Source of the DNA: Microgenomates group bacterium Gr01-1014_7 | Lineage (GTDB): Bacteria > Patescibacteriota > Microgenomatia > Daviesbacterales > UBA10151 | DNA: 64,000 bases | Direction of reading: 5' to 3' | NCBI GenBank assembly: GCA_007376405.1 | Contig: VMGD01000003.1 | Span: 336 to 64,335 of the forward strand | Shown: piece after piece, positions 1 to 64,000 of the stretch | Layout: the number at the start of each line of letters is the position of its first letter | How positions within the stretch are numbered: position 1 is the first letter of the stretch | Translations under genes and position numbers: made by a program | Notes under the pieces: generated by a model | The model's input: the letters and a program-made list of their open reading frames with translations, nothing else | Databases searched by the model: none | What the model was told of the DNA's origin: nothing

Positions 1-135
1 TAGACTTTAAAACAAAACTCTTCACCTTTTCTCCTGCCAATATTGCTCAAAAACTAGAAGCCGAGTACCTGTCTGGTGGGGTGCTCCCAGTGAAAGACAT
101 ATTTGCTGAGTACAACTTTTTAAAAGATCTGTTAT

Positions 136-2310
136 TTGACCGAGAAACCAATGGAGAAAAATATGAGCTACCTATCTAATCACGGTATTTCCAAAGACCA
201 ACAACAAAAGTTTGGCATCATTGAAGACACTGATAAGGTCACATTTCCCTATAAAGACAAGGAGGGTAATTTCCTTTTCAATAAATATCGCCATCTTGAT
301 CAAAGATCCTTGGAAAATGGTAAAAAATTTAGCTTTAGTTCTGGATATAAACCTGTTCTATTTAATATTCAGGCATTAGATCAGGATTATGTTGTATATG
401 CAGAAGGAGAACCAGATGTTGTCAGATCAGATCAAGAAGGCATCCCTACTGTATCTGGAAGTACAGGGGCAGCTACTTTTAATAAAGATTGGGTACCAGA
501 TTTTATAGGCAAAAGAGTGTATATCTGCCTAGATAATGATGATACTGGTCGAGAGGGGGCTCGGAAAGTTGCAGAACTATTATTAAGAGGAAGTGTGGAA
601 GAAGTTTACCAGTTAACACTTCCAGAAGATTGCAAGGACATATGTGAGTTTTATAGTAAGGGTCACACAAAAGAAGAATTTCTCAATTTACTAGAAAACG
701 CCCAGAGGGCTAAGCTGGAAGATTTTAAAGATACCCAAAACCAAGATGACTCACTGGAAGATGAGTCTGGAGATAAAGAAGAGAATGAGTCCATCACGAA
801 ACAGGTAATTAAGTTAGTTTTAGAAAGCGGAGCTAAATTATTTCATGATCAATTCAATGATTCATATTTAGCTCCAACTGGAAATGGTCAGTTAGTTTTT
901 CGGTTAAAATCTAAACAGGCAAAAAGCTGGCTAAGTTATCTTACTTGGAAATATATTGGATTATCCTTAAGCTCACATCCCCTCAACTCAACAATTCTAA
1001 CCCTTGAGGCTATGGCTTGTTATGAAGGACCACAGATCTCGTTAGCTATTAGAGTAGCCAAAGAGGGAGAGATTATATGGTATGACTTAGGAGGTAAAAC
1101 AATTAAAATTACTTCTGAAGGCTGGGACATTGTCGAAGAATCACCCATCTTATTTAGGCGTTTCCCTCATCAAAAATACCAGATTGAGCCCAAGAGTGGT
1201 AATAAATTAGATGAATTATTAGATTTTATTAATTTAGAACGACAAGCTGATGGAAGGTTGAGCGACGAACAACTACTGACACTTTGTTGGTTAGTATTTG
1301 GTTTAGTACCAGGGCTGCCCCACCCAGCTCTAGTTCTATATGGTTCACAAGGGTCTAAAAAGACTACTCTACATAAGATTTTAAAAGAGCTTCTTGATCC
1401 ATCTTCAATAGAGGTTAATGGTAGCCAGAAAAATATAACTGAGTTTGTCCAAACAGTTTCCCACCACTGGTTTTTAGTCCTTGATAATATGACTTATCTA
1501 CCAGAGTGGCTTTCGGATGCCATGTGCAGGGTTATCAGTGGAGGCGGACTTTCTAAAAGAGAGTTGCATTCCGACGACGATGATATACTCTACAACTTCC
1601 GACATATTGTAGGCATAAATGGGATTAATTTAATGATCGAAAAGGCAGATCTCTATGAACGCTCCCTTATATTTGTACTCAAAAGAATTAAAAAGTTTAA
1701 AACAGAAAAATTGTTCTGGGCTCAGTTTGAAGAGAGAAAACCCTACATTTTAGGAGCGTTATTTGACACATTAGTTAAGACACTGCAAATAATCTCTACT
1801 ACTCCAGAACCAGAAGGGGAATTTAGAATGGCTGATTTTGCCCATTGGGGACCAACCATAGCTCAAGCTCTAGGTTATGAGGCAAATGATTTTCTGAAGG
1901 CATATAAAGCTAATATTTATAAACAAAACAAAGAAGCTCTTGAAGCTAGTCCAGTCGGATTAGCTGTAATAGACCTCATGTCTGACCAAGACCGCTGGAG
2001 CGGAACTCCCACTGAACTATTATCAGAATTAGATAAGATTGCCCTTAAGCTCCGCATAGACCAAGATCATAAATCATGGCCAAAAGATGCTAGGTGGGTA
2101 TGGCGACGTATTAGCGAGGTATTACCAAACCTTGAAGAGGAAGGTATTAAAGCTAGTAAGGGCAAGGATGACGCTAGGTTGATAATCCTTGAGAAGACCC
2201 TAACAAATGATGTCGGTAATGACAATGATGGCGGTCAGATTCCTAATAATCAGGTTCAATCGGACATTAAAGACAACAAAGGCGACATTTTTGGGGGAGG
2301 GGTGGATTAG
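136..2310 (+). CDS. Primase-helicase of a mobile element: N-terminal Toprim (DnaG-like) primase domain fused to a P-loop NTPase (D5/VirE-like)
   Basis: Toprim acidic motifs (YAEGEPDV, CLDNDDTGREGA); Walker A GSQGSKKT further downstream; this architecture is typical of phage/plasmid primase-helicases. Confidence 0.6.
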   Translation: MTEKPMEKNMSYLSNHGISKDQQQKFGIIEDTDKVTFPYKDKEGNFLFNKYRHLDQRSLENGKKFSFSSGYKPVLFNIQALDQDYVVYAEGEPDVVRSDQEGIPTVSGSTGAATFNKDWVPDFIGKRVYICLDNDDTGREGARKVAELLLRGSVEEVYQLTLPEDCKDICEFYSKGHTKEEFLNLLENAQRAKLEDFKDTQNQDDSLEDESGDKEENESITKQVIKLVLESGAKLFHDQFNDSYLAPTGNGQLVFRLKSKQAKSWLSYLTWKYIGLSLSSHPLNSTILTLEAMACYEGPQISLAIRVAKEGEIIWYDLGGKTIKITSEGWDIVEESPILFRRFPHQKYQIEPKSGNKLDELLDFINLERQADGRLSDEQLLTLCWLVFGLVPGLPHPALVLYGSQGSKKTTLHKILKELLDPSSIEVNGSQKNITEFVQTVSHHWFLVLDNMTYLPEWLSDAMCRVISGGGLSKRELHSDDDDILYNFRHIVGINGINLMIEKADLYERSLIFVLKRIKKFKTEKLFWAQFEERKPYILGALFDTLVKTLQIISTTPEPEGEFRMADFAHWGPTIAQALGYEANDFLKAYKANIYKQNKEALEASPVGLAVIDLMSDQDRWSGTPTELLSELDKIALKLRIDQDHKSWPKDARWVWRRISEVLPNLEEEGIKASKGKDDARLIILEKTLTNDVGNDNDGGQIPNNQVQSDIKDNKGDIFGGGVD

Positions 2311-2509
2311 AGCGATGATTAGTGCTGAGGCTGTTGAAGAGTTTAAAAGGCTATATTTCAGAGAGCATGGTATGAAACTTACCAATGAACAGGCAGTAGA
2401 CATGGGGAATAAACTTATTAGGCTAGTCAAGGTCGTTTTTGGCCCTAATCTACCTGAAGAATGGAAACCCCAGAAACTTGACTCTGTAGGGCCTAAAAAG
2501 GTACGATAA
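2207..2509 (+). CDS. Small hypothetical protein of the mobile element (true start probably internal, around 2316)
   Basis: ORF only; overlaps the primase 3' end. Confidence 0.2.
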   Translation: MMSVMTMMAVRFLIIRFNRTLKTTKATFLGEGWIRAMISAEAVEEFKRLYFREHGMKLTNEQAVDMGNKLIRLVKVVFGPNLPEEWKPQKLDSVGPKKVR

Positions 2510-2513
2510 TTCT

Positions 2514-4340
2514 ATGAATACTGCAGATTTTGTTCTAACCTATGGTGCCTATTCCAGAAGATCCTCTGAAGATTATGAGGATCGCCAAGTTGCTTCAATC
2601 GAAAGCCAGGAAAGAGAATTAAAGGAAGTTAAAGAAAGGTTAAACCTTAATGTTAAACAGCTTGTTTCAGAGTCGAGAAGTGCCCATACCATAGGACGTC
2701 CAGTATTTAATCAGCTTTTGGCTGACCTAGAAGATGGAGTAATAAATGCCATTTTAACCTACCACCCAAATCGTTTGTGCCGAAACGCATTTGACGCAGG
2801 AAGGCTGATTTATTTAATGGACGAGGGTAAACTCTTAGAGATTAGAACTCCATCACGAGTCTTTAAAAATACACCAGAAGATAAATTTATGCTTAATCTT
2901 GAGTTTGGGATTAGTAAAAAAGACAGTGACGACAAATCTGTGGTGGTCAAAAGAGGGCTTAGAAATAAGATAGAGCTAGGCTGGAGACCAGGTGTGGCTC
3001 CACATGGCTATCTGAATGATCGAGCTACAGAATCGGGCCACCGTAGAATATTAATTGACCCAGAAAGATTTGAGTTTATTAAACAAATATTTCAACTCAA
3101 ATATAAAGGTGTTCCAACTATGGAGATTCTTAGAATTGTCAATGAAGATTGGAAATTTAAAACTAGACCAAAAAAAAGATACCCTTCAGAACCACTTTCC
3201 TGCAGTAGTCTTTATAAGCTTTTAGGCAATCCTTTTTATTGTGGTAAATATTTTTATAGTGGGCAGTGGCATGAAGGAGCTCACGAGAAAGCTGTTGAAC
3301 CAGACATTTTTGACCAAATACAGATAATGTTAGGAGATAAAGGTTGCAGAAGACAACCAAAAACTCATGAATTTGCTTATACAGGAATGGTTAGATGTGG
3401 TGAATGCTCTGGTATGGTTACGGCTGAGGAGAAATGGCAAATAATTTGTTCAAAATGCAGGAATAAGTTTGCTCTGACAAGAAAAAACAGTTCTATATGT
3501 CCAGAATGTAATACTTTAATTGAAGAGATGGATCAACCAAGGATTTTGTACTACTCTTATTATCATTGCGGGAAAAAGATAAAACCCTGTTCTCAAAAAT
3601 CAATTGAAGTTACTGATCTTGAAGAACAAATCCAATTAATATTGGGTAGTATTGAGATTTCAGATTTTTTCTTATCTTGGGCTGTTGCAGAAATCCATAA
3701 GGATTTAGAGTCTGAAAAGGATTTTAGGGAGGATAAGGTTAAATCTGTACAAAGAGCTCATGAGGAATGCAGGTCTAAACTAGATAACCTGCTTAAGCTC
3801 AAAATTTCTCCTCTTAATTCTGATGGTAGTTTGATGAGTGATGAGAAGTTTAAGACCGAAAAACAGGCTCTAGAGACCGAATTAACAGGGTTGGAGAAAC
3901 AATTAAACGAAGTTGACAATAGGATGATACAAAAGGCTCAGGAAGCTGTGGATAAGTTTGATTTTGCTGCTAACGCCAAGGCTAGATTTGAAACTGATGA
4001 TCTGGCTGTTAAACGTGAGATACTTTCAACTCTTGGGTCGAACCTTACCTTAAAAGATAAAAAACTGGATTTACAGCCTCATCCAATACTCAACGCTATT
4101 AAAAAGATAAGGGAGGAAGAACCAAAAGTATCAAGAGGAGTAGAACCTTCAAATCAGCCTTTCACAAAAGCCCAAATGGATGCCTTTTACTCCTCAAATA
4201 TCACCGTGTTGCGGGGGCGGGAGTCGAACCCGCTGCCTCAAGATTATGCACTTAACTTGCATTACTGCAAGGGTAGGACTATATCATCACCCTGTACCGG
4301 ACGGTACGGGGCCCGGCGTGTAGTCTCTACGGGGTCCTAG
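2514..4340 (+). CDS. Large serine recombinase (phage-type integrase)
   Basis: N-terminal resolvase-type catalytic region (YSRRSSEDYEDRQVASIESQ); recombinase domain; Cys-rich zinc ribbon (CGECSG...CSKC...CPEC); C-terminal coiled-coil. The annotated 3' end reads through tRNA exon 2 and intron sequence on the opposite strand, so the true stop is uncertain. Confidence 0.7.
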   Translation: MNTADFVLTYGAYSRRSSEDYEDRQVASIESQERELKEVKERLNLNVKQLVSESRSAHTIGRPVFNQLLADLEDGVINAILTYHPNRLCRNAFDAGRLIYLMDEGKLLEIRTPSRVFKNTPEDKFMLNLEFGISKKDSDDKSVVVKRGLRNKIELGWRPGVAPHGYLNDRATESGHRRILIDPERFEFIKQIFQLKYKGVPTMEILRIVNEDWKFKTRPKKRYPSEPLSCSSLYKLLGNPFYCGKYFYSGQWHEGAHEKAVEPDIFDQIQIMLGDKGCRRQPKTHEFAYTGMVRCGECSGMVTAEEKWQIICSKCRNKFALTRKNSSICPECNTLIEEMDQPRILYYSYYHCGKKIKPCSQKSIEVTDLEEQIQLILGSIEISDFFLSWAVAEIHKDLESEKDFREDKVKSVQRAHEECRSKLDNLLKLKISPLNSDGSLMSDEKFKTEKQALETELTGLEKQLNEVDNRMIQKAQEAVDKFDFAANAKARFETDDLAVKREILSTLGSNLTLKDKKLDLQPHPILNAIKKIREEEPKVSRGVEPSNQPFTKAQMDAFYSSNITVLRGRESNPLPQDYALNLHYCKGRTISSPCTGRYGARRVVSTGS

Positions 4341-4469
4341 TGTTAATCGAAGGACTTCCCTCGGTATTACCCTAATAGGGTTTCACCGATATAGCCAAGT
4401 TCTCTCCGATAGTTACCCATCGGAGGGCCCATATTTGAGCCTTGTGTGCAGCCGTTACACTTCCCCGCG
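4209..4469 (-). tRNA. tRNA-Met(CAU), initiator type (C1.A72 mismatch, CGCGGGG...CCCCGCA-A like E. coli tRNAfMet), interrupted by a group I intron. Exon 1 is 4438..4469 and exon 2 is 4209..4248
   Basis: Minus strand reads CGCGGGG-AA-GTGT-AACGGCT-GCAC-A-CAAGG-CT|intron|CATAA-TCTTG-AGGCA-GCGGG-TTCGACT-CCCGC-CCCCGCA-A. Anticodon is CAT. T-arm is perfect. The 5' exon ends in U, as a group I splice site requires. Confidence 0.7.
4249..4437 (-). ncRNA. Group I self-splicing intron (about 189 nt, no ORF) inserted between nt 33 and 34 of the tRNA-Met anticodon loop
   Basis: Minus strand carries canonical R-like (GTAGAGACTACACG) and S-like (GATATAGTCC) core elements forming P7. An internal guide GGCC can pair with exon ...GGCU (P1, with U.G). 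The intron ends in G (omega-G) before the CAT anticodon. Confidence 0.75.
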
Positions 4470-4530
4470 ATATTTAAAAGAACAGACTGTATTTTAACTT
4501 TACTTTTAGTTTATGTCAATTAAAATATGC

Positions 4531-4559
4531 TTGACAACGTATTCGAAATAATGTAATGT
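4531..4559 (+). promoter_or_regulatory. sigma70-like promoter (TTGACA, 17 bp spacer, TAATGT) for the HTH-LAGLIDADG gene
   Basis: Read directly from the sequence. Confidence 0.4.
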
Positions 4560-4588
4560 GGATATACATCCCATATAACAGTAATTCT

Positions 4589-5266
4589 ATGAAACGTAAA
4601 ATTGAAGAATACAAACGGGCATTAATATTAAGAGGAAAGGGTAAAAGTATTAAACAAATAGCAAGAATACTGGGAGTAAGCGTGAGTATTGTGAGCGTGT
4701 GGTGCAGGGGAGTAAGGCTTACTGACAAGCAAATAGAGAACTTAAAAAGAAGAAAAATAAGAATTAGACATTTAAGGAAATTGGCTAGACAAAGTCATTT
4801 GGAAAAAGTAAAAAGAGTACAAAAACTTTTTCAAATCGCCAAAGCTGAAGTTGGCCCTCTTTCTGATAGGGAAATCTTCTTAACAGGGCTTGCACTTTAT
4901 TGGGCAGAAGGCTTTAAAAGTTTAAAGGAAGCTAGATTAGGCTTCTGTAATTCTGATCCTGCTATGATAAAGTTTATAATTAGATGGCTCAAAAAAGGCT
5001 TAAAAGTAAAGCAGGAAGATTTCATTTTAAGGACTGAATTTAATCTTTCACATAAAGATAGAGAGGAAGAAATTAAAATTTATTGGTCCAAAATTACAGG
5101 CGTACCCTTAACTCAATTTGAAAAACCATTTTACCATCAATCAAACTGGTTAAGAGAATATCCTAGTAGGGATAATTATTTTGGAGTTTTAAGAATCAGG
5201 GTGCGTAAAAGCAGTGAATTATTAAATAAAATGAGGGGATGGATAAGCGGTTTAGCGGTAATTTAG
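4589..5266 (+). CDS. HTH domain fused to a single-motif LAGLIDADG-like homing-endonuclease domain (ORF track starts at 4556)
   Basis: N-terminal HTH (SIKQIARILGVSVSIVSVW); motif FLTGLALYWAEGF resembles the LAGLIDADG block (compare LIGYYLAEGS in the intein of this window); paralogous to 7362..8111. Confidence 0.5.
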   Translation: MKRKIEEYKRALILRGKGKSIKQIARILGVSVSIVSVWCRGVRLTDKQIENLKRRKIRIRHLRKLARQSHLEKVKRVQKLFQIAKAEVGPLSDREIFLTGLALYWAEGFKSLKEARLGFCNSDPAMIKFIIRWLKKGLKVKQEDFILRTEFNLSHKDREEEIKIYWSKITGVPLTQFEKPFYHQSNWLREYPSRDNYFGVLRIRVRKSSELLNKMRGWISGLAVI

Positions 5267-5284
5267 CAATGATATAATCTAATT

Positions 5285-5803
5285 ATGAAAGTAGTTTTAT
5301 CCGTAGCCACTTCTCTAAACGGAATAATTGCTACGGAAGACGGAAGTGAAGATTTTTTATCTCATGAAAATTGGTTAGCATTTGTTAAATTAGCACAGAA
5401 AATTGGCAATAATATTTGGGGACGAAAAACATACCAAACTGTAAAAAATTGGCCAAAAGAATATTTTAATAGCCTAAATAGTGTAGTAAAGGTTATTATT
5501 TCAACGGATGAATCGTTGGAATTATTGCCTGGTTTTACAAGAGTTAGTTCTCCACAGGAAGCAATAGGCTATCTATCTAGTCAAGGTTTTAAAGAAGCGC
5601 TTGTGACGGGAGGGAGCACAATCTACAGTAGTTTCCTAAGGGAAAATTTAGTAGACGAGATTATCGTTGATGTTAATCCAACTATATTAGGCAAGGGAAT
5701 AGCAGCTTTTGATTTTGAAGGATCAATAGTTCGAATGAAGCCAATAAAAGTAAAGAAACTGAAGGATGGGATAATGGAGATATATTATAAAGTATTAAAA
5801 TAG
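5285..5803 (+). CDS. RibD C-terminal domain / dihydrofolate-reductase-like reductase
   Basis: Length and motif pattern (LNGIIATEDGS...LVTGGSTIY) typical of the PF01872 family. Confidence 0.45.
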   Translation: MKVVLSVATSLNGIIATEDGSEDFLSHENWLAFVKLAQKIGNNIWGRKTYQTVKNWPKEYFNSLNSVVKVIISTDESLELLPGFTRVSSPQEAIGYLSSQGFKEALVTGGSTIYSSFLRENLVDEIIVDVNPTILGKGIAAFDFEGSIVRMKPIKVKKLKDGIMEIYYKVLK

Positions 5804-5870
5804 ACTTCAAAAATTGAAAAATTTTGTTCGTCTGCTTGACTACATTAATCGCTTGATCTACTCTTAAATT

Positions 5871-7238
5871 ATGACCAGAAAACTGCTCAAAAAAGTGGCT
5901 GAAGCCCCGGCTGTAGCTCTGGAGCAGAGCATTAATACTTCAAGAAGACTAGTTAAAGCATTCAGAAATCAAAAAGAGGTGGTTAAAGCCAGAAGTTACT
6001 GGAAAACTCTGGGTCCGGGTTTAACAACAGGTGCTGCGGATGATGACCCTTCAGGAATTGCAACTTATTCCCAGGCAGGCGCAGGATACGGGTTTAATTT
6101 TTTATGGACTGCTGCCTTTACCTTTCCTTTCATGGCCATTGTTCAGGAGATGTGTGCCAGAATTGGTCTTGTTACAGGCAGGGGTTTGGCAGGGTCAATC
6201 AGATTATTTTTCCCCAAATGGGTTTTATATACCTGTACTCTTTTGCTTTTTGCAGCCAATTCCTTAAACATTGGAGCGGATTTAGGGGCAATGTCCAAAG
6301 CTACCCAGCTTTTATACCCTAATTTTAATTTTGAATTTTTGGTTTTGGCATTTGCCCTTTTTAGTCTGGCCCTTCAGATTTTTACCACCTATGAAAAGTA
6401 CGCCAAATACTTGAAATGGTTGGCTTTGGTACTTCTGGCTTATGTATTTTCAGCGCTATCAGCCAATTTAAACTTTGAGGAGATTGCCATGAATGCGGTT
6501 TTACCCTCAATTAAGTTTAGCAAAGACCAGATATTCATGATTACGGCCATATTGGGTACAACTATTTCTCCATATTTATTCTTCTGGCAAACTTCCCAGG
6601 AAGTGGAAGAGCAGATACTGGGTGGAAGAACAACTTTAAAACTGCGTGAGGGTGCTACAGATAAGGAAATTTCCGATATGAGGCTGGATGTATGGTCAGG
6701 TATGTTTTTATCAAATTTGGTTATGTTTTTTATTATTGCCGCATGTGGAGCAATTTTATTTCCGGCCGGCATCACAACTATTACTTCTGCCGGGCAGGCA
6801 GCAGAGGCCTTAAGGCCCTTTGCAGGGGACTTTTCATATCTGCTTTTTGCAGTAGGGATTATTGGCACAGGTCTTTTGGCAATTCCCATTCTGGCAGGAT
6901 CAGCTTCATATGCGCTATCTGAAAGTTTTGGATGGAAATCCGGGCTTTACAGAAAGCTAAAAGAAGCCAATGCTTTTTATGGCACAATCATTATCTCCAC
7001 TTTAATTGGCCTGGGGATTAATTTTATTGGATTTGACCCAATTAAGACTTTAATTTATTCCGCTGTGATAAATGGTTTAATTGCTCCTGTTATTTTAGTT
7101 TTAATTATTTTATTGAGTAACAGTAAAAAAGTTATGGGGGAGCGGGTCAATAACCCCGCTATTACTGCTTTAGGCTGGTTTATTACATTAGTTATGATCG
7201 TGGCAGGAGCCGCAACTATATCTTCGCTCCTTCCTTAA
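5871..7238 (+). CDS. mntH: NRAMP-family divalent metal (Mn2+/Fe2+) transporter
   Basis: GPGLTTGAADDDPSGIATYSQAGAGYGF signature region; about 11 TM helices. Confidence 0.75.
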   Translation: MTRKLLKKVAEAPAVALEQSINTSRRLVKAFRNQKEVVKARSYWKTLGPGLTTGAADDDPSGIATYSQAGAGYGFNFLWTAAFTFPFMAIVQEMCARIGLVTGRGLAGSIRLFFPKWVLYTCTLLLFAANSLNIGADLGAMSKATQLLYPNFNFEFLVLAFALFSLALQIFTTYEKYAKYLKWLALVLLAYVFSALSANLNFEEIAMNAVLPSIKFSKDQIFMITAILGTTISPYLFFWQTSQEVEEQILGGRTTLKLREGATDKEISDMRLDVWSGMFLSNLVMFFIIAACGAILFPAGITTITSAGQAAEALRPFAGDFSYLLFAVGIIGTGLLAIPILAGSASYALSESFGWKSGLYRKLKEANAFYGTIIISTLIGLGINFIGFDPIKTLIYSAVINGLIAPVILVLIILLSNSKKVMGERVNNPAITALGWFITLVMIVAGAATISSLLP

Positions 7239-7325
7239 AAGAGAAATAATTGTTTGAACAAATAATCAGATGGTCCAATAAAGTAATGCCTAAAATTTCT
7301 CCTGCAGCCTGAACTCTTTTGATAC

Positions 7326-7355
7326 TTGACTTCCAAATAAAACCCGTAATATACT
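7326..7355 (+). promoter_or_regulatory. sigma70-like promoter (TTGACT, 17-18 bp spacer, TATACT)
   Basis: Read directly from the sequence. Confidence 0.35.
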
Positions 7356-7361
7356 GGAAGT

Positions 7362-7520
7362 ATGGCAAAATCTCTTTTAAGATTGGAAGCACATAAACTA
7401 CGTAAGAAGGGTATAAGTGTTAGAAAAATCGCCCAAACACTAGGTATTTCTAAAAGTACAATAAGTCATTGGACAAGGGATATTATCTTAACGGTAGAAC
7501 AGCTAGAGGCGCTTAGATAA
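7362..7520 (+). pseudogene. HTH module (52 aa) of the second HTH-LAGLIDADG paralog, ending at an in-frame TAA (7518-7520); the LAGLIDADG module continues in the same frame
   Basis: MAKSLLRLEAHKLRKKGISVRKIAQTLGISKSTISHWTRD... is homologous to the N-terminus of 4589..5266; 7362 and 7566 are in the same frame. Confidence 0.45.
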
Positions 7521-7565
7521 TCAACTATAAAAGGTGCAGAACTAGGTCGTTTAAAAGGGGCCTTA

Positions 7566-8111
7566 ATGCAGAAAAAGAGAAGATTAAGAATGGTTGAGGA
7601 GGCAAATAAAGCAGGAATCGATTTTTTATCTTCACTCACAGAACGAGAATTCTTAATAGCAGGTTTGGCGCTCTATTGGGGAGAGGGACACAAAAAGAGT
7701 CGTAATAGGGTTGGATTTTGTAATTCTGATCCTAAGATGATAAAATTCTTAATACTTTGGTTGGTTAAGTATTTAGGAGTAAAACTTGCCGATTTAAGAT
7801 GTAGAGTTGGAATTAATGTCATTCATACCAAAAGAGAACAAGTAGTAAGAGAATATTGGTCTAAGATAATTGGTATACCATTAAGCCAATTTAATAGTAC
7901 CAGCTTTAAAAAAGTTAATAACAAAAAGATTTATGAAAATTTTAATGAGCATTATGGAACTTTAGATATAGGTGTGGTGAAACCTACGCCTCTTTATTAT
8001 AGAATAATGGGTTTGATCGAGGGTTTAGCATGCCAGGGTAGCTCAGTGGGAGAGCACAGGATTCATATCCCTGCGGTCGCGAGTTCGATCCTCGCCCCTG
8101 GTACAAATTAA
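7566..8111 (+). CDS. LAGLIDADG-like module of the second paralog; no stop before the tRNA-Met gene, so the ORF reads through it to TAA at 8112
   Basis: LIAGLALYWGEGHK motif; colinear similarity to 4589..5266 up to ...GLA, after which the ORF continues across 8032..8103. Confidence 0.45.
   Translation: MQKKRRLRMVEEANKAGIDFLSSLTEREFLIAGLALYWGEGHKKSRNRVGFCNSDPKMIKFLILWLVKYLGVKLADLRCRVGINVIHTKREQVVREYWSKIIGIPLSQFNSTSFKKVNNKKIYENFNEHYGTLDIGVVKPTPLYYRIMGLIEGLACQGSSVGEHRIHIPAVASSILAPGTN
8032..8103 (+). tRNA. tRNA-Met/Ile2-type (anticodon CAU), intronless
   Basis: GCCAGGG-TA-GCTC-AGTGGGA-GAGC-A-CAGGA-TTCATAT-CCCTG-CGGTC-GCGAG-TTCGATC-CTCGC-CCCTGGT-A. Perfect T-arm and D-arm. G1.U72 and an A31.C39 mismatch make it slightly atypical. 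Confidence 0.6.
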
Positions 8112-8139
8112 GTTAAAAGTGTAAAGTTAAAAGTGAAAA

Positions 8140-9432
8140 ATGAAAATAATAGTGCTTGCAGCAGGGTCTGGTAAAAGGATGTGGCCCATACAAAAAGATA
8201 AATGTTTGATTCCTTTTTTGGGAAAGCCTCTTTTATATCATAATCTTAAAAAAATTAAAGGTGTCCTAAATCCGGAAGAGTTTATTATAGTTGCCCGGCC
8301 GGAAAGCAAAGATAAAATTCTGGAGGTTATCAAGCAGCTTGGAATTACCGGCACAATTGCCATTCAGCAGGAGTCCAAAGGAATGGCAGATGCTATTTTA
8401 TCAGCCAGAGAGCTGGTAGAGGGAGAAGTTTTAGTTATTAATGCGGAAGATATAGTTGACCCGGATCTCTATGCACAGGTAGCCAAAGGGGAAGAGGAAG
8501 TAGTGTTAGCAGGGCTGAAAGTGGATAAGTATTTCCCGGGAGGATATATAAAGGTAACAGGCAACAGGGTACAGGAGATAGTGGAGAAGCCGGGGGAGGG
8601 AAACGAGCCGTCGGATTTAGTTAAATTAGTGGTTGATTATTTTAAGAATGGTAAAAAACTAATTGAATATCTGCAAAAGGCCTCAAGTGATAAAGATGAC
8701 CGGTATGAAGTAGCCCTGGCAAATATGATTTCGGATGGGGTAGATATCAGGGTTATAAAATATAACGGAATTTGGATTCCTCTTAAATATCCCTGGCAGA
8801 TTTTAGATATACTGGGTTACTTTTTAGATAATATTGAACAAAGAATTTCCCCGGGGGCAAAAATTGCCAAAACAGCTGAAATTTCCGGAAAAGTGATCAT
8901 AGAAGATGGGGTTAGGATCTTTGAAGGAGCTGTTATTAAAGGCCCGTGTTATATAGGGAAAAACTGCATTATTGGCAATAACACCATGGTTAGGGAATCA
9001 GCTTTGGAGGAAGGTTGTGTCACCGGATTTAACTCGGATATTACCAGGAGCTATATTGGTGCAGAGAGTTGGTTTCATACCAATTATATTGGAGACTGCG
9101 TAATAGAAGGGGATTTTGGTATGGGGTCAGGGGCAGTGCTGGCTAATTTAAGATTGGATGATCATACAATAAGAGTTAAGATAGAGGGAGAGCTGATTGA
9201 TTCCGACAGGCACAAACTTGGATTGATTGCAGGTAAAGGTTCCCGTGTAGGTGTTAATGCCTCAACCATGCCGGGAGTAAAAATAGGGGCTAATTCTTTA
9301 GTTGGTCCGGGAGTTACTCTGTATGAGGATGTGAAAGATAATACTAAAATACTGGTTAAACAGGAATATTCTGTTTCCGAACACACCCCGGCCTTAACCA
9401 GCTATGATCAATTCAGGGAAAAACTGAATTAG
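8140..9432 (+). CDS. Sugar-phosphate nucleotidyltransferase with a C-terminal left-handed beta-helix (GlmU/GCD1-like)
   Basis: N-terminal LAAGSGKRMWP nucleotidyltransferase motif; C-terminal hexapeptide repeats. Confidence 0.6.
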   Translation: MKIIVLAAGSGKRMWPIQKDKCLIPFLGKPLLYHNLKKIKGVLNPEEFIIVARPESKDKILEVIKQLGITGTIAIQQESKGMADAILSARELVEGEVLVINAEDIVDPDLYAQVAKGEEEVVLAGLKVDKYFPGGYIKVTGNRVQEIVEKPGEGNEPSDLVKLVVDYFKNGKKLIEYLQKASSDKDDRYEVALANMISDGVDIRVIKYNGIWIPLKYPWQILDILGYFLDNIEQRISPGAKIAKTAEISGKVIIEDGVRIFEGAVIKGPCYIGKNCIIGNNTMVRESALEEGCVTGFNSDITRSYIGAESWFHTNYIGDCVIEGDFGMGSGAVLANLRLDDHTIRVKIEGELIDSDRHKLGLIAGKGSRVGVNASTMPGVKIGANSLVGPGVTLYEDVKDNTKILVKQEYSVSEHTPALTSYDQFREKLN

Positions 9433-9438
9433 GTTCCA

Positions 9439-9468
9439 ATTGACAATGTAATACAAATGTAATACAAT
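9439..9468 (+). promoter_or_regulatory. Promoter TTGACA, 17 bp spacer, TACAAT, directly abutting the ATG (leaderless); contains the direct repeat ATGTAATACA twice (possible operator)
   Basis: Read directly from the sequence. Confidence 0.45.
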
Positions 9469-9747
9469 ATGACTAGAATTAAGATTAACCAGTTGGTTTG
9501 GGATGAGTGGAATATTGAGCATATAAGAAAACATGATGTTACAAAAGATGAGGTTGAGGTAGTAGCTAAAAATATAGTAACTCATAAAAAAGCTAAAAAG
9601 GGGAGATATTTAATTATGGGAAGAGTAAGTTCAAGAATTTTGTCGGTAGCGATTAGTAGAAAAGGAATAGGAGTGTATTATCCGGTAATGGCAAGAGATT
9701 CAGCTAAAAAAGAAAGGAGAATAGTTTATGAAAAAGAAAAAATTTAA
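9469..9747 (+). CDS. brnT: BrnT-family (DUF497, RelE-fold) toxin
   Basis: VWDEWNIEHIRKHDV...RxISARDSAKKERRIVYE pattern; about 92 aa; followed by overlapping BrnA. Confidence 0.6.
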   Translation: MTRIKINQLVWDEWNIEHIRKHDVTKDEVEVVAKNIVTHKKAKKGRYLIMGRVSSRILSVAISRKGIGVYYPVMARDSAKKERRIVYEKEKI

Positions 9748-10006
9748 ATTCCCTGATTTTAATAAAATGACTTATGGAGAAGAAGCAAATTGGTGGGATA
9801 CCCATGATTGGGGAGAATTCTGGAATGAATTGGAAGATGTAGATATTGTGGTTGATCTTCATAAACCAAAAGAAGAAACTTTAATTTTAAGACTGCAAAA
9901 AAATTTAAAAGATAGGTTAACGGCAATTGCCCGCTCTAAAGGGTTAAATGTTTCAAGTTTAGCCAGAATGTGGTTAATGGAAAAACTGCAAGCCAGCAGA
10001 ACATAA
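9728..10006 (+). CDS. brnA: BrnA-family (CopG/RHH-type) antitoxin
   Basis: FKFPDF...EANWWDTHDWGEFWNE motif; C-terminal RHH (LRLQKNLKDRLTAIARSKGLNVSSLARMWLMEKL). Confidence 0.6.
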   Translation: MKKKKFKFPDFNKMTYGEEANWWDTHDWGEFWNELEDVDIVVDLHKPKEETLILRLQKNLKDRLTAIARSKGLNVSSLARMWLMEKLQASRT

Positions 10007-10007
10007 C

Positions 10008-11180
10008 ATGCTTCTATATGAATTTGAGGGGAAACAACTATTTAAAAATTGCGGGATCAATGTTCCTGCATCACAACTTTTAGAATCTCCTGATGAGGAA
10101 ATTGTCATCAAGCCTCCTTTGGTTTTAAAAGCTCAAGTTTTATCAGGCAAAAGGGCGCAAGCAGGAGGTATTGTTTTTGATCAAAACGCCAATCTTTTTG
10201 GAAAGGTTATCAATGGAGAGAAGGTAGAAAAGGTTTTAGTGGAAGAGAGAATAGAGATAACAAGAGAGTATTATCTTTCGTTTTCATATAGTACAGAAAC
10301 CAGAGGGCCGGTAATGACTTTTGGTCAAGGTGGAAGTGGAGTAGAAGAAAAGAGAGTAAAAAGTTTTCCAATTGACACGGCTCACCCCGAAGGAGTCAAA
10401 GCCCTGCCCGCTCGCAAGCTCGCGTTGCAGGCGGGCCACCTTCGGGGTGTTGGCTTGCCGGAGCAATTAGTGGAAACTGGTAAACAACTTTGGGAAGTGT
10501 TCATAAAATATGATTGTGAGCTGGCTGAAATAAATCCTTTGGTAGTGGACAAGAATGGTAAAGTTTGGGCGCTGGACAGTAAAGTAATTCTGGATGATGA
10601 TGGTGACTTTAGAAGGGAAATAAAATTTCCGGAAAGAAATCTGTTTGGAAGACCTCCGACTGAAAATGAAATTGAGGCAAGGATTATAGATGAAGGAGAT
10701 CACAGGGGCACAGCAGGTTCTGTTTACTGGGACCTGGATGGAGATATAGCAGTGATTGCCGCAGGGGGCGGGGGTTCAATTGTTAATATGGATGCTCTTT
10801 TGGCTTTTGGAGGTAAACCTGCCAATTATACTGAGCATTCAGGGAATCCTCCCAGGGAAAAGCTCGAAAAACTCACCAAAATAGTTTTATCAAAACCCGA
10901 TTTAAAGGGGTGCTGGTTTGTAGGGGGTACTGCCAATTTTACAGATATTTATGAAACTTTAATGGGATTTGTGGAGGGCTTAAGGGAAATTAAACCCAAA
11001 CCCATTTATCCGATTGTGATCCGTCGGGGTGGGCCAAGAGATAAAGAAGCCTTTGCAGCGTTAAAAGAAATTGGCAAAAAAGAAGGCTTTAATTTTTATA
11101 TCTATGGAAGGGAAACTCCCATGACATCTACAGCCAAGATTATGATGGAGTTAGCATATGGCAATATTAGTAAACGATAA
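10008..11180 (+). CDS. Succinyl-CoA synthetase beta-subunit-like ATP-grasp protein (SucC / citryl-CoA synthetase large-subunit-like); carries a GC-rich palindromic insertion at 10385..10446
   Basis: ATP-grasp N-terminus; pairs with the downstream alpha-like subunit. Confidence 0.55.
   Translation: MLLYEFEGKQLFKNCGINVPASQLLESPDEEIVIKPPLVLKAQVLSGKRAQAGGIVFDQNANLFGKVINGEKVEKVLVEERIEITREYYLSFSYSTETRGPVMTFGQGGSGVEEKRVKSFPIDTAHPEGVKALPARKLALQAGHLRGVGLPEQLVETGKQLWEVFIKYDCELAEINPLVVDKNGKVWALDSKVILDDDGDFRREIKFPERNLFGRPPTENEIEARIIDEGDHRGTAGSVYWDLDGDIAVIAAGGGGSIVNMDALLAFGGKPANYTEHSGNPPREKLEKLTKIVLSKPDLKGCWFVGGTANFTDIYETLMGFVEGLREIKPKPIYPIVIRRGGPRDKEAFAALKEIGKKEGFNFYIYGRETPMTSTAKIMMELAYGNISKR
10385..10446. 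repeat. GC-rich nested palindrome (CCCCGAAGG...GCCCGC...GCGGGC...CCTTCGGGG) inside the sucC-like gene
   Basis: Read directly from the sequence; about 70% GC in an otherwise AT-rich gene. Confidence 0.5.
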
Positions 11181-12051
11181 AACACGGGTATTAATTCAGG
11201 GCATAACCGGCAAAGAAGGTTCCAAAGTATGCCTGCAAATGAAAAACTATGCTACCCGGGTTTTGGCCGGGGTTACTCCCGGAAAGGGCGGGCAGGAAGT
11301 GCACGGAGTGCCGGTTTATAATACGGTTGCCCAGGCGCTGGAAAATCACCCGGGAATAAATACCTCTTTGATTTCTGTTCCTAATTTTGCTAGTTTCGGG
11401 GCAATGAAGGAGGCAATAGAGAGCAAGATTGCTCTTATAAATGTTTTCACCGAACATGTGCCAATTGCAGATACTGCCAAGGCTATCGCTTTAGCTAAAC
11501 AAAATGGGGTCAGGATTGTAGGCCCCTCGTCCATGGGTATTATTTCTCCTGGGATAGGGAAAGTAGGGCAAATAGGCGGGGAAGATCCCAGGGGAATTTT
11601 TTTGAGAGGCAGTGTGGGGGTTATTTCCAAATCCGGGGGTATGGCCTCGGAAGTGTCCTGGATTTTAACCAAAAATGGCATTGGGCAATCAACTGTGGTG
11701 GGAATAGGGGGGGATGTGCTGGTGGGCTCAAGCTTTGCGGATTTAATGGAGGAGTTTGAGAAGGACGAGCAAACAAAAGCAGTAATTATTTTTGGAGAAA
11801 TAGGAGGGACTTATGAAGAAGAAGCAGCGGATTTTATTAAAAGTGGAAAGTTTACAAAGAAAGTTGTAGCATTTATATCGGGGCTGTTTGCCCAGACTCT
11901 GCCACAGGGGACAAAACTGGGCCATGCAGGAGCAATAGTTTACGGGGAAAAAGGCAGCTATAAATCAAAAATTGAAAGTTTAAAAGAAGCAGGAGTAACA
12001 ATAGCCAAAACTCCGGATGAAATACCCAGCCTGTTAAAATTTCCCTCTTGA
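11158..12051 (+). CDS. Succinyl-CoA synthetase alpha-subunit-like CoA-binding protein with a phosphohistidine loop
   Basis: VLIQGITGKEGS CoA-binding motif; GHAGAIV His loop. Confidence 0.65.
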   Translation: MAILVNDKTRVLIQGITGKEGSKVCLQMKNYATRVLAGVTPGKGGQEVHGVPVYNTVAQALENHPGINTSLISVPNFASFGAMKEAIESKIALINVFTEHVPIADTAKAIALAKQNGVRIVGPSSMGIISPGIGKVGQIGGEDPRGIFLRGSVGVISKSGGMASEVSWILTKNGIGQSTVVGIGGDVLVGSSFADLMEEFEKDEQTKAVIIFGEIGGTYEEEAADFIKSGKFTKKVVAFISGLFAQTLPQGTKLGHAGAIVYGEKGSYKSKIESLKEAGVTIAKTPDEIPSLLKFPS

Positions 12052-12076
12052 CAAATATATACAATTTGCATACAGT
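12048..12076 (+). promoter_or_regulatory. Promoter TTGACA, 17 bp spacer, TACAGT
   Basis: Read directly from the sequence. Confidence 0.4.
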
Positions 12077-12082
12077 TTATGT

Positions 12083-12868
12083 ATGAAGGCTCAATCACAA
12101 ACTTTTAACGTAGCCCTGCCTGAAGATTTAGTGAAGAAAGCTGATAAAGTTGCAAAGAAAGAATACAGGAATAGAAGTGAACTTATAAGAGAAGCGCTCC
12201 GTAACTATCTACAAGAATCTGTTTCTAAAACAATAGGTATGTTCTTGCCCAGGAGAACAGAGATTTTTAGTGCGCTTATTGACCAATCTTTAATTTTAAA
12301 AGAAGCTGCGAAAGTTTTTAAAGAGGCTGTTAGTGATTGGAAAAAACTTGATGCAAGTTGTTTCAGGTTAAAACAATTAGAACATGAAGCTGATAACATC
12401 GTACATACCCTGACAAATGAGATTGAAAAAACATTTATGCTTTCTTTAGATAAAGAAGACATTAAAGATTTGGCAGAATCTGTAGATGATGTAATGGATG
12501 AAATTGAACAAGTTGCCAATAGGCTAAAAATCTACAAAGTCCCTAAAGGAAATATACAAATTAAGGAGTTCGCCAATCTTATTGTAAAAATGATCGATCA
12601 GCTAAATGAAGGAATGAGGCTCCTGAAAAGAAATAAATTATCCTCAAGAGAATTTGCAACCTGTTGTTTAGCTATTCATGAAATAGAATCAGCAGGGGAT
12701 GATCTTCACAGACAAGTGCTTTCTGAAATGATAGGCAAGAGATCGCTAAACAAAGACATTCTCTCAATGATTATATGGAAAGAAATTTTTCAAAGCCTGG
12801 AAGATACTCTGGATAAATGTGAGGATATTGCCATAATTTTTGACCGGTTAAAACTCAAATATAGATAA
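12083..12868 (+). CDS. RHH (CopG-like) N-terminal domain fused to a DUF47/PhoU-like phosphate-transport regulator domain
   Basis: NVALPEDLVKKADKVAKKEYRNRSELIREALRNYL resembles a ribbon-helix-helix; the rest is helical and DUF47-like, and is adjacent to a PiT transporter, the usual DUF47 partner. Confidence 0.5.
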   Translation: MKAQSQTFNVALPEDLVKKADKVAKKEYRNRSELIREALRNYLQESVSKTIGMFLPRRTEIFSALIDQSLILKEAAKVFKEAVSDWKKLDASCFRLKQLEHEADNIVHTLTNEIEKTFMLSLDKEDIKDLAESVDDVMDEIEQVANRLKIYKVPKGNIQIKEFANLIVKMIDQLNEGMRLLKRNKLSSREFATCCLAIHEIESAGDDLHRQVLSEMIGKRSLNKDILSMIIWKEIFQSLEDTLDKCEDIAIIFDRLKLKYR

Positions 12869-13861
12869 ATGGAAGCAACGCTTGCGCTTTTAATCCTCGT
12901 CATCATCCTCTCATATATATACGCATTTGTGGGTGGATTTACAGACGCAGCAAATGCAATTGCCACCTCTATTGGCACAAGAGCTTTAAGTCCTGTTACT
13001 GCTGTTTTAATGGCAGGTTTTTTGGAACTGGCAGGTGCTTTAACAGGTACAGCTGTTGCTTTAACCATTGGCAAGGGGATTGTATCTTTAGAGCTTATAA
13101 CACTGGCTACTGTTGTTGCAGCACTCCTTGCAACGATGTGTTGGAGTCTTTTTACCTACTACTTTGGTATTCCTGTAAGTGAAACCCATGGTTTAATTGG
13201 AGGAGTACTTGGAGCCGCGCTTGCTACAGCTGGTACTAAAGCTGTGTTGTGGGATGGGTTAAACAAAGTTCTAATCGCAATAGTTGCATCACCCCTGCTG
13301 GGTTTTTTAGGAGGAGCAATTTTTATTAGTATTATCTATTTTTTCTTCCACAAAGGTTCAAATAAAAAAATGAACGGAATTTTTACAAACCTTCAGCGTT
13401 TATCTGCTGCATTTATGGCTTTTAGTCATGGAAGAAACGATGCTCAAAAACCCATGGGAGTTTTAGTAATGGCCCTTGCCCTATATTTTGGCTGGAAAGA
13501 TCCGCAAGTGCCTCTTTGGGTTATTCTAAGTGTAGGTTTAACAGCAGGCTTAGGGGTAGCTTATGGAGGTTGGAGAATTATTAGGACTCTGGGAACAAAG
13601 ATCACCCCCCTTACTACCGCACAAGGATTTTCTGCTGAGACTTCTGCTGCTTTAGTTTTACAGCTTGCATCACAATTTGGAATACCAGTTTCTACAACTC
13701 ATACCATAACCTCTGCAATTGTAGGGGCTGGTGCAGCCAGGAGGGTTTCAAGTGTTAGATGGGGAATTGTGCAAGATATTGTCCTTTCCTGGGTATTTAC
13801 ATTACCAGTAACAATTATTCTAGGATGGATTTTTGCTTCAGTTTTTCAATTTCTTTTTTAA
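12869..13861 (+). CDS. pit: Inorganic phosphate transporter, PiT family
   Basis: GGFTDAANAIATSIGT near the N-terminus and GRNDAQKPMG in the C-terminal half (duplicated GANDVAN-like motifs). Confidence 0.7.
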   Translation: MEATLALLILVIILSYIYAFVGGFTDAANAIATSIGTRALSPVTAVLMAGFLELAGALTGTAVALTIGKGIVSLELITLATVVAALLATMCWSLFTYYFGIPVSETHGLIGGVLGAALATAGTKAVLWDGLNKVLIAIVASPLLGFLGGAIFISIIYFFFHKGSNKKMNGIFTNLQRLSAAFMAFSHGRNDAQKPMGVLVMALALYFGWKDPQVPLWVILSVGLTAGLGVAYGGWRIIRTLGTKITPLTTAQGFSAETSAALVLQLASQFGIPVSTTHTITSAIVGAGAARRVSSVRWGIVQDIVLSWVFTLPVTIILGWIFASVFQFLF

Positions 13862-13924
13862 GTTTATTTTGTTAAAACCCCGGATGAATACAGGAATTAT
13901 TAAAGGTGGTATAATATATCTATC

Positions 13925-14158
13925 ATGAAAGTATCTCAAGATTCCAAAAGATTAGAACAACTTTCCGATAAACTATATAAAAAATATGGCAAGCCCTTAG
14001 AAGGAGAACACTGGGGTGAGTTTTTGGCTGTCTCTCAAAAAGGCAAAACAATTTTAGGTGAGACTCTTTTAGAAGTTGCTCAAAAAGCTTCTAGTATTCT
14101 TGGCCTTGGGAATTTTATCTTTAAGGTGGGGGAAAAAGCTGTTGGTAAATGGCGGTAA
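13925..14158 (+). CDS. Small protein (77 aa) preceding a retropepsin-like protease (module copy A)
   Basis: ORF only; weak similarity to 35042..35236 (GKTILGETLLEVAQKA vs GKTLTTLIKKLEKMG). Confidence 0.3.
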   Translation: MKVSQDSKRLEQLSDKLYKKYGKPLEGEHWGEFLAVSQKGKTILGETLLEVAQKASSILGLGNFIFKVGEKAVGKWR

Positions 14159-14161
14159 GTT

Positions 14162-14509
14162 ATGAATTTAATAAGTTCCCGGTTTCCTTATGTCCGGGTA
14201 ACGCTTCAAGTTTTGCAAAGAAATCTAAAAGTAGAGGTTTTATTAGATACTGGTTTTGATGGGGATATAACAGTACCACCAGAAATGATTCTAAATGGAA
14301 AACCTCCTCAGGGTTATCTTCCTTGGACTTTGGCTAACGGAGAAGAAGTAAATGCTCCTTATTTTCTGGGAAAGATAAGGATAGGGAAATTTGAACCTAT
14401 TAGTGTTTTAATTACAGCTTTAGGTGATGAGCCACTTGTCGGGAGGGGAGTAACCGATAGATTTAAAGTTATCTTTGATCATGGAAGAAAGGTTATTGTA
14501 GAGCTATAA
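14162..14509 (+). CDS. Retropepsin-like (clan AA) aspartic protease
   Basis: LLDTGFDGDI active-site motif; GRGVTDRF second motif; 115 aa. Confidence 0.5.
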   Translation: MNLISSRFPYVRVTLQVLQRNLKVEVLLDTGFDGDITVPPEMILNGKPPQGYLPWTLANGEEVNAPYFLGKIRIGKFEPISVLITALGDEPLVGRGVTDRFKVIFDHGRKVIVEL

Positions 14510-14517
14510 TTGATTTT

Positions 14518-15282
14518 ATGGATAAGAAATGGAAAACTAGTATAGCCGGGATAATTGACCTGCCTGCCGGCAGGCAAGGTGGGGAGGCCCATATTCACGG
14601 GTATAAAGTGACGGACCTGATTGAAAAAGTTAATTTTACTTCGGCCATCTGGCTTGAATTAAAAGGGGAGCTGCCAACGGAAAAAGAAAGAGCCATGCTG
14701 GATAGCATATTAATTTCAACTATAGACAATGGTTTAGGCCCGCCCTCCATAACCAATGCCCGCAATTCCGCCTCAAGCGGAAACCCCATGCAGGCTGCGG
14801 TTGCTGCAGGAGTTTTAGGGGTAGGGGATTCCCATGGGGGTGCTATTGAAGAATGTGCCAGATTGCTGCAGATGGGGATATCTGCGGAAAAGCTGGTAGA
14901 AAAAGTTATTTCTTCAGGAGAAAGGATTCCGGGATATGGCCACAAAGTCTATACGGAGGATCCAAGAGCCAAGCAAATTTTCGAGAAGGCTAAAAGTTTA
15001 GGGTTTTATGGAGAGCACTGTGAACTGGCAGTAGCAGTGGAAAAAATTCTGGAAGAAAAAAAGGGTAAGAAAATCCCCATTAATGTGGACGGGGCAATAG
15101 CGGCTGTTATATCTGACATGGGGTTTGATTACAGGCTGGGAAAAGGGTTTTTTATCATTGGCAGGGTGGTTGGGCTTGTTGCCCATATATATGAGGAATG
15201 GGTGCGCGAAAAGCCATTTAGAAGAATTCCGGACGGCGAAATTGAATATGACGGCACACCTCCCAGGAAACTACCCTCTTGA
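14518..15282 (+). CDS. Short citrate-synthase-family protein (citryl-CoA lyase / ACL C-terminal-domain-like)
   Basis: GYGHKVY citrate-synthase His signature; only 254 aa, so not a full citrate synthase; 21-bp palindrome inside the 5' end. Confidence 0.5.
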   Translation: MDKKWKTSIAGIIDLPAGRQGGEAHIHGYKVTDLIEKVNFTSAIWLELKGELPTEKERAMLDSILISTIDNGLGPPSITNARNSASSGNPMQAAVAAGVLGVGDSHGGAIEECARLLQMGISAEKLVEKVISSGERIPGYGHKVYTEDPRAKQIFEKAKSLGFYGEHCELAVAVEKILEEKKGKKIPINVDGAIAAVISDMGFDYRLGKGFFIIGRVVGLVAHIYEEWVREKPFRRIPDGEIEYDGTPPRKLPS

Positions 15283-15349
15283 CAGGGAGGCACTGCTATT
15301 AGATGATAAAGCTATAAACAGCCAATTTTGGTTGTTTTTTAATTTTTTT

Positions 15350-15640
15350 ATGGCTAACCCTGAAATAAATATTAAACCAAAACATCTGGCGGAAGGAAGA
15401 GCCTTAGTTGCTCAACACATTTTAGATGGTAAAGTAATAGAGGAAAGAGCTATTTATAAGATTCTTGGTAGACGTTTAGTTGAAGGTCAAGAACCTGACT
15501 TGTTGCTTCAAGCTCAAGGAGGACAGGTAATACAATTTCCGGAGAGTGAAGTGTTAAGAGGTGGCAATTATTGGATGCGCATTACGGGGATTTTATCCAG
15601 AGAAGAAGTTGCGGGTATCTTTTTTGCTCCCATAAAATAA
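15350..15640 (+). CDS. Hypothetical protein (track ORF 15125..15640 is trimmed to its first non-overlapping ATG)
   Basis: ORF only. Confidence 0.2.
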   Translation: MANPEINIKPKHLAEGRALVAQHILDGKVIEERAIYKILGRRLVEGQEPDLLLQAQGGQVIQFPESEVLRGGNYWMRITGILSREEVAGIFFAPIK

Positions 15641-15644
15641 CCCC

Positions 15645-15673
15645 TTGACAAGATACTACTGTACTAGTATAAT
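15645..15673 (+). promoter_or_regulatory. Promoter TTGACA, 17 bp spacer, TATAAT
   Basis: Read directly from the sequence. Confidence 0.45.
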
Positions 15674-15681
15674 AGTATGTT

Positions 15682-15939
15682 ATGTTTGGAAATAATCCGT
15701 TAAATGAGTTAATTGATTTATTGCTAGACATTAAAGACAAAGAATATATGAAAGATTTTCTTTTGGGGATTTTAACTCCAAAAGAACTGGAAGAAATACC
15801 TACCAGGCTTCAGATAGTTAAGATGTTGAAGCAGGGAATATCTCAGCATAAAGTTGCAGAAGATTTAAAAGTAGGTATAGCAACAGTAACCCGCGGTTCA
15901 AAAGAGCTGCAGAAAGGTAGATTTAAAGTGGTACGCTAG
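15682..15939 (+). CDS. TrpR/YerC-family small DNA-binding regulator
   Basis: 85 aa, HTH (ISQHKVAEDLKVGIATVTRGSKEL), Trp-repressor-like fold family; sits upstream of trpEG. Confidence 0.55.
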   Translation: MFGNNPLNELIDLLLDIKDKEYMKDFLLGILTPKELEEIPTRLQIVKMLKQGISQHKVAEDLKVGIATVTRGSKELQKGRFKVVR

Positions 15940-15944
15940 TACCA

Positions 15945-15963
15945 TCCCGAACTTGTTTCGGGA
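15945..15963 (+). terminator. Hairpin TCCCGAA-cttgt-TTCGGGA after the regulator gene
   Basis: 7-bp stem; weak U-tract. Confidence 0.35.
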
Positions 15964-16122
15964 TCTATAAAAATATGGAAAGAATAGATACACATACAAA
16001 TGAAGGACCCCCTGGTTCCTCTTCTGAGGGACAGGGGTTAGTTTGGCTCTAAATACTCATTAACTCTAGATCAAGTTAGAGATATTGCTCCAGGAGGCTC
16101 AATTATTCCAATCTTTCGGACC

Positions 16123-17559
16123 ATGGCGGCCAATTTTTATACCCCGGCTGGTGTATATCTTGGTTTGGTAAGTGTCGAATCTGCAGAAAATGATCCAAAA
16201 CAGCCATCATTTCTGCTGGAAAGTATTGAAAGAGGGGATAGTTTAGGTAGGTATAGTTATATTGGTGTAGGGCCCAAAGCAGGAGTAGTTCTTAGGGATG
16301 GAGAAATCTCCCATCATAACAGAGATGGTACAGTATCCCGTCTTAGTAATGCATCAAAAGATCCTTTAGCTGTGATTCGAGAAGAGGTATCAAGACCAAC
16401 TGTAAAAATCCCCCGGTTATCTCCCTTTACAGGAGGTTATGTGGGATACCTTGGGTATGAAATGATAAGTATCTTTGAACCAAAGGTTTCTGTTTCTAAC
16501 CCAGATGTATTAGGGGTTCCAGATGCAATGTTATTTAATTATGATCATATAATTGCATTTGACCATGCCCGTAATGAAATTAATGTGATTGGTAACATTC
16601 ATGTCAATGGTGATTTGGAAGAGCAATATCAGCAAACCACTGCCGCTATTGATCAGATTATAGACAGGATTAAGTCCCGACCCCCAATGATAATGCGGGA
16701 GCAAGAAATTGAACTTGAGCATCAATCAGCCCAATCTAATTTTGAGCATTCTAAATATTTAGAAGCAGTAGAAAAAGCCAGGGAATATGTTAGCGCCGGA
16801 GATGTAATTCAAGTTGTAATTTCGCAAAGATTTGCCAGGAAAACAGAGGCTGATCCATTTTCACTATACTGCGCATTAAGAATGATCAATCCTTCTCCTT
16901 TTATGACCTACCTTGATTATGGAGATTTCCAGATTATTGGTGCGTCTCCAGAATTATTACTTAGGGTTAACGAAGGAACGGTTACTACAAATCCGATTGC
17001 CGGCACCAGGCCGGTGGTCACTGCAGAAGAGGAAAACAAAAGATTGGAAGAGGAACTTAGTAATAATGAAAAAGAAAAAGCAGAACATCGTATGTTAGTT
17101 GATTTAGGCAGAAATGATGTAGGTAGGGTTTCGGCTCCGGGAACTGTGAGAGTGCCTGAACTGATGAAAATCAAGCGATTTTCTCATGTAATGCATATAG
17201 CTTCTGAAGTTCAAGGACAGCTTGCAGATCAATATTTCTCATTAGATGCTTTGCGCAGCACATTCCCGGCAGGCACTTTAAGTGGAGCACCAAAAATAAG
17301 AGCAATGCAAATAATAGATGAGCTTGAACCAGAAAAAAGAGGTCCTTATGGAGGAGTGATGGGATATATTGCTTACAACGGAAACGTCGAAATGGCAATT
17401 ACTATTCGGACCATGGTGTATAAAGACGGAATTGCGTATGTTCAAGCTGGGGGAGGAATCGTTTATGACAGTGTACCAGAAGAAGAATTTATAGAAACAA
17501 TTAATAAAGCAAAAGCATCGATGCGGGCTATTGATGTAGCAGAAGAGGAGTATGTATGA
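16123..17559 (+). CDS. trpE: Anthranilate synthase component I (TrpE-type chorismate-binding enzyme)
   Basis: N-terminal LLES...GRYSYIG motif typical of TrpE; chorismate-binding C-terminal domain. Confidence 0.7.
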   Translation: MAANFYTPAGVYLGLVSVESAENDPKQPSFLLESIERGDSLGRYSYIGVGPKAGVVLRDGEISHHNRDGTVSRLSNASKDPLAVIREEVSRPTVKIPRLSPFTGGYVGYLGYEMISIFEPKVSVSNPDVLGVPDAMLFNYDHIIAFDHARNEINVIGNIHVNGDLEEQYQQTTAAIDQIIDRIKSRPPMIMREQEIELEHQSAQSNFEHSKYLEAVEKAREYVSAGDVIQVVISQRFARKTEADPFSLYCALRMINPSPFMTYLDYGDFQIIGASPELLLRVNEGTVTTNPIAGTRPVVTAEEENKRLEEELSNNEKEKAEHRMLVDLGRNDVGRVSAPGTVRVPELMKIKRFSHVMHIASEVQGQLADQYFSLDALRSTFPAGTLSGAPKIRAMQIIDELEPEKRGPYGGVMGYIAYNGNVEMAITIRTMVYKDGIAYVQAGGGIVYDSVPEEEFIETINKAKASMRAIDVAEEEYV

Positions 17560-18200
17560 GCGCAGAAAGACAGGAAGGAGCTCCTAGAGTGCTTTTAGTT
17601 GATAATTACGATAGCTTTACTTATAACCTTTCTCAGTACCTTGCGGAATTAGGGGCAGAAGTTGAAGTGTATCGTAATGACAGAATAACTCTTGATGAGA
17701 TTGAGGAGATGAATCCAGACAAAATTGTTTTATCACCTGGGCCCTGTTCTCCTAAAGAAGCAGGGATATCAGTGGATGTGGTTAAGCGGTTTGGGGAGAG
17801 AATACCTCTTTTGGGAGTTTGTTTGGGGCATCAGTGTATTGGTGAAGCCTATGGCGCAGTAGTAGACAGAGCAGGAGAGATTGTGCATGGTAAAACCAGC
17901 ATGATTAGGCATAAAGATGTAGGAATTTTTGCTGGATTACCTAACCCATTTAAAGCAATCCGTTATCATTCACTGGTAATTTTGCCTGAAACTGTTCCCA
18001 GCGAACTAGAAATAACCGCAACTACTGCTAATAAGTTAGTAATGGGTATTAGACATAGAGAATATCCAATTCAGGGAGTCCAATTTCATCCTGAATCTAT
18101 TTTTACACCTCAAGGAAAAAGACTGTTGAGGAATTTTCTAAGACCAGGGTATCGGGATGAAGAAAGGCGCCAGCATTATTTCGGGCTGGGGTACCTTTAG
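17556..18200 (+). CDS. trpG: Anthranilate synthase component II (class I glutamine amidotransferase)
   Basis: GVCLGHQ catalytic Cys motif; HPES His motif; start overlaps the trpE stop. Confidence 0.7.
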   Translation: MSAERQEGAPRVLLVDNYDSFTYNLSQYLAELGAEVEVYRNDRITLDEIEEMNPDKIVLSPGPCSPKEAGISVDVVKRFGERIPLLGVCLGHQCIGEAYGAVVDRAGEIVHGKTSMIRHKDVGIFAGLPNPFKAIRYHSLVILPETVPSELEITATTANKLVMGIRHREYPIQGVQFHPESIFTPQGKRLLRNFLRPGYRDEERRQHYFGLGYL

Positions 18201-18210
18201 GAGCTAACAT

Positions 18211-18921
18211 ATGAAACAAGCTGCAATTTGTATATTAGATGGAATGGGGCCTCAAGCAGGAGGATATTTATATAACACCATAATTCAAAAGGCGGTGAGG
18301 GATTATGGTGCTAAAAATAATGACGATTTTCCTGAAATTATTTTATATTCGGTTCCGGTACCGGACTTTATTTCTAACAATAGATCAAAAGATAGAACCT
18401 TAAAAATGTTGCAGGCAAAAGTTAGAGAAACTAATAAACTAGAAATTTCATGTATATCGATTGCATGTAATACTGCACATATACTCTTAGAACAATTACA
18501 AAAGGAAACGGATATTCCCTTCGTTTCTATAATTGAGGAAACAATAAAAGGTGTTAAAAAAGATAAGGTAAGTGTAGTAGGATTAATGGGAACACCGTCT
18601 ACCTTAAGGTTTGGTTTTTATCAAGAGGAATTGAAGAAGGAAGGGATAAAATGTATAGTGCCTTCGAAAGCCCAAATTATTATTCTAGAAAGGGTTACTA
18701 GAAATATTATTGCAGGAAAAGTTCTTCAATCAGATCAAAGCAAACTAATATCAATTGCAGATTCTTTTAAAAAGAAAGGTGCAAGAGCTATTATTTTAGG
18801 CTGCACAGAGTTACCTTTAGGATTTCCTAAAAAGTACTCATTGCCAATTTATAATTCGGTTGAAGAATTATGTAAAGCCTTATTGCGTATATATTATGGA
18901 AGCAATACAATACAAAAGTAG
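18211..18921 (+). CDS. Asp/Glu/hydantoin racemase family protein
   Basis: ILDGMGPQAGG and CNTAH motifs. Confidence 0.6.
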   Translation: MKQAAICILDGMGPQAGGYLYNTIIQKAVRDYGAKNNDDFPEIILYSVPVPDFISNNRSKDRTLKMLQAKVRETNKLEISCISIACNTAHILLEQLQKETDIPFVSIIEETIKGVKKDKVSVVGLMGTPSTLRFGFYQEELKKEGIKCIVPSKAQIIILERVTRNIIAGKVLQSDQSKLISIADSFKKKGARAIILGCTELPLGFPKKYSLPIYNSVEELCKALLRIYYGSNTIQK

Positions 18922-18922
18922 T

Positions 18923-18952
18923 ATGAAACGTATTCTCACAGGGGATAGGCCA
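18923..18952 (+). repeat. Duplicated copy of the first 10 codons of trpS (MKRILTGDRP), left flank of the inserted BrnTA cassette
   Basis: atgaaacgtattctcacaggggataggcca here vs atgaaaagaatattaacaggggataggccg at 19520; same peptide; 23/30 nt identical. Confidence 0.6.
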
Positions 18953-18953
18953 A

Positions 18954-18982
18954 TTGACATTTGTATAACAGTGTAATACAAT
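18954..18982 (+). promoter_or_regulatory. Promoter TTGACA, 17 bp spacer, TACAAT, abutting the ATG (leaderless)
   Basis: Read directly from the sequence. Confidence 0.45.
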
Positions 18983-19267
18983 ATGACCAGAATCATTGTT
19001 AAGGGTTTAGTTTGGGATAGCATAAATTTGGAACATGTTAAAAAACATAATGTTTCTAAAGAGGAAGTTGAGGGAGCTAAAGAGATAATTTATCATAGGC
19101 GTACTTATGGTGGAAAATATTTGGCTACCAGCAGAAGCGGGAATAGATTAATAACTATTATTTTAAGGCGTCAAGGTTTGGGTAAATACTATGTAGTTAC
19201 AGCCAGAGATGCCAGTAGGAAAGAAAGGAGAAAAGTATATGAAATTGAAGAAAAGCAGAATTCCTAA
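18983..19267 (+). CDS. brnT: BrnT-family toxin
   Basis: Paralog of 9469..9747 (LVWDSINLEHVKKHNV...VTARDASRKERRKVYE). Confidence 0.6.
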   Translation: MTRIIVKGLVWDSINLEHVKKHNVSKEEVEGAKEIIYHRRTYGGKYLATSRSGNRLITIILRRQGLGKYYVVTARDASRKERRKVYEIEEKQNS

Positions 19268-19523
19268 ATTTAAAACCTATGCGGAAGAGGCTTCATTTTG
19301 GGATACGCATGATATAACTGATTTTGAGGATGAAACAGAAGATGTAGAAATTGTTTTTGAACTAAATAAGCCAAGAGATGAAACGATTGTTTTAAGGGTG
19401 CAAAAAGAAGTTAAGGAAAAATTGGATAAATTTGCCAGAAGTTCAGGATTAAATTTATCTACTCTTTCTAGAATGTGGCTGATGGAAAAATTACAAGAGA
19501 ATTTAAGAAAGGCAAAAATATGA
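19209..19523 (+). CDS. brnA: BrnA-family antitoxin
   Basis: EEASFWDTHDITDF motif plus C-terminal RHH. Confidence 0.6.
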   Translation: MPVGKKGEKYMKLKKSRIPKFKTYAEEASFWDTHDITDFEDETEDVEIVFELNKPRDETIVLRVQKEVKEKLDKFARSSGLNLSTLSRMWLMEKLQENLRKAKI

Positions 19524-20515
19524 AAAGAATATTAACAGGGGATAGGCCGACATATGATAGTTTTCATTTGGGAAACTATGTCGGGTCTTTAAAAAATCGA
19601 GTAAAGTTGCAGGATGCATACGAGTGCTTTTTTTTGGTGGCAGATTTACATGCGCTAACTACTCACTTCGATAAGACATCTGATTTGGAGAAAAATATCA
19701 GGGGTTTAATGTTGGGCAATCTTTCAATGGGACTTGATCCTAAAAAAGTAACATTTATTCTGCAGTCTCAAGAGCTGGAGAAACTTGAGCTGGCCTATAT
19801 TTTATCTACTCTTACACAAAGGACTTTACTGGAAAGACAGCCTGCCTTAAAAGAAAAGCTGGATCAAGGTGAACAGGACAGCTTGGGATTATATCAATAT
19901 CCGGTTTTAATGGCAGCTGATATTTTACTCCCCAAGGCTAATCTGGTGCCGGTTGGTAAAGATCAAAAAGCCCATGTTGAGTTTGCCAGGGATTTGGCAA
20001 TTAAGTTTAATAAATTATATGGAGAAGTTTTCCCGGTTCCGGAGCCTTTAATTGGAGAGGGTGGAACTTTGCCTGGAACAGACGGTCAAATCAAGATGGG
20101 AAAGTCTTTAAATAATGCTATTTTTTTGACTGATACACCTGAAGAAGTAGAGAAAAAAGTGATGAGTATGTATACGGATCCCAAAAGAATACACGCTACT
20201 GACCTGGGAACTGTTGAAGGAAACCCTGTTTTTATTTATCTTGATGCCTTCGCATCGGATAGTGACAAGCAACAAATAACAAGATATAAAGAACTTTATA
20301 GAAAAGGCCAGGTGGGAGATATTGAGGTAAAAAAGTTTCTGGTGAAAATTTTAAATAATTTTCTGGATCCTATTAGAAAAAGGCGTGCGCAGTTTGAAAA
20401 ACAGCCGGAATTGGTGGATAAAATCTTAAGAGAGGGAACAAAAAAAGCAAGAATTGAGGCCCAAAAAACTTTAACGGAAGTAAAAAAAGCCATGAAAATT
20501 GATTATTTTGTATAA
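19520..20515 (+). CDS. trpS: Tryptophanyl-tRNA synthetase
   Basis: HLGNY (HIGH-type motif) and KMGKS (KMSKS motif); class I Rossmann fold, short TrpRS length. Start is ATG 19520, overlapping the brnA stop (ATGA). Confidence 0.75.
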   Translation: MKRILTGDRPTYDSFHLGNYVGSLKNRVKLQDAYECFFLVADLHALTTHFDKTSDLEKNIRGLMLGNLSMGLDPKKVTFILQSQELEKLELAYILSTLTQRTLLERQPALKEKLDQGEQDSLGLYQYPVLMAADILLPKANLVPVGKDQKAHVEFARDLAIKFNKLYGEVFPVPEPLIGEGGTLPGTDGQIKMGKSLNNAIFLTDTPEEVEKKVMSMYTDPKRIHATDLGTVEGNPVFIYLDAFASDSDKQQITRYKELYRKGQVGDIEVKKFLVKILNNFLDPIRKRRAQFEKQPELVDKILREGTKKARIEAQKTLTEVKKAMKIDYFV

Positions 20516-20779
20516 TGACTTGTGGTGAATAAAAAATGAAAAAAACAGCCCAGCAAGTACAGGATGAAATCTTTAGAAAAATGTCTGCCGATAGAAAGAT
20601 TAAATTAGGCTCAAGCATGTGGAGACTTGCTAAAGAATTAGCTGGAGATAAGATAGATTTTAGAATCAATGGATCCGCAACACTTACTGGTAAAAATAGT
20701 TAAGATATTAAACTCTTTAAAAATTCCTTAGAACACAAAAAACTTTAGGGGTTTTAGAAGAAATGATTAGTTTAATCTA

Positions 20780-21103
20780 ATGGTAACTTTTGATGAATTT
20801 TCTAAACTGGAATTAAGAGTTGGTACTGTAATGGAAGCAGAGGAAGTAGTAGAGAGCGAGAAGTTGATTAAGCTTAAAGTGGATTTGGGGGAAGATGAAC
20901 CAAGGCAGATTCTGGTAGGAGTAAAGCAGTGGTATGCCCCCAAAGATTTTGTAGGTAAACAGGTTGTGGTTGTGGCAAATTTGGAACCCAGAATAATGAT
21001 GGGTTTGGAAAGCCAGGGAATGATGCTGGCTGCAGACACGGAAGATGGCCCTGTTTTTCTGACAGTTCCCAAAAAAGTTCCCCCGGGTACAAAAATACGT
21101 TAA
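20780..21103 (+). CDS. tRNA-binding OB-fold protein (CsaA/Trbp111/MetRS C-terminal-domain-like)
   Basis: LRVGTV...LKVDLGE...QIVVGV...MLA pattern of the EMAP/Trbp111 family. Confidence 0.55.
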   Translation: MVTFDEFSKLELRVGTVMEAEEVVESEKLIKLKVDLGEDEPRQILVGVKQWYAPKDFVGKQVVVVANLEPRIMMGLESQGMMLAADTEDGPVFLTVPKKVPPGTKIR

Positions 21104-21123
21104 GTTGTGTTAAAATTCTCGCT

Positions 21124-22971
21124 ATGGCAAATGGAAAAAGAAAAGTAAATTTAAATAAAAGAATTGCCGGAGTGCTAAAGGGCCTGGCAATTTATGCCTT
21201 GATTGCTTTTGCCGCTTTAATGTTTTTCTATCAGGTGTCCGGCCCTCCACCGGCAGGCAATGAGATGCCAATTTCTCAAATTATCAATGACATTAAAGAC
21301 AATAAAATTCAGAAGCTTTCTCTTGAAGGAACTAGAGTTACTGCCGAATACAAAGAAGGAGGTCAAAAACTGCTCAGTCACAAAGAAGAAGGTGAGTCAA
21401 TCTATAAAATTCTGGAGTCATCCGGAGTTGATCCCAAATCAGTCACCATTGAAGTTAGGGATTTATCCATGCAGCAGGCCTGGGCGGGGGTGATCTCTGC
21501 CATCCTGCCTGTTTTGCTGCTGGTTGGGCTGATGTTTTTACTTTTTAGAAACGCCAGAGAAGCAGGCCAGGGAATTTTCAATTTTGCCCAGTCCCGGGCC
21601 AGACTTTTTACCAAAGATGCTCCCCAAATTAAATTTTCCGATGTGGCCGGAGCCAATGAGGCTAAAAAAGAACTGGAAGAGATTGTAGATTTTCTTAAAA
21701 ACCCGGCCAAATATAAAGAAATGGGGGCAAGGATCCCCAAAGGGGTTTTACTGGTTGGTCCTCCGGGTTGTGGGAAAACCCTGATTTCGCGCAGCGTTGC
21801 AGGAGAGGCTAATGTGCCATTTTATTCCATAGCCGGGTCGGAGTTTATGGAAATGCTGGTGGGGGTGGGAGCAGCGCGCGTGCGTGATATGTTTGCTACT
21901 GCTAAGAAAAACTCACCGTCCATTATTTTTATAGACGAGATTGAATCAATTGGCAGAATGAGAGGTATGGGCATGGTGGGAGGAGGGCATGATGAAAGAG
22001 AACAAACCCTAAATCAGATTCTGGTGGAAATGGACGGATTTACCCCCAACGATCATGTAATAGTAATGGGTGCCAGTAACAGACCGGATATGCTGGACCC
22101 GGCCCTGATCCGCCCCGGGCGCTTTGACAGGAGAGTGGTTATGAATATGCCTGATATTGAGGAGCGAAAGTTCATTATCAAGCTTCATATGAAGGGTAAG
22201 CCTTTTACTGAGGATGTTGATGTGGAAAGGCTGGCCAGACGAACAGTTGGTTTTTCCGGAGCGGATTTATCTAATATGTTAAATGAAGCGGCAATTTTGG
22301 CTGCCAGAGAAGGTAAAAAGGCCATTGACCCCTTATGTCTGGAAGAAGCAGCCACCAAAGTTAAACTGGGGCCACAGCGAAAAAGAATGCAAACGGAAGA
22401 AGATAGAAAACTGGCAGCCTATCATGAGGGAGGTCATGCCATTGTCGGTCACAACCTTCCCAAAGTTGATCCTGTTCACCGGATTACTATTGTAGCCAGA
22501 GGAATGATCGGAGGACATACCACCTTTCCTCCAACAGAGGATCGCTCTAATGAAACCAGATCCCGCCTTTTGGAACAAATCAGCACAGCTTTGGGAGGGA
22601 GAGCGGCAGAGGACATGATTTTTAAAGATATTTCAACCGGTGCGGCCAATGATTTGGAACTGGCAACTGCCATTGCCCGCGACATGGTCACGGAATACGG
22701 TATGTCTGCTCTGGGGCCAATTAATATTAAGCCACATCCGATGTTTGGACTGTGGGCCAGAATGCAGGATGAAGGTGGAGGGGTATCTCAAGCCATGCAA
22801 TCCAAAATAGATAATGAGATTAAAAAGATCATAGATTCCTGCTATAAACAGGCAGTAAATATTTTGCATAAAAATAAACCAAAGCTTGATAAAGTAGCCG
22901 AAGCTCTTCTGGAAAAAGAAACTTTAGATACAGATGAATTTGAAAAATTAGTGGGAAAGAAGAAAAGTTAA
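21124..22971 (+). CDS. ftsH: ATP-dependent zinc metalloprotease FtsH
   Basis: N-terminal TM segments; Walker A GPPGCGKT; Walker B IIFIDEIE; SRH; HEGGHA zinc-binding motif. Confidence 0.9.
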
Positions 22972-23037
22972 TGAATAATGGCGGATTTATGCCCAAATTG
23001 TTGCACAATCCGAACTTAAGGGGTAATATCATCATTA

Positions 23038-23682
23038 ATGAGATTTACCATAGTGTTGACTCTTGCTGCTTTTTTTGTTTTTTCTTCAGGCCAGGTGGTT
23101 TTGGCCAATGAGGATCAAATTGGCCAGTCCAGAATTCATCCTGCCTCCCCTTTTTATTTTTTAAAATCAGTTAGAGAAATATTGGAATTAAAGTTTGCAG
23201 GAACAACAAATGTAAAAAGTCTGCGCTATTTGGAATTTTCTACCAGAAGAATAAGAGAGGTAAAAAGCTTAATGTCGGTTAACCGTCCTGATTTAATTCC
23301 TCCTACTTTGGAAAAATACTCCTCAAGCCTAGAAAAGGTTTTGGGTCTAATTAATTTCAGGGATGAAGTTTTAGGTCCTCAAGTAATTGATAAAGTTGGG
23401 AAACATGTACTCATACTTGAGGGACTTTTCAATCAAACCGAAAACCAGAAAGCTAAAATAGCCATCAGATTGGCCATTTATAGAATTTCCCGCTGGAATG
23501 AACAACTTTTAGGAAGACTTGTTTCAGAAGATAAGGTTAGATTGTCTCCAGAAATTACTAAAAATCAGGCTTTTATCTGTAATTTCCTGTCCAAAGAAGC
23601 CTCATCTTCTGCCTTAAATGATACGGAAAAGGCAGTCTTAACCCAGCGGGCACAAAAATGCCTTCAAATTAAATCTTTGTAA
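23038..23682 (+). CDS. Secreted hypothetical protein (signal peptide)
   Basis: MRFTIVLTLAAFFVFSSGQVVLA signal-like N-terminus. Confidence 0.3.
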   Translation: MRFTIVLTLAAFFVFSSGQVVLANEDQIGQSRIHPASPFYFLKSVREILELKFAGTTNVKSLRYLEFSTRRIREVKSLMSVNRPDLIPPTLEKYSSSLEKVLGLINFRDEVLGPQVIDKVGKHVLILEGLFNQTENQKAKIAIRLAIYRISRWNEQLLGRLVSEDKVRLSPEITKNQAFICNFLSKEASSSALNDTEKAVLTQRAQKCLQIKSL

Positions 23683-24830
23683 AACCCTAAGAGTTTATTA
23701 ACAGTTTTCTCAACAGAATATTGTTTGATCAGTTCCAGGGATTTTTCTTTCATTTGATCGGCTGTTTTTACATCATAAACTATTTGCTCAATTTTTCGAG
23801 CTAACCCTCTTGTATCACCCGGTTTGACAAGAAAGCCATTCGAAGAGACAAGTTCAATCAAACCTGCCTGTTTCACTCCGACAATAGGCAATCCAAAAGA
23901 CATGGCCTCCAAAACAGCCATTGGATTGTTTTCCATAGCGGAGGCTGTGGCAAATACACCTCCAAGGCCTAAAAGTCCGGATGATAAAAGATATTGATGG
24001 TCAATAAAACCGGTAAATATAATCTCTTTTTCCAGACCAAGTTTCTTAGTCAGTTTAATCAGGCTTTTTTTAGCCGGGCCGTCACCGATTATAAGTAAGC
24101 TGATATCACGATGATTTTTTGCCAGAATATGAAAGGCCTTAATCAGCTGATCAACATTTTTTTCATAAGACAGTCTGCCAAAATGCAGCACAACTTTTTC
24201 TTTCAGGCCATACTTTTTCTTAAGTGCTTCCTTTGCCTTGACAGATAAGTGTTTAGGTTGATTTAAGTCAATACCGTTTGGCAAATAAGAAACTTGTCTT
24301 TTAAAACCGTTTTTATTTAACTCCGAGGCAAGTATTTTTGAAGGGGAAAGCACCATATTACACTGGCTATACAGAAAATTAAGATAGCTCTGGGAGACTT
24401 TATCTAACAGTTTAACTGCCAGTTTATATTTTACAAAACGCAAATAATCGGAGTTGGTAAAATAAATATGGACCGTGCCAACCAAAGGTTTTTTAAAAAT
24501 TTTGGCTGCCATTACCGCATCCATGCCAATGGTGAAAGGGGAGTGCAGGTGAATAATATCGGGCTTAAATTTGGTCAAATATTGTATTACCCTGGGCAGG
24601 CCAAATACCCCGAACTTGAATTCGGTATAAATTAGAGCGGGAACAGTGGGTAAATGGACTACGGTCACGTTTTTGGCTTTGAATCTCTCCCGCTTGATGC
24701 CGTCTAATTTAGGGGTAAATATCAAAATATTGTGTCCCAGCTCACCCAAAATCCTGGCCTGATTGGACAGGGAGGTGGCAATACCGTTTACCTGAGGCAA
24801 AAACATATCAGTAAAATATGCAATCTTCAT
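23664..24830 (-). CDS. GT4-family glycosyltransferase
   Basis: GT-B fold; N-terminal FLPQVNGIA and C-terminal EGFGLP-like motifs. Confidence 0.65.
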   Translation of the reverse strand: MKIAYFTDMFLPQVNGIATSLSNQARILGELGHNILIFTPKLDGIKRERFKAKNVTVVHLPTVPALIYTEFKFGVFGLPRVIQYLTKFKPDIIHLHSPFTIGMDAVMAAKIFKKPLVGTVHIYFTNSDYLRFVKYKLAVKLLDKVSQSYLNFLYSQCNMVLSPSKILASELNKNGFKRQVSYLPNGIDLNQPKHLSVKAKEALKKKYGLKEKVVLHFGRLSYEKNVDQLIKAFHILAKNHRDISLLIIGDGPAKKSLIKLTKKLGLEKEIIFTGFIDHQYLLSSGLLGLGGVFATASAMENNPMAVLEAMSFGLPIVGVKQAGLIELVSSNGFLVKPGDTRGLARKIEQIVYDVKTADQMKEKSLELIKQYSVEKTVNKLLGFYKDLI

Positions 24831-24904
24831 AAATCTAAACCCAATTGTGGGTTCAAGGTTATCCGCCGTAGGTGGATGTTCTTATTATATGTTAAATTAA
24901 TTAT

Positions 24905-25897
24905 ATGGGCAAAAAAGTTTTAGTTGCAGGATTGGGATTTGTTGTTTTGGTTCTGCTTGGACAGCTAATTTTTAATTACATATATAATTTCCCAAAGCAA
25001 GTTGAATACGGAGTAACCTTTTCTCCGCAGTATGCAAAATATCTGGGACTTAATTGGAAAGAAATTTATATCAAGATGCTGGATGAACTTAAAGTTGACC
25101 GGCTACGACTTCCCTCCTATTGGGAAGATATAGAAAAACAGCGGGGAAATTTTAATTTTGAAGATGAGGATTTTATGCTGGATGAAGCAGGGAAAAGAGG
25201 CGCGAAGATAATTTTGGTGGTGGGTGTAAGACAACCACGCTGGCCTGAGTGTCATCTGCCTTCCTGGGCAATGAGTTTAAGTTTGGAACAAAAAAGAGCA
25301 AAGATTTTGCAGTTTGTCCAGCAGGTGGTTGAAAGGTACAAAAATAATGATGCTATTGAGGCAATTCAAGTTGAAAATGAGCCTTTTCTGCCTTATTTTG
25401 GTGAAAATTGCGATAAAGGGGATAAGAGGTTTTTAAAAACAGAAGTTGAGCTGGTTAGAAGTTTAACCAATAAGCCAATTATTGTATCAGACTCCGGAGA
25501 GCTGGGTAGCTGGATAGTACCGATGCAGACATCGGATATTTTCGGAACAACCCTTTATCGTGATGTCTATAATCCTTTGATGGGCTATATTTCATATCCA
25601 ATCCTGCCATATTTTTATAATCTAAAGTCTTGGGTTATAAGAAGAATTTTCGCTCCCGAAAATCAAAAAACCGTCATTGTTGAACTTCAGGCAGAACCCT
25701 GGCTGGCCAGTAAAGACCTGCAGCGCAGCCCTGAAAAACAGGCAACACTTTTTTCTTTAAAAAAGCTTCAAAGTTATATAAATTATGCTGAAAAAACCGG
25801 GTTTGATGAAATTTACCTTTGGGGAGTGGAGTGGTGGATCTGGCTGGAAGAACATGGGCACCCCGAATATCTGGATTTTATAAAAACTCTTTTATAG
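24905..25897 (+). CDS. Membrane-anchored putative glycoside hydrolase (TIM-barrel, GH5-like)
   Basis: N-terminal TM anchor; VENEPF (NEP catalytic-Glu-like motif). Confidence 0.3.
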   Translation: MGKKVLVAGLGFVVLVLLGQLIFNYIYNFPKQVEYGVTFSPQYAKYLGLNWKEIYIKMLDELKVDRLRLPSYWEDIEKQRGNFNFEDEDFMLDEAGKRGAKIILVVGVRQPRWPECHLPSWAMSLSLEQKRAKILQFVQQVVERYKNNDAIEAIQVENEPFLPYFGENCDKGDKRFLKTEVELVRSLTNKPIIVSDSGELGSWIVPMQTSDIFGTTLYRDVYNPLMGYISYPILPYFYNLKSWVIRRIFAPENQKTVIVELQAEPWLASKDLQRSPEKQATLFSLKKLQSYINYAEKTGFDEIYLWGVEWWIWLEEHGHPEYLDFIKTLL

Positions 25898-25920
25898 ACA
25901 CGTCGTGATATAATCGGACG

Positions 25921-26226
25921 ATGGAGAATCTGGAAGCTAGACAAATTGGTTGGAGAGAAGTTATGGGTCGGGAGGTGGTTGAGATTGCCATAGCGCCTTT
26001 AACCTATGCCATGGATTTGCGTTCTTGTCTGGGAAGAGAGCCTGGATGGCTCAGTAGAGCTGGAGTATTAATCTTTCCTGTAGCTGTAGGAGTAGGTTTG
26101 GGCATACTTACACAAGATCCGGCTGCCGGAGCAAAAATCGGTTTGACAGCTTGGATGATAGAAGGATTTGGTATAGAGGTTGAGAGAACCCTTCGCTTTT
26201 TTGCAGCAGCATATATCAATCGGTAA
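25921..26226 (+). CDS. Hypothetical small hydrophobic protein
   Basis: ORF only. Confidence 0.2.
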   Translation: MENLEARQIGWREVMGREVVEIAIAPLTYAMDLRSCLGREPGWLSRAGVLIFPVAVGVGLGILTQDPAAGAKIGLTAWMIEGFGIEVERTLRFFAAAYINR

Positions 26227-26280
26227 ATCTACGTTTAATCGGGATCGAAGAATAGTCTATTTCATGCTACAATCGTCATA

Positions 26281-28446
26281 ATGAAACGCCTTGTTTTAAT
26301 TGATGGTAATGCTTTGCTGCATCGGGCTTATCATGCCACACCTCCTTTTACCACCTCAAAAGGGGAACTGGTTAATGCTGTTTATGGATTTTCTTCAATG
26401 ATTCTAAAGGTTTTAAGTGATCTTAAGCCTGATTTTATGGCTGTAACCTGGGATGAAAAGGGGCCTACATTCCGCCATCAGGTCTATACTCAGTATAAAG
26501 CCACCAGAGCGCAAACAGATGAGGCTTTAAGTAATCAGTACAAAAGAGTTCATGAGCTGATTAAAGCATTCAATGTACCGGAGTTTAGCTTAGCTGGATA
26601 CGAAGCAGATGATTTAATAGGAACACTGGCAATTCAAGCCTTGAAAACTCTGGGAGTGGAAGTAATTGTAGTAACCGGTGACCGAGATATTATGCAGCTT
26701 ATAAATGGGAAAGTTAAGGTTTTAATGCCTAAAAAAACTCTTGCTGATGTTGGACTTTACGGAGAAGAGGAATTTGCGGCCAAATATGGGTTTCCGCCCG
26801 GACAATTAGTAGACCTAAAAGGCTTGGCAGGAGATGCCTCTGATAATATTCCGGGAGTGTCAGGAATAGGGGAGGTTAGTGCTACCAAGCTGATACACCA
26901 GTTTGGGACCATAGAGCAAATTTTCAAACCGGAAAATCTAAAAACTCTGCCTGACAGAATGCAAAAGCTTCTAAGCGAGGGGGCAGAGGATGCTGTGATG
27001 AGCAAAAAGCTGGCTACTTTGGATTTGAATGCTCCGATAAACCTAAATTTGGAAAAATGTGCGATACATGATTTTGATAAAAATAGAGTAGTTTCGTTAT
27101 TTGAAGAACTGGAATTTAAGAGTCTAATAAATAGGATACAGGCCTTCGGCTCTGAGGTTCAGGCTCGAAGAGGTACAGGTGACAGTGGACAGGAAATTCC
27201 ACAAGCAAAACAAAATAAGCACACATCAGATTTAGATCAGGCTGTTGCTCCGATTCTTGAAAAAATGTCAAAACATGGAGTACTGGTTAATCTTAAGTTT
27301 TTAAGTAAACTTGGCAAGGAGTTGAAAAATAGGCTTACTAAACTTGAGAAAGAAATTTACTCGAAGATTGGGCATCAGTTTAATCTGAATAGTCCAAAGC
27401 AACTGCAAGTTGTACTATTTGATGAGCTAAACTTGCCGGTTATTAGAAAAACTAAAACTGGACGTTCCACTGATGAAGCCACTTTACATGAACTCTCAAG
27501 CGCTCATCCTTGTATCCCACTTCTTTTAGAGTATAGAGTGCTTTTTAAGCTGGTTTCGACCTACATTGATGCTCTGCCAAAGTCAGTGGGTTCTGACGGT
27601 AGGATTCATTCTACATTTAATGTTGAAGGGGCTGCCACCGGAAGATTGTCATCCAAAGATCCTAATTTACAAAATATTCCAATTAAAACCGAGCTTGGCG
27701 GAGAAATCAGAAAGGCATTTGTGGCGCCCAAAGGCAAAGCGTTACTGGCAGCGGATTATTCTCAAATTGAGCTTAGGATAATGGCGCATTTTTCGGATGA
27801 TCCTGCGCTAAAACTTTTCTTTGAGCAGGGCTTGGATATACACAGCGCCACAGCAGCTAAAATTTTTAAAGTGCCCATAGATCAAGTTACAAAAGAGCAG
27901 AGAATGGTGGGAAAAACCATGAATTTTGCCACTTTATATGGCCAGGGCCCTCATGCGCTGTCCCGGCAACTTAAGATTCCCTTTGAGCTTGCCCAGCAAT
28001 ATATTCTGGAGTATTTTGAACAATTTCCAAAAGTTAGGGAGTGGATGCAAAAAACTTTGGAATTTGGGATAGAAAAGGGATATGTTGAAACTTTGTGGGG
28101 CCGCCGCCGCTATATTCCGGAGCTTCAAGCAGGTAATAGGATGATTAAATCTGCCGGGGAGCGAGCAGCCATAAATCATCCTGTTCAAGGAACTGCAGCG
28201 GATATGATTAAAAAGGCAATGGTGGAAATAGATCAAGCGTTAACCGGACGCTTAACGCTTCACGGTTTACCCTGTCGAATGATTCTGCAAGTTCACGATG
28301 AGCTTTTATTTGAGTGTTCACCAAAGTCTGTGAAAGAAGTGGCCAAAATGGTCAAAGATAAAATGGAAAATGCCTTAAAGTTATCAGTTCCTGTTATAGT
28401 AGATCTCAAGATTGGCAATAACTGGGGAGAGATGAAGGCTTTGTGA
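26281..28446 (+). CDS. polA: DNA polymerase I (5'-3' exonuclease plus polymerase domains; appears to lack a 3'-5' proofreading domain, 721 aa)
   Basis: N-terminal FEN-like domain; polymerase motifs (RRxxKxxNFGxxYG-like KTMNFATLYG, QVHDELLFE). Confidence 0.85.
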   Translation: MKRLVLIDGNALLHRAYHATPPFTTSKGELVNAVYGFSSMILKVLSDLKPDFMAVTWDEKGPTFRHQVYTQYKATRAQTDEALSNQYKRVHELIKAFNVPEFSLAGYEADDLIGTLAIQALKTLGVEVIVVTGDRDIMQLINGKVKVLMPKKTLADVGLYGEEEFAAKYGFPPGQLVDLKGLAGDASDNIPGVSGIGEVSATKLIHQFGTIEQIFKPENLKTLPDRMQKLLSEGAEDAVMSKKLATLDLNAPINLNLEKCAIHDFDKNRVVSLFEELEFKSLINRIQAFGSEVQARRGTGDSGQEIPQAKQNKHTSDLDQAVAPILEKMSKHGVLVNLKFLSKLGKELKNRLTKLEKEIYSKIGHQFNLNSPKQLQVVLFDELNLPVIRKTKTGRSTDEATLHELSSAHPCIPLLLEYRVLFKLVSTYIDALPKSVGSDGRIHSTFNVEGAATGRLSSKDPNLQNIPIKTELGGEIRKAFVAPKGKALLAADYSQIELRIMAHFSDDPALKLFFEQGLDIHSATAAKIFKVPIDQVTKEQRMVGKTMNFATLYGQGPHALSRQLKIPFELAQQYILEYFEQFPKVREWMQKTLEFGIEKGYVETLWGRRRYIPELQAGNRMIKSAGERAAINHPVQGTAADMIKKAMVEIDQALTGRLTLHGLPCRMILQVHDELLFECSPKSVKEVAKMVKDKMENALKLSVPVIVDLKIGNNWGEMKAL

Positions 28447-28458
28447 TATACTTTCCTC

Positions 28459-29262
28459 ATGGCTAAGACTTTGGTTACCCATATTAATCCGCATCTGGAT
28501 GATATTTTGGGAATTTGGCTGTTTAGAAAATATCATCCTGGTTTTAAAGATGCCAATTTGGAATTCATCTCCGCATCCCGCGAAAATAATGAATCCGCAG
28601 ATAAAATTTACATAGGCACAGGAGGAGGGAAGTTTGATGAACATAAAGAAGGTTTGGCAACCTGCGCAGGATCACTCGTTTTTGAATATTTGAACCGGGA
28701 AGGGTTTATTCCTCAAGATCAAGTAATTCAAAAAGCTCTGGGAAGATTAGTGGAATGGAATAAACTGATAGATACCGGGCAGGCCCCTGATTCGGAGTTT
28801 GATGAATTCAGCGTTCAATCATTGATTAGGGTAAGGGATAATTCTCCCGATAGTTCAAAAAGAGCAGTTGAGTTGGGAGAAGAACTTCTAAGCAGGATAT
28901 TACAGGTGTTAAAAAGAAAACAACAGGCAATAACTGATTGGGAAAAAAGAGTGGAGTTTGAATCAAAGTTTGGAAAATCATATGCGGTTGTCTCTGAAAC
29001 CATCAACAGAGAATTTTGCCGGGAGCAGGATGGGGATTTGTTTTTAATGTATGATCCGCGCTACAAATCAGTCCAGTTTTTTGCACCAGTTAAAGATATT
29101 GCGGAAGTTTTTTCAAAAGTTAAAAGTTTAGACCCGCAAGCTTCCTGGTTTTTGCACCAATCCCACCATATGGTTATTTGCGGTTCATCTTCCGCCCCGG
29201 AATCAAAGCCTACCAGATTGACCCCTGAACAACTAATAGAGATAGCAAAGGGGGTGAGCTAG
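28459..29262 (+). CDS. UPF0160/MYG1-like metal-dependent hydrolase (tentative)
   Basis: N-terminal THINPHLDDILGIWL resembles the MYG1 His/Asp pattern. Confidence 0.3.
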   Translation: MAKTLVTHINPHLDDILGIWLFRKYHPGFKDANLEFISASRENNESADKIYIGTGGGKFDEHKEGLATCAGSLVFEYLNREGFIPQDQVIQKALGRLVEWNKLIDTGQAPDSEFDEFSVQSLIRVRDNSPDSSKRAVELGEELLSRILQVLKRKQQAITDWEKRVEFESKFGKSYAVVSETINREFCREQDGDLFLMYDPRYKSVQFFAPVKDIAEVFSKVKSLDPQASWFLHQSHHMVICGSSSAPESKPTRLTPEQLIEIAKGVS

Positions 29263-29264
29263 AA

Positions 29265-29429
29265 TGTGTTACAACTGCGGATGCGGGATGCCTGATGATG
29301 ATATGGGCGATCCAAAAAATATAACCAATAAAACCTTTGAAGAAGCAGCTAAAGCTTCCGGCCAAACAGTAGAACAGGCCAAAAAAGAAGCTTTGAAACT
29401 GCTTAAAAAGGAGTTGGGGGAAAGTTAAA
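29265..29429 (+). CDS. Small Cys-rich protein (MCYNCGCGMPDDDMGD...)
   Basis: 54-aa ORF not in the track; CxxCxC metal-binding-like N-terminus followed by a helical tail. Confidence 0.25.
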
Positions 29430-29477
29430 AGTTACTAGACTTGCAAAGATATCCTATAGAATGTATAATACTGGTTT

Positions 29478-30335
29478 ATGGAGACTTATCAGCCGGGAAA
29501 GTTACGCCCGGAAGTGGCAAATCCACAGCCTGCCAGTAAGGCTGAAGTTATTGCTACAGAATTATTAACCTTCCCGCGAATCTTTCGGGATAAAATCAAA
29601 GAGTGGAGAAAACCGCTGGCTGTCGGCGGAGCTGTGCTGACTATTACTGCCGTTTTGGCACTGGGTTACTGTAATTTACCCAAAAGCGCATCCAAAACGG
29701 AATTAGCAGTTACTCAATTGGGGCCGGAACAGGAAGTTCCTTATTTGGGTTTAACCAGGGAACAGTATTCTGATTACCAGAATTTATCTCCCGGTATGGT
29801 CGCAACTTTTGACGGAGGAGTGCTTGTAAATACTTCCAATGGTGTAACGCTTAGTGTTTTTAATAACAGGTTAAGTAAACTAAGTCACGATCCACGGATC
29901 GGTATTGGTGCGAAAGATGACATCTCCGTTGTAGTATACTTTTCGCCGTTCTCCGTATTTACCGGAGAGGCTTTGGAAAGAAGCAGTCAAATATGGCAGG
30001 ATCAAAAGGATCAAATTAGAGAGCGCTATGATTCCGATCAGAGAAAAACCACTAATCGTTTTTCAACCAATATTATATCCCTTAAGGATAGATTTATCAC
30101 CTATTTTATAGATAAAGATCCGTCTTTAAGGAGATCAGTCAGTGATTTTAGGGAACCCTTAAGCGAACTGCTGTCACTGGATTGGGCAGCGATCATGAGA
30201 AATCAGTTATCTGCTGAAAGAGGACAAGGTTCAGCTTCTTTAACTAAAGAGGCACAGGCAATTGTAATGAGGGAAATACCGATTCAAGTTTCAGCTATTG
30301 AACCGTCTGTTTTTCAGCAATTAGGCTTGGATTAA
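29478..30335 (+). CDS. Hypothetical membrane-anchored protein
   Basis: ORF plus one predicted TM segment. Confidence 0.25.
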   Translation: METYQPGKLRPEVANPQPASKAEVIATELLTFPRIFRDKIKEWRKPLAVGGAVLTITAVLALGYCNLPKSASKTELAVTQLGPEQEVPYLGLTREQYSDYQNLSPGMVATFDGGVLVNTSNGVTLSVFNNRLSKLSHDPRIGIGAKDDISVVVYFSPFSVFTGEALERSSQIWQDQKDQIRERYDSDQRKTTNRFSTNIISLKDRFITYFIDKDPSLRRSVSDFREPLSELLSLDWAAIMRNQLSAERGQGSASLTKEAQAIVMREIPIQVSAIEPSVFQQLGLD

Positions 30336-31189
30336 TTTTTATCTCTGGCTTTTGCCCAGCTTAATTTTCTTTGATCAGCCAACCATCTTTGGTAAGCATC
30401 TTTGATAGGCTTGGGCAGTTGTCGAAACAGATCTGCAAAGGGAATTTCAGTCATCTGCTCCGGCAATCTCGAATTGCGTTTCCTGGCTTGGCTCCATCGG
30501 TCTTCAGTTTCAACCACAAAGTCTCCAAAATTATCAGGATGATAAGTTGGGTCACTGGCGAATTTTTGGCCAAATAACCTGGCTAGAAAATCTTCTCTCA
30601 CAGGTACAACTTTTAAATAGTCAACTTCTACATCAAAATGGCCAACCAGTATTGTTTCTGCTGTGGATAAAAACCTCTCTTCACTTGATCTTAATTGATC
30701 TCTTTCAATTTGCAAAATGAATCTTTTTGACCGGAGTTCTTCAGAAGAATTTTGGAAATGTATTATTGCTTGCCTGTGGGTTTCCTCAGCTTGTGATTGT
30801 TCTGTACTAAGTGGTGCTAACCAGGGATGCTCGGGAAGTCCCCAAATCCTTCCCAAAACAGGCACACTGTGTAATCCAACCCTCAAATTACCAATTTCTA
30901 CAGCTAACATGCCTTTACTGCCATCTCTTCTGGCCCTGGCCATAAAATCTAAAGTTTTAGCTCTGCGGGCCGAAACGTCATCTATCCGGTCGTGAGCCTC
31001 GGTTACCTGCTGTTGTATAGAAGATTGAAGCTGATCTATTGCATCAGTATTAAAAGCCAAAAGACGATCTTGCCTCAAAATCACTGTTGCCTGTTTAGAA
31101 ATCTGCGGTCTTTGTTCTTCTGTCAGGACAGGTTGAAGTATTTTTTCTAGGATGACAACTTTTCCTGCCATTTCTTCCGGATTTATCAT
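30332..31189 (-). CDS. Hypothetical protein
   Basis: ORF only. Confidence 0.3.
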   Translation of the reverse strand: MINPEEMAGKVVILEKILQPVLTEEQRPQISKQATVILRQDRLLAFNTDAIDQLQSSIQQQVTEAHDRIDDVSARRAKTLDFMARARRDGSKGMLAVEIGNLRVGLHSVPVLGRIWGLPEHPWLAPLSTEQSQAEETHRQAIIHFQNSSEELRSKRFILQIERDQLRSSEERFLSTAETILVGHFDVEVDYLKVVPVREDFLARLFGQKFASDPTYHPDNFGDFVVETEDRWSQARKRNSRLPEQMTEIPFADLFRQLPKPIKDAYQRWLADQRKLSWAKARDKN

Positions 31190-31260
31190 AAATGAATTAT
31201 ACTTAATTTATACCCCATAGTCAAATGAAGATTAGTTTAGTATCTGTTACAATGTAGATT

Positions 31261-32403
31261 ATGAAAGTAGCTTTGGCTCATGATTTTTTAAGGGAATATG
31301 GTGGGGCAGAGCGGGTTTTGGAAGTACTCCATGAAATTTTTCCGGATGCTCCCGTGTATACCACCTATGCGAATTTGGATGCCATGGGGGAAAATGGTAA
31401 AAGGTTTAAAAGTTGGGATTTGAGGCCCTCGTGGTTTCAGAAGTTTCCCTTTGCCAATCAGTTGCTGTCTCCATTCCGTATATTTGCCCCGTTAATGTTT
31501 GAAAGCTTTGATTTATCCGAATATAATCTGGTAATTTCTTCCTCATCTGCTACACATTTGGCTAAATCAGTCATCACCAGGCCGGAAACGTTGCACATAA
31601 GTTACATTCATACCCCCCCGCGGTTTTTATATGGTTATACCACCTCTTTTAATTATAAAAAGAGATGGTGGACCAGGATTGGAGGGGAGATTATAAATCA
31701 CTTCATGAGAATTTATGATTTTGAGGTTTCCCAGAGGCCGGATATTTTAATAGCCAATTCTAAAAATGTGCAATCCCGGATTAAGAAATTTTATAGGAGA
31801 GATTCTGTAGTAATATATCCGCCGGTTGATCTAGAAAGTATTAAGTATAGAGTATTAGGTATTAAGGGTAAGAAAAAAGATTATTTCTTAGTTTTAAGCA
31901 GATTGACCAGAGGCAAAGGTGTGGATGTAATAATTGAGGCATGTGCTAGATTAGGTCTGCCTTTAAAGATAGCCGGAACAGGTCCGGAATTGAAAAGTTT
32001 AATGTTTAAAGTTAAAAGTGAAAATTTAAATAATATAGAATTTCTCGAATGGGTGTCGGATGAGGAAAGGATTAAACTTTTGCAGAATGCCAAGGCTTTG
32101 ATTGTGGCTTCCGAAGATGAGGATTTTGGCATTACCTCAATTGAGGCTCAAGCAACAGGAACCCCGGTTATTGCTCCCGCATCGGGAGGATTTTTGGAAA
32201 CTGTGATTGATCAAAAAACCGGTTTGTTGTATGATGGTTCGGGTCAAGTAACTGTAGAAAGTTTGGTTGAGGCTTTACAAAGCTTTGATTCACAGGAGTT
32301 TAAGATAGACGATTTGCTAAAAAACGCTGAAAAATTCTCTAAAGAAAGGTTTAAAAAAGAAATTTTGGATTTGGTTGATAAAAATTTAAAAAATTATGGT
32401 TAA
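31261..32403 (+). CDS. GT4-family glycosyltransferase
   Basis: EYGGAERV N-terminal motif; GT-B fold. Confidence 0.65.
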   Translation: MKVALAHDFLREYGGAERVLEVLHEIFPDAPVYTTYANLDAMGENGKRFKSWDLRPSWFQKFPFANQLLSPFRIFAPLMFESFDLSEYNLVISSSSATHLAKSVITRPETLHISYIHTPPRFLYGYTTSFNYKKRWWTRIGGEIINHFMRIYDFEVSQRPDILIANSKNVQSRIKKFYRRDSVVIYPPVDLESIKYRVLGIKGKKKDYFLVLSRLTRGKGVDVIIEACARLGLPLKIAGTGPELKSLMFKVKSENLNNIEFLEWVSDEERIKLLQNAKALIVASEDEDFGITSIEAQATGTPVIAPASGGFLETVIDQKTGLLYDGSGQVTVESLVEALQSFDSQEFKIDDLLKNAEKFSKERFKKEILDLVDKNLKNYG

Positions 32404-32408
32404 CTACT

Positions 32409-32993
32409 TCAGTGAGTTTTTGACAAAACATGCATTAAAGTTGACTGTTCTCTTTCAGGCAATAGAACTTCAATAGAATCAGTAAGCTCTATGGTGCCAG
32501 AATTCTTCATTCTATGTACTATCTCATCGCTTAGTAGTATATCAATTCTTCTCTGTCTGGCAACCTGGGCAATTTGTAAAGCTTTATTGACCGGAACTCC
32601 TACAGGACCATACTGAATTCGCTCCTTGCTGCCCACGTTTCCCACGAACACTCTACCAGTATCTATGCCAATACTGACAGCTAATGGATGCCTGGTTAAT
32701 TGGATAATTTCTCTTGCCGCATTTAATGCTCGTAAACTGTGATCGGGCTCGGGCTGTTGGGATGAATCAAACCACGCAACCAGTCCTCCTTCGTTTTGAA
32801 TATAATAGTTTATTTCCCCATCCTGCTTATGAATGATAGCAACCCGAGATGGATAAAATCCATTTAAAAAGTTGGTTTGGTCAGCGGGAGATAAGGTTGC
32901 AGTAAGTTCATCTATGTCCCTAAGGACAAGAGCCAGTACTGTTATTTCTGATATGTATCCATTGCCAGGTTTAAGTTCAATCTCTTGGAGCAT
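32409..32993 (-). CDS. Minimal class III nucleotidyl cyclase (CHD) domain protein
   Basis: GIDTGRVFVGNVGS and YGPVGVPVNKALQIAQVA cyclase motifs; only 194 aa. Confidence 0.5.
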   Translation of the reverse strand: MLQEIELKPGNGYISEITVLALVLRDIDELTATLSPADQTNFLNGFYPSRVAIIHKQDGEINYYIQNEGGLVAWFDSSQQPEPDHSLRALNAAREIIQLTRHPLAVSIGIDTGRVFVGNVGSKERIQYGPVGVPVNKALQIAQVARQRRIDILLSDEIVHRMKNSGTIELTDSIEVLLPEREQSTLMHVLSKTH

Positions 32994-33033
32994 AACACGT
33001 TTTATATAGCACTATTGAGCTAAAATGTCAAAG

Positions 33034-33062
33034 TTGACAAAAAAATAAAGGTAGGATAGTGT
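33034..33062 (+). promoter_or_regulatory. Promoter TTGACA, 17 bp spacer, TAGTGT
   Basis: Read directly from the sequence. Confidence 0.35.
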
Positions 33063-33074
33063 AGACTGCGCTTC

Positions 33075-34037
33075 ATGAATCAGATAAAAAAATATATAAC
33101 CCGGGCTACGGAGCTTACTGCTATTTCCGTTGCAAGACTTATTAAAGAGCATGGTTTTTCTCCAAACGATCTTTTAACAGAAGAAGAATCCATTAAAAGA
33201 GAAAGATTAATTGATCAGGCAGGAGCAGATGCCATGTATGTGGCACTTACCGATATCCCCTTTGTTTTGCGGGTGGTGGGTAGCGAAGGCAGAAAACATG
33301 TTCATCAATACGGGGAAGCTCTCCCTACTCTTCAGGGGACGTTTGGTTCTGGAGATTTAAAATTGGACTGTGTTAATGATGTGGTGGAGGGCAGTAAAGC
33401 TGCCAAGTTAAATACTCCCGGGGCAGTTTCCGTAATTGCGCTTTCTACACATAATGGTTTAATGGCAACACCCATTGATATAGATTACATGGATAAACTG
33501 TTTGGACCTCCACAGCTTGATGGCAGGATTTCCATGAAAAATACTGTTGAAGAAAACTTAGCAGAAGTAGTGGATGTATTTAAAGTAAATCCTTCTGAAA
33601 TTAATGTAGTAATTCTAGATAGGGAAAGGAATGCTCATTATATAAATGCCTGCCAAAAATTTGGAGTCAATTTAATCCTAATTAAAGCGGGGGATTTTCT
33701 TCCCTCGATATTATCTTTTATTAATCCGGATATTTCTGGAAAAGGAGTCCATTTAATAATGGGAAGTGGAGGATTTGAAGAAGGAGTGATGGCAGCTGTT
33801 GCGGGGAAAGTTTTAGGGGGAGCTTGCCAGGCACGGGGCTGGTCAGCAGATAAAGAGATTCAAAGCAGATACAGTAAAGTTTGGACAATAGATGATTTGG
33901 TTCCCGGTAAAATAAGAGACTGCCTGGTATCAATTTCCAGCATAACAAGAGATAATAAATGGTTTGATTTGCCCCCACTCTCTACCTTGACAGTGTCGGA
34001 AGATGGTGTAAAAATAGTTAAGACAATTCATCGTTAA
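33075..34037 (+). CDS. glpX: GlpX-like class II fructose-1,6-bisphosphatase (tentative)
   Basis: Colinear resemblance to the GlpX family (GSGGFEEGV); adjacent to the aldolase. Confidence 0.45.
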   Translation: MNQIKKYITRATELTAISVARLIKEHGFSPNDLLTEEESIKRERLIDQAGADAMYVALTDIPFVLRVVGSEGRKHVHQYGEALPTLQGTFGSGDLKLDCVNDVVEGSKAAKLNTPGAVSVIALSTHNGLMATPIDIDYMDKLFGPPQLDGRISMKNTVEENLAEVVDVFKVNPSEINVVILDRERNAHYINACQKFGVNLILIKAGDFLPSILSFINPDISGKGVHLIMGSGGFEEGVMAAVAGKVLGGACQARGWSADKEIQSRYSKVWTIDDLVPGKIRDCLVSISSITRDNKWFDLPPLSTLTVSEDGVKIVKTIHR

Positions 34038-35026
34038 TGGATATAAACATACTTAAACAAACAGTTCAAGCTTTACTTGCTCCCACAAAAGGAATCCTGG
34101 CTGCTGATGAAAGTTCCGGTACTATCAAAAAAAGATTCGAAAAAATTGGCTTGGAAAGTAGTCCTGATACTAACTTAGCCTACAGGAAAATGCTTTTTAC
34201 CACCCCGGGAATTGAAGAGTATCTTTCAGGAATAATTTTGTTTGATGAAACAATCAGACAAAGTATTGACGGGAAATCCGTTTCGGAATATCTAGAAAGT
34301 AAGGGTATTATTCCGGGGATAAAAGTAGATAAGGGTGCAGTTGATTTACCTAATTTTCCCGATGAGAAAATAACAGAAGGTCTGGACGGGCTTAAAGCCA
34401 GATTGGAAGAATATGCGGGAATGGGTGCCAAATTTGCCAAATGGAGAGCGGTAATCAAAATTGGTGAGGGAATTCCCACAGACACTTGTTTGTATTCAAA
34501 TGCAGAAGTTTTGGCAAGGTATGCAGCCATTACCCAAAATGCCGGATTGGTGCCGATAATTGAGCCTGAAGTTATCAGGGATGGATCACACGATCTTAAA
34601 AAAGACGCTGAAGTTACCGCGGAAGCTTTAAAAGCAGTTTTTGAAAGAATTGCTGCTCATAAAATTGCACTTGAAGGTTTAATCCTGAAAACTAACATGG
34701 TAACTGCTGGTGAGGATAACCCGAACCAGGCCAGCCCGGATGAAGTTGCCAAGGCAACTATAGATGCGTTTTTAGAGTCAGTACCGAAAGAGTTACCGGG
34801 GATTGTATTTTTATCCGGGGGGCAGCCTCCTGAGATGGCCACTGATAACTTAAATACAATAAGTAAAATTGGCGGACCATGGGAGCTAAGTTTCTCTTTT
34901 GCCAGAGCACTGCAGGGTGAGGCAATGGAATTATGGGCAGGTAAAGATGAAAATCTGGAGTCTGCTCAAAAAGCCTTTCTTGAGCGGGCCAAAAAAGTCT
35001 CCCTTGCCCGAGCGGGCAAACTATAA
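34037..35026 (+). CDS. Class I (Schiff-base) fructose-bisphosphate aldolase
   Basis: ILAADESSGTIKKRF... family pattern; about 330 aa. Confidence 0.75.
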   Translation: MDINILKQTVQALLAPTKGILAADESSGTIKKRFEKIGLESSPDTNLAYRKMLFTTPGIEEYLSGIILFDETIRQSIDGKSVSEYLESKGIIPGIKVDKGAVDLPNFPDEKITEGLDGLKARLEEYAGMGAKFAKWRAVIKIGEGIPTDTCLYSNAEVLARYAAITQNAGLVPIIEPEVIRDGSHDLKKDAEVTAEALKAVFERIAAHKIALEGLILKTNMVTAGEDNPNQASPDEVAKATIDAFLESVPKELPGIVFLSGGQPPEMATDNLNTISKIGGPWELSFSFARALQGEAMELWAGKDENLESAQKAFLERAKKVSLARAGKL

Positions 35027-35041
35027 TACAATTACGTTATT

Positions 35042-35236
35042 ATGATAAAAGCTAATCTTGCAAAGGTCTTAAAAGGTTATACTTCCGGATGGGTTTCTAT
35101 TTCTAAAGATTATAAAAAGGTCCTTGCTTCAGGTAAAACCTTAACTACCTTAATTAAGAAATTAGAAAAGATGGGTAGCCCGGATGGATATTTAATGAAA
35201 GCAGCAAAAGATTATTCCGGATATGTTGGCTCATGA
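35042..35236 (+). CDS. Small protein (64 aa) preceding a retropepsin-like protease (module copy B)
   Basis: ORF; overlaps the downstream gene by 4 nt. Confidence 0.3.
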   Translation: MIKANLAKVLKGYTSGWVSISKDYKKVLASGKTLTTLIKKLEKMGSPDGYLMKAAKDYSGYVGS

Positions 35237-35685
35237 AACCAATTCAATTGGCCTCACCAATTAAGGTTTGGTATAAGCCGCTCCCGCGATTTCCCAGAAT
35301 TTCCTGGCCTATTATAGATATTAGACTTTCTCATGGAAATAGAAGTTTACCTCAACCAGTTCTGGCACTGGTTGATTCCGGGGCAAGCTTTTCTATTTTA
35401 CATGTTGAAGTTGCCAAATTTTTAGGATTTGATTTAAAAAAGCTGGGTAAACCGCAACCAATAGGCATATCAGTCAGCGGTTCATATAGAACTTGGATTT
35501 TACCGGAACCTATTACCGTCAATATTTATGGATTTTCCTTTGAGTTTAATTTTTCAGTGATAGATAATCCCGGATTAATTTGGCCATGTATTTTAGGTGA
35601 AGATAGTATTTTCCAGGCCGCAAAACTTGATTTTCAAAGATTTAAAGGATATTTTGAAATCCGCTTTAGGCAGGATAGGAATTAG
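35233..35685 (+). CDS. Retropepsin-like (clan AA) aspartic protease
   Basis: LVDSGASFSIL active-site motif; LGEDSIF second motif. Confidence 0.45.
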   Translation: MKPIQLASPIKVWYKPLPRFPRISWPIIDIRLSHGNRSLPQPVLALVDSGASFSILHVEVAKFLGFDLKKLGKPQPIGISVSGSYRTWILPEPITVNIYGFSFEFNFSVIDNPGLIWPCILGEDSIFQAAKLDFQRFKGYFEIRFRQDRN

Positions 35686-35739
35686 TTATCTAAGATTTTT
35701 GCTTGATATTTAGAAGTCAGGTCTTTAAAATAAGAATAT

Positions 35740-36222
35740 ATGGCTGATCCAAATTCCCCGGAATTTAGTGAAACACCAACAGCAGATGCAGCAGAAGAAT
35801 TTTTGAGAAATGTAAGGGAAATTCACGCTATACAAAGAGCCAATAACACAATTGATCCCGAAGCAGCGAGAACTCAATGTAAGGAATTCGCTCAATTAAC
35901 TGAAGAAATCATGCAACAAGTTCAAAGCCTGCCTCCGGATGATTACCCCTTTGATACTAAGATTCCAGGCATTCAGGTTATAGAATTAGGAACGCAGCGA
36001 GCTATTGGGATTAATACCAAAGAAGCAACAATCCCTTTTAACCCTCTTCTTATAAGAGATCTTGTAATAATAGGAATTCCAAGTAGAGATTTACCATATT
36101 ATTCAGAGTGGGTTGTCCCGAAATATGTAATACAGGTAGAGCATAGAACAGAACCTGGGATGATCCCTCCTTTTCGGTCTACTCCAATTGAAGGAGATCC
36201 TCAATCTTATCTTGCCGGATAG
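35740..36222 (+). CDS. Hypothetical protein occupying the position of a BrnT N-terminus in a degenerate cassette
   Basis: ORF; promoter-like TTGATA/TAAAAT upstream. Confidence 0.25.
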   Translation: MADPNSPEFSETPTADAAEEFLRNVREIHAIQRANNTIDPEAARTQCKEFAQLTEEIMQQVQSLPPDDYPFDTKIPGIQVIELGTQRAIGINTKEATIPFNPLLIRDLVIIGIPSRDLPYYSEWVVPKYVIQVEHRTEPGMIPPFRSTPIEGDPQSYLAG

Positions 36223-36397
36223 AACACATTCGGGAGCAGAGGAGAGGTATTATGCTTTCGGTATTACTAACAGAGGACGTTATCTTCTAGTTTCCTTTAC
36301 CTTGAGGGGAAAACAGGAAGATCGGATTCGTCCTATTATGTCGCGGGAACAGACCAAAAAAGAGCGATTGTACTATCATAAAGAGAAAGCGAGGTGA
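36188..36397 (+). pseudogene. BrnT toxin C-terminal fragment (N-terminal FEWD...KH region missing; TTG start)
   Basis: HSGAEERYYAFGITNRGRYLLVSFTLRG...IRPIMSRE aligns to the C-terminal two thirds of the other BrnT copies. Confidence 0.4.
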
Positions 36398-36401
36398 ATA
36401 T

Positions 36402-36686
36402 ATGAAGAAAAAAATACGTAAAATACCAAGATTTAAAAATGAGGATGAGGAAAGGCAGTTTTGGTACACTCATTCACCGCTGGATTATCTTGATGATCTA
36501 AAACCTGTACAATTTGATTTTTCGGAGCTGAAACCGTCAACAAAAACCATCAGCATACGGTTGCCCCAATCTATGCTTGATCAGCTAAAAAGGCTGGCCA
36601 ATAAAAAAGATGTGCCCTATCAGTCATTACTGAAAATATTTTTGGGAGAAAAGATCAAAGAAGAAACAGTTGCAGTAAGCCCTTGA
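36402..36686 (+). CDS. brnA: BrnA-family antitoxin
   Basis: PRFKNEDEERQFWYTHSPLDY motif plus C-terminal RHH. Confidence 0.6.
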   Translation: MKKKIRKIPRFKNEDEERQFWYTHSPLDYLDDLKPVQFDFSELKPSTKTISIRLPQSMLDQLKRLANKKDVPYQSLLKIFLGEKIKEETVAVSP

Positions 36687-36719
36687 CAAGGTATTTAAAA
36701 AGGTTTTTGATTAAAGTAT

Positions 36720-36944
36720 ATGGCTGTTCTTGAAGCTGAAAGAGAAATAACTCCAAGAGCGGAAGAAATTCTTACCCAATTTCCAACCAGACAATCAAGA
36801 TTAAGGGTTTTCGATGAACAAGGGTTACCTTTATCAGGAGAAGAAGCTTGGCTTATGCTTCCTGAACCAGACGAACACCCGTTACTTCGCAGTTTATTTA
36901 ATGTTGTGATAAGATTTCCTCATGCCGGAGCTTCCAGAAGTTGA
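36720..36944 (+). CDS. Hypothetical small protein
   Basis: ORF only. Confidence 0.2.
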   Translation: MAVLEAEREITPRAEEILTQFPTRQSRLRVFDEQGLPLSGEEAWLMLPEPDEHPLLRSLFNVVIRFPHAGASRS

Positions 36945-37788
36945 AACTATCAAGTTAGGTTTACAAAAGAAAATTATTGGGCTAAAAATTAAAGAAATAG
37001 AAATTATTTCTCCTAAATCTTTTATTGGAAATGCAAAATTAGTAAAGGGTAAGAAAGTACTCAATATTTGGAGAAAAGCAAAGATTTTAGGTGTGGAATT
37101 AGACGGATCAGTAATACTATTTCATCTGAAAATGACTGGGCAATTAATATTTGACCCTTCGACTTCGCTCAGGGCAAGTAAGCGTTTAATTGGGGGACAT
37201 CCGACGCAAGATATGGTTGGGCCGCTGCCGAATAAGTCTACAAGGGTCATTCTCCAGTTTTCAGATGGATCAAAGATGTACTTTAATGATCAGCGCAGGT
37301 TTGGCTGGATAAAAGTAGTTGAAAGTTCAAAGTTAAAAGTGCAAAGTTTTTTAAAAAATTTGGGACCGGAGCCGCTGGAGGAAAGATTTAGCTGGCAGAT
37401 TCTGAAACAGAATCTTTTAAAGCATAAATCTCAACCTGTAAAGGTTACTCTAATGGATCAAAAGCTAATTTCCGGAGTGGGAAATATTTATGCCAATGAA
37501 GCCTGTTTTAATGCCAAACTTGATCCCCGGAAAAAGGTAAGCAGTTTGAGTGATGAAGAATTTAGGACTTTACATAGAGGAGTGGTTAAAGCACTCCGGG
37601 ATGGAATAAAGTATGGGGGTTCAACCAGGGCTCATTTTGTAGATAGTGAGGGCCATAAAGGCTATTTTTTAGATTATGCGTATGTTTATTGGAAAAATTC
37701 CCACCCATGCAAAATTTGTGGTACAGAAATTAAAAAGGTCCAACTGGGCGGCCGCGGCACCTACTTCTGCCCAAATTGCCAGGCTTGA
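36922..37788 (+). CDS. mutM: Formamidopyrimidine-DNA glycosylase (Fpg/MutM)
   Basis: N-terminal MPELPEVE (catalytic Pro2); C-terminal zinc finger CKICGT...CPNCQ. Confidence 0.8.
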   Translation: MPELPEVETIKLGLQKKIIGLKIKEIEIISPKSFIGNAKLVKGKKVLNIWRKAKILGVELDGSVILFHLKMTGQLIFDPSTSLRASKRLIGGHPTQDMVGPLPNKSTRVILQFSDGSKMYFNDQRRFGWIKVVESSKLKVQSFLKNLGPEPLEERFSWQILKQNLLKHKSQPVKVTLMDQKLISGVGNIYANEACFNAKLDPRKKVSSLSDEEFRTLHRGVVKALRDGIKYGGSTRAHFVDSEGHKGYFLDYAYVYWKNSHPCKICGTEIKKVQLGGRGTYFCPNCQA

Positions 37789-37813
37789 CAAAATACAGAC
37801 TGTATAATACAGT
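37785..37813 (+). promoter_or_regulatory. Promoter TTGACA, 17 bp spacer, TACAGT, with palindrome TACAGACTGTA (possible operator)
   Basis: Read directly from the sequence. Confidence 0.45.
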
Positions 37814-37824
37814 ATATACAATAA

Positions 37825-38127
37825 ATGAATGTTGTTAAAGAAGTTTTAGAGTTTGAATGGGATAAAGGAAATACTGGTAAAAATTTAAAACATAATGTAG
37901 AGGATAAAGAAGCAGAAGAAACTTTTTTAGACGAACATAGGTTTATTTTTAAAGACAAATTACACTCACAGGGTGAAGAGCGCTTTAGAATAATAGGTAG
38001 AACCAGGGAAGGAAGATTATTATTTATAGTTTTTACTATACGAGGTGAGAAAGTTAGAATAATATCAGCTCGAGATATTAACAAAAAGGAGGTGTACTTA
38101 TATGAAAAAAAAGTTAGTATTACCTAA
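37825..38127 (+). CDS. brnT: BrnT-family toxin
   Basis: EFEWDKGNTGKNLKHNV...ERFRIIGRTREGRLLFIVFTIRGEKVRIISARD, the classic DUF497 pattern. Confidence 0.7.
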   Translation: MNVVKEVLEFEWDKGNTGKNLKHNVEDKEAEETFLDEHRFIFKDKLHSQGEERFRIIGRTREGRLLFIVFTIRGEKVRIISARDINKKEVYLYEKKVSIT

Positions 38128-38371
38128 ATTCAAAAATGAAGATGAGGAGAGAAAATTCTGGTGGAATTTAGATCTGTCGAAATATTATGAACCAGAGGAT
38201 TTGGAACCTGTTAGTTTTCCAAATTTAAAACCTACTACCAGGTCTATTTCGATTAGAATTCCGGAATATCTTTTAAATAGGGTTAAGGAAAAAGCTAATG
38301 CGATTAATATACCTTATCAGTCTCTGATTAAAGAGTATATTCACAAGGGAGTGTTAGCTTCTAAGTATTAA
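38102..38371 (+). CDS. brnA: BrnA-family antitoxin
   Basis: PKFKNEDEERKFWWNLDLSKYYEPEDLE plus RHH. Confidence 0.65.
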   Translation: MKKKLVLPKFKNEDEERKFWWNLDLSKYYEPEDLEPVSFPNLKPTTRSISIRIPEYLLNRVKEKANAINIPYQSLIKEYIHKGVLASKY

Positions 38372-38395
38372 AGGGAAAGATTAAAGGAATAAATT

Positions 38396-38581
38396 ATGGC
38401 TAAATTAATTCCATTTCAAATTTATTTACCCAGGCAACTGCGTTCTGAAATTGACAAAATGCGTAAAGAAACAGGTGAGAGTCTAAGTGCTTATATGCGC
38501 CAAGCTGTTAAGGAGCGGTTAGAAGTTACCAATAATAAAGCCGATTTTCCAATGAAAGATATTAAGATAATTTCTCCTTAA
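38396..38581 (+). CDS. Orphan RHH/CopG-family small protein
   Basis: IYLPRQLRSEIDKMRKETGESLSAYMRQAVKERL, a ribbon-helix-helix pattern. Confidence 0.4.
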   Translation: MAKLIPFQIYLPRQLRSEIDKMRKETGESLSAYMRQAVKERLEVTNNKADFPMKDIKIISP

Positions 38582-39204
38582 CCTTTGCCCAAAATGCCAA
38601 ATAAAGGGTGAAAAGATTCACTTTCCTGCAAGCCAAAAACTATATATGTTCTTATCGTAGAACGAGGGGTCTGCAATAAAAATAATTCAGCTCTTAAATA
38701 ATTTTCCGGCAAAGCTTTCAATGTATTCTCTCCAATCATAAGATTTGATCTTACATTTGAGGCAGCAGCTTCAGCAAGAAAATCAGCCTGTCTACCAGGT
38801 TGGCCAGATATACCATAATGCAACTGTTCCGGAGATCCTATGTTGCCATGAACTACCTCACCGGTATTTACTCCAATTCCAAAACGAACCTGCCATTTAA
38901 TCTCCTGAAAATCAACTAAAGCTTCCCTTAACTCTAGCGCGGTAGTTACAGCTTGCAAGATATGATCCGTTTGTCCTGGAAAAACTCCAAAAAAAGCTCT
39001 AGTGTAGTCACCACTAAATATATCTGCTATGGTTCCGCTATTTCGGTGGATTATTGGTTCGGTTACTTTGCAAAGAGCATTTATATACATTACTTCTTCC
39101 TGCGGATTTTCAAATGCCATATCTAAACTGCTTATACGTAAACTTAAAGATGTACGTGCACTCTGACCGGATGGAAATTCTGGTGGTCTGCCTTCAGCCG
39201 TCAT
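38578..39204 (-). CDS. Minimal class III nucleotidyl cyclase domain protein (paralog-type of 32409..32993)
   Basis: FGIGVNTGEVVHGNIGS and YGISGQPGRQADFLAEAA motifs. Confidence 0.5.
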   Translation of the reverse strand: MTAEGRPPEFPSGQSARTSLSLRISSLDMAFENPQEEVMYINALCKVTEPIIHRNSGTIADIFSGDYTRAFFGVFPGQTDHILQAVTTALELREALVDFQEIKWQVRFGIGVNTGEVVHGNIGSPEQLHYGISGQPGRQADFLAEAAASNVRSNLMIGENTLKALPENYLRAELFLLQTPRSTIRTYIVFGLQESESFHPLFGILGKG

Positions 39205-39276
39205 GGTTAGTTTGTACTCTAAAAAGATTAGTTTGTCAATATTATCAAAAAGCCTTATACTTAAAGATGGAATATT

Positions 39277-40659
39277 ATGATATACAAACCGACATTTTCC
39301 TCGGTAATTGCAAACCGGGGATTTTTAAACCTGTGGGTTAATCAGATTTTAGTTCAGCTTTCCTATAATTCCTTAAATTTTGCTTTAATTATTTGGGTTT
39401 TTAGCTTAACAGGATCAAACATCGCAGTTTCCGCATTGTTATTTGCTATTTACATACCTGCTGTAATTTTGGGGCTTTTTGCCGGAGTTTTGGTGGATGT
39501 TACGGACAGAAAAAAGATAATTCTTTCAATCAATATTTTACTTTCCATTTCTTATTTCAGTCTGATCTTTTTCAAGGAGAGTTACTTTGCTATCCTAATA
39601 ATTGCTTTTTTTGTTAATGCCCTGGGCCAATTTTACGCCCCGGCAGAAGCATCAGCAATCCCTCTAATTGTTAAAAGAAGGGAGCTTATTACTGCCAATT
39701 CTATTTTTTCTGCTACTTTATATTCCTGTTTTCTTTTAGGATTCGGTTTGGCTGGCCCTTTAATTACTCATTTAGGAATTGATTTTGTTTTTGGATTTGA
39801 AGGGATAGCCTTGGCACTGGGCTTTATTTTTGCTTTGAGCTTTCCCTCCATTATTACCAGGCCGGATGAAGAGGGTAAAAAATTGCTGGTGGCTTTAAGG
39901 AAAAGAAAATTTTCCGATATTAAGGATATTGGTATTATTGAAATTGTCAGAACAATGAGGTTAATAAGGGGGAAGTTGTCGGTTGTAACCTCAATCGGGA
40001 TTCTGGCAGGAGTACAGATGGTGGTTGGAATTCTGGCAGTACTGATGCCTGGATTTTTGGAAAACTCCTTACGGATTAAAGCAACAGATGCATCTTATGT
40101 TTTAGTTATTCCCCTTGGTGCGGGAATAGTCACGGGTGGACTCGTTTTGGGAAAATTAGCACATAAATTTGTCAAAAGAATACTGGTAGGCAGAGCCATT
40201 GTTTTTGGAGGTTTACTTTTTTTTCTGGTTGGGATATCTCCAATCATTTCACCGGCAATTAACTATTTGCATAAACCCAAGGCCCTGGCCTTTTTTACCC
40301 AACCGTCCCTCTCTTCAGTGTTAATAGTCGGATCATTTCTTTTAGGCATAGCCATGGTTTCAATTTTGGTTCCATCCCAAACAGTCTTACAGGAAAATAC
40401 TCCGGAACAGGATCGGGGAAAAGTCTTTTCCGTTTTAGGGGTGGCTATGGCCGCTCTTTCTTTGATCCCGGTACTTTTAGCAGGTGTTTTGGCAGATCTT
40501 TTTGGAACAGCGCCGATTTTTACCGGATTGGGAGCAGTTATAATGTTAATAGGACTTTTGGGGCTCAAACCAAGCTTATTTTTTCCCGGTAAAAGCTTGC
40601 CATATAAGACAAAAGAATTTTTAGGACTGGGACACTGGACAAAGAGCAATGTTTCTTAA
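39277..40659 (+). CDS. MFS transporter
   Basis: 12 predicted TM helices; D-R-K-like loop motif GVLVDVTDRKKII. Confidence 0.6.
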   Translation: MIYKPTFSSVIANRGFLNLWVNQILVQLSYNSLNFALIIWVFSLTGSNIAVSALLFAIYIPAVILGLFAGVLVDVTDRKKIILSINILLSISYFSLIFFKESYFAILIIAFFVNALGQFYAPAEASAIPLIVKRRELITANSIFSATLYSCFLLGFGLAGPLITHLGIDFVFGFEGIALALGFIFALSFPSIITRPDEEGKKLLVALRKRKFSDIKDIGIIEIVRTMRLIRGKLSVVTSIGILAGVQMVVGILAVLMPGFLENSLRIKATDASYVLVIPLGAGIVTGGLVLGKLAHKFVKRILVGRAIVFGGLLFFLVGISPIISPAINYLHKPKALAFFTQPSLSSVLIVGSFLLGIAMVSILVPSQTVLQENTPEQDRGKVFSVLGVAMAALSLIPVLLAGVLADLFGTAPIFTGLGAVIMLIGLLGLKPSLFFPGKSLPYKTKEFLGLGHWTKSNVS

Positions 40660-41752
40660 AGCTTTTAATCTGACAAACTTCCGCAATTATGCCCGGCTGG
40701 AATTAAATTTCGATACACGCCCTACTATTTTAGTGGGTAATAATGCTGCCGGAAAATCTAATCTTCTGGAAGCTATTTATCTTCTTTCCACCACCAAATC
40801 TCTACGTGTTGAAACTGAAGATGAGTTGATTAAAGAAGGGGAGGAATTTGTCAGAGTGGAGGGATTTTTTCGTCCAGAGGACGACCAGCCTTTGGCTGGA
40901 GGTTCGGAAACCGAGCTTTTGGTAATAATCAACCGTTCTACAGAGCAAGTTAGCTTCAGGAAAAAAGTAATGGTTAACGGAATTTCCAAAAGAGCAGTTG
41001 ATTTTATTGGAAACTTACCGGCTGTAATTTTTTATCCTCAAGATATAAATATGGTAACCGGTGCTCCCAGCCTTCGCCGGTGGCATTTGGATTTAAGTCT
41101 TGCGCAAGTGGATTCTTCCTATAAAAAAACATTAACTTTATATGAGCAGATTTTAACTAATAGAAATAGAGTGTTAAAGAGCATCAGGGAAGGACAAGGG
41201 AAGGCAGATGAGCTTAAATACTGGACAGATGAGCTGGCAGAAAAGGGGGAAGGGGTAAGGGTAAAGCGTGAAGAATTCTTCAAGTTTATTAATAATCTGG
41301 AAAGTCCGTTGGGGGATTTTAGGTTTGAGTATTTACAGAGTCCGATTTCTGTAGAAAGATTAAGGGAAACAAATGGCAGGGAAGTGGCTGCGGCAGCAAC
41401 ATTGATAGGACCACATCGTGACGATTTTGTCGTCACGACCCTGAGCGAAGTCGAAGGGCAGGGATCACGTGATCTGGCACATTTCGGTTCAAGAGGTGAG
41501 CAAAGAACCGCTACTTTAGCCTTTAAATTAGCTCAGCTTGAATATATGGCTAAAATTTTGGGGAAGAGGCCAATACTTTTATTGGATGATGTTTTTTCCG
41601 AGCTGGATGCCAATCACCGGGCTCATGTGGTGGAAATAGTTGGCAAACAGCAAACAATCATTGCCACAGTTGAACTGGAAAATATTCCTAAATCCTTTTT
41701 AGATTCTGCAAGAATTCTTAAAGTGGAGGATGGAAAAATCAGCGGGAGTTGA
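40649..41752 (+). CDS. recF: DNA replication and repair protein RecF
   Basis: Walker A GNNAAGKSNLLEA; GPHRDD signature; carries palindromic insertions at 41417..41474. Confidence 0.8.
   Translation: MFLKAFNLTNFRNYARLELNFDTRPTILVGNNAAGKSNLLEAIYLLSTTKSLRVETEDELIKEGEEFVRVEGFFRPEDDQPLAGGSETELLVIINRSTEQVSFRKKVMVNGISKRAVDFIGNLPAVIFYPQDINMVTGAPSLRRWHLDLSLAQVDSSYKKTLTLYEQILTNRNRVLKSIREGQGKADELKYWTDELAEKGEGVRVKREEFFKFINNLESPLGDFRFEYLQSPISVERLRETNGREVAAAATLIGPHRDDFVVTTLSEVEGQGSRDLAHFGSRGEQRTATLAFKLAQLEYMAKILGKRPILLLDDVFSELDANHRAHVVEIVGKQQTIIATVELENIPKSFLDSARILKVEDGKISGS
41417..41474. repeat. Cluster of perfect palindromes inside recF (CGTGACGAttttGTCGTCACG; CCCTGAGCGAAGTCGAAGGGCAGGG, related to family A termini; GATCACGTGATC)
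   Basis: Read directly from the sequence. Confidence 0.5.
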
Positions 41753-41999
41753 ATCTGGAGGCAAGGCGGGAGAGCTGGTAAGTTATTAAGACTGCCAGAA
41801 AAGTTATTAAAAGTGCATAAATTAGTTTTGACAAAAGGCCTGATCCGGGAATTCTCGGCTCAATAAAATCATTAACAGCTTGTTGTATAGCTTCATTCCA
41901 GGCCAGTGCTGCCACCAGTCCAAATCCGGAGGTGGAAAGGGTAACCAGTTGCTGTACCAGTTCCTGATGAAAGGCCTTTTCTTTTTTATAGTCTGTCAT
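41739..41999 (-). CDS. Small hypothetical membrane protein
   Basis: ORF plus hydrophobic segments. Confidence 0.25.
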   Translation of the reverse strand: MTDYKKEKAFHQELVQQLVTLSTSGFGLVAALAWNEAIQQAVNDFIEPRIPGSGLLSKLIYALLITFLAVLITYQLSRLASRFNSR

Positions 42000-42013
42000 G
42001 ATAATATTCTAGC

Positions 42014-43072
42014 ATGCCGAAAAAAATAACGCTACCGGGTCTGGTTGATGTGCACACACACTTGCGAGAACCCGGAGCTACCCAGAAAGAGGATTTTGAA
42101 ACAGGCACCAAGGCTGCGGCTGCAGGAGGTTATACGGTTATTTTAGACATGCCTAATAATCCTATTCCCACTGTTTCCCCGCAAGCTCTAGATCAAAAAA
42201 TAGCTTTGGCAACAGGCAGAATTTACTGTGATTTGGGTTTTCACTTTGGAGCAACAAAAGACTCAACAAAGCATTTTAATCTATTAAAAAATAAAATATT
42301 TGGTTTAAAAGTTTACATGAATCATACAACAGGGGATTTACTATTGGAAGATGGTCATATTTTGGAAGAAGTTTTCTCCAGATGGCCAAAGGGCAAGATT
42401 ATAATGGTTCATGCGGAAGGTGAAACACTAATTAAAGCGATAAATTTTGCCGGGAAATTTAAATCAAGGCTTCATGTTTGTCATATAGCCACAAAGCAGG
42501 AAATTGAACTTATAAAAAAAGCAAAAAAACAGGGATTAGATATTAGCTGTGAAGTTTCATGTCATCATTTATTCTTAACAGAAGAGGATGCAAAAAGCTT
42601 GGGTCCGTTTGGCAAGGTAAGGCCGCCACTGGCTACGGAAGAAGATAGAAAATCCCTGTGGGATAATCTGGACAGTATAGATATGATTGCCTCCGACCAT
42701 GCTCCTCATACCAAAGAGGAAAAAAACGGGCCCAATCCACCCAATGGAGTGCCGGGTTTGGAAACCAGTTTACCCTTGCTTTTAACAGCAGTTAGTGAAG
42801 GTAGATTAACTATAGAAAAGTTAATAGAGTTAACAAATGAAAACCCGAGAAGAATATTTAACATCCCGGATCAGCCCGATACTTTTATTGAAGTTGAATT
42901 TACTAAACCCTATATCCTAAACCCTATACCCTTGTTTACTAAATGCCACTGGACTCCTTTTGAAGGTATGGAAGTTAGAGGAAGGGTTAAAAGGGTAATT
43001 CTGCGTGGGCAAATTGTTTTTGAAGATGGCAAAATTTCCGGTCCGTTTGGAAAAGTAATATTCCCATCTTAA
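42014..43072 (+). CDS. pyrC: Dihydroorotase-like amidohydrolase
   Basis: DVHTHLREPG metal-binding motif; location in the pyr cluster. Confidence 0.7.
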   Translation: MPKKITLPGLVDVHTHLREPGATQKEDFETGTKAAAAGGYTVILDMPNNPIPTVSPQALDQKIALATGRIYCDLGFHFGATKDSTKHFNLLKNKIFGLKVYMNHTTGDLLLEDGHILEEVFSRWPKGKIIMVHAEGETLIKAINFAGKFKSRLHVCHIATKQEIELIKKAKKQGLDISCEVSCHHLFLTEEDAKSLGPFGKVRPPLATEEDRKSLWDNLDSIDMIASDHAPHTKEEKNGPNPPNGVPGLETSLPLLLTAVSEGRLTIEKLIELTNENPRRIFNIPDQPDTFIEVEFTKPYILNPIPLFTKCHWTPFEGMEVRGRVKRVILRGQIVFEDGKISGPFGKVIFPS

Positions 43073-43088
43073 CATACATCTTGGGCGA

Positions 43089-43117
43089 TTGACATAATAC
43101 ATAATGTATGGTATGGT
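43089..43117 (+). promoter_or_regulatory. Promoter TTGACA, 17 bp spacer, TATGGT, with palindrome ACATAATGT
   Basis: Read directly from the sequence. Confidence 0.4.
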
Positions 43118-43129
43118 TACATACATAGG

Positions 43130-43426
43130 ATGGATATTGATTTTGATGATTTAGAGGGTTTTGACTGGGATCAGGGCAATCTTGAGCATATTAAGAAACA
43201 TGATGTTGCCAGGGAAGAATGTGAGCAGTCATTTTTAAATAAGCCTGTTTTTATAAATAAAGATGAAACTCATTCACAGAAAGAAGAACGGTTTCGCCTT
43301 TACGGACAAACTGACAGTGCAAGATTAATAATTTTAATATTTACAATCAGAGATAAAAAAATTAGGGTAATCTCGGCAAGAGATCAAACTAAAATGGAAC
43401 GGGAAGAATTTAGAAAAAGGAGGTGA
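43130..43426 (+). CDS. brnT: BrnT-family toxin
   Basis: FDWDQGNLEHIKKHDV...ERFRLYGQTDSARLIILIFTIRDKKIRVISARD. Confidence 0.7.
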   Translation: MDIDFDDLEGFDWDQGNLEHIKKHDVAREECEQSFLNKPVFINKDETHSQKEERFRLYGQTDSARLIILIFTIRDKKIRVISARDQTKMEREEFRKRR

Positions 43427-43432
43427 AGATTT

Positions 43433-43711
43433 ATGAAAAAGTTAAAAAAAATACCAAGATTTAAAAACGAAGATGAGGAAGATAAATTCTGGTCTACTCA
43501 CGATACCACTGATTACTTTGATTTTAGCAAAGCAATAGTTAATCCCAGCTTCCCAAACCTGAAGCCGTCTACAAGAAACATCACTATGAGGGTTTCTGAA
43601 TCAATGCTAAGAGATCTGAAGATGTTGGCCAATAAAAAGGATGTTCCGTACCAATCACTGGCTAAGATGTTTTTAGATGAGAAAATAAAGGAGGCACAAA
43701 TTAATAGTTGA
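43433..43711 (+). CDS. brnA: BrnA-family antitoxin
   Basis: PRFKNEDEEDKFWSTHDTTDYFD plus RHH. Confidence 0.65.
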   Translation: MKKLKKIPRFKNEDEEDKFWSTHDTTDYFDFSKAIVNPSFPNLKPSTRNITMRVSESMLRDLKMLANKKDVPYQSLAKMFLDEKIKEAQINS

Positions 43712-43794
43712 CAGGGAGGACTTTTATCGCTAAACTAGCAAAAGATTTATGGTAGTTCTTAGAATTAAATATCAGTTTGAATATGAAATATTAT

Positions 43795-43817
43795 CCCGCC
43801 GTGGCGGGATTTTTTTT
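43795..43817 (+). terminator. Rho-independent terminator CCCGCC-gt-GGCGGG followed by T8, directly in front of the pyrB ATG
   Basis: GC stem followed by ATTTTTTTT. Confidence 0.6.
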
Positions 43818-43824
43818 GAAAAAA

Positions 43825-44766
43825 ATGAATAAATTTAATTTTAAGGGTAGGGATATTATAGATATAAATGACTTTTCCAAAGAAGAACTGCTTTTTATTT
43901 TGAAAATGGCCAAAAAATTTGATCCCGAATATGTTAAAAGCGACCGGTCAAACTACACTATTGCCCAGGGTAAAATTGCAGGATTATTATTTTTTGAACA
44001 ATCTACCCGAACTGAACAATCATTTAGATCAGCTGCTCAAAAAATAGGCATGGGCATAATTGGATTTAATGATCCGCAGTCCACATCTATTCACAAAGGA
44101 GAGAGTTTTCCCGACACTATCAGAATAATGGATTCATATGCGGATTGTTTGATCATAAGACATCCTAAAGGTGGAGCTGCCAAAGATGCCGCAGAGGTAG
44201 CTGCGATACCGGTAATTAATGCCGGGGACGGCCCCAACCAACATCCTACACAAACTATACTGGATCTTTATACCATACAAAAAGTTGCCGGCAAATTAGA
44301 AGGTATTACAGTAGCTTTAATGGGGGATTTAAAATATGGAAGAACTGTTCATGCGTTATCTATTGCCTTAAGTCACTTTAATGTAAAACAAATTTTTATC
44401 TCCCACCCCTCTTTGGCAATGCCACAAGAATATTTAAACATTTTAAAGACAAGGAATCGAAAATATGAAGTATGGGAGAAGTTATCAATGGATTTGGAAG
44501 GAGTAGATTTTTTGTATCAAACCAGAGTTCAAAAAGAAAGATTTGCTAATTTGAATGAATATAAAAAAATAAAAGATTTATTTATACTTGACAAATCTTT
44601 TAAAAAATATCTTGATAGAGGAGTTAAACTTATGCATCCTTTGCCCAGGGTTAATGAAATAGATCCGGAGCTGGATGCACATCCTAATGCTATTTATTTT
44701 CAGCAAGCCAGGAATGGATTATATATAAGGGAAGCTTTGCTGGCACTGGTTCTTGGCAGGCTTTAA
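43825..44766 (+). CDS. pyrB: Aspartate carbamoyltransferase catalytic subunit
   Basis: STRT motif (QSTRTEQSF); HPLP motif; start trimmed to ATG 43825 downstream of the terminator (track start 43777 lies inside the hairpin). Confidence 0.8.
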   Translation: MNKFNFKGRDIIDINDFSKEELLFILKMAKKFDPEYVKSDRSNYTIAQGKIAGLLFFEQSTRTEQSFRSAAQKIGMGIIGFNDPQSTSIHKGESFPDTIRIMDSYADCLIIRHPKGGAAKDAAEVAAIPVINAGDGPNQHPTQTILDLYTIQKVAGKLEGITVALMGDLKYGRTVHALSIALSHFNVKQIFISHPSLAMPQEYLNILKTRNRKYEVWEKLSMDLEGVDFLYQTRVQKERFANLNEYKKIKDLFILDKSFKKYLDRGVKLMHPLPRVNEIDPELDAHPNAIYFQQARNGLYIREALLALVLGRL

Positions 44767-44783
44767 AGAGTAAAGGACTTTTT

Positions 44784-45812
44784 ATGCAGGGAAAACTTGT
44801 CCTGTCAGACGGGACTTATTTTTTAGGGGAAAGTTTTGGAGCTTTAGGTTCTACTTCAGGAGAGGTAGTTTTTAATACCGGCATGGTGGGGTATCCGGAA
44901 TCTTTAACTGATCCATCATATTTTGGCCAAATTCTGGTTTTAACATATCCACTGGCAGGAAATTATGGAGTCCCCAAAAAAGAATTCTGGGAATCCAAAA
45001 AAATTCAGGTAAAGGCTTTGATAGTACAAAATTATATTAATCATCCTTCACATTTTGAATCGGAAAGAAGTTTAGGTCAATGGCTTAAAGATGAGGGAAT
45101 ACCTGCACTTCAGGGAGTAGATACCCGAATGCTCACAAGAAAGCTTCGTCAGCATGGTGTTATGCTTGGAAAAATTGGGGATGCTAATATTTATGATCCC
45201 AATTATGAAAACCTCCTGCCATATGTCAGTACGGCTAAAGTAGAAACTTATGGCAGTGGCAGGAAAAATATTTTGCTTATTGATTGTGGGGCTAAAGAAA
45301 ATATTATCAGGAGTTTGATAAAGCGCGGAGTTAGGGTAACAAAAGTACCCTGGGATTTTAATCCCATGCGGGCAAAGTTTGATTTTGACGGAGTTTTTAT
45401 TTCCAATGGTCCCGGGAATCCAAAACAAGCTAAAAAAACTATAAAAAATGTTACAGGAATTTTAAAGCAAGGTATTCCTGCTTTGGGAATTTGCCTTGGT
45501 AGCCAGATTTTGGCTTTGGCAGCAGGAGGAAACACTTATAAATTAAAGTTTGGTCACAGAGGACAAAACCAGCCGGTTTTAAATTGCATTACTAATAAAT
45601 CCATAATCACTTCTCAAAATCACGGGTTTGCAGTTGATATGAAATCATTGGATTCAGGCTGGAGGGAGTGGTTTGTTAATTTAAATGACGGAACAAATGA
45701 AGGTATCAGGCACAAAAAAAGGCCATTTCTGGCAGTGCAGTTTCATCCGGAAGCTTCCCCCGGTCCATTAGACGCAAGTTATTTATTTGATGAATTTATT
45801 GGAGAATTATGA
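44784..45812 (+). CDS. carA: Carbamoyl-phosphate synthase small (glutaminase) subunit
   Basis: GICLGSQIL catalytic Cys; HPE motif. Confidence 0.85.
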   Translation: MQGKLVLSDGTYFLGESFGALGSTSGEVVFNTGMVGYPESLTDPSYFGQILVLTYPLAGNYGVPKKEFWESKKIQVKALIVQNYINHPSHFESERSLGQWLKDEGIPALQGVDTRMLTRKLRQHGVMLGKIGDANIYDPNYENLLPYVSTAKVETYGSGRKNILLIDCGAKENIIRSLIKRGVRVTKVPWDFNPMRAKFDFDGVFISNGPGNPKQAKKTIKNVTGILKQGIPALGICLGSQILALAAGGNTYKLKFGHRGQNQPVLNCITNKSIITSQNHGFAVDMKSLDSGWREWFVNLNDGTNEGIRHKKRPFLAVQFHPEASPGPLDASYLFDEFIGEL

Positions 45813-48800
45813 AGAAAGTACTAATTCTTGGTTCGGGAGCGCTAAAAATAGGTGAGGCCGGAGAATTTGATTACTCGGGCTCGCAAGCTTTAAAGGCCTT
45901 AAAAGAAGAAGGCGTTGCGACAGTTTTAATTAACCCTAATATTGCAACCATACAAACCTCAAAAGAGCTGGCTACTAAAGTTTACTTTTTACCGGTGACT
46001 CCCTATTTTGTCATCAGAGTAATTGAGAAAGAAAGGCCTGATGGGATTTTTTTATCATTTGGAGGGCAAACTGCCTTAAATTGTGGACTGGCACTTAATA
46101 AAAAGGGAGTTCTGAAAAAATATAATGTAGTTGTTTTAGGGACTCCTGTTAAAAGTATAGAGATAACTGAAGACAGGGAGCTTTTTGCTAAAGAGCTTGC
46201 AAAAATCGGGGTTAAAGTACCCATGGGGGGGTTTGCCAAGACTGTTGAGGATGCAAAAAAAATCGCTCACGGTTTAGGTTATCCGGTTTTGATAAGGTCC
46301 GGATTTTCTTTAGGAGGTTTGGGTTCAGGAATAATAGAAAAAGAAAAAGATTTAATAAAGATGGTTTCAGTAGCCTTAAAGCATGCCCCCCAAATAGCAG
46401 TTGAAGAGTATTTAAAACACTGGAAAGAAATAGAATATGAAGTGGTAAGAGATAATCTGGGTAATGAAATTACTGTCTGCAACATGGAAAACATGGATCC
46501 ATTAGGTATCCATACGGGGGAGAGTATTGTAGTTGCTCCATCTCAAACCCTTAATAATTATCAGTATCATATGCTCCGCAAGTTATCTTTGCAGGTAGTT
46601 GAACATTTAGGTGTAGTGGGAGAATGTAATATCCAGTTTGCTCTAAATCCCAAAGATAATGATTATCGGGTAATTGAAGTAAATGCCAGGTTATCCAGGT
46701 CATCTGCTCTGGCTTCAAAAGCAACAGGATATCCGCTTGCGTATATTGCCGCAAAGATTGGCCTGGATTATAACTTGTCTGATTTAAAAAATTCTGTTAC
46801 AGAATCTACCTCTGCCTTTTTTGAGCCGGCTCTGGATTATCTGGTGGTTAAAATTCCCCGCTGGGATTTGCAAAAATTCGCGGGAGCCAAAGAGTCTATT
46901 GGATCAGAAATGAAAAGCGTAGGTGAAGTAATGGCTATTGGCAGAAGTTTTCCTGAATGTCTGCAAAAGGGTGTAAGAATGCTGGAAACCGGCCAGGACG
47001 GACTTTTATCAAACGGGGTTGATGATACCAAACTTACACCTACTTCCGAGCGTCTTTTTGCCGTAGCCAAAAGACTGTCAAAGCTAGAAAGTGTTGATGA
47101 TATTTATCAGGAAACCGGTATTGACCCCTGGTTTTTATACCAGATTAAAAAAATAGTGGATTTTGAAATAAACTTAAAGAAAAAAAACCTTCTGGAAGCG
47201 AAAAAAATGGGATTTTCGGATAAAATAATTGCCAGAGCCTTTAAAAAAAGTGAAGAAGAGATCAGAAGTGACAGGAAAAAGCAGGGAATTGTCCCCAAAG
47301 TTAAGCATATTGATACTTTGGCAGCAGAGTATCCGGCAAAAACCAATTATTTGTATATGACTTATCATGGAGAGGAAAGTGAAGGGGAATCCCTCGACTA
47401 CGTTCGGGACAAGCGCGTGAAGCGTGAAGGGGAAAGCGAAAAAGCAATAGTCCTGGGGTCAGGGCCATACCGGATTGGGTCATCGGTTGAATTTGACTGG
47501 TGTTCGGTAACCGCGACGCAAACTCTAAAGAAAAAAGGAGTAGAGGTGGTACTAATAAATTGTAATCCTGAAACCGTTTCCACGGATTATGATATGGCAG
47601 ATAAACTGTACTTTGAAGAACTAACATTTGAACGTGTCAGTGATATTGCAGATATTGAGGGAGGGAATCTTGTATTATCTTTCGGAGGACAAATACCAAA
47701 CAATCTGGCAATGCCCGTATTCAAAGCAGGGTATAAAATTCTAGGCACGGCACCTCAAAATATTGACAAAGCAGAAGACCGGGATAAGTTTTCAAAGATT
47801 TTAGATAAATTAAATATTGGGCAACCGGCATGGAGAATCTTAAAATCCATTGATGATGCTATCGGGTTTGCCGGAATTATAACTTATCCTGTTTTAATCA
47901 GGCCTTCATATGTGCTTTCAGGATCAGCTATGAATGTTTGTTTTACCCCCCTGGAGTTAAAAAAATACTTAAAACAGGCAACAGAGGTTTCAAGTGAGCA
48001 TCCTGTGGTAATTTCCAAATTTATAGAAGGAGCCAAAGAAATAGAAATAGACGGAGTAGGGCAGGATGGTAAACTGATAATTTATGCTATTTCCGAACAT
48101 GTAGAAAATGCGGGGGTGCATTCCGGGGATGCAACTTTAGTTCTTCCCCCGCAAAAACTTTATCTGGAAACTGTCAGAAAGATCAAAGAAACTACTAAAA
48201 AAATACTGGCGGAGCTAAAAATAACCGGACCTTTTAATATCCAGTTTCTGGCAAAGAAAAATGAATTGCTTGTAATAGAGCTTAATTTACGCTCTTCCCG
48301 GTCTTTTCCCTTTGTTTCCAAAGTAACAGGCTATAATTTTGTGGATATGGCTACAAGGGTTATGCTGGGGGAGGATTTAAGAGGAGATTATCAGACAGTT
48401 GATCTTGACTACGTGGCAGTAAAAGCTCCACAATTTTCATTCCATCGGATCAAAGGGGCAGATCCAAGACTTCGGGTTGAAATGTCTTCAACAGGGGAGG
48501 TAGCCTGTTTTGGAGGGGATTTACAGGAAGCCTACTTAAAAGCTTTACTTTCTGTTGGATTTAAATTGCCTGAAAATGCGGTCTTTCTGGCACTGGGAGG
48601 GGATAAAAATAAACTTGATTTTTTACCTGCTGCCAAACTGTTAGTTTCCATGGGTCTTAAAATTTATGCTACGAAAGGAACTTCAAAATTTTTACAGGCA
48701 CAGGGGATAAACGCTACCCGTGCATTTAAAATCTCGGAGAAAAAATACCCCTCTGCTTTAGACTTGATGCAGCAGGGGAAAATAGATCTGGCTATTAATA

Positions 48801-48979
48801 TTTCCGAACCGGGGTCCGCAAAGGCAGAATCCGACGGGTTTGTTATCAGAAGAAACTGTGTTGATTTAGGAATTCCTTTAATTACCAATCTTCAGGCAGC
48901 GCAGCTTTTAATATCCTCTCTTTTTACCAAAAAAATAGAGGATCTGGAGATCAAATCCTGGGATGAGTATGTCAGATAG
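45809..48979 (+). CDS. carB: Carbamoyl-phosphate synthase large subunit; carries a short hairpin-repeat insertion at 47388..47415 in the inter-half linker
   Basis: Two ATP-grasp halves; 1056 aa; MGS-like C-terminal domain. Confidence 0.9.
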   Translation: MKKVLILGSGALKIGEAGEFDYSGSQALKALKEEGVATVLINPNIATIQTSKELATKVYFLPVTPYFVIRVIEKERPDGIFLSFGGQTALNCGLALNKKGVLKKYNVVVLGTPVKSIEITEDRELFAKELAKIGVKVPMGGFAKTVEDAKKIAHGLGYPVLIRSGFSLGGLGSGIIEKEKDLIKMVSVALKHAPQIAVEEYLKHWKEIEYEVVRDNLGNEITVCNMENMDPLGIHTGESIVVAPSQTLNNYQYHMLRKLSLQVVEHLGVVGECNIQFALNPKDNDYRVIEVNARLSRSSALASKATGYPLAYIAAKIGLDYNLSDLKNSVTESTSAFFEPALDYLVVKIPRWDLQKFAGAKESIGSEMKSVGEVMAIGRSFPECLQKGVRMLETGQDGLLSNGVDDTKLTPTSERLFAVAKRLSKLESVDDIYQETGIDPWFLYQIKKIVDFEINLKKKNLLEAKKMGFSDKIIARAFKKSEEEIRSDRKKQGIVPKVKHIDTLAAEYPAKTNYLYMTYHGEESEGESLDYVRDKRVKREGESEKAIVLGSGPYRIGSSVEFDWCSVTATQTLKKKGVEVVLINCNPETVSTDYDMADKLYFEELTFERVSDIADIEGGNLVLSFGGQIPNNLAMPVFKAGYKILGTAPQNIDKAEDRDKFSKILDKLNIGQPAWRILKSIDDAIGFAGIITYPVLIRPSYVLSGSAMNVCFTPLELKKYLKQATEVSSEHPVVISKFIEGAKEIEIDGVGQDGKLIIYAISEHVENAGVHSGDATLVLPPQKLYLETVRKIKETTKKILAELKITGPFNIQFLAKKNELLVIELNLRSSRSFPFVSKVTGYNFVDMATRVMLGEDLRGDYQTVDLDYVAVKAPQFSFHRIKGADPRLRVEMSSTGEVACFGGDLQEAYLKALLSVGFKLPENAVFLALGGDKNKLDFLPAAKLLVSMGLKIYATKGTSKFLQAQGINATRAFKISEKKYPSALDLMQQGKIDLAINISEPGSAKAESDGFVIRRNCVDLGIPLITNLQAAQLLISSLFTKKIEDLEIKSWDEYVR
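47388..47415. repeat. Hairpin repeat family B copy (AATCCCTCGACTACGTTCGGGACAAGCG) in carB, flanked by the 11-bp direct repeat GTGAAGGGGAA (47379-47389 and 47424-47434)
   Basis: Read directly from the sequence. Confidence 0.55.
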
Positions 48980-49012
48980 ATTTTTTGCGGGAAATATGGC
49001 AAGATAGGGTTA

Positions 49013-50089
49013 ATGTTCATTCCCAAATATTCAATCACCAACAAGATACTTAAAAGTATTGGCATTGTTGAGGCAGCGCGTGAGGTGATAATGAATGCTC
49101 CACTGGTTCCCGCATGGGAGGCAAAATTCAGGAAAGAGGCAATGGAGAGAACTGTTCATCATGGCACTCATCTGGAGGGAAATCCGCTGTCGGAAGAAGA
49201 AGTAAAGGATGTTTTGGATGGCCAGGAGGTTATAGCCAGGGACAGAGATATCCAGGAGATATTAAATTACAGAAATGTTTTAAAGTTTATAGATGGGGTG
49301 CAAACCCAAATCGGTCCCTCCGGAAACTACAACTTTACGCTTGAGACAATTCTGGAAATGCACCGGTTAACCACTGAAAAAATTCTTCCGCCGGAATCAA
49401 CCGGCAACTTTAGAATCCGCCAGGTGGTGATTAAAAATACCAAAACAGGACAAGTTTCCTACACCCCGCCTCCGGCAGTGGAAGTGCCGTATCTGGTTGA
49501 GGACTTGGTGAATTGGATTAACTCCGATGAAGGCAAAGAAGCTAATCCGGTGATTAAAGCCGGGATTATTCATTATGAACTGGCCCGGATTCACCCGTTT
49601 ACAGATGGAAATGGTAGAGTAGCCCGGGCTGTGGCCACTTTAATTATGTTTCTGGATGGTTATGATATCAGGAAATTCTTTGCTTTGGAAGAATACTTTG
49701 ATGAAAATCCAATGAACTATTACTTAACGCTGCAAGCTGTATCAAACCAGCTCGTACTAGATACTCACGAGCGGGATTTAACTCCCTGGCTGGAGTACTT
49801 TGTGGAAGGGGTGGCCATTGAACTCAACAGAGTTAAAGAGAAAGTGCAAAGAATTTCCGTTGATGCCAGGGTTAAAGATAGGTTGGGGGAGCAGCTGACT
49901 TTGAATGAGCGGCAAATGCTTATCATGGAATATCTTCACCGGCATAAAGCCATGACTAATAAAGATTTTAGAAAAATCTTTCCTGATTTCTCAGATGATA
50001 CTGTGCTTAGAGAGCTCATGTTTTTACGTAAAAAAGGATTATTAAAAAAAGTTGGTGGAACCAAAAAAGCTACATACGTTTTGAAATAG
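49013..50089 (+). CDS. Fic/DOC-family protein (AMPylator-type) with a C-terminal winged-helix domain
   Basis: HPFTDGNGRVARA, the canonical Fic motif HPFx(D/E)GNGR. Confidence 0.75.
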   Translation: MFIPKYSITNKILKSIGIVEAAREVIMNAPLVPAWEAKFRKEAMERTVHHGTHLEGNPLSEEEVKDVLDGQEVIARDRDIQEILNYRNVLKFIDGVQTQIGPSGNYNFTLETILEMHRLTTEKILPPESTGNFRIRQVVIKNTKTGQVSYTPPPAVEVPYLVEDLVNWINSDEGKEANPVIKAGIIHYELARIHPFTDGNGRVARAVATLIMFLDGYDIRKFFALEEYFDENPMNYYLTLQAVSNQLVLDTHERDLTPWLEYFVEGVAIELNRVKEKVQRISVDARVKDRLGEQLTLNERQMLIMEYLHRHKAMTNKDFRKIFPDFSDDTVLRELMFLRKKGLLKKVGGTKKATYVLK

Positions 50090-50375
50090 GTTCAGGGCCT
50101 ACATAGTCCAATATTTGCTGGGTTATTTTGTCATCGGGCACTCCCATTTTCCGATAATCCCTTACGATTAGCCTGCACTGCTCTTTTATACTATCCCATT
50201 GCTCCTCTTCGGTTTGGTGGGCGAAACTAACATGGCGTGTAGCCGTTATTAAGCCGTTCTGTCTGTTCAATTCTACCCATTTATCGGTTTCATTTAAATC
50301 TTCAGGAGGAAGCAATTCTTCTGGCTCTTTAGTTTCTATATTGCCTGCATCTGTCATTCTTTCAGAATAAGACAA
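50070..50375 (-). CDS. Hypothetical protein
   Basis: ORF only. Confidence 0.2.
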   Translation of the reverse strand: MSYSERMTDAGNIETKEPEELLPPEDLNETDKWVELNRQNGLITATRHVSFAHQTEEEQWDSIKEQCRLIVRDYRKMGVPDDKITQQILDYVGPEPISKRM

Positions 50376-50421
50376 AAACGGAAATTTTACAATATACCAA
50401 TAATCTATTACAATCCCATTA

Positions 50422-52134
50422 ATGACATTTGCTAAACTTTCCCAATATTTTGAAAAACTTGAAGAAACATCCTCCAGACTTATCTTAATTGATATTTTAT
50501 CCGAACTTTTTTTTAAGGTGAGAGCTGATGAAATTGGGATGGTTTCCTATCTTTTGCAGGGAAGAGTAGCCCCATTTTATGAACCAATTGAGATGGGAAT
50601 GTCGGAAAAGCTGGTAGCTCAAGCCATGGCCCGAGCTTACGGGGTGGATCGCGAGCAAGTGCTCAAGGAATATGGAAGAGCGGGGGATTTGGGGAAGGTG
50701 GCGGAGAAATTTGCAAAAGAATTAAGAATCAAGAATAAAGAATTAAGCGTAGAAGAAGTGTTTAAAATCTTAACTGAAATTGCCAAAACTACAGGGGATG
50801 GGACCGTAGAAAAGAAAATAGCTCTTCTTGCAGGTTTACTCTCAAAAATGGATGGAGTTTCGGCTAAACACCTGGTAAGAATTCCCCTTGGGGTACTGCG
50901 GCTGGGGATAGGTGATCCAACTATTTTGGATGCTTTTTCCCTCGCATACGCTCGGGACAGGGCCAAACGTCCGATACTTGAAGCTGCATATAATAAAGTT
51001 TCGGATTTGGGTTTAGTGGGAGAAACTTTATCGAAGGGCGGGCTAAAGGCTGTTGAAAGATTAAGTGTAACAGTCGGGCGTCCAATAAGATCACAACTGG
51101 CAGAAAGATTACCAACTCCTGAAAAAGTTATTGAAAAAATGGGAACTGTTAATGCGCAAAGAAAATTAGATGGCTTTAGGGTGGCTATACATAAGAAAGC
51201 TAGCGAAGTAAGGCTTTTTTCCAGGAATCTGGAGGAAACAACCCCCATGTTTCCGGAAATAGTTGAAGGAGCAAAGAAACAAATTAAAGCTAAAAGTGTA
51301 ATTCTTGATGCCGAAGCCATTGGTTTTAATCCTATTTCCGGTGAATTTTTGCCCTTTCAGGAAACAACTCAAAGAAGAAGAAAGTATGGCATTGAAGAAA
51401 TGGCCAAAAAAATCCCTCTTAAGACTTTTTGTTTTGATATTTTATACAAGGATGGGACATCCTTGATCGATCAGCCTTTGGCTGCTCGATTAAAAACGTT
51501 AAAAAATACAATCAAAGACGGAGAAGTGCTTTTTCCCGAACTGGGAATAGTGGTTGAGACGGCTAAAAAATTGCAAATAATGCTGGATGAGAGTATTTCG
51601 GAAGGACTAGAGGGTTTGGTTGTTAAGAGGTTGGATAGCAAATATGAGGCCGGAGCCAGAAATTTTAACTGGGTAAAACTAAAAAGGCACTCAGATGGTG
51701 AGCTTAGAGATACAATTGATTGCGTGATTTTGGGTTATATTTATGGCAGGGGAAAAAGAGCATCATTCGGTGCGGGCGCGCTACTTGTTGGTGTTTACGA
51801 TGAGTCGCAAGACGAATTCGTGACAGTCAGTAAAATAGGAACCGGTTTAACAGATGAAGAGTTTAGGGAAATTCGAAGGAGGGCAGATAAAATTAAGGTT
51901 GATAAGCAGCCCGCTAGAGTCAATTCCATTTTAAAGCCTTCAGTTTGGATTGCTCCGGAAATTGTAATTGAAGTTTTGGCAGATGAAATAACCAGAAGCC
52001 CGATTCACAGCGCAGGCTATGCCCTGCGTTTCCCCAGACTTATTAAATTCCGCGAGGCCGACAAAAAAGCCGAAGACGCAACTACGGTTAAAGAGTTAAT
52101 TGAGATGTATCATCAGCAGTTTAAGAAAATATAA
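50422..52134 (+). CDS. ATP-dependent DNA ligase (archaeal/eukaryotic LigB type)
   Basis: KLDGFRV (KxDG adenylation motif I); three-domain length of 570 aa. Confidence 0.8.
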   Translation: MTFAKLSQYFEKLEETSSRLILIDILSELFFKVRADEIGMVSYLLQGRVAPFYEPIEMGMSEKLVAQAMARAYGVDREQVLKEYGRAGDLGKVAEKFAKELRIKNKELSVEEVFKILTEIAKTTGDGTVEKKIALLAGLLSKMDGVSAKHLVRIPLGVLRLGIGDPTILDAFSLAYARDRAKRPILEAAYNKVSDLGLVGETLSKGGLKAVERLSVTVGRPIRSQLAERLPTPEKVIEKMGTVNAQRKLDGFRVAIHKKASEVRLFSRNLEETTPMFPEIVEGAKKQIKAKSVILDAEAIGFNPISGEFLPFQETTQRRRKYGIEEMAKKIPLKTFCFDILYKDGTSLIDQPLAARLKTLKNTIKDGEVLFPELGIVVETAKKLQIMLDESISEGLEGLVVKRLDSKYEAGARNFNWVKLKRHSDGELRDTIDCVILGYIYGRGKRASFGAGALLVGVYDESQDEFVTVSKIGTGLTDEEFREIRRRADKIKVDKQPARVNSILKPSVWIAPEIVIEVLADEITRSPIHSAGYALRFPRLIKFREADKKAEDATTVKELIEMYHQQFKKI

Positions 52135-52174
52135 CCATTATAACGGTTATAATAATTATAAAATTTATACTAAA

Positions 52175-52702
52175 ATGCAAAATGAAGGCTACAAAAATCT
52201 TCCCTTTTTTAAACAGACAGAAATAATCTATGATTTTACCGTAGACTTCGTTAAAAAATATATTGACTACAAATCCCGTACCAAAGACCAGATGGAGCAG
52301 GCAGCCCGCTCCGGGAAACAGAATATAGCTGAAGGATATTTACAAAAAAGTTTAGAGGGAAGAATTAAGTTGGTGGGTGTAGCTCGCGGCTCTTTAGAAG
52401 AGCTTTTAAATGATTATTTGGATTACTTGCGTCAGCATAGGTTAAAGCTTTGGGATATGAATTCTGCGGAAGCCCGAAAAGTCCGAAGCTTCGTATATAA
52501 CAGTTATAACGATTATAAAAATTATAAAGATTATATTGAAAACCCGGAAAGCGCAGCTAATGCTATGATTTGCCTAATTAACCAAACCAACCGCTTACTG
52601 GATCAAAAAATCCGCTGGCTAGAAGAAAAATTTATTAATGAAGGCGGATTCAGGGAAAACCTTTTTAAAAAGAGGATGGAAAAAAGAAAAGCAGTGAGGT
52701 AA
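52175..52702 (+). CDS. Four-helix-bundle protein (TIGR02436, the so-called 23S rRNA IVS protein family)
   Basis: FKQTEIIYDFTVDF...AEGY...GSLEEL family pattern; start trimmed to ATG 52175. Confidence 0.55.
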   Translation: MQNEGYKNLPFFKQTEIIYDFTVDFVKKYIDYKSRTKDQMEQAARSGKQNIAEGYLQKSLEGRIKLVGVARGSLEELLNDYLDYLRQHRLKLWDMNSAEARKVRSFVYNSYNDYKNYKDYIENPESAANAMICLINQTNRLLDQKIRWLEEKFINEGGFRENLFKKRMEKRKAVR

Positions 52703-52711
52703 AATGCCTGC

Positions 52712-55330
52712 ATGGCATATGTAGCTGATTTGCATATTCATTCCAGATTTTCCAGGGCTTGTTCACAACAACTTAATATTCCAAATTTAGTAGAGTGGGC
52801 CAAATTAAAAGGCATAAATCTTTTAGGGACAGGGGATTTTTTACACCCACTTTGGCTAACAGAATTAAAACATCAGCTTAAAGAAGATGGGTCAGGGTTT
52901 TTAAAGGGTAAAGCGGAAAGCGTAAAGGGGGAAGAGGTAAGATTTGTTCTGACAGTAGAGATTGCTTCAATGTATTCTCATGGAGGCAGAGGCAGAAGAA
53001 TCCATAATCTGGTTTTTATGCCCGGCTTTGAGGCTGCTGAAAAATTCCAAAAAGCACTTTTAGCAAGAAGAGCAACTTTAGCTTCAGATGGTAGGCCAAT
53101 TGTAGGTATTCCCTCAAAAGAACTTCTGCAGATGGCGCTAACTGCTGACAAAAAAGCCATTTTTATTCCGGCTCACTGTGTCTTACCCGATACCCAAGTG
53201 CACACTGTTAAAGGAATGCAAGAAATACAAAGCATAAAGCCAGGTGATTTAGTTTATACCCACAATAATCGTAAAAGAGAGGTAACAGAAGTCATCAAAC
53301 ACGAGCACGACGGGACTTTATACAAAATTCAACCTTGGTATTTCTCTCCTGGTTTAGAAGCGACCGAAGAACACCCTTATTATGGTTTCCATATAAAATA
53401 TTGTCCTTCAACTGGTTCTCCTTGCCTTCCTACAGAAGCACATAAAAGAAGATGTAAACATAAATTTTATGAACAATATATCCCAATATGGCTTCCTGCA
53501 CAGGATTTAAGAGATGGAGATGTTTTGGTTTTTCCTAGATTTACTAATACTACACCAATGCCAACGCTTTTTTTAGATAAAGAATTAGCATATCAAGCCG
53601 TAGGTGAGTTAATCAAAACAGGAGGTTCAAGAGGCCATATTTTTAACCAGCAAATTCAAATTGATGAGAGCTTTTGCAGATTAATTGGCTACTATTTAGC
53701 TGAAGGTTCCCTTAGTACAACAAAAGGACACATAAGCCTCGCATTTAATCAGAGTGAGAGTGTGTATATTGAAGATGTAAAGCAATTGATTGAGAAAGTA
53801 TTTGGAATAAAGCATATACGCATATATAGAAGATTAAATAATAAGGGGGTGGAGATAACCATTTATTCTAAATTAATTTCAGAACTTTTTGCCAAACTTT
53901 TTTATACAGACAATTCGCATAAAGCATTTAATAAGAATTTACCTGACTGGATGCTTCATTTGCCAGAATTTCTGCAGGCTCAAATCTTGCTAGGATGGTG
54001 GAGGGGTGATCATGGTTATACTGTTTCGCGATCTTTAATGAATCAAATGAAAGTTATTTGTTTACGTCTGGGGATTGTTCCCTCGATAGGTGTTGACAAA
54101 TCAGAGAATCATCTTAAGAGAGGAAATCATATATATCAGGATAGAATTATCAAAGCAACTTCAGATCTTTATTACTTCTCCGGGCTTGCTTTTTTTGAAG
54201 ATAAATATAATCTTTTAAGTGATCCTGTATTTGAGGAATCTAAGCGTAAACTTACAAGAAGACATGGATGGATTGATAAAGACTATATCTATATGCCTAT
54301 CCGTAAAATTACCAGGAGGAAGTATACAGGGGAGGTTTTTAATTTGGAGGTAGACGAAGATAATTCCTATATAACTGAATTTGCTGCAGTACATAATTGC
54401 TGGACGCCCTGGTTTGGTCTATTTGGGTCCGAAAGTGGATATGATTCGCTAGAGGAGTGTTTTGAGGATTTAACAGACCATGTGTATGGGATTGAAACCG
54501 GGCTCTCAAGCGATCCGGCTATGAACTGGAGGATAAAGGAACTTGATAACCGCTCAATTATTTCCTGTTCTGATGCGCATTCCTTGCCAAATCTGGGAAG
54601 AGAGGCAACGGTGATAGAAGGGGAATTTAGCTATAATGGTTTATGGAAAGCTGTTTCTAACCCTTCTATCATTCTGAGGCCGAAGGCCGAAGAATCCCCC
54701 ACGAATGTGGGTTCTGACATTCGTCAGAGGTCCTTCGCTAAAGCTCAGGACGACAATAGAATTGTCGGTACCATTGAATTTCATCCTGAGGAAGGGAAAT
54801 ATCATTATACCGGACACAGAAACTGCGGAGTTAAATATGATTCGGAACAGGAAGTTGCAAACGGGGTTATTTGTCCAAAGTGCAAAAGACCCTTAACCGT
54901 GGGAGTAATGAGTAGAGTAGAGAAGATCGCAGGGCGATCAGTAGATGAAGTAGGGATGTTAGAGGATGAGCAGGGAATAATCAAAAGCAAGGTCTTTAAT
55001 AGGCCGGGATACCGGATGTTAGTCCCGCTTTTGCAGATTATTGCGGAAGCGCTACACTCTACTCCAACAAGCCAAAAAGTATTAAACGAGTATAAAAAGT
55101 TAGCAATTAATCTGGGTGGAGAAATTAAGGTTTTAACTAAGGTTGATGTGTCGGAAATTGCCAAACTTTCCGGCCCCAGAATTACTGAAGGGGTGGAAAG
55201 AATGAGAAAAGGTACTATTGTAATTGATCCCGGATATGATGGAGTCTATGGAGTGGTAAAAATATGGCCCGATGGGGAATCGATTGAAGAAAGTAGCGCA
55301 GAAGCTCCACAGTTGGGATTGTTTGATTAG
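52712..55330 (+). CDS. PHP-domain phosphoesterase with a C-terminal Zn ribbon (COG1379-like), interrupted by an intein
   Basis: N-terminal DLHIHSRFS PHP motif; CPKCKRPLTVG zinc ribbon; intein at codons 156-562. Confidence 0.65.
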   Translation: MAYVADLHIHSRFSRACSQQLNIPNLVEWAKLKGINLLGTGDFLHPLWLTELKHQLKEDGSGFLKGKAESVKGEEVRFVLTVEIASMYSHGGRGRRIHNLVFMPGFEAAEKFQKALLARRATLASDGRPIVGIPSKELLQMALTADKKAIFIPAHCVLPDTQVHTVKGMQEIQSIKPGDLVYTHNNRKREVTEVIKHEHDGTLYKIQPWYFSPGLEATEEHPYYGFHIKYCPSTGSPCLPTEAHKRRCKHKFYEQYIPIWLPAQDLRDGDVLVFPRFTNTTPMPTLFLDKELAYQAVGELIKTGGSRGHIFNQQIQIDESFCRLIGYYLAEGSLSTTKGHISLAFNQSESVYIEDVKQLIEKVFGIKHIRIYRRLNNKGVEITIYSKLISELFAKLFYTDNSHKAFNKNLPDWMLHLPEFLQAQILLGWWRGDHGYTVSRSLMNQMKVICLRLGIVPSIGVDKSENHLKRGNHIYQDRIIKATSDLYYFSGLAFFEDKYNLLSDPVFEESKRKLTRRHGWIDKDYIYMPIRKITRRKYTGEVFNLEVDEDNSYITEFAAVHNCWTPWFGLFGSESGYDSLEECFEDLTDHVYGIETGLSSDPAMNWRIKELDNRSIISCSDAHSLPNLGREATVIEGEFSYNGLWKAVSNPSIILRPKAEESPTNVGSDIRQRSFAKAQDDNRIVGTIEFHPEEGKYHYTGHRNCGVKYDSEQEVANGVICPKCKRPLTVGVMSRVEKIAGRSVDEVGMLEDEQGIIKSKVFNRPGYRMLVPLLQIIAEALHSTPTSQKVLNEYKKLAINLGGEIKVLTKVDVSEIAKLSGPRITEGVERMRKGTIVIDPGYDGVYGVVKIWPDGESIEESSAEAPQLGLFD
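53177..54397 (+). mobile_element. Intein (407 aa) with a LAGLIDADG homing-endonuclease domain
   Basis: Block A: Cys1 followed by VLPDTQV; two LAGLIDADG blocks (LIGYYLAEGS, ILLGWWRGDHG); C-terminal ...AAVHN followed by the extein Cys. Confidence 0.75.
54673..54754. repeat. Palindromic element family A, copy 1 (82 bp), in frame inside the PHP/intein gene C-extein
   Basis: Conserved termini TCTGAGGCCGAAGGCCGAAGAATC ... TCCTTCGCTAAAGCTCAGGACGAC (imperfect TIRs); internal hairpins CCCAC/GTGGG and CTGAC/GTCAG. Confidence 0.6.
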
Positions 55331-55951
55331 ATGAAGATATTCAAGGATAGACAATCTGCAGGTCAGTTACTCGCTAAACGTCTTAAAAACATCCATGCTG
55401 ATCTGGTTTTGGGGATTCCTAGAGGTGGGGTGGTGGTGGCTGCCGAGGTAGCAAAGATTCTTAAGCTACCTCTGGACATTATTGTTACCCGTAAAATAGG
55501 CGCTCCAATGCAGCCGGAATTGGCACTTGGTGCAGTTGATCCGGACGGGGAATGTATCTGGGAAGGGAATTTACTAAAAGATTTAAGATTAAAGATTAAT
55601 GATTTAGGAGAAATAATTCAGAATGAATGGAAAGAGTTAAAGAGGAGAGAAGATTTGTATAGAGGGGAAAAACCGCCGCTTAAGCCCGAAGGAAAAATTG
55701 TCATTCTGGTTGATGATGGGATTGCTACAGGTGCAACAACTCTTGCTGCCATAAATTTTCTAAAAAGACATAAGGCTAAAGAGATTATTCTCGCTGTGCC
55801 TGTTGCCAGCAAAGAATCAGCTGAAAGATTAACTGAGCAGATAGATGAAGCAATGATCCTGGAAACTCCGGATTATTTCCAGGCCGTGGGCCAGTTTTAT
55901 CAAAGTTTCTTACCTGTTTCTGATGAAGAGGTGGTACAATTTCTTTCATGA
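55331..55951 (+). CDS. Type I phosphoribosyltransferase domain protein
   Basis: VILVDDGIATGATTLAA PRPP-binding motif. Confidence 0.55.
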   Translation: MKIFKDRQSAGQLLAKRLKNIHADLVLGIPRGGVVVAAEVAKILKLPLDIIVTRKIGAPMQPELALGAVDPDGECIWEGNLLKDLRLKINDLGEIIQNEWKELKRREDLYRGEKPPLKPEGKIVILVDDGIATGATTLAAINFLKRHKAKEIILAVPVASKESAERLTEQIDEAMILETPDYFQAVGQFYQSFLPVSDEEVVQFLS

Positions 55952-56721
55952 TTGATTCGGAGTTTTTAAAAGTGGCCAAACAAGCTGCCATTGAGGCAGG
56001 AAAAATAGTTAAAAAATATTACCAGTCTGAACTCACTCTTTATAATAAAGGCCATTTTACTAATTTTGCTACGGAAGCAGACCTGCAAACGGAAAAAAAG
56101 ATTATTGAAATTATTAAAAGGAATTTTCCTACGCATAATATTATTGCTGAAGAAAGTGGAGGGGTAAAGAGTAAGTCAGAATATACTTGGGTTATTGATC
56201 CTATTGATGGTACGATAGCTTTTGTGGATGGTATTCCTACTTTTGGGATCTCCATAGGGTTATTAAAAAATAATGAGCCATTCCTCGGGGTTATTAGTCT
56301 GGTGGCAACAAGTCAGTTGTATTGGGCGGAAGCCGGCACGGGAGCTTTTTTAAACGGTAAAAGAATAAGTACAAGAAAAATATCTAATTTAGAAAATTGC
56401 ACTATTGCTTTCGGTTATGGACATAAAGACGGGTTGGCAATACTGGACAGCTTTTTCCGACCATTAATGGGAAGGGTTAGACAAATTTATCTTTTTGGTT
56501 CAGCAGTTTCAAGCATGTGTTATATTGCTAGGGGAATGATAGATAGCTATATTATTAGTGGTCATGTTTGGGATGTAGCTGCAGGAGCAATAATTGTGAA
56601 AGAGGCAGGAGGAAAGGTAACAGATCTCGGGGGTAATAAGCCTGATTGGACAAAGGATAGAATGGGATTAGTATTGTCAAACGGCTTAATTCATGATCAA
56701 ATACTGGAGGTACTAAAGTGA
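55948..56721 (+). CDS. Inositol monophosphatase/FBPase-family (SuhB-like) phosphatase
   Basis: WVIDPIDGT metal-binding motif. Confidence 0.7.
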   Translation: MIDSEFLKVAKQAAIEAGKIVKKYYQSELTLYNKGHFTNFATEADLQTEKKIIEIIKRNFPTHNIIAEESGGVKSKSEYTWVIDPIDGTIAFVDGIPTFGISIGLLKNNEPFLGVISLVATSQLYWAEAGTGAFLNGKRISTRKISNLENCTIAFGYGHKDGLAILDSFFRPLMGRVRQIYLFGSAVSSMCYIARGMIDSYIISGHVWDVAAGAIIVKEAGGKVTDLGGNKPDWTKDRMGLVLSNGLIHDQILEVLK

Positions 56722-57281
56722 AAATCATTGTCGGATTGGGAAATCCGGAGGATAAATATAAATCAGTCAGGCATAATTTGGGATTTATGGCGGTGGATAA
56801 ATTAGTATCGAGTATTAAGTATGAAGTATTATGGGAAGACAATAAAAAGTTTAAGTCTCAAATTGCCCGAGTTTCACCCGAACTTTTAGTAGCAAAGCCG
56901 CAGACTTATATGAATAATTCGGGAATGGCAGTGAAGTTACTGGCTGATTACTACAAAGTTTCTCCTGCAGATATTGTCATTATTTATGATGAGTTGGATT
57001 TACCTCTGGGAAAAATTAAAGTACGTTTAGGTGGAGCAGCAGCAGGGCATCATGGTGTGGAATCAATCATTGATGCACTGGGTACGGATCAATTTATCAG
57101 GGTAAGACTTGGGATTGGGAATTTAAGAACCCAAAGCTCCGAACACAAACATGCTCATGTTAATGCGGAGAAATTTGTGCTGGAACCTTTTATGCACTCT
57201 GAAAAAGCGCAAGTAAAACATATGATTAAGCAGGCAATTAAACTATTGCACAAAATTATTACAACTGGTAAACTAAATTGA
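56718..57281 (+). CDS. pth: Peptidyl-tRNA hydrolase
   Basis: MKIIVGLGNPEDKY...RHNLGF N-terminal signature. Confidence 0.85.
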   Translation: MKIIVGLGNPEDKYKSVRHNLGFMAVDKLVSSIKYEVLWEDNKKFKSQIARVSPELLVAKPQTYMNNSGMAVKLLADYYKVSPADIVIIYDELDLPLGKIKVRLGGAAAGHHGVESIIDALGTDQFIRVRLGIGNLRTQSSEHKHAHVNAEKFVLEPFMHSEKAQVKHMIKQAIKLLHKIITTGKLN

Positions 57282-58024
57282 TGAAAAATAGCTTAAATCC
57301 TCTTTATTCCACTTCCACAGCAATTCTAGCGGGAGCTTTAATAGTAGCAATTTCTGTTTTAATGCATGGAGGTATTATTAAATTAGGTAAAGGGGTAAGT
57401 GCTCCTTCTCCGGCTGCTCCTGCAGCCGGTCAACCTGTCCAGCCACAAGTTCAGGGTAAAACAGAAGCGGATATTGTTAAGGGATTAAAAACTTATGCCG
57501 GAAAGGCAGGCTTGGACCAGGGTAAATTCGATTCATGTCTGGATTCTGGTAGTAAAGCCTCTGCAGTTTCCAAAGATTTAGCCGATGGTACGGCAGCAGG
57601 TGTAAATGGCACTCCGGCATTTTTTGTTAACGGCAGGATTATTTCAGGAGCAGTGCCGTTTGAGCAGTTTAAAACCGTAATTGATGAAGAGATACAAGGG
57701 AGCGCCGCAACAACCGTTACCAGGCAAACCGTGGCAGTGGGGGATTTGCCTGTTCTTGGTAAAGAATCTGCTAAAGTAACTTTAATTGAATTTTCAGATT
57801 ATGAATGCCCGTTTTGTGAAAGGCATTTTAGCCAAACCGAACCTCAACTTAAAAAAGATTACATAGATAAAGGACTGGTTAAATTTTATTACAGGGATTT
57901 TCCTTTAACTTCTATTCATCCCGGAGCTCAAAAAGCAGCTGAAGCAGCAAGGTGCGCAAATGATCAGGGAAAATACTGGGAATATCATGATATAGTTTTT
58001 TCAAACCGCCAGGCTATTTTCTAA
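57278..58024 (+). CDS. DsbA-like thioredoxin-fold protein (membrane-anchored)
   Basis: CPFC active site; N-terminal TM segment. Confidence 0.6.
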   Translation: MMKNSLNPLYSTSTAILAGALIVAISVLMHGGIIKLGKGVSAPSPAAPAAGQPVQPQVQGKTEADIVKGLKTYAGKAGLDQGKFDSCLDSGSKASAVSKDLADGTAAGVNGTPAFFVNGRIISGAVPFEQFKTVIDEEIQGSAATTVTRQTVAVGDLPVLGKESAKVTLIEFSDYECPFCERHFSQTEPQLKKDYIDKGLVKFYYRDFPLTSIHPGAQKAAEAARCANDQGKYWEYHDIVFSNRQAIF

Positions 58025-58621
58025 ATGAGCAAAAAATGGATAATAATAAGTGTAATTACTGCTTTGTTTATAGCTTTTCTTGCTTGGCTTTTTATTGAAT
58101 CCTCAAAACCGCTGCCCGGAGAAAAAATAGCTGATTTGGGAAGGGGACATGTACCTGCTGGTACAAAAGTTGAATATAATTCAAACCCCCCAACATCAGG
58201 CAAGCATTATGAGGAATGGATTAGGGCAGGGGTATATAGCGAGCCCAAAGATGATAGAAATTTAGTTCATTCCCTGGAGCATGGGTACGTGATATTAAGT
58301 GTAAAGTGTAATCCCTCGACTGCGCTCGGGACAAGCGTTAAAAGTGAAAAGTTAGAGGAGGCGACAGCAAGCGGAGAAGCAACAGGGTCAGGAGAATTTA
58401 AGGCTGATGATGAATGCAGGAACAGATTGGAACAGCTTTCCAGAATTTATGAAAAAAAGGGTAAAAGAAAGTTGATTGTGGTTCCAAGGGAGAATTTAGA
58501 AACAGATTTTGCACTTACTGCCTGGCAGTTTCTTGATAAATTTGATCAATTTGATGCAGGTAGGATTGAAAAGTTTATTGATGCACATTTGAATCAAGGT
58601 CCGGAGAAAACAATGGAATAA
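58025..58621 (+). CDS. DUF3105-like membrane-anchored protein; carries a hairpin repeat at 58310..58337
   Basis: N-terminal TM segment; PTSGKH...HSLEHGY pattern. Confidence 0.3.
   Translation: MSKKWIIISVITALFIAFLAWLFIESSKPLPGEKIADLGRGHVPAGTKVEYNSNPPTSGKHYEEWIRAGVYSEPKDDRNLVHSLEHGYVILSVKCNPSTALGTSVKSEKLEEATASGEATGSGEFKADDECRNRLEQLSRIYEKKGKRKLIVVPRENLETDFALTAWQFLDKFDQFDAGRIEKFIDAHLNQGPEKTME
58310..58337. repeat. Hairpin repeat family B copy (AATCCCTCGACTGCGCTCGGGACAAGCG), in a different reading frame from the carB copy
   Basis: Differs from the carB copy only at the two loop positions (R/Y: tacgtt vs tgcgct); flanked by AAAGTG(T/A)AA direct repeats. Confidence 0.55.
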
Positions 58622-58622
58622 T

Positions 58623-59390
58623 ATGTCGATTTTGGGATACATATTAGTATTTACTTTAATAGGAAGTGTTATTTCCTTAATTGGAGGAATTTTACTACTT
58701 TTAAAGGAAAAATTTGCTTTAAAAATTTCCCATTATCTCTCCGCTTTTGCAGCAGGAGCTTTACTTGCCACAGCTTTTTTTGATCTTTTACCGGAAGCAG
58801 CAGAGCATATGGAAGAACTAGGAATAAGCATAAACCTTCCTTTTTGGACACTTCTTGGTATTTTAGGTTTTTTTCTGATTGAGAGATTTATTCATCACCA
58901 TCATGGTCATGGTCAAAGCAGAGAAGAAAAAAAATCAATAATACCTCTGGTAATAATAGGGGATACAATGCATAATTTTACTGATGGCGTTGCTATTGCT
59001 GCGACCTTTTTAATAAGTATCCCCTTGGGTATTGTAACCTCCCTTGCTGTGGCAGCTCATGAAATTCCCCAGGAGATTGGGGATTTTGGATTGATGCTTA
59101 ACAGGGGAGTGGAAAGAAAGAAAGTGCTTTTAATAAACTTTTATAGTGCTTTAGCTGCTATGGTAGGAGCTTTATTAACTTATATTTATAAAGACAAACT
59201 CGAAGGTCTCTTACCTGTTATTTTATCTGTCACTGCCGGATTTTTTATCTACATTGCTTTGGCAAATTTAATCCCGGAAATACATAATCGGGATAATCAA
59301 AAAGTAGCTTTCTGGGAAACAGTGATGCTATTTGTTGGTGTGATAGTAATATACTTTGCTATTTCTTCCTTGGAAGGCTTGACAAGGTAG
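58623..59390 (+). CDS. zupT: ZIP-family zinc transporter
   Basis: HNFTDGVAIA and HEIPQEIGDF motifs; His-rich loop. Confidence 0.7.
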   Translation: MSILGYILVFTLIGSVISLIGGILLLLKEKFALKISHYLSAFAAGALLATAFFDLLPEAAEHMEELGISINLPFWTLLGILGFFLIERFIHHHHGHGQSREEKKSIIPLVIIGDTMHNFTDGVAIAATFLISIPLGIVTSLAVAAHEIPQEIGDFGLMLNRGVERKKVLLINFYSALAAMVGALLTYIYKDKLEGLLPVILSVTAGFFIYIALANLIPEIHNRDNQKVAFWETVMLFVGVIVIYFAISSLEGLTR

Positions 59391-59427
59391 TTATTTTCGA
59401 TTATATTAGAAATGAAGCAATATTTTT

Positions 59428-60018
59428 ATGAAAAAAATCGAAATCATATGGCGGGAACTGCTTTTTCAGGCAACTGAAAAAGGGAATCGTCAATTTACAC
59501 AAAAAGATTTGGCACAAATTTTCGGATTTTCGACAAGTACCATTTTTCAAACCCTCAAAGTGCCCAGGCAGATGGGAGCAGTGAGGGTAACTGGCAGGAA
59601 TTTTGTGGTAGAGGATCCGGAGAAGCTCTTATATCATTGGGCAAGTGTGCGAAACCTGCAAAAAGACATTCTATTTACCACTCATGTGGATATACCGATT
59701 TTTGAGATTGAAGGCATGATGCCCCCTAATGTTACTTACGGCGGCTTTAGCGCTGCACGCAAGATTATGGGGCAGGCTGCGGCAGATTATGATACGGTAT
59801 ATGTATATGCGGAAAGTATTAGTGATTTAAAGATGAGGTTTACTTTTAAAAAGGGCAGAACCAACCTTGTTATTTTAAAAGCTGATCCCTATATAAGCCG
59901 CTATGGTCAGATTACCACTTTGACTCAAACCTTTGTTGATCTTTGGAGTCTTCCTTCCTGGCAGGCTAAAGATTTTGTGAATGAATTAAAGGAGAAAATA
60001 AATGGATTTTTATCATGA
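59428..60018 (+). CDS. Winged-HTH protein, AbiEi-like (type IV TA antitoxin / transcriptional regulator) (tentative)
   Basis: N-terminal wHTH (FTQKDLAQIFGFSTSTIFQTL); operonic with the downstream NTase. Confidence 0.35.
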   Translation: MKKIEIIWRELLFQATEKGNRQFTQKDLAQIFGFSTSTIFQTLKVPRQMGAVRVTGRNFVVEDPEKLLYHWASVRNLQKDILFTTHVDIPIFEIEGMMPPNVTYGGFSAARKIMGQAAADYDTVYVYAESISDLKMRFTFKKGRTNLVILKADPYISRYGQITTLTQTFVDLWSLPSWQAKDFVNELKEKINGFLS

Positions 60019-60610
60019 CCTGATTACTCAAGAAAGCTGGCAGGTTCTTCAAAGTCTTCGCAGCAAATTTAATTTTATCCTGATTGGTGGCTGGGCTGTT
60101 TTTTTATATACCCATGCTTTAAAGTCAAAAGATATTGATTTGGTGCTAGATTATAAAGATTTGGAAAAGGTAAAGAAAGAGTTTACTCTTACCAAAAATG
60201 ATCGTCTTAAAAAATATGAGGCGAGAAATGAAGAAATACAGATTGATATTTATGTGCCTTTTTATTCTAATCCGGGACTCCCGGCAGAGGATTTAAAACA
60301 GTTTGTGGCCAATATTGAAGGATTTTCTTCTATAGAGAAAGAGGTTTTGGCATTATTAAAACAGAAAGCTTTGATTGAAAGAGCCCACAGTTCCAAAGGC
60401 AGAAAGGATTTAATAGATTTAGTGTCCCTTTTCATGCTGGATGATTTTGACTTTGCAAAATATAGAAAGATTGCCTCTGGTTATAAACTGGCAGAATACA
60501 TGAAAAAAACACACGACCTTTTAAAGACCACGAGCAGCTTAATGGAGCTTGATTTAAACGAGCACAAAATGGCCCGGTTGAAAAAATCTATTCTGCCAAA
60601 GTTGCTATGA
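60002..60610 (+). CDS. Minimal nucleotidyltransferase-fold protein, AbiEii-like (tentative)
   Basis: LIGGWA...SKDIDLVL (Gly-Gly, then D-x-D signature of Pol-beta-type NTases); overlaps the upstream gene. Confidence 0.4.
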   Translation: MDFYHDLITQESWQVLQSLRSKFNFILIGGWAVFLYTHALKSKDIDLVLDYKDLEKVKKEFTLTKNDRLKKYEARNEEIQIDIYVPFYSNPGLPAEDLKQFVANIEGFSSIEKEVLALLKQKALIERAHSSKGRKDLIDLVSLFMLDDFDFAKYRKIASGYKLAEYMKKTHDLLKTTSSLMELDLNEHKMARLKKSILPKLL

Positions 60611-61146
60611 AAACCCAGGTAATTTTAGCTTGCGATGATAAAGGAAAGTTTTTAGAATACATCCCCAAAGAAGCGGGGCATACAGGGGATGGGAGAAAGC
60701 ATCTGGGGATTTCAGTGCTGGTATATAATCACAAAGGTCAAGTACTACTGCAAAGAAGAAAACATAAAGTATTTGATAATATTTGGGATTTAACAGGAGC
60801 TACTCATCCTCTGCATAAAAAAGACGGTACTGATGAAAGTTTGGAAGAAGCAACGCTGCGATGTCTTAAGAGAGAGTATGATATAGAAAATATCAAGCTT
60901 AAGAATCTGGGAGCCTTTAATTATTTTGCAAAAATAGATAATATTTGTGAGAATGAACATTGTTTTATGATGATTGGAGAATATAACGGTCCTGTTTCTC
61001 TGGATACGGAAGTTGGATATGAATATAAATGGGTATATAAAGAAGAGTTTTTAATTGATATCAAGAAAAATCCCAATAAATATTCAGCATGGGCAAAAGA
61101 AGGGGTATATATCTTGACAGCATCTGGATTTTTTGATAAAGTTTAA
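60607..61146 (+). CDS. idi: Nudix-fold isopentenyl-diphosphate isomerase (type 1)-like protein
   Basis: Nudix-like box (ESLEEATLRCLKREYDIE); conserved Cys/Glu positions; sits next to mevalonate-pathway genes. Confidence 0.45.
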   Translation: MKTQVILACDDKGKFLEYIPKEAGHTGDGRKHLGISVLVYNHKGQVLLQRRKHKVFDNIWDLTGATHPLHKKDGTDESLEEATLRCLKREYDIENIKLKNLGAFNYFAKIDNICENEHCFMMIGEYNGPVSLDTEVGYEYKWVYKEEFLIDIKKNPNKYSAWAKEGVYILTASGFFDKV

Positions 61147-61313
61147 CCCTCTCATGAGACTGTCCGTCGAGTCACCATCATTCATTATCCGTGGTCCATA
61201 TATCCCGGAGATTGGGGTAGAAATTGATCCTGCGCCCATAACTTATTCAAGAAGAAGAGGAAGAAGATCATTTAGGAGTACTTTGGCTTACAGGCTGGGT
61301 AAGCTGAAAAGAG

Positions 61314-62321
61314 CTAAGAAAGATGATTCTGGCTCAATCTCGTTCCTTCTCCAGGATTATTAACAATAATTTCTTTTACCTCTTTTATGCTCTTTATTTT
61401 ATTCACAACTTTTTTTACATTTTTTTGTTCACAGATTAAATGAATATCCTGGCCGGTATTGATGGTAAAGTATACCGGTATGCCTTCTGCCCTCCAATGA
61501 GATACCAGTTTCATAATCTTTAAGGTTCCGGGGGTCCAATATATGAGCGGAGGATATTGGGTAAGCATGATGGCGTGAAGCTCCAAGGCTTCTGCCTCAG
61601 CCAGCTCTCCTAAAGACTTAAAATTTTTCTCTTTAATAAGTTGTTTGACTAGCTTATCTTTCTCTTTCATATGGGAAAGACGAATGGACATGAATGGGGA
61701 AGATTTTGCTGCTTTGTGTCCTACTGATGTAGGAACTTCTTTTTTACCTTCCGATACTATTGCCACCACATCACAAATTGCCCAATGATCCGGAGGAAAA
61801 ATAGAAACTGCATAGGAGGTTTCTGATGTATCTCCATCCAGCCACTCCACAAACCCTCCCGGAATTGATCTGCAGGCAGAACCTGATCCTTGTCTGGTCA
61901 GTATAGATAGTTCTTTTTCAGATAAATCCAAACCGGCGGCTTTGGATGTAGCTAAAGTTAAGGCAGCAAAACCTGAAGCAGAAGATGAAAGCCCTGTTCC
62001 GATAGGAAAATTGTTTTTAGAAACTACTTTGGCTTTAAGGCTAATTTTAGCCATTTTTCTAACTCTATCCAGGTGTTTAATGACTCTTTGTGCTTCACCT
62101 TCTTCAACACCTCCGCCATTAATAATTACTTCATCTCTTGTATATTTAGGGGAAAATTCTACAGTAGTAGTAGTTAATAAATTTGAAAGACACATGGAAA
62201 TACTTCCATTTTCAGGAAGCCTTAAAATTTCATCCTTTTTACCCCAGCATTTGGTAAATGCAATATTAGATGGTGCCACAGCAGTTGCCTTTCGGCTGCG
62301 CTCAAGGTCAATGACTTTCAT
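61314..62321 (-). CDS. mvaD: Diphosphomevalonate decarboxylase
   Basis: NIAFTKCWGKKD (MVD signature NIAxxKYWGKRD); GHMP-family fold. Confidence 0.75.
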   Translation of the reverse strand: MKVIDLERSRKATAVAPSNIAFTKCWGKKDEILRLPENGSISMCLSNLLTTTTVEFSPKYTRDEVIINGGGVEEGEAQRVIKHLDRVRKMAKISLKAKVVSKNNFPIGTGLSSSASGFAALTLATSKAAGLDLSEKELSILTRQGSGSACRSIPGGFVEWLDGDTSETSYAVSIFPPDHWAICDVVAIVSEGKKEVPTSVGHKAAKSSPFMSIRLSHMKEKDKLVKQLIKEKNFKSLGELAEAEALELHAIMLTQYPPLIYWTPGTLKIMKLVSHWRAEGIPVYFTINTGQDIHLICEQKNVKKVVNKIKSIKEVKEIIVNNPGEGTRLSQNHLS

Positions 62322-63361
62322 TCAATTCTTACTCCTTCCGCATTGGTTTTGATATTAATTACTTGTCCACCGGCTTCGGTTATGGCTTTTTTTATAGCCT
62401 GTTTACCCTGAACGGAGTGAAGGGCAATCATGCAATCTCCAACTCCTGCTCCGGAAAGCTTTGCTCCATAAGCCCCGCCGTCCCTGGCAGCATAGATCAT
62501 CCTGCTAAGTTTTTTGCCTTCAACTCCCAATGTAGCCAGATATCCTTCATTAAAATTCATCAGTTCTCCTAAACTTTCCCAATCTTCCTTTAGTATAGCT
62601 TTTTTTGCTTGTTCTACTAATTGGCCAATTTGGTCATAAACATTACCTATAACCCATGGGTATTTTTTTGCTTTTTGAGCCACCTCGTCAATAATTCTAA
62701 CCGTATCAAACTTAATCCCACTATATCCTACTATTAATGGCAAAGTGTTAATTTTCAATGGCTGGATAACTTTACCGGGACTTACAAAGTATAAAGTTCC
62801 TCCATATATAGCTGCGGCAACATCAAATCCGGATCCTTTTCCCTGAATATCCAAAACAGTTTTGTAAGCCAGATTAAATATCTGTTTATTATCTAAATTA
62901 GCACCAGTTAACTGCGACAAAGCTTTAATTACACAAACAGTTGAGGCAGAAGAGGAGCCAAAACCAAACTCCGATGAAAATTCAGACTTTGTGACAATCT
63001 TGATTCCAAGATTGTCATTCTGAGGCGAAGCCGAAGAATCTCTCAATTTATTTGAGGGTCGCATTCGCGACAGATCCTTCGCTAATCGCTCAGGATGACG
63101 GTTCAGAAAGTTCTTCACCGTCATCTCCACAAACTTGGCTCCTTTGGGAATTTCTCCTTTACCCAAATGAGTTATTGGTTTTTGGTAATTGGTTATTTGT
63201 ACGTCAGGAGCATCAAGCTGGAAAATTTTATCATCAGTTAATTCTACAGTAGCTGTCATTCTCTGATTTACAGCCGTAACCAGGCATGGTTTGCCATAAA
63301 CCACAGCATGTTCACCCAAAAGCATTAATTTCCCCGGAGCAGAAACTGTAATCTTTTTCAT
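62318..63361 (-). CDS. mvk: Mevalonate kinase-like GHMP kinase; carries a palindromic element at 63019..63099 in frame
   Basis: GHMP ATP-binding motif (EFGFGSSSAS); operon with mvaD. Confidence 0.6.
   Translation of the reverse strand: MKKITVSAPGKLMLLGEHAVVYGKPCLVTAVNQRMTATVELTDDKIFQLDAPDVQITNYQKPITHLGKGEIPKGAKFVEMTVKNFLNRHPERLAKDLSRMRPSNKLRDSSASPQNDNLGIKIVTKSEFSSEFGFGSSSASTVCVIKALSQLTGANLDNKQIFNLAYKTVLDIQGKGSGFDVAAAIYGGTLYFVSPGKVIQPLKINTLPLIVGYSGIKFDTVRIIDEVAQKAKKYPWVIGNVYDQIGQLVEQAKKAILKEDWESLGELMNFNEGYLATLGVEGKKLSRMIYAARDGGAYGAKLSGAGVGDCMIALHSVQGKQAIKKAITEAGGQVINIKTNAEGVRIE
63019..63099. repeat. Palindromic element family A, copy 2 (81 bp), inside mvk (minus-strand gene)
   Basis: Termini TCTGAGGCGAAGCCGAAGAATC ... 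TCCTTCGCTAATCGCTCAGGATGAC; internal hairpins CTCAAtttaTTTGAG and TCGCattcGCGA. Confidence 0.6.
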
Positions 63362-63606
63362 TTATATGCTCCTTGCCTGTGGAGTATAGAGGTAATGTAT
63401 ATATTCTGATCTTGCAAATTAATATAATAGAGGATTCGATAGGGCCATGCTCTTAAAACTCTTAGCTCTGATAGTTCTCCTTCAAGCTTTTTCCCCGAAT
63501 ATGGTTCTTGTTTTACCATCAATAGCTTTTTCTTAATCTTCATGTATGCTGCCGAAGAAAGGTGTTTCAACTGCTTCTGCGCTTTAGGAGTGATTATAAC
63601 TTCCAT
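63358..63606 (-). CDS. ParE/RelE-family toxin
   Basis: 82 aa; LRVLRAWPYRILYY pattern. Confidence 0.6.
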   Translation of the reverse strand: MEVIITPKAQKQLKHLSSAAYMKIKKKLLMVKQEPYSGKKLEGELSELRVLRAWPYRILYYINLQDQNIYITSILHRQGAYK

Positions 63607-63609
63607 TAT

Positions 63610-63864
63610 TTATTTAAGTTTAGACAGGGGAATTCCTTTGCCTGCTTTGGCCTGTTTTAAACCTGTGTTTATGCTTTCTCTTGCACCAGGAATGGACAGG
63701 ATTTCCGCAGTTTCCAGTATAGATTCCAGTTCATCCTGGCTAATTAAAGTTGCAGCAGGCTGTCCATGGACCGTAATAGTTACTCTTTCCATAGTTTTAC
63801 TAACCTTATCAACCAGGCTGGGAAAATTATTTCTGGCATCTGAAATAGAAACAAAAGTACTCAT
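63610..63864 (-). CDS. Phd/YefM-family antitoxin (start trimmed to the internal Met)
   Basis: MSTFVSISDARNNFPSLVDKV...VTITVHGQPAATLIS pattern. Confidence 0.6.
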   Translation of the reverse strand: MSTFVSISDARNNFPSLVDKVSKTMERVTITVHGQPAATLISQDELESILETAEILSIPGARESINTGLKQAKAGKGIPLSKLK

Positions 63865-64000
63865 GGTGTAAAATGTACAATAGTTTGTACATTTTGTCAA
63901 GATTCAAGCCTTAAGCCTTCAGCTCCCAGTTCTACATTAAAAAACTGCAGGCTATTTTTGTTAGCAATTTCTTCAATAAATTTTCTGTTGCGGTGGTAGC

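Follow-up and report, generated by a model that had tools for sequence, protein, structure and literature searches.

A subfamily of retropepsin-like proteases and the DUF5678 family of small proteins, both uncharacterised, are obligate genomic partners across >10 phyla, and sequence comparison supports the view that the two form a tightly coupled functional pair in which the small open reading frames (ORFs) are genuine genes. The pairing gives both families a testable functional context, that of a protease with its cognate inhibitor, antitoxin or substrate. The best-supported mechanism, to which we attach a probability of roughly 0.4, is that the small protein would be an inhibitor or antitoxin-like partner that binds its cognate protease via a conserved tail.

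The pair occurs twice in the stretch of DNA analyzed here (64,000 nucleotides from Microgenomates group bacterium Gr01-1014_7, hereafter the window), where two loci each encode a small protein (S1, S2) and a protease (P1, P2). The four ORFs have exactly the coordinates given in the first-pass annotation, and profile searches found no additional S or P gene copies within the 64-kb window.

13907-13915, + strand: possible extended -10 box, TGgTATAAT, read from the sequence
13925-14158, + strand: S1 ORF, 77 aa, basic (pI 9.6), distantly DUF5678-like
14162-14509, + strand: P1 ORF, 115 aa, clan AA aspartic protease with LLDTGFDGD at residues 27-35
35004-35032, + strand: putative promoter-like site, TTGCCC-17-TACAAT, from a consensus scan (9/12 matches)
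35042-35236, + strand: S2 ORF, 64 aa, basic (pI 9.9), DUF5678 family
35233-35685, + strand: P2 ORF, 150 aa, retropepsin-like aspartic protease with LVDSGASFS at residues 46-54

S1, which is 100% identical to TSC88023.1 (labelled 'hypothetical protein'), lies in a common frame with P1, with TAA GTT between them and a 3-nt gap, and at the second junction the S2 stop and the P2 start overlap by 4 nt in the sequence ATGA. Promoter and terminator scans were uninformative for both cassettes. The possible -10 box ends 9 nt before the S1 ATG and could give a leaderless or near-leaderless S1 transcript; the consensus promoter scan returned no + strand site at S1, a match to the -35 element being absent. 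The promoter-like site ahead of S2 likewise ends 9 nt before the ATG, falls within the 3'-terminal part of the preceding aldolase gene and is of a kind that is not rarer in real than in shuffled sequence.

Conservation of the gene pair

From the two loci alone, a functional pair had been proposed. A survey of gene neighbourhoods bears this out, adjacency being kept across phyla whether one starts from the protease or from the small ORF. An S1-family ORF was found directly upstream, on the same strand, of 52 of the 55 P1-family matches (49 genome loci), the exceptions being, at L024 and L027, the second pieces of genes split by a frameshift and, in the Heimdallarchaeal locus L036, a match preceded by an ORF that hits DUF5678 rather than the S1 family. 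S2-family ORFs precede 29 of the 34 P2-family matches in metagenome loci; all five exceptions lie at contig ends, and the assessable loci are paired without exception (29/29). Even distant P2 relatives (28-34% identity) have an S2-family ORF upstream (E 2e-12 to 8e-10). In the reverse direction, a protease gene came next after 8/8 S homologues (five S1-type and three S2-type), with overlaps of 4-10 nt. The pairing of S and P is far beyond chance.

The two partners have also diverged together. Their identity matrices correlate (r = 0.86, with 0/999 permutations as high), and mean pairwise identity is 0.29 for S and 0.32 for P, indicating similar evolutionary rates. In one natural case (P0340, n=1), a DUF5678 domain (E 2.1e-8, above the Pfam cut-off) is fused in frame to a P2-family protease, although the source is an 8x long-read contig and the fusion could be an indel artefact.

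The cassette is hosted by CPR bacteria, Chloroflexota, Planctomycetota, cyanobacterial plasmids (12 of them) and archaea. The genes immediately beside it form 120 clusters and represent 128 Pfam families, no family occurring in >2 clusters, and no third conserved gene was found among the 120 neighbour clusters. Flanking genes differ from lineage to lineage without being related, and the pair is therefore an autonomous two-gene cassette. Several copies may be present per genome or contig, as in this window, L015/L027 and L039/L040. Nearby genes at some loci are a type I restriction-modification system, ParA or a DDE transposase, and on plasmid alpha of Nostoc PCC 7120 the cassette lies near ParDE and NucA/NuiA. 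The majority of cassettes nevertheless sit amid housekeeping genes, not defence islands: the neighbour scan revealed no defence-island enrichment, and INPHARED phage records and IMG/VR contained no match. The ATP-grasp family was absent from the 25 neighbour families listed by the scan.

The proteases and their small partners

P1 and P2 are, by their sequences, soluble single-lobe clan AA enzymes with intact catalytic motifs. They had been called proteases from their DTGF and DSGAS motifs, and matches to TIGR03698 and Asp_protease_2 agree. P1 matched NCBIfam TIGR03698 (clan_AA_DTGF) with an E-value of 9.6e-7 (29.1 bits, against a curated cut-off of 57.35 bits), as did 22 of 23 P1-family members (best E 2.5e-11), and P2 matched Pfam Asp_protease_2 with an E-value of 9.4e-5 (23.5 bits; cut-off, 24.3 bits). 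Since these matches are significant yet sub-threshold, P1 and P2 represent sister subfamilies. Like them, members of TIGR03698 and of Asp_protease_2/gag-asp_proteas consist of a single lobe of ~110-150 aa with D-T/S-G-[FA] and a second hydrophobic-Gly motif. The best PDB matches of the P2 family were Ddi1 and ApRick (P2-family profile, E 7e-8 and 1e-4), with EIAV PR (5e-7) and HIV PR also matched; the P1-family profile gave a single weak match, HTLV PR (E 0.98).

Both proteins carry the catalytic motif hydrophobic-hydrophobic-D-[TS]-G-[AF] in a single ~100-150 aa lobe. In P1 the catalytic D29 lies in DTGFDG, accompanied by LVGRG, DHG and an invariant F8-P9 near the N-terminus, and in P2 the catalytic D48 lies in LVDSGAS, accompanied by CILGED. 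Across both protease family alignments the catalytic D-T/S-G is invariant or nearly so, D and G being invariant, and an aromatic-Pro dipeptide ~20-22 residues before the catalytic Asp, F8-P9 in P1 and W25-P26 in P2, is conserved. By analogy with all retropepsins, P would have to homodimerise to form its active site. Sequence prediction detected neither a signal peptide nor a transmembrane segment in S1, P1, S2 or P2, and the cassette proteins are predicted to be cytoplasmic. Bacteria and archaea commonly encode free-standing retropepsin-like proteases, and we know of a role for almost none of these; to our knowledge the TIGR03698, Asp_protease_2 and gag-asp_proteas families are functionally uncharacterised, and no known description of them includes an obligatory small partner.

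Homologue searches retrieved 72 clusters for S1 and 70 for S2, and dozens of these sequences keep protein-level conservation down to ~20-30% identity. S1 is predicted to comprise an N-terminal helix and then a beta-beta-alpha-beta core, and its C-terminal tail (...VGKWR) is conserved; S2 is predicted to have the same type of core, followed by a highly conserved, predicted-disordered tail (...KDYSxYVG(x)). In the family alignments, V73, G74 and W76 of the S1 tail are nearly invariant; in the S2 tail three residues (K56, S59, Y61) are invariant and three more (D57, Y58, G63) almost so. The AlphaFold2 model of S1 is of moderate quality (mean pLDDT 71.5, the last block averaging 52), and that of S2 has a mean pLDDT of 82.8, with residues 59-64 below 50. 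S1 and S2 share this predicted fold: the beta-beta-alpha-beta elements follow in identical order in both models and agree with the hhalign register.

By their profile matches, S1 and S2 are remote members of DUF5678 (PF18929) or sister families of it. The Pfam model matched 13 of 21 S2 relatives (best E 6.3e-7) and 4 of 28 S1 relatives (best E 2.3e-4); its match to the S2 of the window was weak (14.1 bits, E 0.042, below the gathering score of 23.2 bits), and the S1 of the window gave no match. We know of no function for DUF5678, and the sole paper containing the name that a literature search returned is unrelated. Median pI is 9.9 in the S2 family and 4.8 in the P1 family. Most S proteins end without a C-terminal extension, but a subset of S1-like proteins runs a variable 4-12 residues past the short-form end (for example ...YRMGG-GYQVEQE, ...HFGG-RHTEIDD and, in Nostoc, ...GFGG-TIERIAE).

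Searches of S1, S2 and their families against Pfam, NCBIfam and PADLOC found no antitoxin or DNA-binding family, Foldseek searches of both S models against the PDB returned nothing at E <= 0.001, and no nucleic-acid-binding fold was detected in S by profile searches or Foldseek. Three more specific ideas found no support either. A ubiquitin-like partner, suggested by the '...GG' tails of some relatives, was rejected, as there was no beta-grasp match when both models were searched against the PDB with Foldseek; a HicB- or other antitoxin-like fold, suggested by a weak profile match to TTHA1013 (E 1.1), was unsupported by Foldseek; and a ribbon-helix-helix in the Heimdallarchaeal S homologue L036, seen by eye only, had no support from Pfam or PDB sequence searches.

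The first-pass annotation described the module as duplicated, which is misleading: by BLASTP neither the two small proteins nor the two proteases are significantly similar to each other, which rules out a recent duplication, and kinship appears at the profile level only (hhalign E 0.018 for the S1 versus S2 families, and 1.6e-4, around the active site, for the P1 versus P2 families). The two cassettes are ancient, divergent subfamilies, independent versions of one design. Similarly, the GKT core that the small proteins were said to share is not supported as a true motif, since its two copies do not line up when the profiles are aligned (G40-K-T of S1 stands opposite Y24-K-K of S2, and G31-K-T of S2 opposite G46-E-T of S1), although the region in which it lies does correspond to the homologous DUF5678 core.

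Likeness to known systems

Annotated records carry the names 'hypothetical protein' and 'clan AA aspartic protease' for the two genes, and the literature on DUF5678, on retropepsins with toxin-antitoxin systems and on TIGR03698 yielded no published description of the pairing, in keeping with the earlier remark that this is not, to the annotator's knowledge, a described system. Several operon-encoded pairs of a protease and its cognate inhibitor are familiar, including staphopain-staphostatin, SpeB-Spi and AprA-AprI, and yeast IA3, which inhibits proteinase A, illustrates that a small, partly disordered protein can block the cleft of an aspartic protease. These share with the cassette the logic of a small cognate protein beside the protease that it would restrain. 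Their proteases, however, are cysteine, metallo- or two-lobed pepsin-type aspartic enzymes and mostly secreted, unlike P, and profile searches and Foldseek detected no sequence or fold similarity of S to those inhibitors. We know of no proteinaceous inhibitor of a retropepsin-type enzyme.

The cassette also resembles type II toxin-antitoxin systems in having two small co-oriented genes with a stop/start overlap and the small partner first, and in its variable contexts, plasmid copies and several cassettes per genome. Most type II antitoxins carry a DNA-binding domain; S differs in lacking one, and neither S nor P has a known toxin or antitoxin fold or family. The toxin families of a comparative survey include no aspartic protease (PMC2701414).

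Among defence systems, PADLOC offered weak matches only, one model being that of a generic peptidase and the other PDC-M52B. PDC-M52 is a two-gene 'phage defence candidate' (FAM_01284>>FAM_00696, count 55; bioRxiv 10.1101/2024.01.29.577857, supplementary file 8), a candidate without published function whose families carry no annotation in that supplement. PDC-M52B matched the active-site half of P2 (E 1.2e-4) and P1 (E 0.011), both weakly and in part, and PDC-M52A matched neither S1 and S2 nor their 49 relatives. PDC-M52 is a two-gene cassette like S-P; the cassettes of the window, however, are not embedded in defence systems.

The clan AA catalytic domain of the P family, which would be homodimeric, is shared with RimB, RloA, APRc/ApRick and Ddi1. 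Ddi1 joins its protease with accessory domains, but its layout of a ubiquitin-like domain plus a retropepsin is not reproduced here, S not being ubiquitin-like by Foldseek. RloA and APRc have a signal peptide or membrane anchor, which P1 and P2 lack. RimB, which is cytoplasmic and acts with a partner protein, RimK (10.1101/2025.03.18.643919), has an ATP-grasp (RimK-like) ligase as neighbour, whereas the 25 neighbour families listed for the cassette include none.

Possible roles of the small protein

S and P are encoded at each locus by an autonomous, translationally coupled two-gene cassette. In the cognate-inhibitor model, S would bind its cognate P, most likely with the conserved, aromatic-containing C-terminal tail of S docking in the substrate cleft or close to it. 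Produced ahead of P and in surplus, S would act as a stoichiometric inhibitor; its loss or titration would release P, and the cassette would behave as a toxin-antitoxin or protease-inhibitor pair. Consistent with this model are the near-obligate adjacency and co-divergence (r = 0.86) of S and P, the autonomous, mobile contexts with several copies per genome, the Rosetta-stone fusion P0340, S tails that are conserved yet predicted to be disordered, the catalytic motifs kept in P in a set of proteins all predicted to be cytoplasmic, and a gene order in which S precedes P and its stop overlaps the P start, an arrangement shared with type II operons that encode the antitoxin first. Against it, the DNA-binding domain that most type II antitoxins have was not detected in S, and S and P match no known toxin-antitoxin family. 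An antitoxin often changes faster than its toxin, whereas S and P have kept a similar pace. Neighbourhoods are mostly housekeeping, no cassette turned up in phage or IMG/VR records, and the single fusion may be an indel artefact.

A dedicated substrate would equally have a conserved tail, and the main rival, which we consider rather unlikely, is that P cuts S, a precursor or client, in its C-terminal region; cleavage might either trim a C-terminal extension or free an active S, and the functional output would be the product. The extreme C-terminus is indeed the most conserved unstructured part of S, the 4-12-residue extensions of some S1-like proteins resemble a removable tail, P0340 looks like a polyprotein in need of processing, and maturation systems are typically precursor-first too. 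The extension is missing from most S proteins, however, and there is no downstream effector or third gene to use a processed product; a one-to-one, co-diverging protease would also be unusual for a 64-77 aa protein that has no other detectable function and no ubiquitin-like or other recognisable fold.

Less probable still is that S would be an adaptor or regulatory subunit that targets or activates P, perhaps bringing it to nucleic acid or to particular clients, with a logic like that of the Ddi1 accessory domains or of RimB and RimK. The strongly basic character of S (median pI 9.9 in the S2 family, versus 4.8 in the P1 family) would suit such a role, co-divergence and fusion are compatible with any stable complex, and there is the precedent of a cytoplasmic bacterial retropepsin-like protein, RimB, acting with RimK (10.1101/2025.03.18.643919). 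Yet no nucleic-acid-binding or ubiquitin-like fold was detected in S, an ATP-grasp or other partner gene was not found nearby, and nothing points to clients.

The regulator-first order, the overlap and the mobile contexts recall Xre-COG2856 pairs (PMC2701414), and S might thus be a regulator or sensor that P cleaves on a signal, an ImmR/ImmA-like switch that would have a mobile element, a stress response or a defence response under its control. The N-terminal extension of the archaeal homologue L036, ribbon-helix-helix-like by eye only, points the same way, but that reading found no support in Pfam or PDB sequence searches, the typical S has no DNA-binding domain and no conserved target genes lie beside the cassette, and we consider such a switch quite improbable. 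That the small ORFs are spurious or their adjacency coincidental, as their small size and the lack of above-threshold family matches for the window proteins might suggest, has a negligible chance of being true and is already refuted by the adjacency counts; dozens of homologues are conserved as proteins down to ~20-30% identity and keep their place and strand upstream of the protease across phyla, S and P have diverged together, and in P0340 the two are joined in frame.

Should S prove to inhibit P, retropepsin-type enzymes would have their first natural protein inhibitor, and toxin-antitoxin or defence biology would gain a new class of effector. The broader proposition, that DUF5678 proteins are the first cognate protein inhibitors of retropepsin-type proteases and part of a widespread bacterial and archaeal toxin-antitoxin or abortive-defence module with a cytoplasmic retropepsin effector, is conceivable, if doubtful. 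Because plasmid alpha of Nostoc/Anabaena PCC 7120, a genetically tractable host, carries the cassette as genes RS30180/RS30175, experiments are feasible despite the uncultured CPR source of the window. HIV-1 protease has Phe-Pro at its N-terminal autoprocessing site, and on the grounds of the in-frame fusion and the conserved aromatic-Pro dipeptide before the catalytic Asp, the S-P pair may be a prokaryotic relative of the retroelement layout of an upstream protein plus a self-releasing protease.

Conservation of the small protein–protease pairing

The window carries two cassettes, in each of which a gene for a small protein (S1 or S2) precedes one for a retropepsin-like protease (P1 or P2). 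All four open reading frames (ORFs) proposed by the first-pass annotation are present:

13925-14158, + strand: S1, 77 aa
14162-14509, + strand: P1, 115 aa, with LLDTGFDGD
35042-35236, + strand: S2, 64 aa
35233-35685, + strand: P2, 150 aa, with LVDSGASFS

S1 and P1 share one reading frame with TAA GTT as the sole spacer, and the start of P2 overlaps the stop of S2 (ATGA). The database records (TSC88023/24 and TSC88050/51) are all named 'hypothetical protein'. The closest relatives belong to Daviesbacteria and Shapirobacteria, and profile searches of the window found no cassette other than these two. A -10-like box ends 9 nt before the ATG of S1 (at 13907-13915) and of S2 (within 35004-35032), and at the expected distance neither gene has a convincing Shine-Dalgarno sequence, which suggests leaderless or near-leaderless transcripts.

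Scanning a genome collection for the P1 family retrieved 49 loci from bacteria (CPR bacteria, Chloroflexota/Dehalococcoidia, Planctomycetota, Bipolaricaulota, Fraserbacteria and Acidobacteriota) and archaea (Methanosarcinales, Halobacteria and Heimdallarchaeia). An S1-family ORF was found immediately upstream, on the same strand, in 52 of the 55 protease hit segments at these loci (39/55 with a profile built from S1's own sequence-search hits alone). Of the three exceptions, two are the second pieces of genes broken by a frameshift, and the third is a Heimdallarchaeal locus where the upstream ORF (L036:2500-2895, 131 aa) matches Pfam DUF5678 instead (residues 66-93, E 4.8e-4). The N-terminal extension of ~50 aa in this protein resembled a ribbon-helix-helix by eye, which Pfam and PDB sequence searches did not support. 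A metagenome scan for the P2 family gave 33 loci, with an S2-family ORF upstream in 29 of 34 hits; the other five are all cut off by the end of the contig, so that there is no sequence upstream. An S2-family ORF (E 2e-12 to 8e-10) also precedes the protease gene in three more distant relatives of P2 (28-34% identity). In the reverse test, a protease gene followed every S homologue checked, overlapping it by 4-10 nt. Pairwise identity matrices of the small proteins and proteases from 42 pairs were correlated (r = 0.86, a value reached in 0 of 999 permutations), indicating that the two genes are inherited as a unit. Sequence searches with S1 and S2 retrieved 72 and 70 clusters of relatives, respectively, which marks them as conserved genes and not spurious ORFs. 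The tightly coupled pair of the first-pass annotation is thus upheld, and comparative genomics strongly supports the idea of a functional pair.

A fused protein, P0340 (L097:2001-2852, 283 aa), holds a DUF5678 domain (residues 92-139, E 2.1e-8, over the Pfam cut-off) and a P2-family protease domain in one frame. If real, the fusion would tie the two proteins together, physically or functionally, by the classical Rosetta-stone argument; its source is an 8x long-read contig, in which an indel artefact is possible. Immediately upstream of it is a proteasome-subunit gene (PF00227), which the called N-terminus overlaps; translation therefore probably begins at about residue 84. Elsewhere, the protease gene is frameshifted or truncated at several of L011, L023, L024, L026, L027, L029 and L049, and the small ORF is split at L023; several of these loci are from MAG assemblies with record names suggesting long-read sequencing, in which sequencing indels and genuine decay are indistinguishable.

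The protease and small-protein families

The catalytic domains of P1 and P2 belong to known, largely uncharacterised families of stand-alone prokaryotic retropepsin-like proteins. P1 covers nearly the full NCBIfam model TIGR03698 (clan_AA_DTGF; E 9.6e-7), scoring 29 bits, below the curated cut-off of 57 bits, and 22 of 23 diverse relatives match the same model (best E 2.5e-11). D29, G31 and G34 of DTGFDG are invariant in the family alignment, which also contains an LVGRG-type motif and an invariant DHG close to the C-terminus. P2 matches Pfam Asp_protease_2 slightly below the cut-off (E 9.4e-5), and its family profile matches the solved retropepsins Ddi1 (7e-8), EIAV protease (5e-7) and ApRick (1e-4), as well as the HIV and FIV proteases. 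BLASTP found no similarity between P1 and P2, whose families are linked at the profile level only (hhalign E 1.6e-4 over the active-site region), so the duplication originally proposed is not supported. All four proteins lack any hydrophobic stretch that could serve as a signal peptide or membrane anchor, and P1 and P2 are therefore predicted to be soluble, single-lobe enzymes. Clan AA retropepsins all need dimerisation, as P1 and P2 should too. An aromatic-Pro dipeptide, ~20-22 residues before the catalytic Asp, is invariant in each family, and hhalign aligns the two:

14183-14188, + strand: F8-P9 of P1
35305-35310, + strand: W25-P26 of P2

The dipeptide resembles the Phe-Pro at which HIV-1 protease processes its own N-terminus, and it could indicate a leader that the enzyme cuts off itself.

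None of the 72 and 70 clusters of S1 and S2 relatives carries a precomputed Pfam domain. Scanned singly, 13 of 21 S2-family members (best E 6.3e-7) and 4 of 28 S1-family members (best E 2.3e-4) match DUF5678 (PF18929), which places the S proteins, by sequence, in or beside this family; our literature search found neither an assigned function nor a relevant paper for DUF5678. AlphaFold2 models predict one shared core fold, with strands at 33-37, 42-45 and 63-67 and a helix at 48-58 in S1 (mean pLDDT 71.5), where a long helix precedes the core, and strands at 17-21, 27-31 and 49-53 and a helix at 34-43 in S2 (mean pLDDT 82.8). The profile-profile match between the families is weak (E 0.018) and brings these elements into the same register. 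The GKT core motif once thought common to both is out of register, the GKT of S1 facing YKK in S2 and that of S2 facing GET in S1. Structural searches of the PDB and a viral structure library gave no significant neighbour for either model, and sequence profiles detected no solved relative. Both families end in highly conserved tails (...V-G-x-W-R in S1 and ...K-D-Y-S-x-Y-V-G in S2), predicted to be disordered in isolation.

Genomic context and mobility

The genes immediately flanking the cassettes (120 clusters, 128 Pfam families) include no conserved third gene, no family occurring in more than two clusters. Local synteny is kept in close relatives only. A citrate-synthase-like gene downstream of P1 is common to two related genomes, in which the upstream gene differs: at L001 and L002 the cassette follows a succinyl-CoA-synthetase-alpha-like gene and, unlike these, in the window (12869-15282) a phosphate-transporter-like one, indicating that the left flank was rearranged while the cassette and right flank stayed together. 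Most contexts consist of housekeeping genes; some cassettes neighbour a type I restriction subunit, ParA or a DDE transposase. The cassette occurs on 12 cyanobacterial plasmids, annotated as 'hypothetical protein' and 'clan AA aspartic protease', and on plasmid alpha of Nostoc PCC 7120 it adjoins a ParDE pair and NucA/NuiA. More than one copy per genome or contig was seen in the window, L015/L027 and L039/L040, and searches of phage records and of IMG/VR turned up no cassette.

Directly downstream of cassette 2 (35740-36686) lie ORFs of 160 aa (35740-36222), 69 aa (36188-36397) and 94 aa (36402-36686). By eye, the 69-aa and 94-aa ORFs resemble a toxin-antitoxin pair of the BrnT/BrnA type whose toxin may be truncated; PDB sequence searches gave no match. 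In L001, ~2.5 kb separates the cassette-1 homologue from a relative of the 94-aa protein encoded downstream of it. The sole tRNA of the window, tRNA-Met (CAT; 8032-8104), lies inside a mechanically called 181-aa ORF (7566-8111) that is probably non-coding, if not throughout then in its 3' part.

Possible role and comparison with known systems

The cassette is a conserved, co-inherited, translationally coupled and autonomous two-gene unit. It joins a protein of DUF5678-like fold to a cytoplasmic retropepsin-like protease that appears to be active. We tentatively favour, at a probability of about 0.4, a reading in which S would bind P as its cognate, antitoxin-like inhibitor, because the gene for S comes first and is coupled to that for P, because the cassette is autonomous, occurs in several copies and turns up in variable settings and on plasmids, because a cytoplasmic protease left unchecked would plausibly be harmful, and because the unstructured part of S with the strongest conservation is a tail containing aromatic residues, which could fit into a retropepsin cleft. 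Against a toxin-antitoxin system, S lacks a DNA-binding domain, no known toxin-antitoxin family matches either protein, the two evolve at similar rates and their contexts are mostly housekeeping genes.

The main rival, that S is a dedicated substrate of P, draws on the same conserved tail and on variable C-terminal extensions in some S relatives, and we consider it rather unlikely. In a subset of S1-like proteins (L033, L034, L037, L039, L040, L047, L048 and L096:2232-2504), 4-12 variable residues continue past the short-form end, after a '...[YF]-x-[MIF]-G-G' motif, as in Nostoc (...GFGG-TIERIAE); such an extension is possibly a removable segment. An adaptor role for S and an ImmR/ImmA-like switch are less supported than inhibitor or substrate.

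The pairing appears undescribed, as the first-pass annotation had it. Among characterised bacterial retropepsin-like enzymes, RimB differs from P in working with the ATP-grasp ligase RimK (10.1101/2025.03.18.643919), and RloA and APRc in being secreted or membrane-bound. A comparative survey of type II toxin-antitoxin systems (PMC2701414) contains no mention of aspartic proteases, and an archaeal CRISPR locus survey describes retropepsin-domain proteins of ~100 aa near type III systems in Sulfolobales, with no partner. Only one database entry is linked to the cassette: PADLOC PDC-M52B weakly matches part of P2 (E 1.2e-4) and of P1 (E 0.011). PDC-M52B is the second gene of PDC-M52, a 'phage defence candidate' of two genes (FAM_01284>>FAM_00696) that is still untested. 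The supplement (bioRxiv 10.1101/2024.01.29.577857) lists it 55 times, a figure that we take to be embedded occurrences; S1 and S2 give no match to PDC-M52A. Cassettes of a small partner and an enzyme are known as a kind, and two orphan families here gain a concrete, testable hypothesis, with the cassette present in a tractable cyanobacterium.

Follow-up and report, generated by a model that had tools for sequence, protein, structure and literature searches.

A BrnT/BrnA toxin–antitoxin cassette at the trpS start of a Candidatus Daviesbacteria genome and its possible spread through a carried gene terminus

A BrnT/BrnA toxin–antitoxin cassette appears to have inserted into the first trpS codons of a Candidatus Daviesbacteria genome, and we consider it fairly probable, though well short of certain, that this recombinase-free unit spreads by homologous recombination because a fragment of its target gene travels with it as a homology arm. 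The observations behind this proposal are the anatomy of the locus, the protein families of its two products, the occurrence of the cassette at the same site beside unrelated upstream DNA, gene-terminus duplications across the cassette family, relics of hybrid composition, and an excess of synonymous differences between relics and functional copies. What lets toxin–antitoxin systems spread in chromosomes and stay there, outside plasmids, phages, and transposons, is an open question, and a sharper one in streamlined genomes with a strong deletion bias. Loci of this kind can be read as records of each event, preserving the native gene end, the part that travelled, and the approximate position of the crossover.

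The trpS locus and its toxin–antitoxin operon

All coordinates refer to the window, that is, the whole 64-kb stretch of DNA analyzed. The focal cassette, cassette 2, and its immediate surroundings comprise the following features:

18923-18952, + strand: trpS relic (pseudo-start), ATG plus nine codons, whose open reading frame runs 17 codons to a TAA at 18974-18976
18954-18959, + strand: −35-like hexamer TTGACA, the left edge of the cassette, where homology among copies in other genomes starts
18962-18980, + strand: direct 9-mers TGTATAACA (18962-18970) and TGTAATACA (18972-18980) at 10-nt spacing, candidate BrnA (ribbon-helix-helix) operator
18977-18982, + strand: −10-like hexamer TACAAT, directly abutting the brnT ATG (18983)
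18983-19267, + strand: brnT, 94 aa, divergent BrnT-family toxin by profile-level homology and predicted fold
19239-19523, + strand: brnA, 94 aa, CopG/RHH antitoxin, overlapping brnT by 29 nt and preceded by its own AAGGAG (19225-19230)
19505-19512, + strand: purine-rich AAGAAAGG, probable trpS ribosome-binding site, within the last brnA codons and 7 nt upstream of the trpS ATG
19520-20515, + strand: trpS, tryptophanyl-tRNA synthetase, 331 aa (PF00579, E=8e-66)

One base past the racemase stop codon (18919-18921), the 30-nt pseudo-start ATGAAACGTATTCTCACAGGGGATAGGCCA (18923-18952, +) prefigures the functional trpS start ATGAAAAGAATATTAACAGGGGATAGGCCG (19520-19549, +) on the far side of the cassette. 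The two copies are identical at 24 of 30 nt and both encode MKRILTGDRP, all six differences being synonymous; six random substitutions would leave the peptide unchanged with P of about 1e-4. In a repeat search, no direct repeat of the region was longer than this pair, whose local-alignment score falls in the top 0.34% of a null that sets the upstream flank of one of the other cassettes against the downstream flank of another. An independent assembly (Logan SRR8863434) has the same racemase–relic–promoter and cassette–trpS joins. The initial annotation had described a self-contained BrnT/BrnA operon at the 5′ end of trpS, its insertion marked by the 30-nt repeat, an interpretation that our analysis supports. 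Exact-protein look-ups with TrpS, BrnT, and the racemase found no cassette-free allele of the same species and returned only the same two assemblies; in a cassette-free junction design, the sequence joined to the racemase is ATGAAACGTATTCTCACAGGGGATAGGCCGACATATGAT. Rfam gave nothing relevant around the focal region in the window. At the right edge, the brnA stop (19521-19523) overlaps the trpS ATG (19520-19522) as ATGA. AAGGAG or AAGAAAGG is kept at the same place in the trpS-linked brnA genes of other species, and AAGAAAGG is the probable ribosome-binding site of trpS. As a practical matter, annotation is misled by relic open reading frames and by false long starts, an example for trpS being the GTG at 19475.

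Searched alone against Pfam, the focal BrnT gave no match at E<=0.01. Its relatives, to which it is 48-86% identical (24-86% over the 21 aligned), nearly all belong to PF04365 (20 of the 21 aligned), and a profile of their alignment matches the BrnT structure PDB 3U97 with E=6e-5, so that membership of the focal protein in PF04365 is established at the level of transitive, profile-level homology. An AF2 model, computed from a shallow, window-only alignment of four sequences (mean pLDDT 73), has the predicted BrnT (RelE-like) fold: a Foldseek search of the PDB returned 3U97 as the sole match at E<=0.001 (E=5.9e-4, probability 1.00), with TM scores of 0.58/0.69 and an rmsd of 2.8 Å over 73 columns. 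BrnA, whose start was picked by homology to MKKKK-type relatives, scores 53.6 bits in PF12441 (E=4e-14), above the curated cut-off of 28. By these homologies, positions 18954-19523 are a minimal BrnT/BrnA type II toxin–antitoxin operon, from promoter through stop codon, with predicted toxin and antitoxin activities.

The focal promoter (TTGACA, 17-nt spacer, TACAAT) matches the consensus at 11 of 12 positions, and a GTAWWACA-N-TGTAATACAAT motif is conserved across 33 distinct cassette promoters. Considering this family-wide conservation, it is plausible that the spacer repeats are BrnA operators; a putative operator sequence for BrnA or BrnTA is TGTATAACAGTGTAATACA. A consensus promoter abutting the ATG had been ascribed to each cassette. 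The description holds for cassettes 1 and 2, the only ones in the window whose −10 abuts the ATG, and fails for cassette 4, where the best hexamer pair ends 11 nt upstream of the ATG, and for cassette 5, where a 12-nt gap separates the −10 from the ATG. Because the −10 abuts the ATG, the further description of these operons as leaderless is at odds with canonical promoter geometry. Such a promoter might give rise to antitoxin-only transcripts and so set the ratio of toxin to antitoxin. The 30-nt promoter repeat also breaks assemblies.

Related cassettes, their target sites, and their relics

The five cassettes counted in the 64 kb by the initial annotation are present where it placed them, four complete and one truncated. 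Besides the focal one, these are:

9440-10006, + strand: cassette 1, of the focal cassette's subfamily, with brnT (9469-9747) and brnA (9728-10006), between an NTP-transferase/hexapeptide gene and a sucC-like gene
36215-36686, + strand: cassette 3, with the C-terminal half of brnT and an intact brnA (36402-36686), lacking the promoter and the N-terminal half of brnT
37785-38371, + strand: cassette 4, with brnT (37825-38127) and brnA (38102-38371), its TTGACA containing the fpg stop TGA
43089-43711, + strand: cassette 5, with brnT (43130-43426) and brnA (43433-43711), between an amidohydrolase (pyrC-like) gene and pyrB

Within the window, the other four cassettes lack flanking duplications, and at cassettes 1, 4, and 5 nothing exceeds the null. 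Near cassette 4, a 16/19-nt match to the fpg 3′ end (38581-38599) can be read as CPKCQ; that it is an fpg 3′ duplication is only a possibility, since the match falls within the terminal part of a convergent gene.

Beyond the window, this same cassette sits at the trpS start in seven other Daviesbacteria species, one of which (L008) retains a remnant. In the remaining six (L005, L007, L037, L042, L043, L057), whose TrpS proteins are 58-85% identical to that of the window, the brnA stop falls on the trpS start, a trpS-start relic lies upstream, and a near-identical 32-nt promoter, TTGACTTTTGTATAACAGTGTAATACAATATGAC, is common to them and the window. The upstream flanks are unalignable in all pairs of these loci, with unrelated neighboring genes. 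In L037, L042, and L043 the cassettes are 87-98% identical in nucleotide sequence as against 60-84% for the adjacent trpS, which argues that the cassette is younger than its host gene. For the window and its nearest relative, L005, the identities are similar (cassette ~80-90%, trpS 75-85%), so the window insertion could be old and vertically inherited since that ancestor. On the TrpS tree, cassette presence is patchy, with loci in the cassette, class A, and class B states interspersed; at this one trpS site, the cassette subtype differs between sister species. The cargo itself varies: BrnTA of two subtypes, PhdYefM-PIN, PhdYefM-ParE, and a 74-aa membrane ORF have all been found at the trpS start, several of them with both relic and ATGA overlap. 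L007 carries a tandem cassette array, and among 61 loci the longest insert bounded by trpS-start relics measures 1.36 kb and comprises two toxin–antitoxin cassettes.

A duplicated trpS start is also present in cassette-free relatives, where compensatory changes preserve a hairpin; in L009, the hairpin region has no Rfam match. The class B linker was considered as a dispersed repeat: no copy of it occurs in the window at up to 3 mismatches, and a looser search found its short palindrome core elsewhere, including within coding regions. The idea that this linker is a scar of cassette deletion was set aside, as inspection by eye revealed no convincing similarity to the cassette ends.

Across the family, 63 related cassettes were compared with the null, and about 20 of them scored beyond its 99th percentile for direct repeats at their flanks. 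These gene-terminus duplications span 17-81 nt, vary in length even at one site, and occur at the trmD 5′, sucD 3′, and trpS 3′ ends as well as at non-coding sites. The cassettes are thus mobile, as the initial annotation had argued, occurring at one site beside unrelated upstream DNA and with duplications elsewhere in the family; the contrary picture that it had named, identical flanks everywhere and no duplication at other cassettes, is not what related genomes show. Its proposal that gene starts are targeted is too narrow: 3′ ends with duplicated 3′ termini are used too, and the cargo found at the trpS start includes kinds unrelated to BrnTA.

Recent movement is seen in three trmD-linked cassettes (L095, L096, L097), 97-100% identical to one another, which lie in three contigs with unrelated upstream genes (25-50% identity upstream, 80-97% for trmD). 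The cassette-proximal 45 nt of their relics, a decayed piece of trmD (GPFDTRMLKKAII vs GPFEESIVKRAM), do not differ among the three; locus-specific sequence makes up the first ~18-36 nt, and the point of switching from locus-specific to shared sequence differs between L096 and L097. The relics of L007 and L019 similarly have in common a derived Pro-to-Leu codon and adjoin the same PhdYefM-PIN cargo. In the window, relic codons 2-5 (CGT ATT CTC ACA) differ from the present trpS start and match the trpS of the closest cassette-free relatives (L006, L084, and L009, 13-14 of 15 nt), and the first 15 nt past the ATG of the functional gene are closest to L005, the nearest cassette-bearing relative (14/15), an assignment of native and donor sequence that depends on four informative sites. 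Over 15 pairs, relics and functional copies differ by 52 synonymous and 15 non-synonymous codons, where in 2000 simulations of neutral relics the non-synonymous count was 29-55 and in no case as low as observed. The start codon of the relic is lost in L005, L050, and L039, and relics differ in length (10-27 codons), in frame, and in where they stop, which may be in the −35 or in the −10 region; in the window and three other loci the stop is a TAA 6 nt upstream of the brnT ATG. All related sequences are metagenome assemblies, in which a 570-nt identical repeat can cause chimeric joins downstream; the relics sit in the unique upstream part.

Proposed route of spread and its rivals

In the scheme that we favor, the native 5′ end of trpS would survive, displaced, as the upstream pseudo-start, and the ~15-25 nt with which the gene now begins would have come with the cassette, which would pass between related genomes by DNA uptake and subsequent homologous recombination. 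Since the left relic and the right gene start would both be homologous to a single resident gene terminus, recombination would yield terminus–cassette–terminus in any genome that has the gene, whatever its upstream DNA, a product equivalent to one of the Campbell type. Homology carried by the cassette, as suggested by the hybrid relics, best explains the targeting, in place of the site-seeking activity suggested earlier. After insertion, the brnA stop would overlap the trpS ATG and the last brnA codons would supply its ribosome-binding site, such that the essential trpS would depend on the cassette for expression; this dependence, combined with toxin addiction, should guard the cassette against deletion. 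If correct, the model accounts for the tight placement of the cassettes at gene termini, for their resistance to loss, by addiction and by capture of the expression signals of an essential gene, and for the collection of different cargo at one site. Terminus-armed cassettes also suggest a design for gene insertion in Patescibacteria, which have few genetic tools.

Several points weigh against this scheme. No recombination intermediate, same-species empty allele, or donor was found, and the homology arms are short (~18-55 nt), near or below the lengths that are efficient for RecA-type recombination. How the first duplication at each new target arose also falls outside its explanation. Also on this side are the similar window–L005 identities, the missing duplications at cassettes 1, 4, and 5, the four-site basis of the native–donor assignment, and the metagenomic origin of all related sequences. 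On the other side, competence and recombination genes have been reported from Patescibacteria (PMC12455944), and integration by recombination at flanking core genes has been proposed for small toxin–antitoxin islets (PMC13617665, PMC12359135). A broader idea, which we put forward tentatively and would not yet bet on, is that ultra-small Patescibacteria host a general recombinase-free form of gene movement, in which cassettes of toxin–antitoxin pairs or other small cargo, with a piece of a conserved and often essential gene terminus, home by recombination to that terminus in any genome and put their own promoter, ribosome-binding site, or stop codon in place of those of the gene; if so, an essential gene becomes hostage to its cassette.

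Could the repeats instead be attL/attR-like, made in trans by a site-specific integrase or a transposase, or the cassette be an eroded larger integrative element that had a trpS-start copy in its attachment site and whose remnant was later spread by flank recombination? The gene-terminal location and co-orientation of the cassettes fit, and the origin of the first duplication would be explained, as it is not by the recombination model. Terminus-targeting integrative elements bring a replacement terminus with them and displace the native end, which persists as a relic, one of the two copies coming from a former host, and by analogy would produce the same terminus–insert–terminus picture. Yet no integrase or transposase lies in or beside the cassettes, whose 570 nt hold two ORFs only; no conserved terminal repeats or common core mark the junctions, the repeat length varies even at a single site, the many targets would require many specificities, none of the 61 loci has a large insert bounded by trpS-start relics, and the relic switch points of L096 and L097 differ. 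On balance, we regard this origin as unlikely, if worth keeping in view. A purely vertical history, in which a single ancient insertion and tandem duplication of the trpS start in the Daviesbacteria ancestor were followed by many losses and no horizontal movement, strikes us as improbable. It would account for the clade of L037, L039, L043, and L050, all with a cassette at the site, for the similar window–L005 identities, and for the GGCCA-(A/G)(C)TTGA junction common to the window, L037, and L042. It does not sit well with cassettes that are more similar than trpS in several pairs, with upstream neighbors unrelated in all pairs, with scattered presence among cassette-free sisters, with different subtypes at the same site in sister species, or with a trmD-linked cassette ~100% identical across diverged contexts; moreover, so old a non-functional relic should carry many non-synonymous changes, and it does not.

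That last property could also reflect selection on the upstream copy itself, as an upstream ORF or leader regulating the toxin–antitoxin operon or trpS through translation or RNA structure, which would explain why the amino-acid sequence of the relic is kept. The excess of synonymous differences, the retained ATG and native upstream context, the TAA position, 6 nt from the brnT ATG, that the window has in common with three other loci, and the compensated hairpin at the duplicated start of cassette-free relatives all speak for such a role; lost start codons in L005, L050, and L039, the variable length, frame, and stop position, relics of 3′ termini with no such role, and the lack of an Rfam match speak against it and leave it very improbable. 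As to chance or an assembly artefact, the 30-nt similarity is short, 80% identical, and set in an AT-rich genome; given its rank in the cross-locus null (top 0.34%), the silence of all its differences, the same structure in other species, and the agreement of independent assemblies, we consider this explanation negligible. Recombination through a carried terminus remains the reading that we prefer.

Comparison with known systems

The focal operon resembles BrnT/BrnA of Brucella abortus (PDB 3U97; PF04365, PF12441) in its BrnT fold, its CopG/ribbon-helix-helix antitoxin, and its two overlapping genes of ~90 codons each. It differs in a toxin too divergent for the Pfam model by itself, and in its chromosomal setting at an essential-gene terminus with a stop/start overlap, a setting that is no part of the family's description.

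Among mobile elements, a transposon or insertion sequence with target-site duplication was rejected, as both ORFs are toxin–antitoxin genes, terminal inverted repeats are lacking, and the duplications span 17-81 nt. Chromosomal integron arrays often hold self-promoted toxin–antitoxin cassettes, and some pdif modules of Acinetobacter plasmids carry brnT/brnA; like these, the present cassettes are small, discrete, recombinase-less toxin–antitoxin units that can form tandem arrays (L007). In contrast to them, they have no attC or XerC/D-type sites and are flanked by direct repeats of host coding sequence. An integron gene cassette was rejected for want of attC or any palindromic element, and Xer/dif-like or attC-like sites for want of a conserved junction motif in the compared cassette loci. 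The brnA stops overlap the next gene's start or fall 1-2 nt from it, and the cassettes begin at the −35 hexamer, 1-7 nt past the previous stop, or contain that stop; abutting their neighbors by 0-7 nt, they leave no room for such sites. Integrative elements that attach at the ends of tRNA or protein genes likewise have direct terminus repeats, made up of a copy that restores the gene and a displaced relic, each from a different host. The cassettes depart from them in lacking an integrase and a conserved core, in their variable repeat length and many targets, and in measuring 570 nt; a site-specific integrative element encoding its own enzyme was rejected, as neither the cassette nor the interval from relic to gene (61 loci) holds an integrase and the junctions have no common core.

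The closest parallels are the islets attributed to recombination. As expected of these, the cassettes occupy the same conserved site in different genomes, are more similar than their flanks, and carry no recombinase. The minimal mobile elements of Neisseria are comparable. Small toxin–antitoxin islets and other short gene insertions gained through recombination at core genes on either side (PMC13617665, PMC12359135) share with the focal family the lack of a recombinase, a position between conserved genes, varied cargo per site, and a patchy distribution, and their spread has been attributed to DNA uptake and recombination. What sets the focal family apart is that both arms derive from one gene terminus, as a duplicated 17-81-nt coding segment, so that no conserved upstream neighbor is needed for insertion; that the relic joins sequence of the recipient to sequence that travelled; and that the cassette fuses to the start or stop codon of its target gene. 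Our literature search found no description of terminus-duplicating toxin–antitoxin cassettes in Patescibacteria. The focal family is a variant of the known toxin–antitoxin islet, one that would likewise spread by recombination and would bring with it, as homology, the end of the gene that it enters.

Duplicated trpS start around a BrnT/BrnA cassette

The initial annotation read the second BrnT/BrnA toxin–antitoxin operon of the window as a cassette flanked by a duplicated trpS start, and the duplication is confirmed. The two 30-mers at 18923 and 19520 are identical at 24/30 positions and both encode MKRILTGDRP; they form the longest direct repeat of the region in a repeat search and score among the top 0.34% of a null that pairs the flanks of different cassettes, and the joins around the upstream displaced copy (hereafter the relic) and around trpS are also present in independent assemblies. 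Six random substitutions would spare the peptide with P ~1e-4.

Features of the window trpS locus
18211-18921: racemase gene (PF01177)
18923-18952: relic of the trpS start, ATGAAACGTATTCTCACAGGGGATAGGCCA, one base past the racemase end
18954-18959: -35-like TTGACA, then a 17-nt spacer
18977-18982: -10-like TACAAT; the hexamer pair matches the consensus at 11/12 positions
18983-19267: brnT
19239-19523: brnA, overlapping brnT by 29 nt, with its own AAGGAG
19520-19549: functional trpS start, ATGAAAAGAATATTAACAGGGGATAGGCCG
19520-20515: trpS (PF00579, E=8e-66)

The brnA stop and the trpS start codon overlap as ATGA, and purine-rich AAGAAAGG lies within the final brnA codons, 7 nt 5′ of the trpS ATG. 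Since neither a terminator-like nor another good promoter-like site was found between brnA and trpS, it is most likely that trpS shares a transcript with brnA and is translationally coupled to it. There are two annotation traps: the ORF list starts trpS at a GTG inside brnA (19475-20515), whereas homology places the real start at ATG 19520, and the relic creates a spurious 38-codon ORF (18860-18976). The neighborhood of trpS is tryptophan-related, which is unusual for a genome of such kind: a Trp-repressor-family gene (PF01371, precomputed annotation; 15682-15939) is followed by anthranilate-synthase-type genes (Chorismate_bind, GATase; 16123-18200), the racemase gene and trpS.

The antitoxin matches PF12441 (E=4e-14). 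The toxin alone gave no Pfam match; its identity is 48% with the cassette 1 toxin and 86% with the toxin of L005, a related locus. PF04365 is matched by 20/21 aligned relatives of the toxin, a profile of their alignment matches the Brucella BrnT structure 3U97 (E=6e-5), and an AlphaFold model (pLDDT 73, shallow alignment) has 3U97 as its sole significant fold match (E=5.9e-4, TM 0.58/0.69). These comparisons identify the putative toxin as a divergent BrnT, and we assign both proteins to the BrnT/BrnA family. The four further window cassettes named in the initial annotation all exist, and the cassette 3 toxin retains only its C-terminal half.

Additional observations in the window
4255-4447 (-): Rfam group I intron match, full-length model (73.7 bits, E=8e-17), overlapping the end of plus-strand ORF 2514-4340; no tRNA or rRNA gene was found as its host
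36683-36688, 37785-37790 and 43706-43711: TTGACA hexamers whose TGA is the stop of cassette 3 brnA, fpg and cassette 5 brnA, respectively; those past cassettes 3 and 5 may be promoters of the genes that follow or vestiges of a next cassette
38396-38581 (+): orphan ribbon-helix-helix gene (61 aa, PF01402 at 2e-6), 3′ of cassette 4
38581-38599: directly past the orphan gene, matches the 3′ terminus of fpg at 16/19 nt (37763-37781; LCPKCQ vs FCPNCQ) and may be a displaced fpg terminus, with the caveat that it is covered by the 3′ end of the convergent gene 38578-39204

TTGACA-N17-TACAAT placed directly before the toxin ATG characterizes the family, and 33 distinct promoters share the motif GTAWWACA-N-TGTAATACAAT. 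The toxin N-terminus MTRI is kept through synonymous codon changes, so the brnT ATG is the real start. Transcription from canonical sigma-70 promoters starts 6-8 nt past the -10; such geometry would here give transcripts without the brnT start codon, so the leaderless brnT expression originally proposed is not supported, and the claim of a uniform promoter position across cassettes does not hold either. It is possible that the geometry differs in these bacteria, that toxin translation relies solely on read-through transcripts, leaving the consensus promoter to brnA and trpS, or that another promoter is in use. The tandem 9-mers TGTATAACA and TGTAATACA, spaced by one helical turn, are good candidates for a ribbon-helix-helix operator.

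Recurrence at trpS and other gene termini

By its TrpS relatives, the window belongs to Candidatus Daviesbacteria (Patescibacteria). A cassette of the same kind occupies exactly the same trpS-start position in six other species (L005, L007, L037, L042, L043, L057), whose TrpS is 58-85% identical to that of the window. In all six the brnA stop lies on the trpS start, and the 32-nt promoter TTGACTTTTGTATAACAGTGTAATACAATATGAC is nearly invariant. A trpS-start piece lies 5′ of the -35 in these species, although the L007 relic, 1.36 kb upstream of trpS, does not abut its BrnTA cassette; relic peptides include MQKRILTGDRPT*, MKKRILTGDRPA*, MKRILT.. and MKKRILT.., and that of L005 has decayed to IKRILI. 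L008 retains only an antitoxin remnant with promoter and relic, and L039 and L050 carry another BrnTA subtype (~37% identical) at this site, with a related promoter and decayed relic. Ortholog loci without a cassette, a check proposed at the outset, have a plain trpS start in most close relatives. No alignable DNA was found 5′ of the relic in any pair compared.

Scanning metagenome contigs with a BrnA alignment yielded 80 further loci. For the 63 cassettes with both flanks, 120 nt 5′ of the promoter were aligned to 180 nt past the brnA stop, and ~20/63 exceeded the 99th percentile of the flank null. Further duplications at related cassettes were thus borne out, and are not confined to gene starts. 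The repeats span 17-81 nt and are usually terminal coding sequence; upstream stops are frequently within or adjoining the -35, and the brnA stop overlaps the downstream start in 14/41 cases.

Duplicated sequences flanking related cassettes
trmD, first 18-27 codons: L095, L096, L097
sucD-like gene, last 12-14 codons: L037, L115, L116; the gene now ends at TGA within the cassette TTGAC, and its displaced end persists 3′ of brnA
trpS, last codons: L014, L041, L050
several non-coding sites: L102, L128, L144, L135/136

Cargo at trpS in related loci
L019: relic, promoter, PhdYefM antitoxin and PIN toxin; toxin stop on the trpS ATG
L007 (2642-4004): PhdYefM-PIN and BrnTA cassettes in tandem between relic and trpS, 1.36 kb in total; PIN toxin stop inside the BrnTA -35
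L017, L023, L038: PhdYefM-ParE pair at the trpS start
L016: 460-nt insert with a 74-aa membrane protein, between 50-nt repeats that include 30 nt 5′ of the ATG
L014, L037, L041, L050, L057, L130: third BrnTA subtype at the trpS 3′ end

Because sucD-like and trpS 3′ termini are also duplicated and the trpS start hosts other cargo, the idea that the cassette itself targets gene starts is not upheld; judged from these arrangements, the insertion property is that of the site and the process rather than of BrnTA. Toxin–antitoxin cassettes are present at both trpS ends, 5′ and 3′, in L037, L050 and L057. In L009, a 175-aa ORF without a Pfam match (3323-3950) is inserted past the racemase gene and is trailed by an apparent displaced racemase 3′ end (..ALLRMELGGNTILKKN), which suggests that terminus-duplicating insertion also carries non-toxin–antitoxin cargo.

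Hybrid relics and duplicated starts

The trmD group (L095, L096, L097) is the clearest case. Its cassettes are 97-100% identical over ~600 nt and its trmD genes 80-97%; upstream DNA is 25-50% identical, the upstream genes being unrelated or at 37% protein identity. The last 45 nt of the relic, TTTACCGGACCTTTTGATACGAGGATGCTTAAAAAGGCAATCA, are identical in the three contigs and correspond to a decayed trmD segment (GPFDTRMLKKAII vs GPFEESIVKRAM), whereas the first 18-36 nt differ between contigs. The relic is a hybrid; a trmD fragment thus travels with the cassette and meets local sequence within the repeat, at points that differ between L096 and L097. The pattern also holds for other cargo at trpS: the L007 and L019 relics share a derived Pro-to-Leu codon beside the same PhdYefM-PIN cassette and differ in their first 18 nt. 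Chimeric assembly over the 570-nt identical repeat could scramble the downstream part of a contig; it cannot be the source of the relics, which lie in upstream DNA unique to each contig. A contig of the Logan assembly of SRR8863434 breaks exactly in the 30-mer TTGTATAACAGTGTAATACAATATGACCAG (L002:1-30, L166:3751-3780; window 18961-18990), a sign that the conserved promoter is repeated in the assembly graph of that community.

Among 15 relic/functional pairs (trpS 5′, trmD 5′, sucD 3′, trpS 3′; 167 codons, 78 nucleotide differences), 52 differing codons are synonymous and 15 non-synonymous. Neutral simulations with all, three quarters or half of the changes in an unconstrained relic (2000 runs per case) gave means of 55, 43 and 29 non-synonymous codons and 0/2000 runs as low as 15, a P value that is a guide only, because the pairs lack phylogenetic independence. 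The relics do not resemble duplicates under neutral decay, and the most economical explanation is that each copy took shape within a functional gene, in a different lineage. Relic codons 2-5 of the window (CGT ATT CTC ACA) agree at 13-14/15 nt with trpS of L006, L084 and L009, the closest relatives that have no cassette; functional codons 2-5 (AGA ATA TTA ACA) match the nearest cassette relative, L005, at 14/15, and L006 is again the closest match to the functional gene from the shared core ACAGGGGATAGGCC on. One exchange within the 14-nt core would yield a left copy that is native then incoming and a right copy that is incoming then native. The window pattern is as expected from such an exchange, a reading that is suggestive rather than firm with four informative sites.

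At ten cassette-free loci the trpS start is duplicated across a short linker. In seven (L006, L009, L031, L032, L040, L041, L084) the arrangement is MKRILT-LRQAQGENA-KKRILTGDRP in frame, the first copy and its ~9-codon linker lying about 50-80 nt before the conserved KRILTGDRP; in L012, L028 and L029 the duplicated start is an upstream ORF ending in ATGA. A 10-11-bp linker hairpin (GTGAGAATNC/GNATTCTCAC) pairs with codons 2-5 of the second copy and is kept by compensatory changes (G-C, A-T and T-A at one position; arms GAGAATGC/GCATTCTC, GAGAATAC/GTATTCTC and GAGAATTC/GAATTCTC); an Rfam search with it gave no match. The linker palindrome core, CCCTTCGACAAGCTCAGGG, is also present elsewhere, and the form CCCTTCGAC(A/N)(A/N)GCTCAGGG is found repeatedly in these genomes, twice as an in-frame insertion of ~6-7 codons inside conserved genes.

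Palindrome copies
L017:4503-4524, inside trpS
L023:5421-5442, inside a tRNA-binding-domain gene
L013:3505; L020:998; L021:3237; window:54730-54760

The left palindrome half lies just 5′ of the -35 in the L057 relic, and decayed or partial traces precede the -35 in L043, L008, L039 and L050 (CCCTT in the last two), so the palindrome may have been an entry point for the cassette. In-frame palindromic elements are known from Rickettsia, and the short recurrent palindrome is reminiscent of them.

Proposed routes of spread and comparison with known systems

The central reading of the initial annotation, that the cassettes are mobile, holds, and we consider it probable that they spread by recombination between a resident gene terminus and terminus fragments on incoming DNA. 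Hybrid relics, cassette-linked proximal relic halves, variable switch points and silent relic/functional differences all fit this. The incoming DNA could be circular (Campbell-type) or linear, crossing over once in the relic and once in the gene; the product would be terminus-cassette-terminus in any genome having the gene, which would explain the unrelated upstream neighbors, and cargo could be swapped within the same frame. We infer the enzymes, the DNA entry route, the sufficiency of 18-55-nt arms and the first event per target; the last may have been illegitimate joining at microhomology (e.g., ATGAAAA at right junctions) or an integrase-borne ancestor. Genes for competence and recombination have been reported from Patescibacteria (PMC12455944).

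Neither a transposase-type nor an integron-type mechanism passes the tests applied, since the cassette holds a promoter and two genes with no room for more, no terminal repeats or common junction motif were found at cassettes, and repeat length varies. A trans-acting recombinase or eroded integrative element, for which the attL/attR-like outcome might speak, is unlikely. A purely vertical history is more doubtful still: cassette and cassette-free states are scattered over the TrpS tree, and in the L037/L042/L043 pairs the cassette (87-98% nucleotide identity) exceeds adjacent trpS (60-84%) and so is younger than its trpS, at least there. In favor of such a history, window and L005 have similar cassette and trpS identities. 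Least probable of all is that the relic is a functional upstream ORF or arose by chance.

We found no prior description of terminus-duplicating toxin–antitoxin cassettes in Patescibacteria. Small toxin–antitoxin islets of other bacteria have been proposed to spread through recombination at core genes on their flanks (PMC13617665; also PMC12359135), and cassette mobility resembles that of such islets and of minimal mobile elements. In structure, the result is similar to the attL/attR of integrative elements, from which the cassettes differ in having no integrase. What is new is that both arms come from one gene terminus, that the relic is a hybrid, that the cassette is fused to start or stop codons of essential genes, and that several toxin–antitoxin types occur at one such site in Patescibacteria.

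Follow-up and report, generated by a model that had tools for sequence, protein, structure and literature searches.

Organization of the shared sequence in carB and the DUF3105 gene

The window, i.e., the whole 64-kb stretch of DNA analysed here, derives from a Microgenomates/Daviesbacteria-like CPR bacterium. In it, the sequence AATCCCTCGACT[A/G]CG[T/C]TCGGGACAAGCG occurs at two locations on the forward strand, 47388-47415 in carB and 58310-58337 in a gene encoding a DUF3105 protein (two matches, versus none in 100 shuffles). As proposed in a preliminary description of this DNA, the similarity resides at the nucleotide level: the carB copy is read as SLDYVRDKR and the DUF3105 copy, one frame off, as NPSTALGTS. 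The flanking repeats of that description were also recovered, namely an 11-bp direct repeat, GTGAAGGGGAA, at 47379-47389 and 47424-47434 (45 nt apart) around the carB copy, and the sequences AAAGTGTAA (58303-58311) and AAAGTGAAA (58341-58349) around the DUF3105 copy. The features of the two loci are the following:

45809..48979, forward strand: carB host gene, carbamoyl-phosphate synthase large subunit
47379..47389, forward strand: first copy of GTGAAGGGGAA, belonging to a heptamer-type module and not a target-site duplication
47390..47413, forward strand: carB unit, TCCC-TCGACTACGTTC-GGGA-CAAG, in the CarB inter-half linker, read as SLDYVRDK
47414..47437, forward strand: remainder of the heptamer-type linker module, CGC GTGAAGC GTGAAGGGGAAAGC, holding the second direct-repeat copy
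58025..58621, forward strand: DUF3105 host gene
58297..58311, forward strand: period-7 tandem repeat, AAGTGTA x 2.1, abutting the DUF3105 unit and overlapping conserved Lys-Cys codons
58312..58335, forward strand: DUF3105 unit, TCCC-TCGACTGCGCTC-GGGA-CAAG, right behind the conserved HSLEHGY..KC motif, read as PSTALGTS

A family of 24-nt units in the window

The repeat unit is 24 nt long, i.e., eight codons, and consists of a 4-nt stem, a conserved 12-nt core, TCGACTNCGYTC, the complementary 4-nt stem and a CAAG (YRRN) tail. The 3′ tails found were CAAG, CGAA, CAGG and TGAC, while at the 5′ end the unit begins directly with the variable stem. The unit is free of stop codons in every frame, apart from one of the reverse frames when N = A. 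Using a core with at most two mismatches and a stem with four of four Watson-Crick pairs as the definition of the family, we identified six units in the window, versus 0.04 expected, which corresponds to a density of approximately 1 per 10 kb. All of them are located within ORFs, and three lie in the genome-maintenance genes fpg, recF and DNA ligase. The preliminary description covered the carB and DUF3105 copies but missed the four further members:

37155..37178, forward strand: fpg/mutM unit, CCCT-TCGACTTCGCTC-AGGG-CAAG, in ORF 36922-37788, read as PSTSLRAS
41435..41458, reverse strand: recF unit, CCCT-TCGACTTCGCTC-AGGG-TCGT, on the strand opposite recF (ORF 40649-41752), read as TLSEVEGQ
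50938..50961, forward strand: degenerate DNA ligase unit, TCCC-TCGCATACGCTC-GGGA-CAGG, in the ATP-dependent ligase ORF 50422-52134, read as SLAYARDR
62288..62311, forward strand: divergent unit at the start of the mevalonate-diphosphate decarboxylase ORF (61314-62321, reverse strand), CCTT-TCGGCTGCGCTC-AAGG-TCAA, antisense to codons 5-11

The fpg unit is located in a loop that is approximately 19 aa longer than in the solved MutM structures, and RecF has approximately 7 extra residues at the unit site relative to solved RecF. The ligase copy was also considered as an insertion; compared with solved ligases, the protein has the same length as the S. solfataricus ligase (2hiv) in this segment. 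Not all copies are thus clean insertions, and we retain the ligase copy as a degenerate member only. Since the Pfam domain of the decarboxylase begins at aa 16, the unit in this ORF may be located upstream of the real start codon.

Stem covariation and folding

The preliminary description assigned an 8-bp bulged hairpin to each copy. This structure was not supported, given that folding was no better than that of shuffled sequences and that covariation backs the outer four base pairs only. Folded as RNA with flanks, the carB copy and its DUF3105 counterpart had z values of +0.4 and +0.5, within a range of -1.9 to +0.5 across all folded copies; the 24-mers alone, folded as DNA, formed a stem of 4 bp closing a 12-nt loop, with -1 to -3 kcal/mol and z near 0. 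A second overlapping hairpin, CGCTCG-GGA-CAAGCG, was discarded, as its sequence beyond CAAG is not conserved in other genomes.

Among 356 core occurrences, each of the four stem pairs is Watson-Crick in 91-97% of the cases, and G-T wobbles are nearly absent. Additionally, 71 matches outside the retrieval patterns have other complementary stems, e.g., TGCT/AGCA, TGTC/GACA, GGCT/AGCC and CACT/AGTG, and in an unbiased scan all four pairs were Watson-Crick in 28 of 95 occurrences (less than 1 expected). The DUF3105 orthologs also carry family units with different stems at the same site. At this site, all four pairs differ between the window (TCCC/GGGA) and the ortholog L244 (CACT/AGTG), both stems being complementary. 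The carB and DUF3105 copies themselves differ only at 47400 (A/G) and 47403 (T/C), as had been described, and both are loop positions that are degenerate throughout the family. The structure-preserving drift proposed from these two differences therefore holds weakly; the real signal is the stem covariation among family members.

Gain and loss of the unit as an exact 24-nt block

Comparison of carB orthologs showed that the carB segment is an insertion that other orthologs lack, in agreement with the preliminary description. The ortholog L240 has the sequence AGTGAAGGGGAAAGCGTGAAGCGTGAAGGGGAAAGC, which comprises both direct-repeat copies without the hairpin unit; these copies are 21 nt apart, i.e., three heptamers, and the unit of the window interrupts the first of them. 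The MAFFT alignment of the window carB with L240 contains an exact gap of 24 nt and one substitution, the flanking module being identical at 35 of 36 positions. This linker module is the best-conserved 36 nt in the carB alignment, in which the window and L240 are 70% identical overall. Tandem Repeats Finder (TRF) detected a period-7 array, GCGTGAA x 2.1, at 47415-47429 in the module. The preliminary description had likened the 11-bp repeat to a target-site duplication, an interpretation that was not borne out because L240 keeps both GTGAAGGGGAA copies without the unit. Judged from these sequences, the carB flanking repeat is pre-existing period-7 repeat DNA and not an insertion scar. In the carB linker of another ortholog, L241, the units are arranged as an inverted dimer. 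Recent presence/absence polymorphism could not be demonstrated in near-identical strains: the nearest relative in carB has 79% identity, and a search of metagenomes for filled or empty alleles, i.e., the two halves of the carB linker module separated by 0-30 nt, returned no matches.

In the DUF3105 gene, the AAGTGT of the upstream flank corresponds to the conserved Lys-Cys codons of the gene. The ortholog L246 has a second unit, CGGT-TCGGCTACGCTC-ACCA-CAAG, nested at TCGAC^TTCGCTC of a unit that is intact in L245. A third context is provided by host hairpins of the type found in L095, where an occupied hairpin, GTAGGGGCGCAATA[24 nt]TATTGCGCCCCTAC, lies near an empty one, GTAGGGGCGCAAGATATTGCGCCCCTAC; the same arrangement is present in L159, L206 and L126. 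Exact 24-nt presence/absence was thus observed in three independent contexts (carB versus L240, DUF3105 L246/L245, and the L095-type host hairpins), although precise deletion from an ancestrally occupied site could in principle explain each empty site.

Distribution across bacteria and sequence context

The exact 24-mer was found in no fewer than 119 genome stretches, which represent 16 phyla or more and include cultured Sphingobium and Sphingomonas; approximately 20 of its 24 nt are conserved across these phyla. It was also found in at least 120 viral-contig stretches. Relative to ORFs, the units occur in every phase and on either strand (in low-GC loci, 10 are in the sense and 10 in the antisense orientation). 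The strand carrying the motif is the G-rich one in 89 of 137 viral-locus hits (p = 6e-4), in 70 of 123 genome-locus hits (not significant) and for five of the six window units. Inverted dimers were observed in the sphingomonad loci L169, L175, L184, L203, L214 and L219, and L197 contains tandem arrays of the unit with a 24-nt period.

The unit is often located at the apex of host REP hairpins or adjoining period-7 repeats. Inverted repeats of at least 8 nt flank 16% of the units versus 1% of controls, direct repeats flank 14% versus 1%, and period-7 arrays are found within 30 nt of 11% versus 2.3%; periods 6, 8 and 9 have no such excess. Rfam 15 gave no match at the gathering score, either at the window units or in 18 unit-bearing loci. 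A literature search for the motif string, its reverse complement and the six-frame peptides found no relevant paper; the 'class 4 multicopy sequence similar to many genomes' of Geobacter metallireducens (PMC2700814) was considered, and the motif was absent from the supplements examined.

Origin and propagation of the unit

Several copies of the unit are present in this genome, independent contexts show it gained or lost in the same register as a block of exactly 24 nt, its stem pairs covary, and many phyla have it nearly unchanged. The proposal that a dispersed REP-like hairpin repeat lies inside coding sequence thus agrees with the six window units and the hundreds of copies elsewhere; the result that had been named as contradicting it, i.e., no more copies together with orthologs containing the segment free of a repeat signature, is not what we obtained. 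What carB and the DUF3105 gene share is probably a copy of a dispersed, non-autonomous, REP-like mini-element with a frame-preserving length. Because 24 nt correspond to eight codons that are essentially stop-free, copies in tolerant loops and linkers survive in gene-dense CPR genomes; units landing in such protein segments would persist and be read in whichever frame applies, as SLDYVRDK in CarB or PSTALGTS in the DUF3105 protein.

Regarding the mechanism of insertion, we infer that the unit would be copied into transiently single-stranded DNA, such as the apical loops of hairpins or palindromes and slipped heptamer repeats, by a trans-acting enzyme that recognises the small hairpin and the conserved loop and produces no target duplication. 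The candidate activity would be of the HUH/Y1 type, as in the REP/RAYT and IS200/IS605 systems, or another ssDNA cleaving-joining enzyme. All-against-all BLASTP of 2975 ORFs at up to 1.5 kb from the units, within 8-kb pieces, did not reveal a mobilising enzyme: no protein family was clustered near units in more than 3 of the 119 genome loci, and the clusters that did recur comprised phage portal, capsid, tail and terminase proteins, as those loci are viral in origin. Were the element purely selfish, the identity of approximately 20/24 nt from phylum to phylum would be difficult to account for, except through a conserved machine that recognises it or horizontal transfer at very high frequency.

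The units could also have been copied by homology without any dedicated enzyme, through gene conversion, fork annealing of single-stranded fragments, or template switching between loci that share repeats (heptamer arrays or one REP family). The association with flanking repeats would in that case reflect the homology used and not a structural target. The enrichment of units between direct or inverted repeats and beside period-7 arrays, the AAGTG-type heptamer repeats that both the carB and DUF3105 copies abut, and the fact that no transposase was found near the units all fit such copying, and the conservation of the 36-nt carB module in orthologs that are 70% identical suggests DNA-level homogenisation. 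Nevertheless, the carB and DUF3105 flanks are similar at only approximately 6 of 9 nt, and the same 24-nt register is kept in contexts as unrelated as a linker, the loop of another unit and the apices of GTAG REPs. Near-identity across phyla is also left unexplained, since the first entry into each genome needs another route. We consider both the copying itself and this reading of the flanks rather unlikely. The target-duplicating alternative, a classical cut-and-paste miniature transposon that duplicated the 11-bp target GTGAAGGGGAA upon insertion in carB, is suggested by the perfect repeat bracketing this copy at 45-nt spacing and by the direct repeats flanking units in other genomes. At the carB locus it is refuted by the two copies that the unit-free L240 has 21 nt apart, and by the interruption of the first copy by the unit, unless L240 is a secondary excision product that retained the duplication. 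Additionally, no duplication accompanies the nested L246 insertion or the REP apices, and the AAGTGT upstream of the DUF3105 copy belongs to conserved codons, making this alternative very improbable.

The conserved 12-nt core and the covarying stem would also be expected of a functional element selected in place, either a DNA site (an operator bound by a protein or an uptake sequence, for instance) or an RNA hairpin with a role in ribosome pausing or in the processing or stability of mRNA. CPR bacteria are presumed to rely on DNA uptake, and a gene bias of uptake sequences has reportedly been published. The three of six window units in genome-maintenance genes echo this bias as well as that of intragenic REPs (PMC3733652). 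A function in place is, however, improbable, considering that the units occur on either strand and in any phase, that G-U wobbles are nearly absent, that the folding energy is no better than that of shuffled sequences and that Rfam has no match. A density of approximately 1 per 10 kb and a pan-phylum distribution are also unlike those of lineage-specific uptake sequences, and neither tandem arrays nor exact 24-nt indels would be expected of a static site. Finally, chance or protein-level convergence of two unrelated coding sequences has nothing in its favour except the shortness of the match. It is refuted by the absence of matches in the shuffles, the different frames and the size of the family (six units versus 0.04 expected and hundreds of copies elsewhere), and its probability is negligible.

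Implications

A dispersed REP-like mini-element of this kind overturns nothing, because small intragenic palindromic repeats are already known. CPR genomes are usually considered poor in mobile DNA. Beyond the descriptions that we found are an insertion block of exactly 24 nt that lacks stops and is frame-neutral, the retention of approximately 20/24 nt over at least 16 phyla, including ultra-small CPR genomes, and the systematic siting at the apices of other hairpin repeats and beside heptanucleotide repeats. Should a conserved enzyme mobilise it, the unit would be a very small, defined substrate for studies of ssDNA insertion; it would also account for hypervariable segments, among them the linker of CarB and the loop of the DUF3105 protein, and would repeatedly give rise to spurious 'hypothetical protein' peptides. 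In annotation, the unit can serve in practice to mark protein segments derived from repeats.

Comparison with known systems

The unit differs from MITEs in the absence of a target-site duplication (L240, L246 and the REP apices). MITEs carry terminal inverted repeats that match those of an autonomous IS; of this kind, the unit has only the variable 4-bp stem. DUS/USS have a lineage-specific 9-12-nt core at approximately 1 per kb, whereas the unit occurs at approximately 1 per 10 kb in at least 16 phyla. Resemblances to the tRNA T-arm, the hammerhead core, integron attC, the pMV158 nick site and the IS91 CAAG/GAAC target were dropped on by-eye sequence comparison. Heptanucleotide repeats (STRR-type) are the commonest short-repeat class in most bacterial genomes (MacGregor 2015, PMC4679880). 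Period-7 repeats are likewise the commonest short-repeat class in the window. Such heptamers flank the carB and DUF3105 copies as their neighbourhood and are not the element itself; in the literature searched, we found no report of their fivefold co-localisation with the 24-mer.

In single-strand transposition of the IS200/IS605 family and in the action of RAYT on REPs (Quentin et al. 2018, PMC6006769), a small imperfect hairpin is recognised, the target is not duplicated and ssDNA is the preferred target. The unit would share these properties, its ssDNA preference being suggested by the hairpin apices and the weak G-rich-strand excess. In contrast to IS200/IS605, no tnpA/RAYT gene was seen nearby, there is one hairpin instead of two distinct ends, and no conserved target tetranucleotide is evident. 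Elements of this type are also biased in orientation towards the lagging-strand template; for the unit, the excess on the G-rich strand is significant in the viral-locus hits and not in the genome-locus hits.

Rickettsia palindromic elements (RPEs) are approximately 100-150 bp long and are known from Rickettsia. Like these elements and small intragenic repeats such as Cod-2 (Cozzuto et al. 2008, PMC2267715; Delihas, PMC3184786, PMC2229807), the unit is a palindromic repeat of selfish type that lies in frame within genes, gives frame-dependent peptides and is tolerated in surface loops, here the CarB linker and the DUF3105, Fpg and RecF loops. It differs in size, with 24 nt, and in being pan-bacterial and present here in a CPR genome.

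Close parallels are also found with REPs and REPINs, which comprise the GTAG- and CGTC-tagged superfamilies and the RAYT-associated REPs (Di Nocera et al. 2013, PMC3733652). Like them, the unit is a short palindromic sequence, within the 20-40 nt expected of a REP, that has many dispersed copies in several phyla as singletons, inverted dimers (sphingomonad loci and L241) able to form a longer hairpin, and clusters, with some copies inside genes in linkers or loops. REPs may be associated with a RAYT (Y1 transposase) gene, often flanked by them, and CGTC REPs lack a dedicated transposase; no recurrent protein family was seen within 1.5 kb of the units. In contrast to REPs, it begins with a variable stem and not with an unpaired GTAG or CGTC tag, and its stem has 4 bp and many sequences, whereas REP stems of 5-13 bp largely carry the family identity. 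Its conserved part is the 12-nt loop with the CAAG tail, and the G-T stem pairs reported as frequent in REPs are nearly absent. A genuine CGTC-type dimer, (T)GTC-ATTCCTGC-GAAT-GCAGGAAT-CCA, is located in the same carB linker of another Daviesbacterium (L360). Given that the unit nests in the apical loops of GTAG REPs, it is a guest of REPs and not one of them. It is possible, although we propose it tentatively and with more doubt than confidence, that the unit represents a third, undescribed superfamily of bacterial palindromic repeats: a pan-bacterial 'guest' mini-hairpin whose 12-nt loop would be recognised by a widely conserved, possibly housekeeping ssDNA enzyme, and whose exact eight-codon insertion into single-stranded loops (REP apices or slipped heptamers) would, in streamlined CPR genomes, continually remodel linkers, including the one between the two CarB halves, and might mechanistically link heptamer and hairpin repeats.

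Repeat units in the window

The 28-mer AATCCCTCGACT[A/G]CG[T/C]TCGGGACAAGCG occurs twice in the window, at 47388-47415 and 58310-58337, both on the + strand, and in none of 100 dinucleotide-preserving shuffles. As the preliminary description stated, the copies are read one frame apart, as SLDYVRDKR in carB and NPSTALGTS in a DUF3105 gene. A scan of the window for the core TCGACTNCGYTC (at most two mismatches) with four perfectly complementary flanking bases retrieved six units, where Markov-simulated sequence would give 0.04. Every one of them falls within an ORF, and their stems are TCCC/GGGA (n=3), CCCT/AGGG (n=2) and CCTT/AAGG (n=1).

Units in the window
37155, + strand: fpg/mutM; loop exceeds that of solved MutM by ~19 aa
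41439, - strand: antisense in recF; ~7 extra residues relative to solved RecF
47390, + strand: carB (ORF 45809-48979, Pfam CPSase domains)
50938, + strand: ATP-dependent DNA ligase; degenerate core; same length as S. solfataricus ligase
58312, + strand: DUF3105 (ORF 58025-58621)
62288, + strand: antisense to codons 5-11 of a mevalonate-diphosphate decarboxylase ORF

Genome-maintenance genes (fpg 36922-37788, recF 40649-41752, DNA ligase 50422-52134) hold three of the six units, in a small sample considered post hoc. Davidsen reportedly described in 2004 a similar gene bias of DNA-uptake sequences. By analogy, the placement recalls that bias and the published bias of intragenic REPs to replication and repair genes (PMC3733652).

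The window holds other elements as well. A group I intron (Rfam, 73.7 bits) lies at 4255-4447 on the - strand, and once ~4243-4437 is removed in silico, ARAGORN predicts a tRNA on the minus strand, whose identity changes between Leu-CAA and Met-CAT with the precise boundary chosen. From these predictions, this CPR genome seems to have a tRNA gene interrupted by an intron here. Since the 872-aa ORF at 52712-55330 (+) matches Pfam LAGLIDADG_3, Intein_splicing and Hint_2, it is an intein-containing gene. Families D1-D3 (9436-9562, 18950-19076, 43166-43225; 36407-36472, 38104-38169, 43435-43500) are diverged paralogous small adjacent gene pairs of ~90-100 aa, 67-77% identical, which may be repeated toxin-antitoxin-like modules.

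Length and register of the unit

Four independent lines of sequence comparison agree that the unit measures exactly 24 nt. In L240 (P0089), a unit-free carB ortholog with 70% overall nucleotide identity to the window gene, the linker reads AGT GAA GGG GAA AGC GTG AAG CGT GAA GGG GAA AGC; the window linker equals this sequence plus TCCCTCGACTACGTTCGGGACAAG and one substitution, and MAFFT aligns the two with a single 24-nt gap. The DUF3105 ortholog L245 carries CACC-TCGACTTCGCTC-AGTG, and in the ortholog L246 (51-671, P0132) the same unit contains a second one of 24 nt, CGGT-TCGGCTACGCTC-ACCA-CAAG, with TCGAC on one side of it and TTCGCTC on the other. This nested unit sits exactly in the loop of the same-family unit (TCGAC^[CGGTTCGGCTACGCTCACCACAAG]TTCGCTC), with the frame preserved. 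L095 has an occupied GTAG-type host hairpin, GTAGGGGCGCAATA[TCCTTCGACTTCGCTCAGGACAAG]TATTGCGCCCCTAC, and a nearby copy that is empty, GTAGGGGCGCAAGATATTGCGCCCCTAC; the same pattern is found in L159, L206 and L126. Units thus also nest at hairpin apices. Tandem arrays of the unit, as in L197 among other loci, repeat every 24 nt, and the register, a 4-nt stem, a 12-nt core, the complementary 4-nt stem and CAAG, is constant. Because 24 nt make 8 codons, stop-free in every frame but one reverse frame when N=A, unit insertions keep the reading frame.

Stem covariation

Among 356 core occurrences in 2.07 Mb of sequence, each of the four flanking pairs is Watson-Crick in 91-97%, and G-T wobbles are found in only 1-2. 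The 71 occurrences outside the retrieval patterns show a wide variety of further complementary stems (TGCT/AGCA, TGTC/GACA, GGCT/AGCC, TGGT/ACCA and CACT/AGTG among them), and an unbiased scan gave four Watson-Crick pairs in 28 of 95 matches (<1 expected). In the DUF3105 gene, the stem is TCCC/GGGA in the window and CACT/AGTG at the orthologous position of L244, so that all four pairs differ and both stems are complementary. Stem covariation is therefore strong.

The 8-bp bulged stem proposed earlier was not predicted by folding. RNA folding of units with flanks gave z-scores of -1.9 to +0.5, and DNA folding of the 24-mers gave -1 to -3 kcal/mol for a 4-bp stem with a 12-nt loop, with shuffles equally good; in these models, a strong hairpin is without thermodynamic support. 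Units occur on either strand, and every phase with respect to the ORFs is represented. Because of the covariation, the rare wobbles, this indifference to strand and phase and the weak folding, a DNA-level structure or protein-assisted recognition is favoured over an RNA element.

Direct repeats and heptamer surroundings

The carB copy is bracketed by the direct repeat GTGAAGGGGAA (47379-47389 and 47424-47434, spacing 45 nt), which had been likened to a target-site duplication. It is not one: in unit-free L240 both GTGAAGGGGAAAGC copies are present, at a distance of 21 nt (three heptamers), and the window unit splits the first of them; the insertion is a discrete 24-nt indel with no target duplication. 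AAAGTG(T/A)AA is indeed present on both sides of the DUF3105 copy, but AAGTGT in the upstream flank represents conserved Lys-Cys codons. VKSEKLEEAT, 3' of this unit, is common to orthologs.

The carB linker module is itself a period-7-type repeat (GTGAAGG GGAAAGC GTGAAGC GTGAAGG GGAAAGC). Its form GTGAAGGGGAAAGC GTGAAGC GTGAAGGGGAAAGC (window 47367-47451 compared with L240) is 35/36 identical, the top of 3107 36-nt windows along carB (69.9% overall). Since this is kept in a linker that is hypervariable in other orthologs, sequence conservation suggests that the module is itself a repeat, either shared or homogenised.

Period-7 arrays in the window (TRF, n=12)
47415-47429: GCGTGAA x2.1
58297-58311: AAGTGTA x2.1
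8110-8146, 31836-31866, 31994-32030, 37317-37348, 41243-41261: further tandem repeats
42903-42932, 50717-50747, 54677-54692, 55577-55604, 56811-56831: further tandem repeats

Five of the six window units are within 200 nt of such an array. In general, 11% of units have a period-7 array within 30 nt (2.3% of controls) and 27% have one within 250 nt (9.7%), and periods 6, 8 and 9 show no comparable excess near units. Flanking repeats are nonetheless a widespread pattern: among 120 units from other genomes, exact direct repeats of at least 8 nt bracket 14% and inverted repeats 16%, compared with 1% of controls in each case. Additionally, an AAGTGAA x5.3 array is immediately 3' of tRNA-Met, and others lie within a glycosyltransferase gene, fpg and the ligase gene (AAGAATT x4.4).

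Host sites

The CarB linker and the DUF3105 site are hot spots for repeats. In 120 CarB orthologs, the length of the stretch from EESE to KAIVLGSGP ranges from ~13 to 60 residues, and peptides derived from repeats fill it. Daviesbacteria are the nearest CarB relatives of Gr01-1014_7, whose own CarB is 100% identical to P0001. The carB linker of L241 holds an in-frame inverted pair of family units, and that of L360 (51-3428, Daviesbacterium) an in-frame inverted dimer of CGTC-type REPs, with arms (T)GTC-ATTCCTGC-GAAT-GCAGGAAT-CCA and TGG-ATCCCCGC-CTGT-GCGGGGAT-GACA, which fits the CGTC REP description of Di Nocera et al. 2013 (PMC3733652). This dimer is read VIPANAGIQ...LDPRLCGDD, and P0029, P0065 and P0113 contain peptides like it. 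Just 3' of HSLEHGY..C, the DUF3105 site holds heptamer-type repeats, other hairpin families and small CCCCTTCGGGG hairpins; the 24-nt unit is found there in one sub-clade of orthologs.

Distribution

YCCYTCGACTNCGYTCRGGR was found in at least 120 viral-contig stretches (GC 0.31 to 0.73), and the exact 24-mer TCCCTCGACTNCGYTCGGGACAAG in at least 119 stretches of species-representative genomes from at least 16 phylum-level groups by record titles. The hosts include Pseudomonadota (among them the cultured Sphingobium boeckii, Sphingomonas cavernae and S. vulcanisoli), Acidobacteriota, Planctomycetota, Chloroflexota, Ignavibacteria, Omnitrophota, Verrucomicrobiota, Zixibacteria, Latescibacterota, Cyanobacteriota, Spirochaetes, Nitrospinota, Vulcanimicrobiota, Saganbacteria, WOR-1 and many Patescibacteria lineages, with four Daviesbacteria among the matches listed. 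About 20 of the 24 nt are kept across phyla. Of the units in low-GC loci, 65% fall within open frames of at least 150 aa; for random positions the figure is 85%. No Rfam family matches the units, and their neighbours in the genome loci include no recurrent protein family.

A larger composite, cacc(c/t)cgg(g/a)ggagtc[24-mer]c(g/a)(g/a)gcccacc..cg(g/a)ggtg, with an 11-bp outer stem, occurs in L218 (Daviesbacteria), L196, L201, L237, L165 and L151. It recurs in very long ORFs, with two copies in a 1263-aa open frame of L218.

Possible mechanism

We infer that the unit of this multi-copy family would be copied into transiently single-stranded DNA, possibly by a REP/RAYT-like or IS200/IS605-like enzyme that acts in trans and recognises the hairpin. 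The motif strand is the G-rich strand in 89 of 137 viral-locus matches (p=6e-4), in 70 of 123 genome-locus matches (not significant) and in 5/6 units of the window; this weak excess is compatible with single-strand copying.

The main rival is homology-driven copying between repeat-bearing loci, which accounts for the association with flanking repeats but leaves the constant register and the cross-phylum identity unaccounted for. A transposon with target duplication is disfavoured, both flanking copies being present in unit-free L240, as are an RNA element, an uptake sequence and chance, the last set against the six units for 0.04 expected.

Comparison with known repeats

An intragenic small palindromic repeat is of a kind already known, because intragenic REPs in linkers and loops, along with cross-phylum REP superfamilies and CGTC REPs without transposase, have been documented (PMC3733652), and tiny repeats read in different frames are known from Cod-2 (PMC2267715; reviewed in PMC3184786 and PMC2229807). 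We found no description of the 24-nt family in the literature. It departs from the GTAG and CGTC REPs in both tag and stem, and its loop is conserved and its stem variable. It is further set apart by its exact 8-codon length, its lodging in the loops of other REPs and its co-localisation with heptamer repeats.
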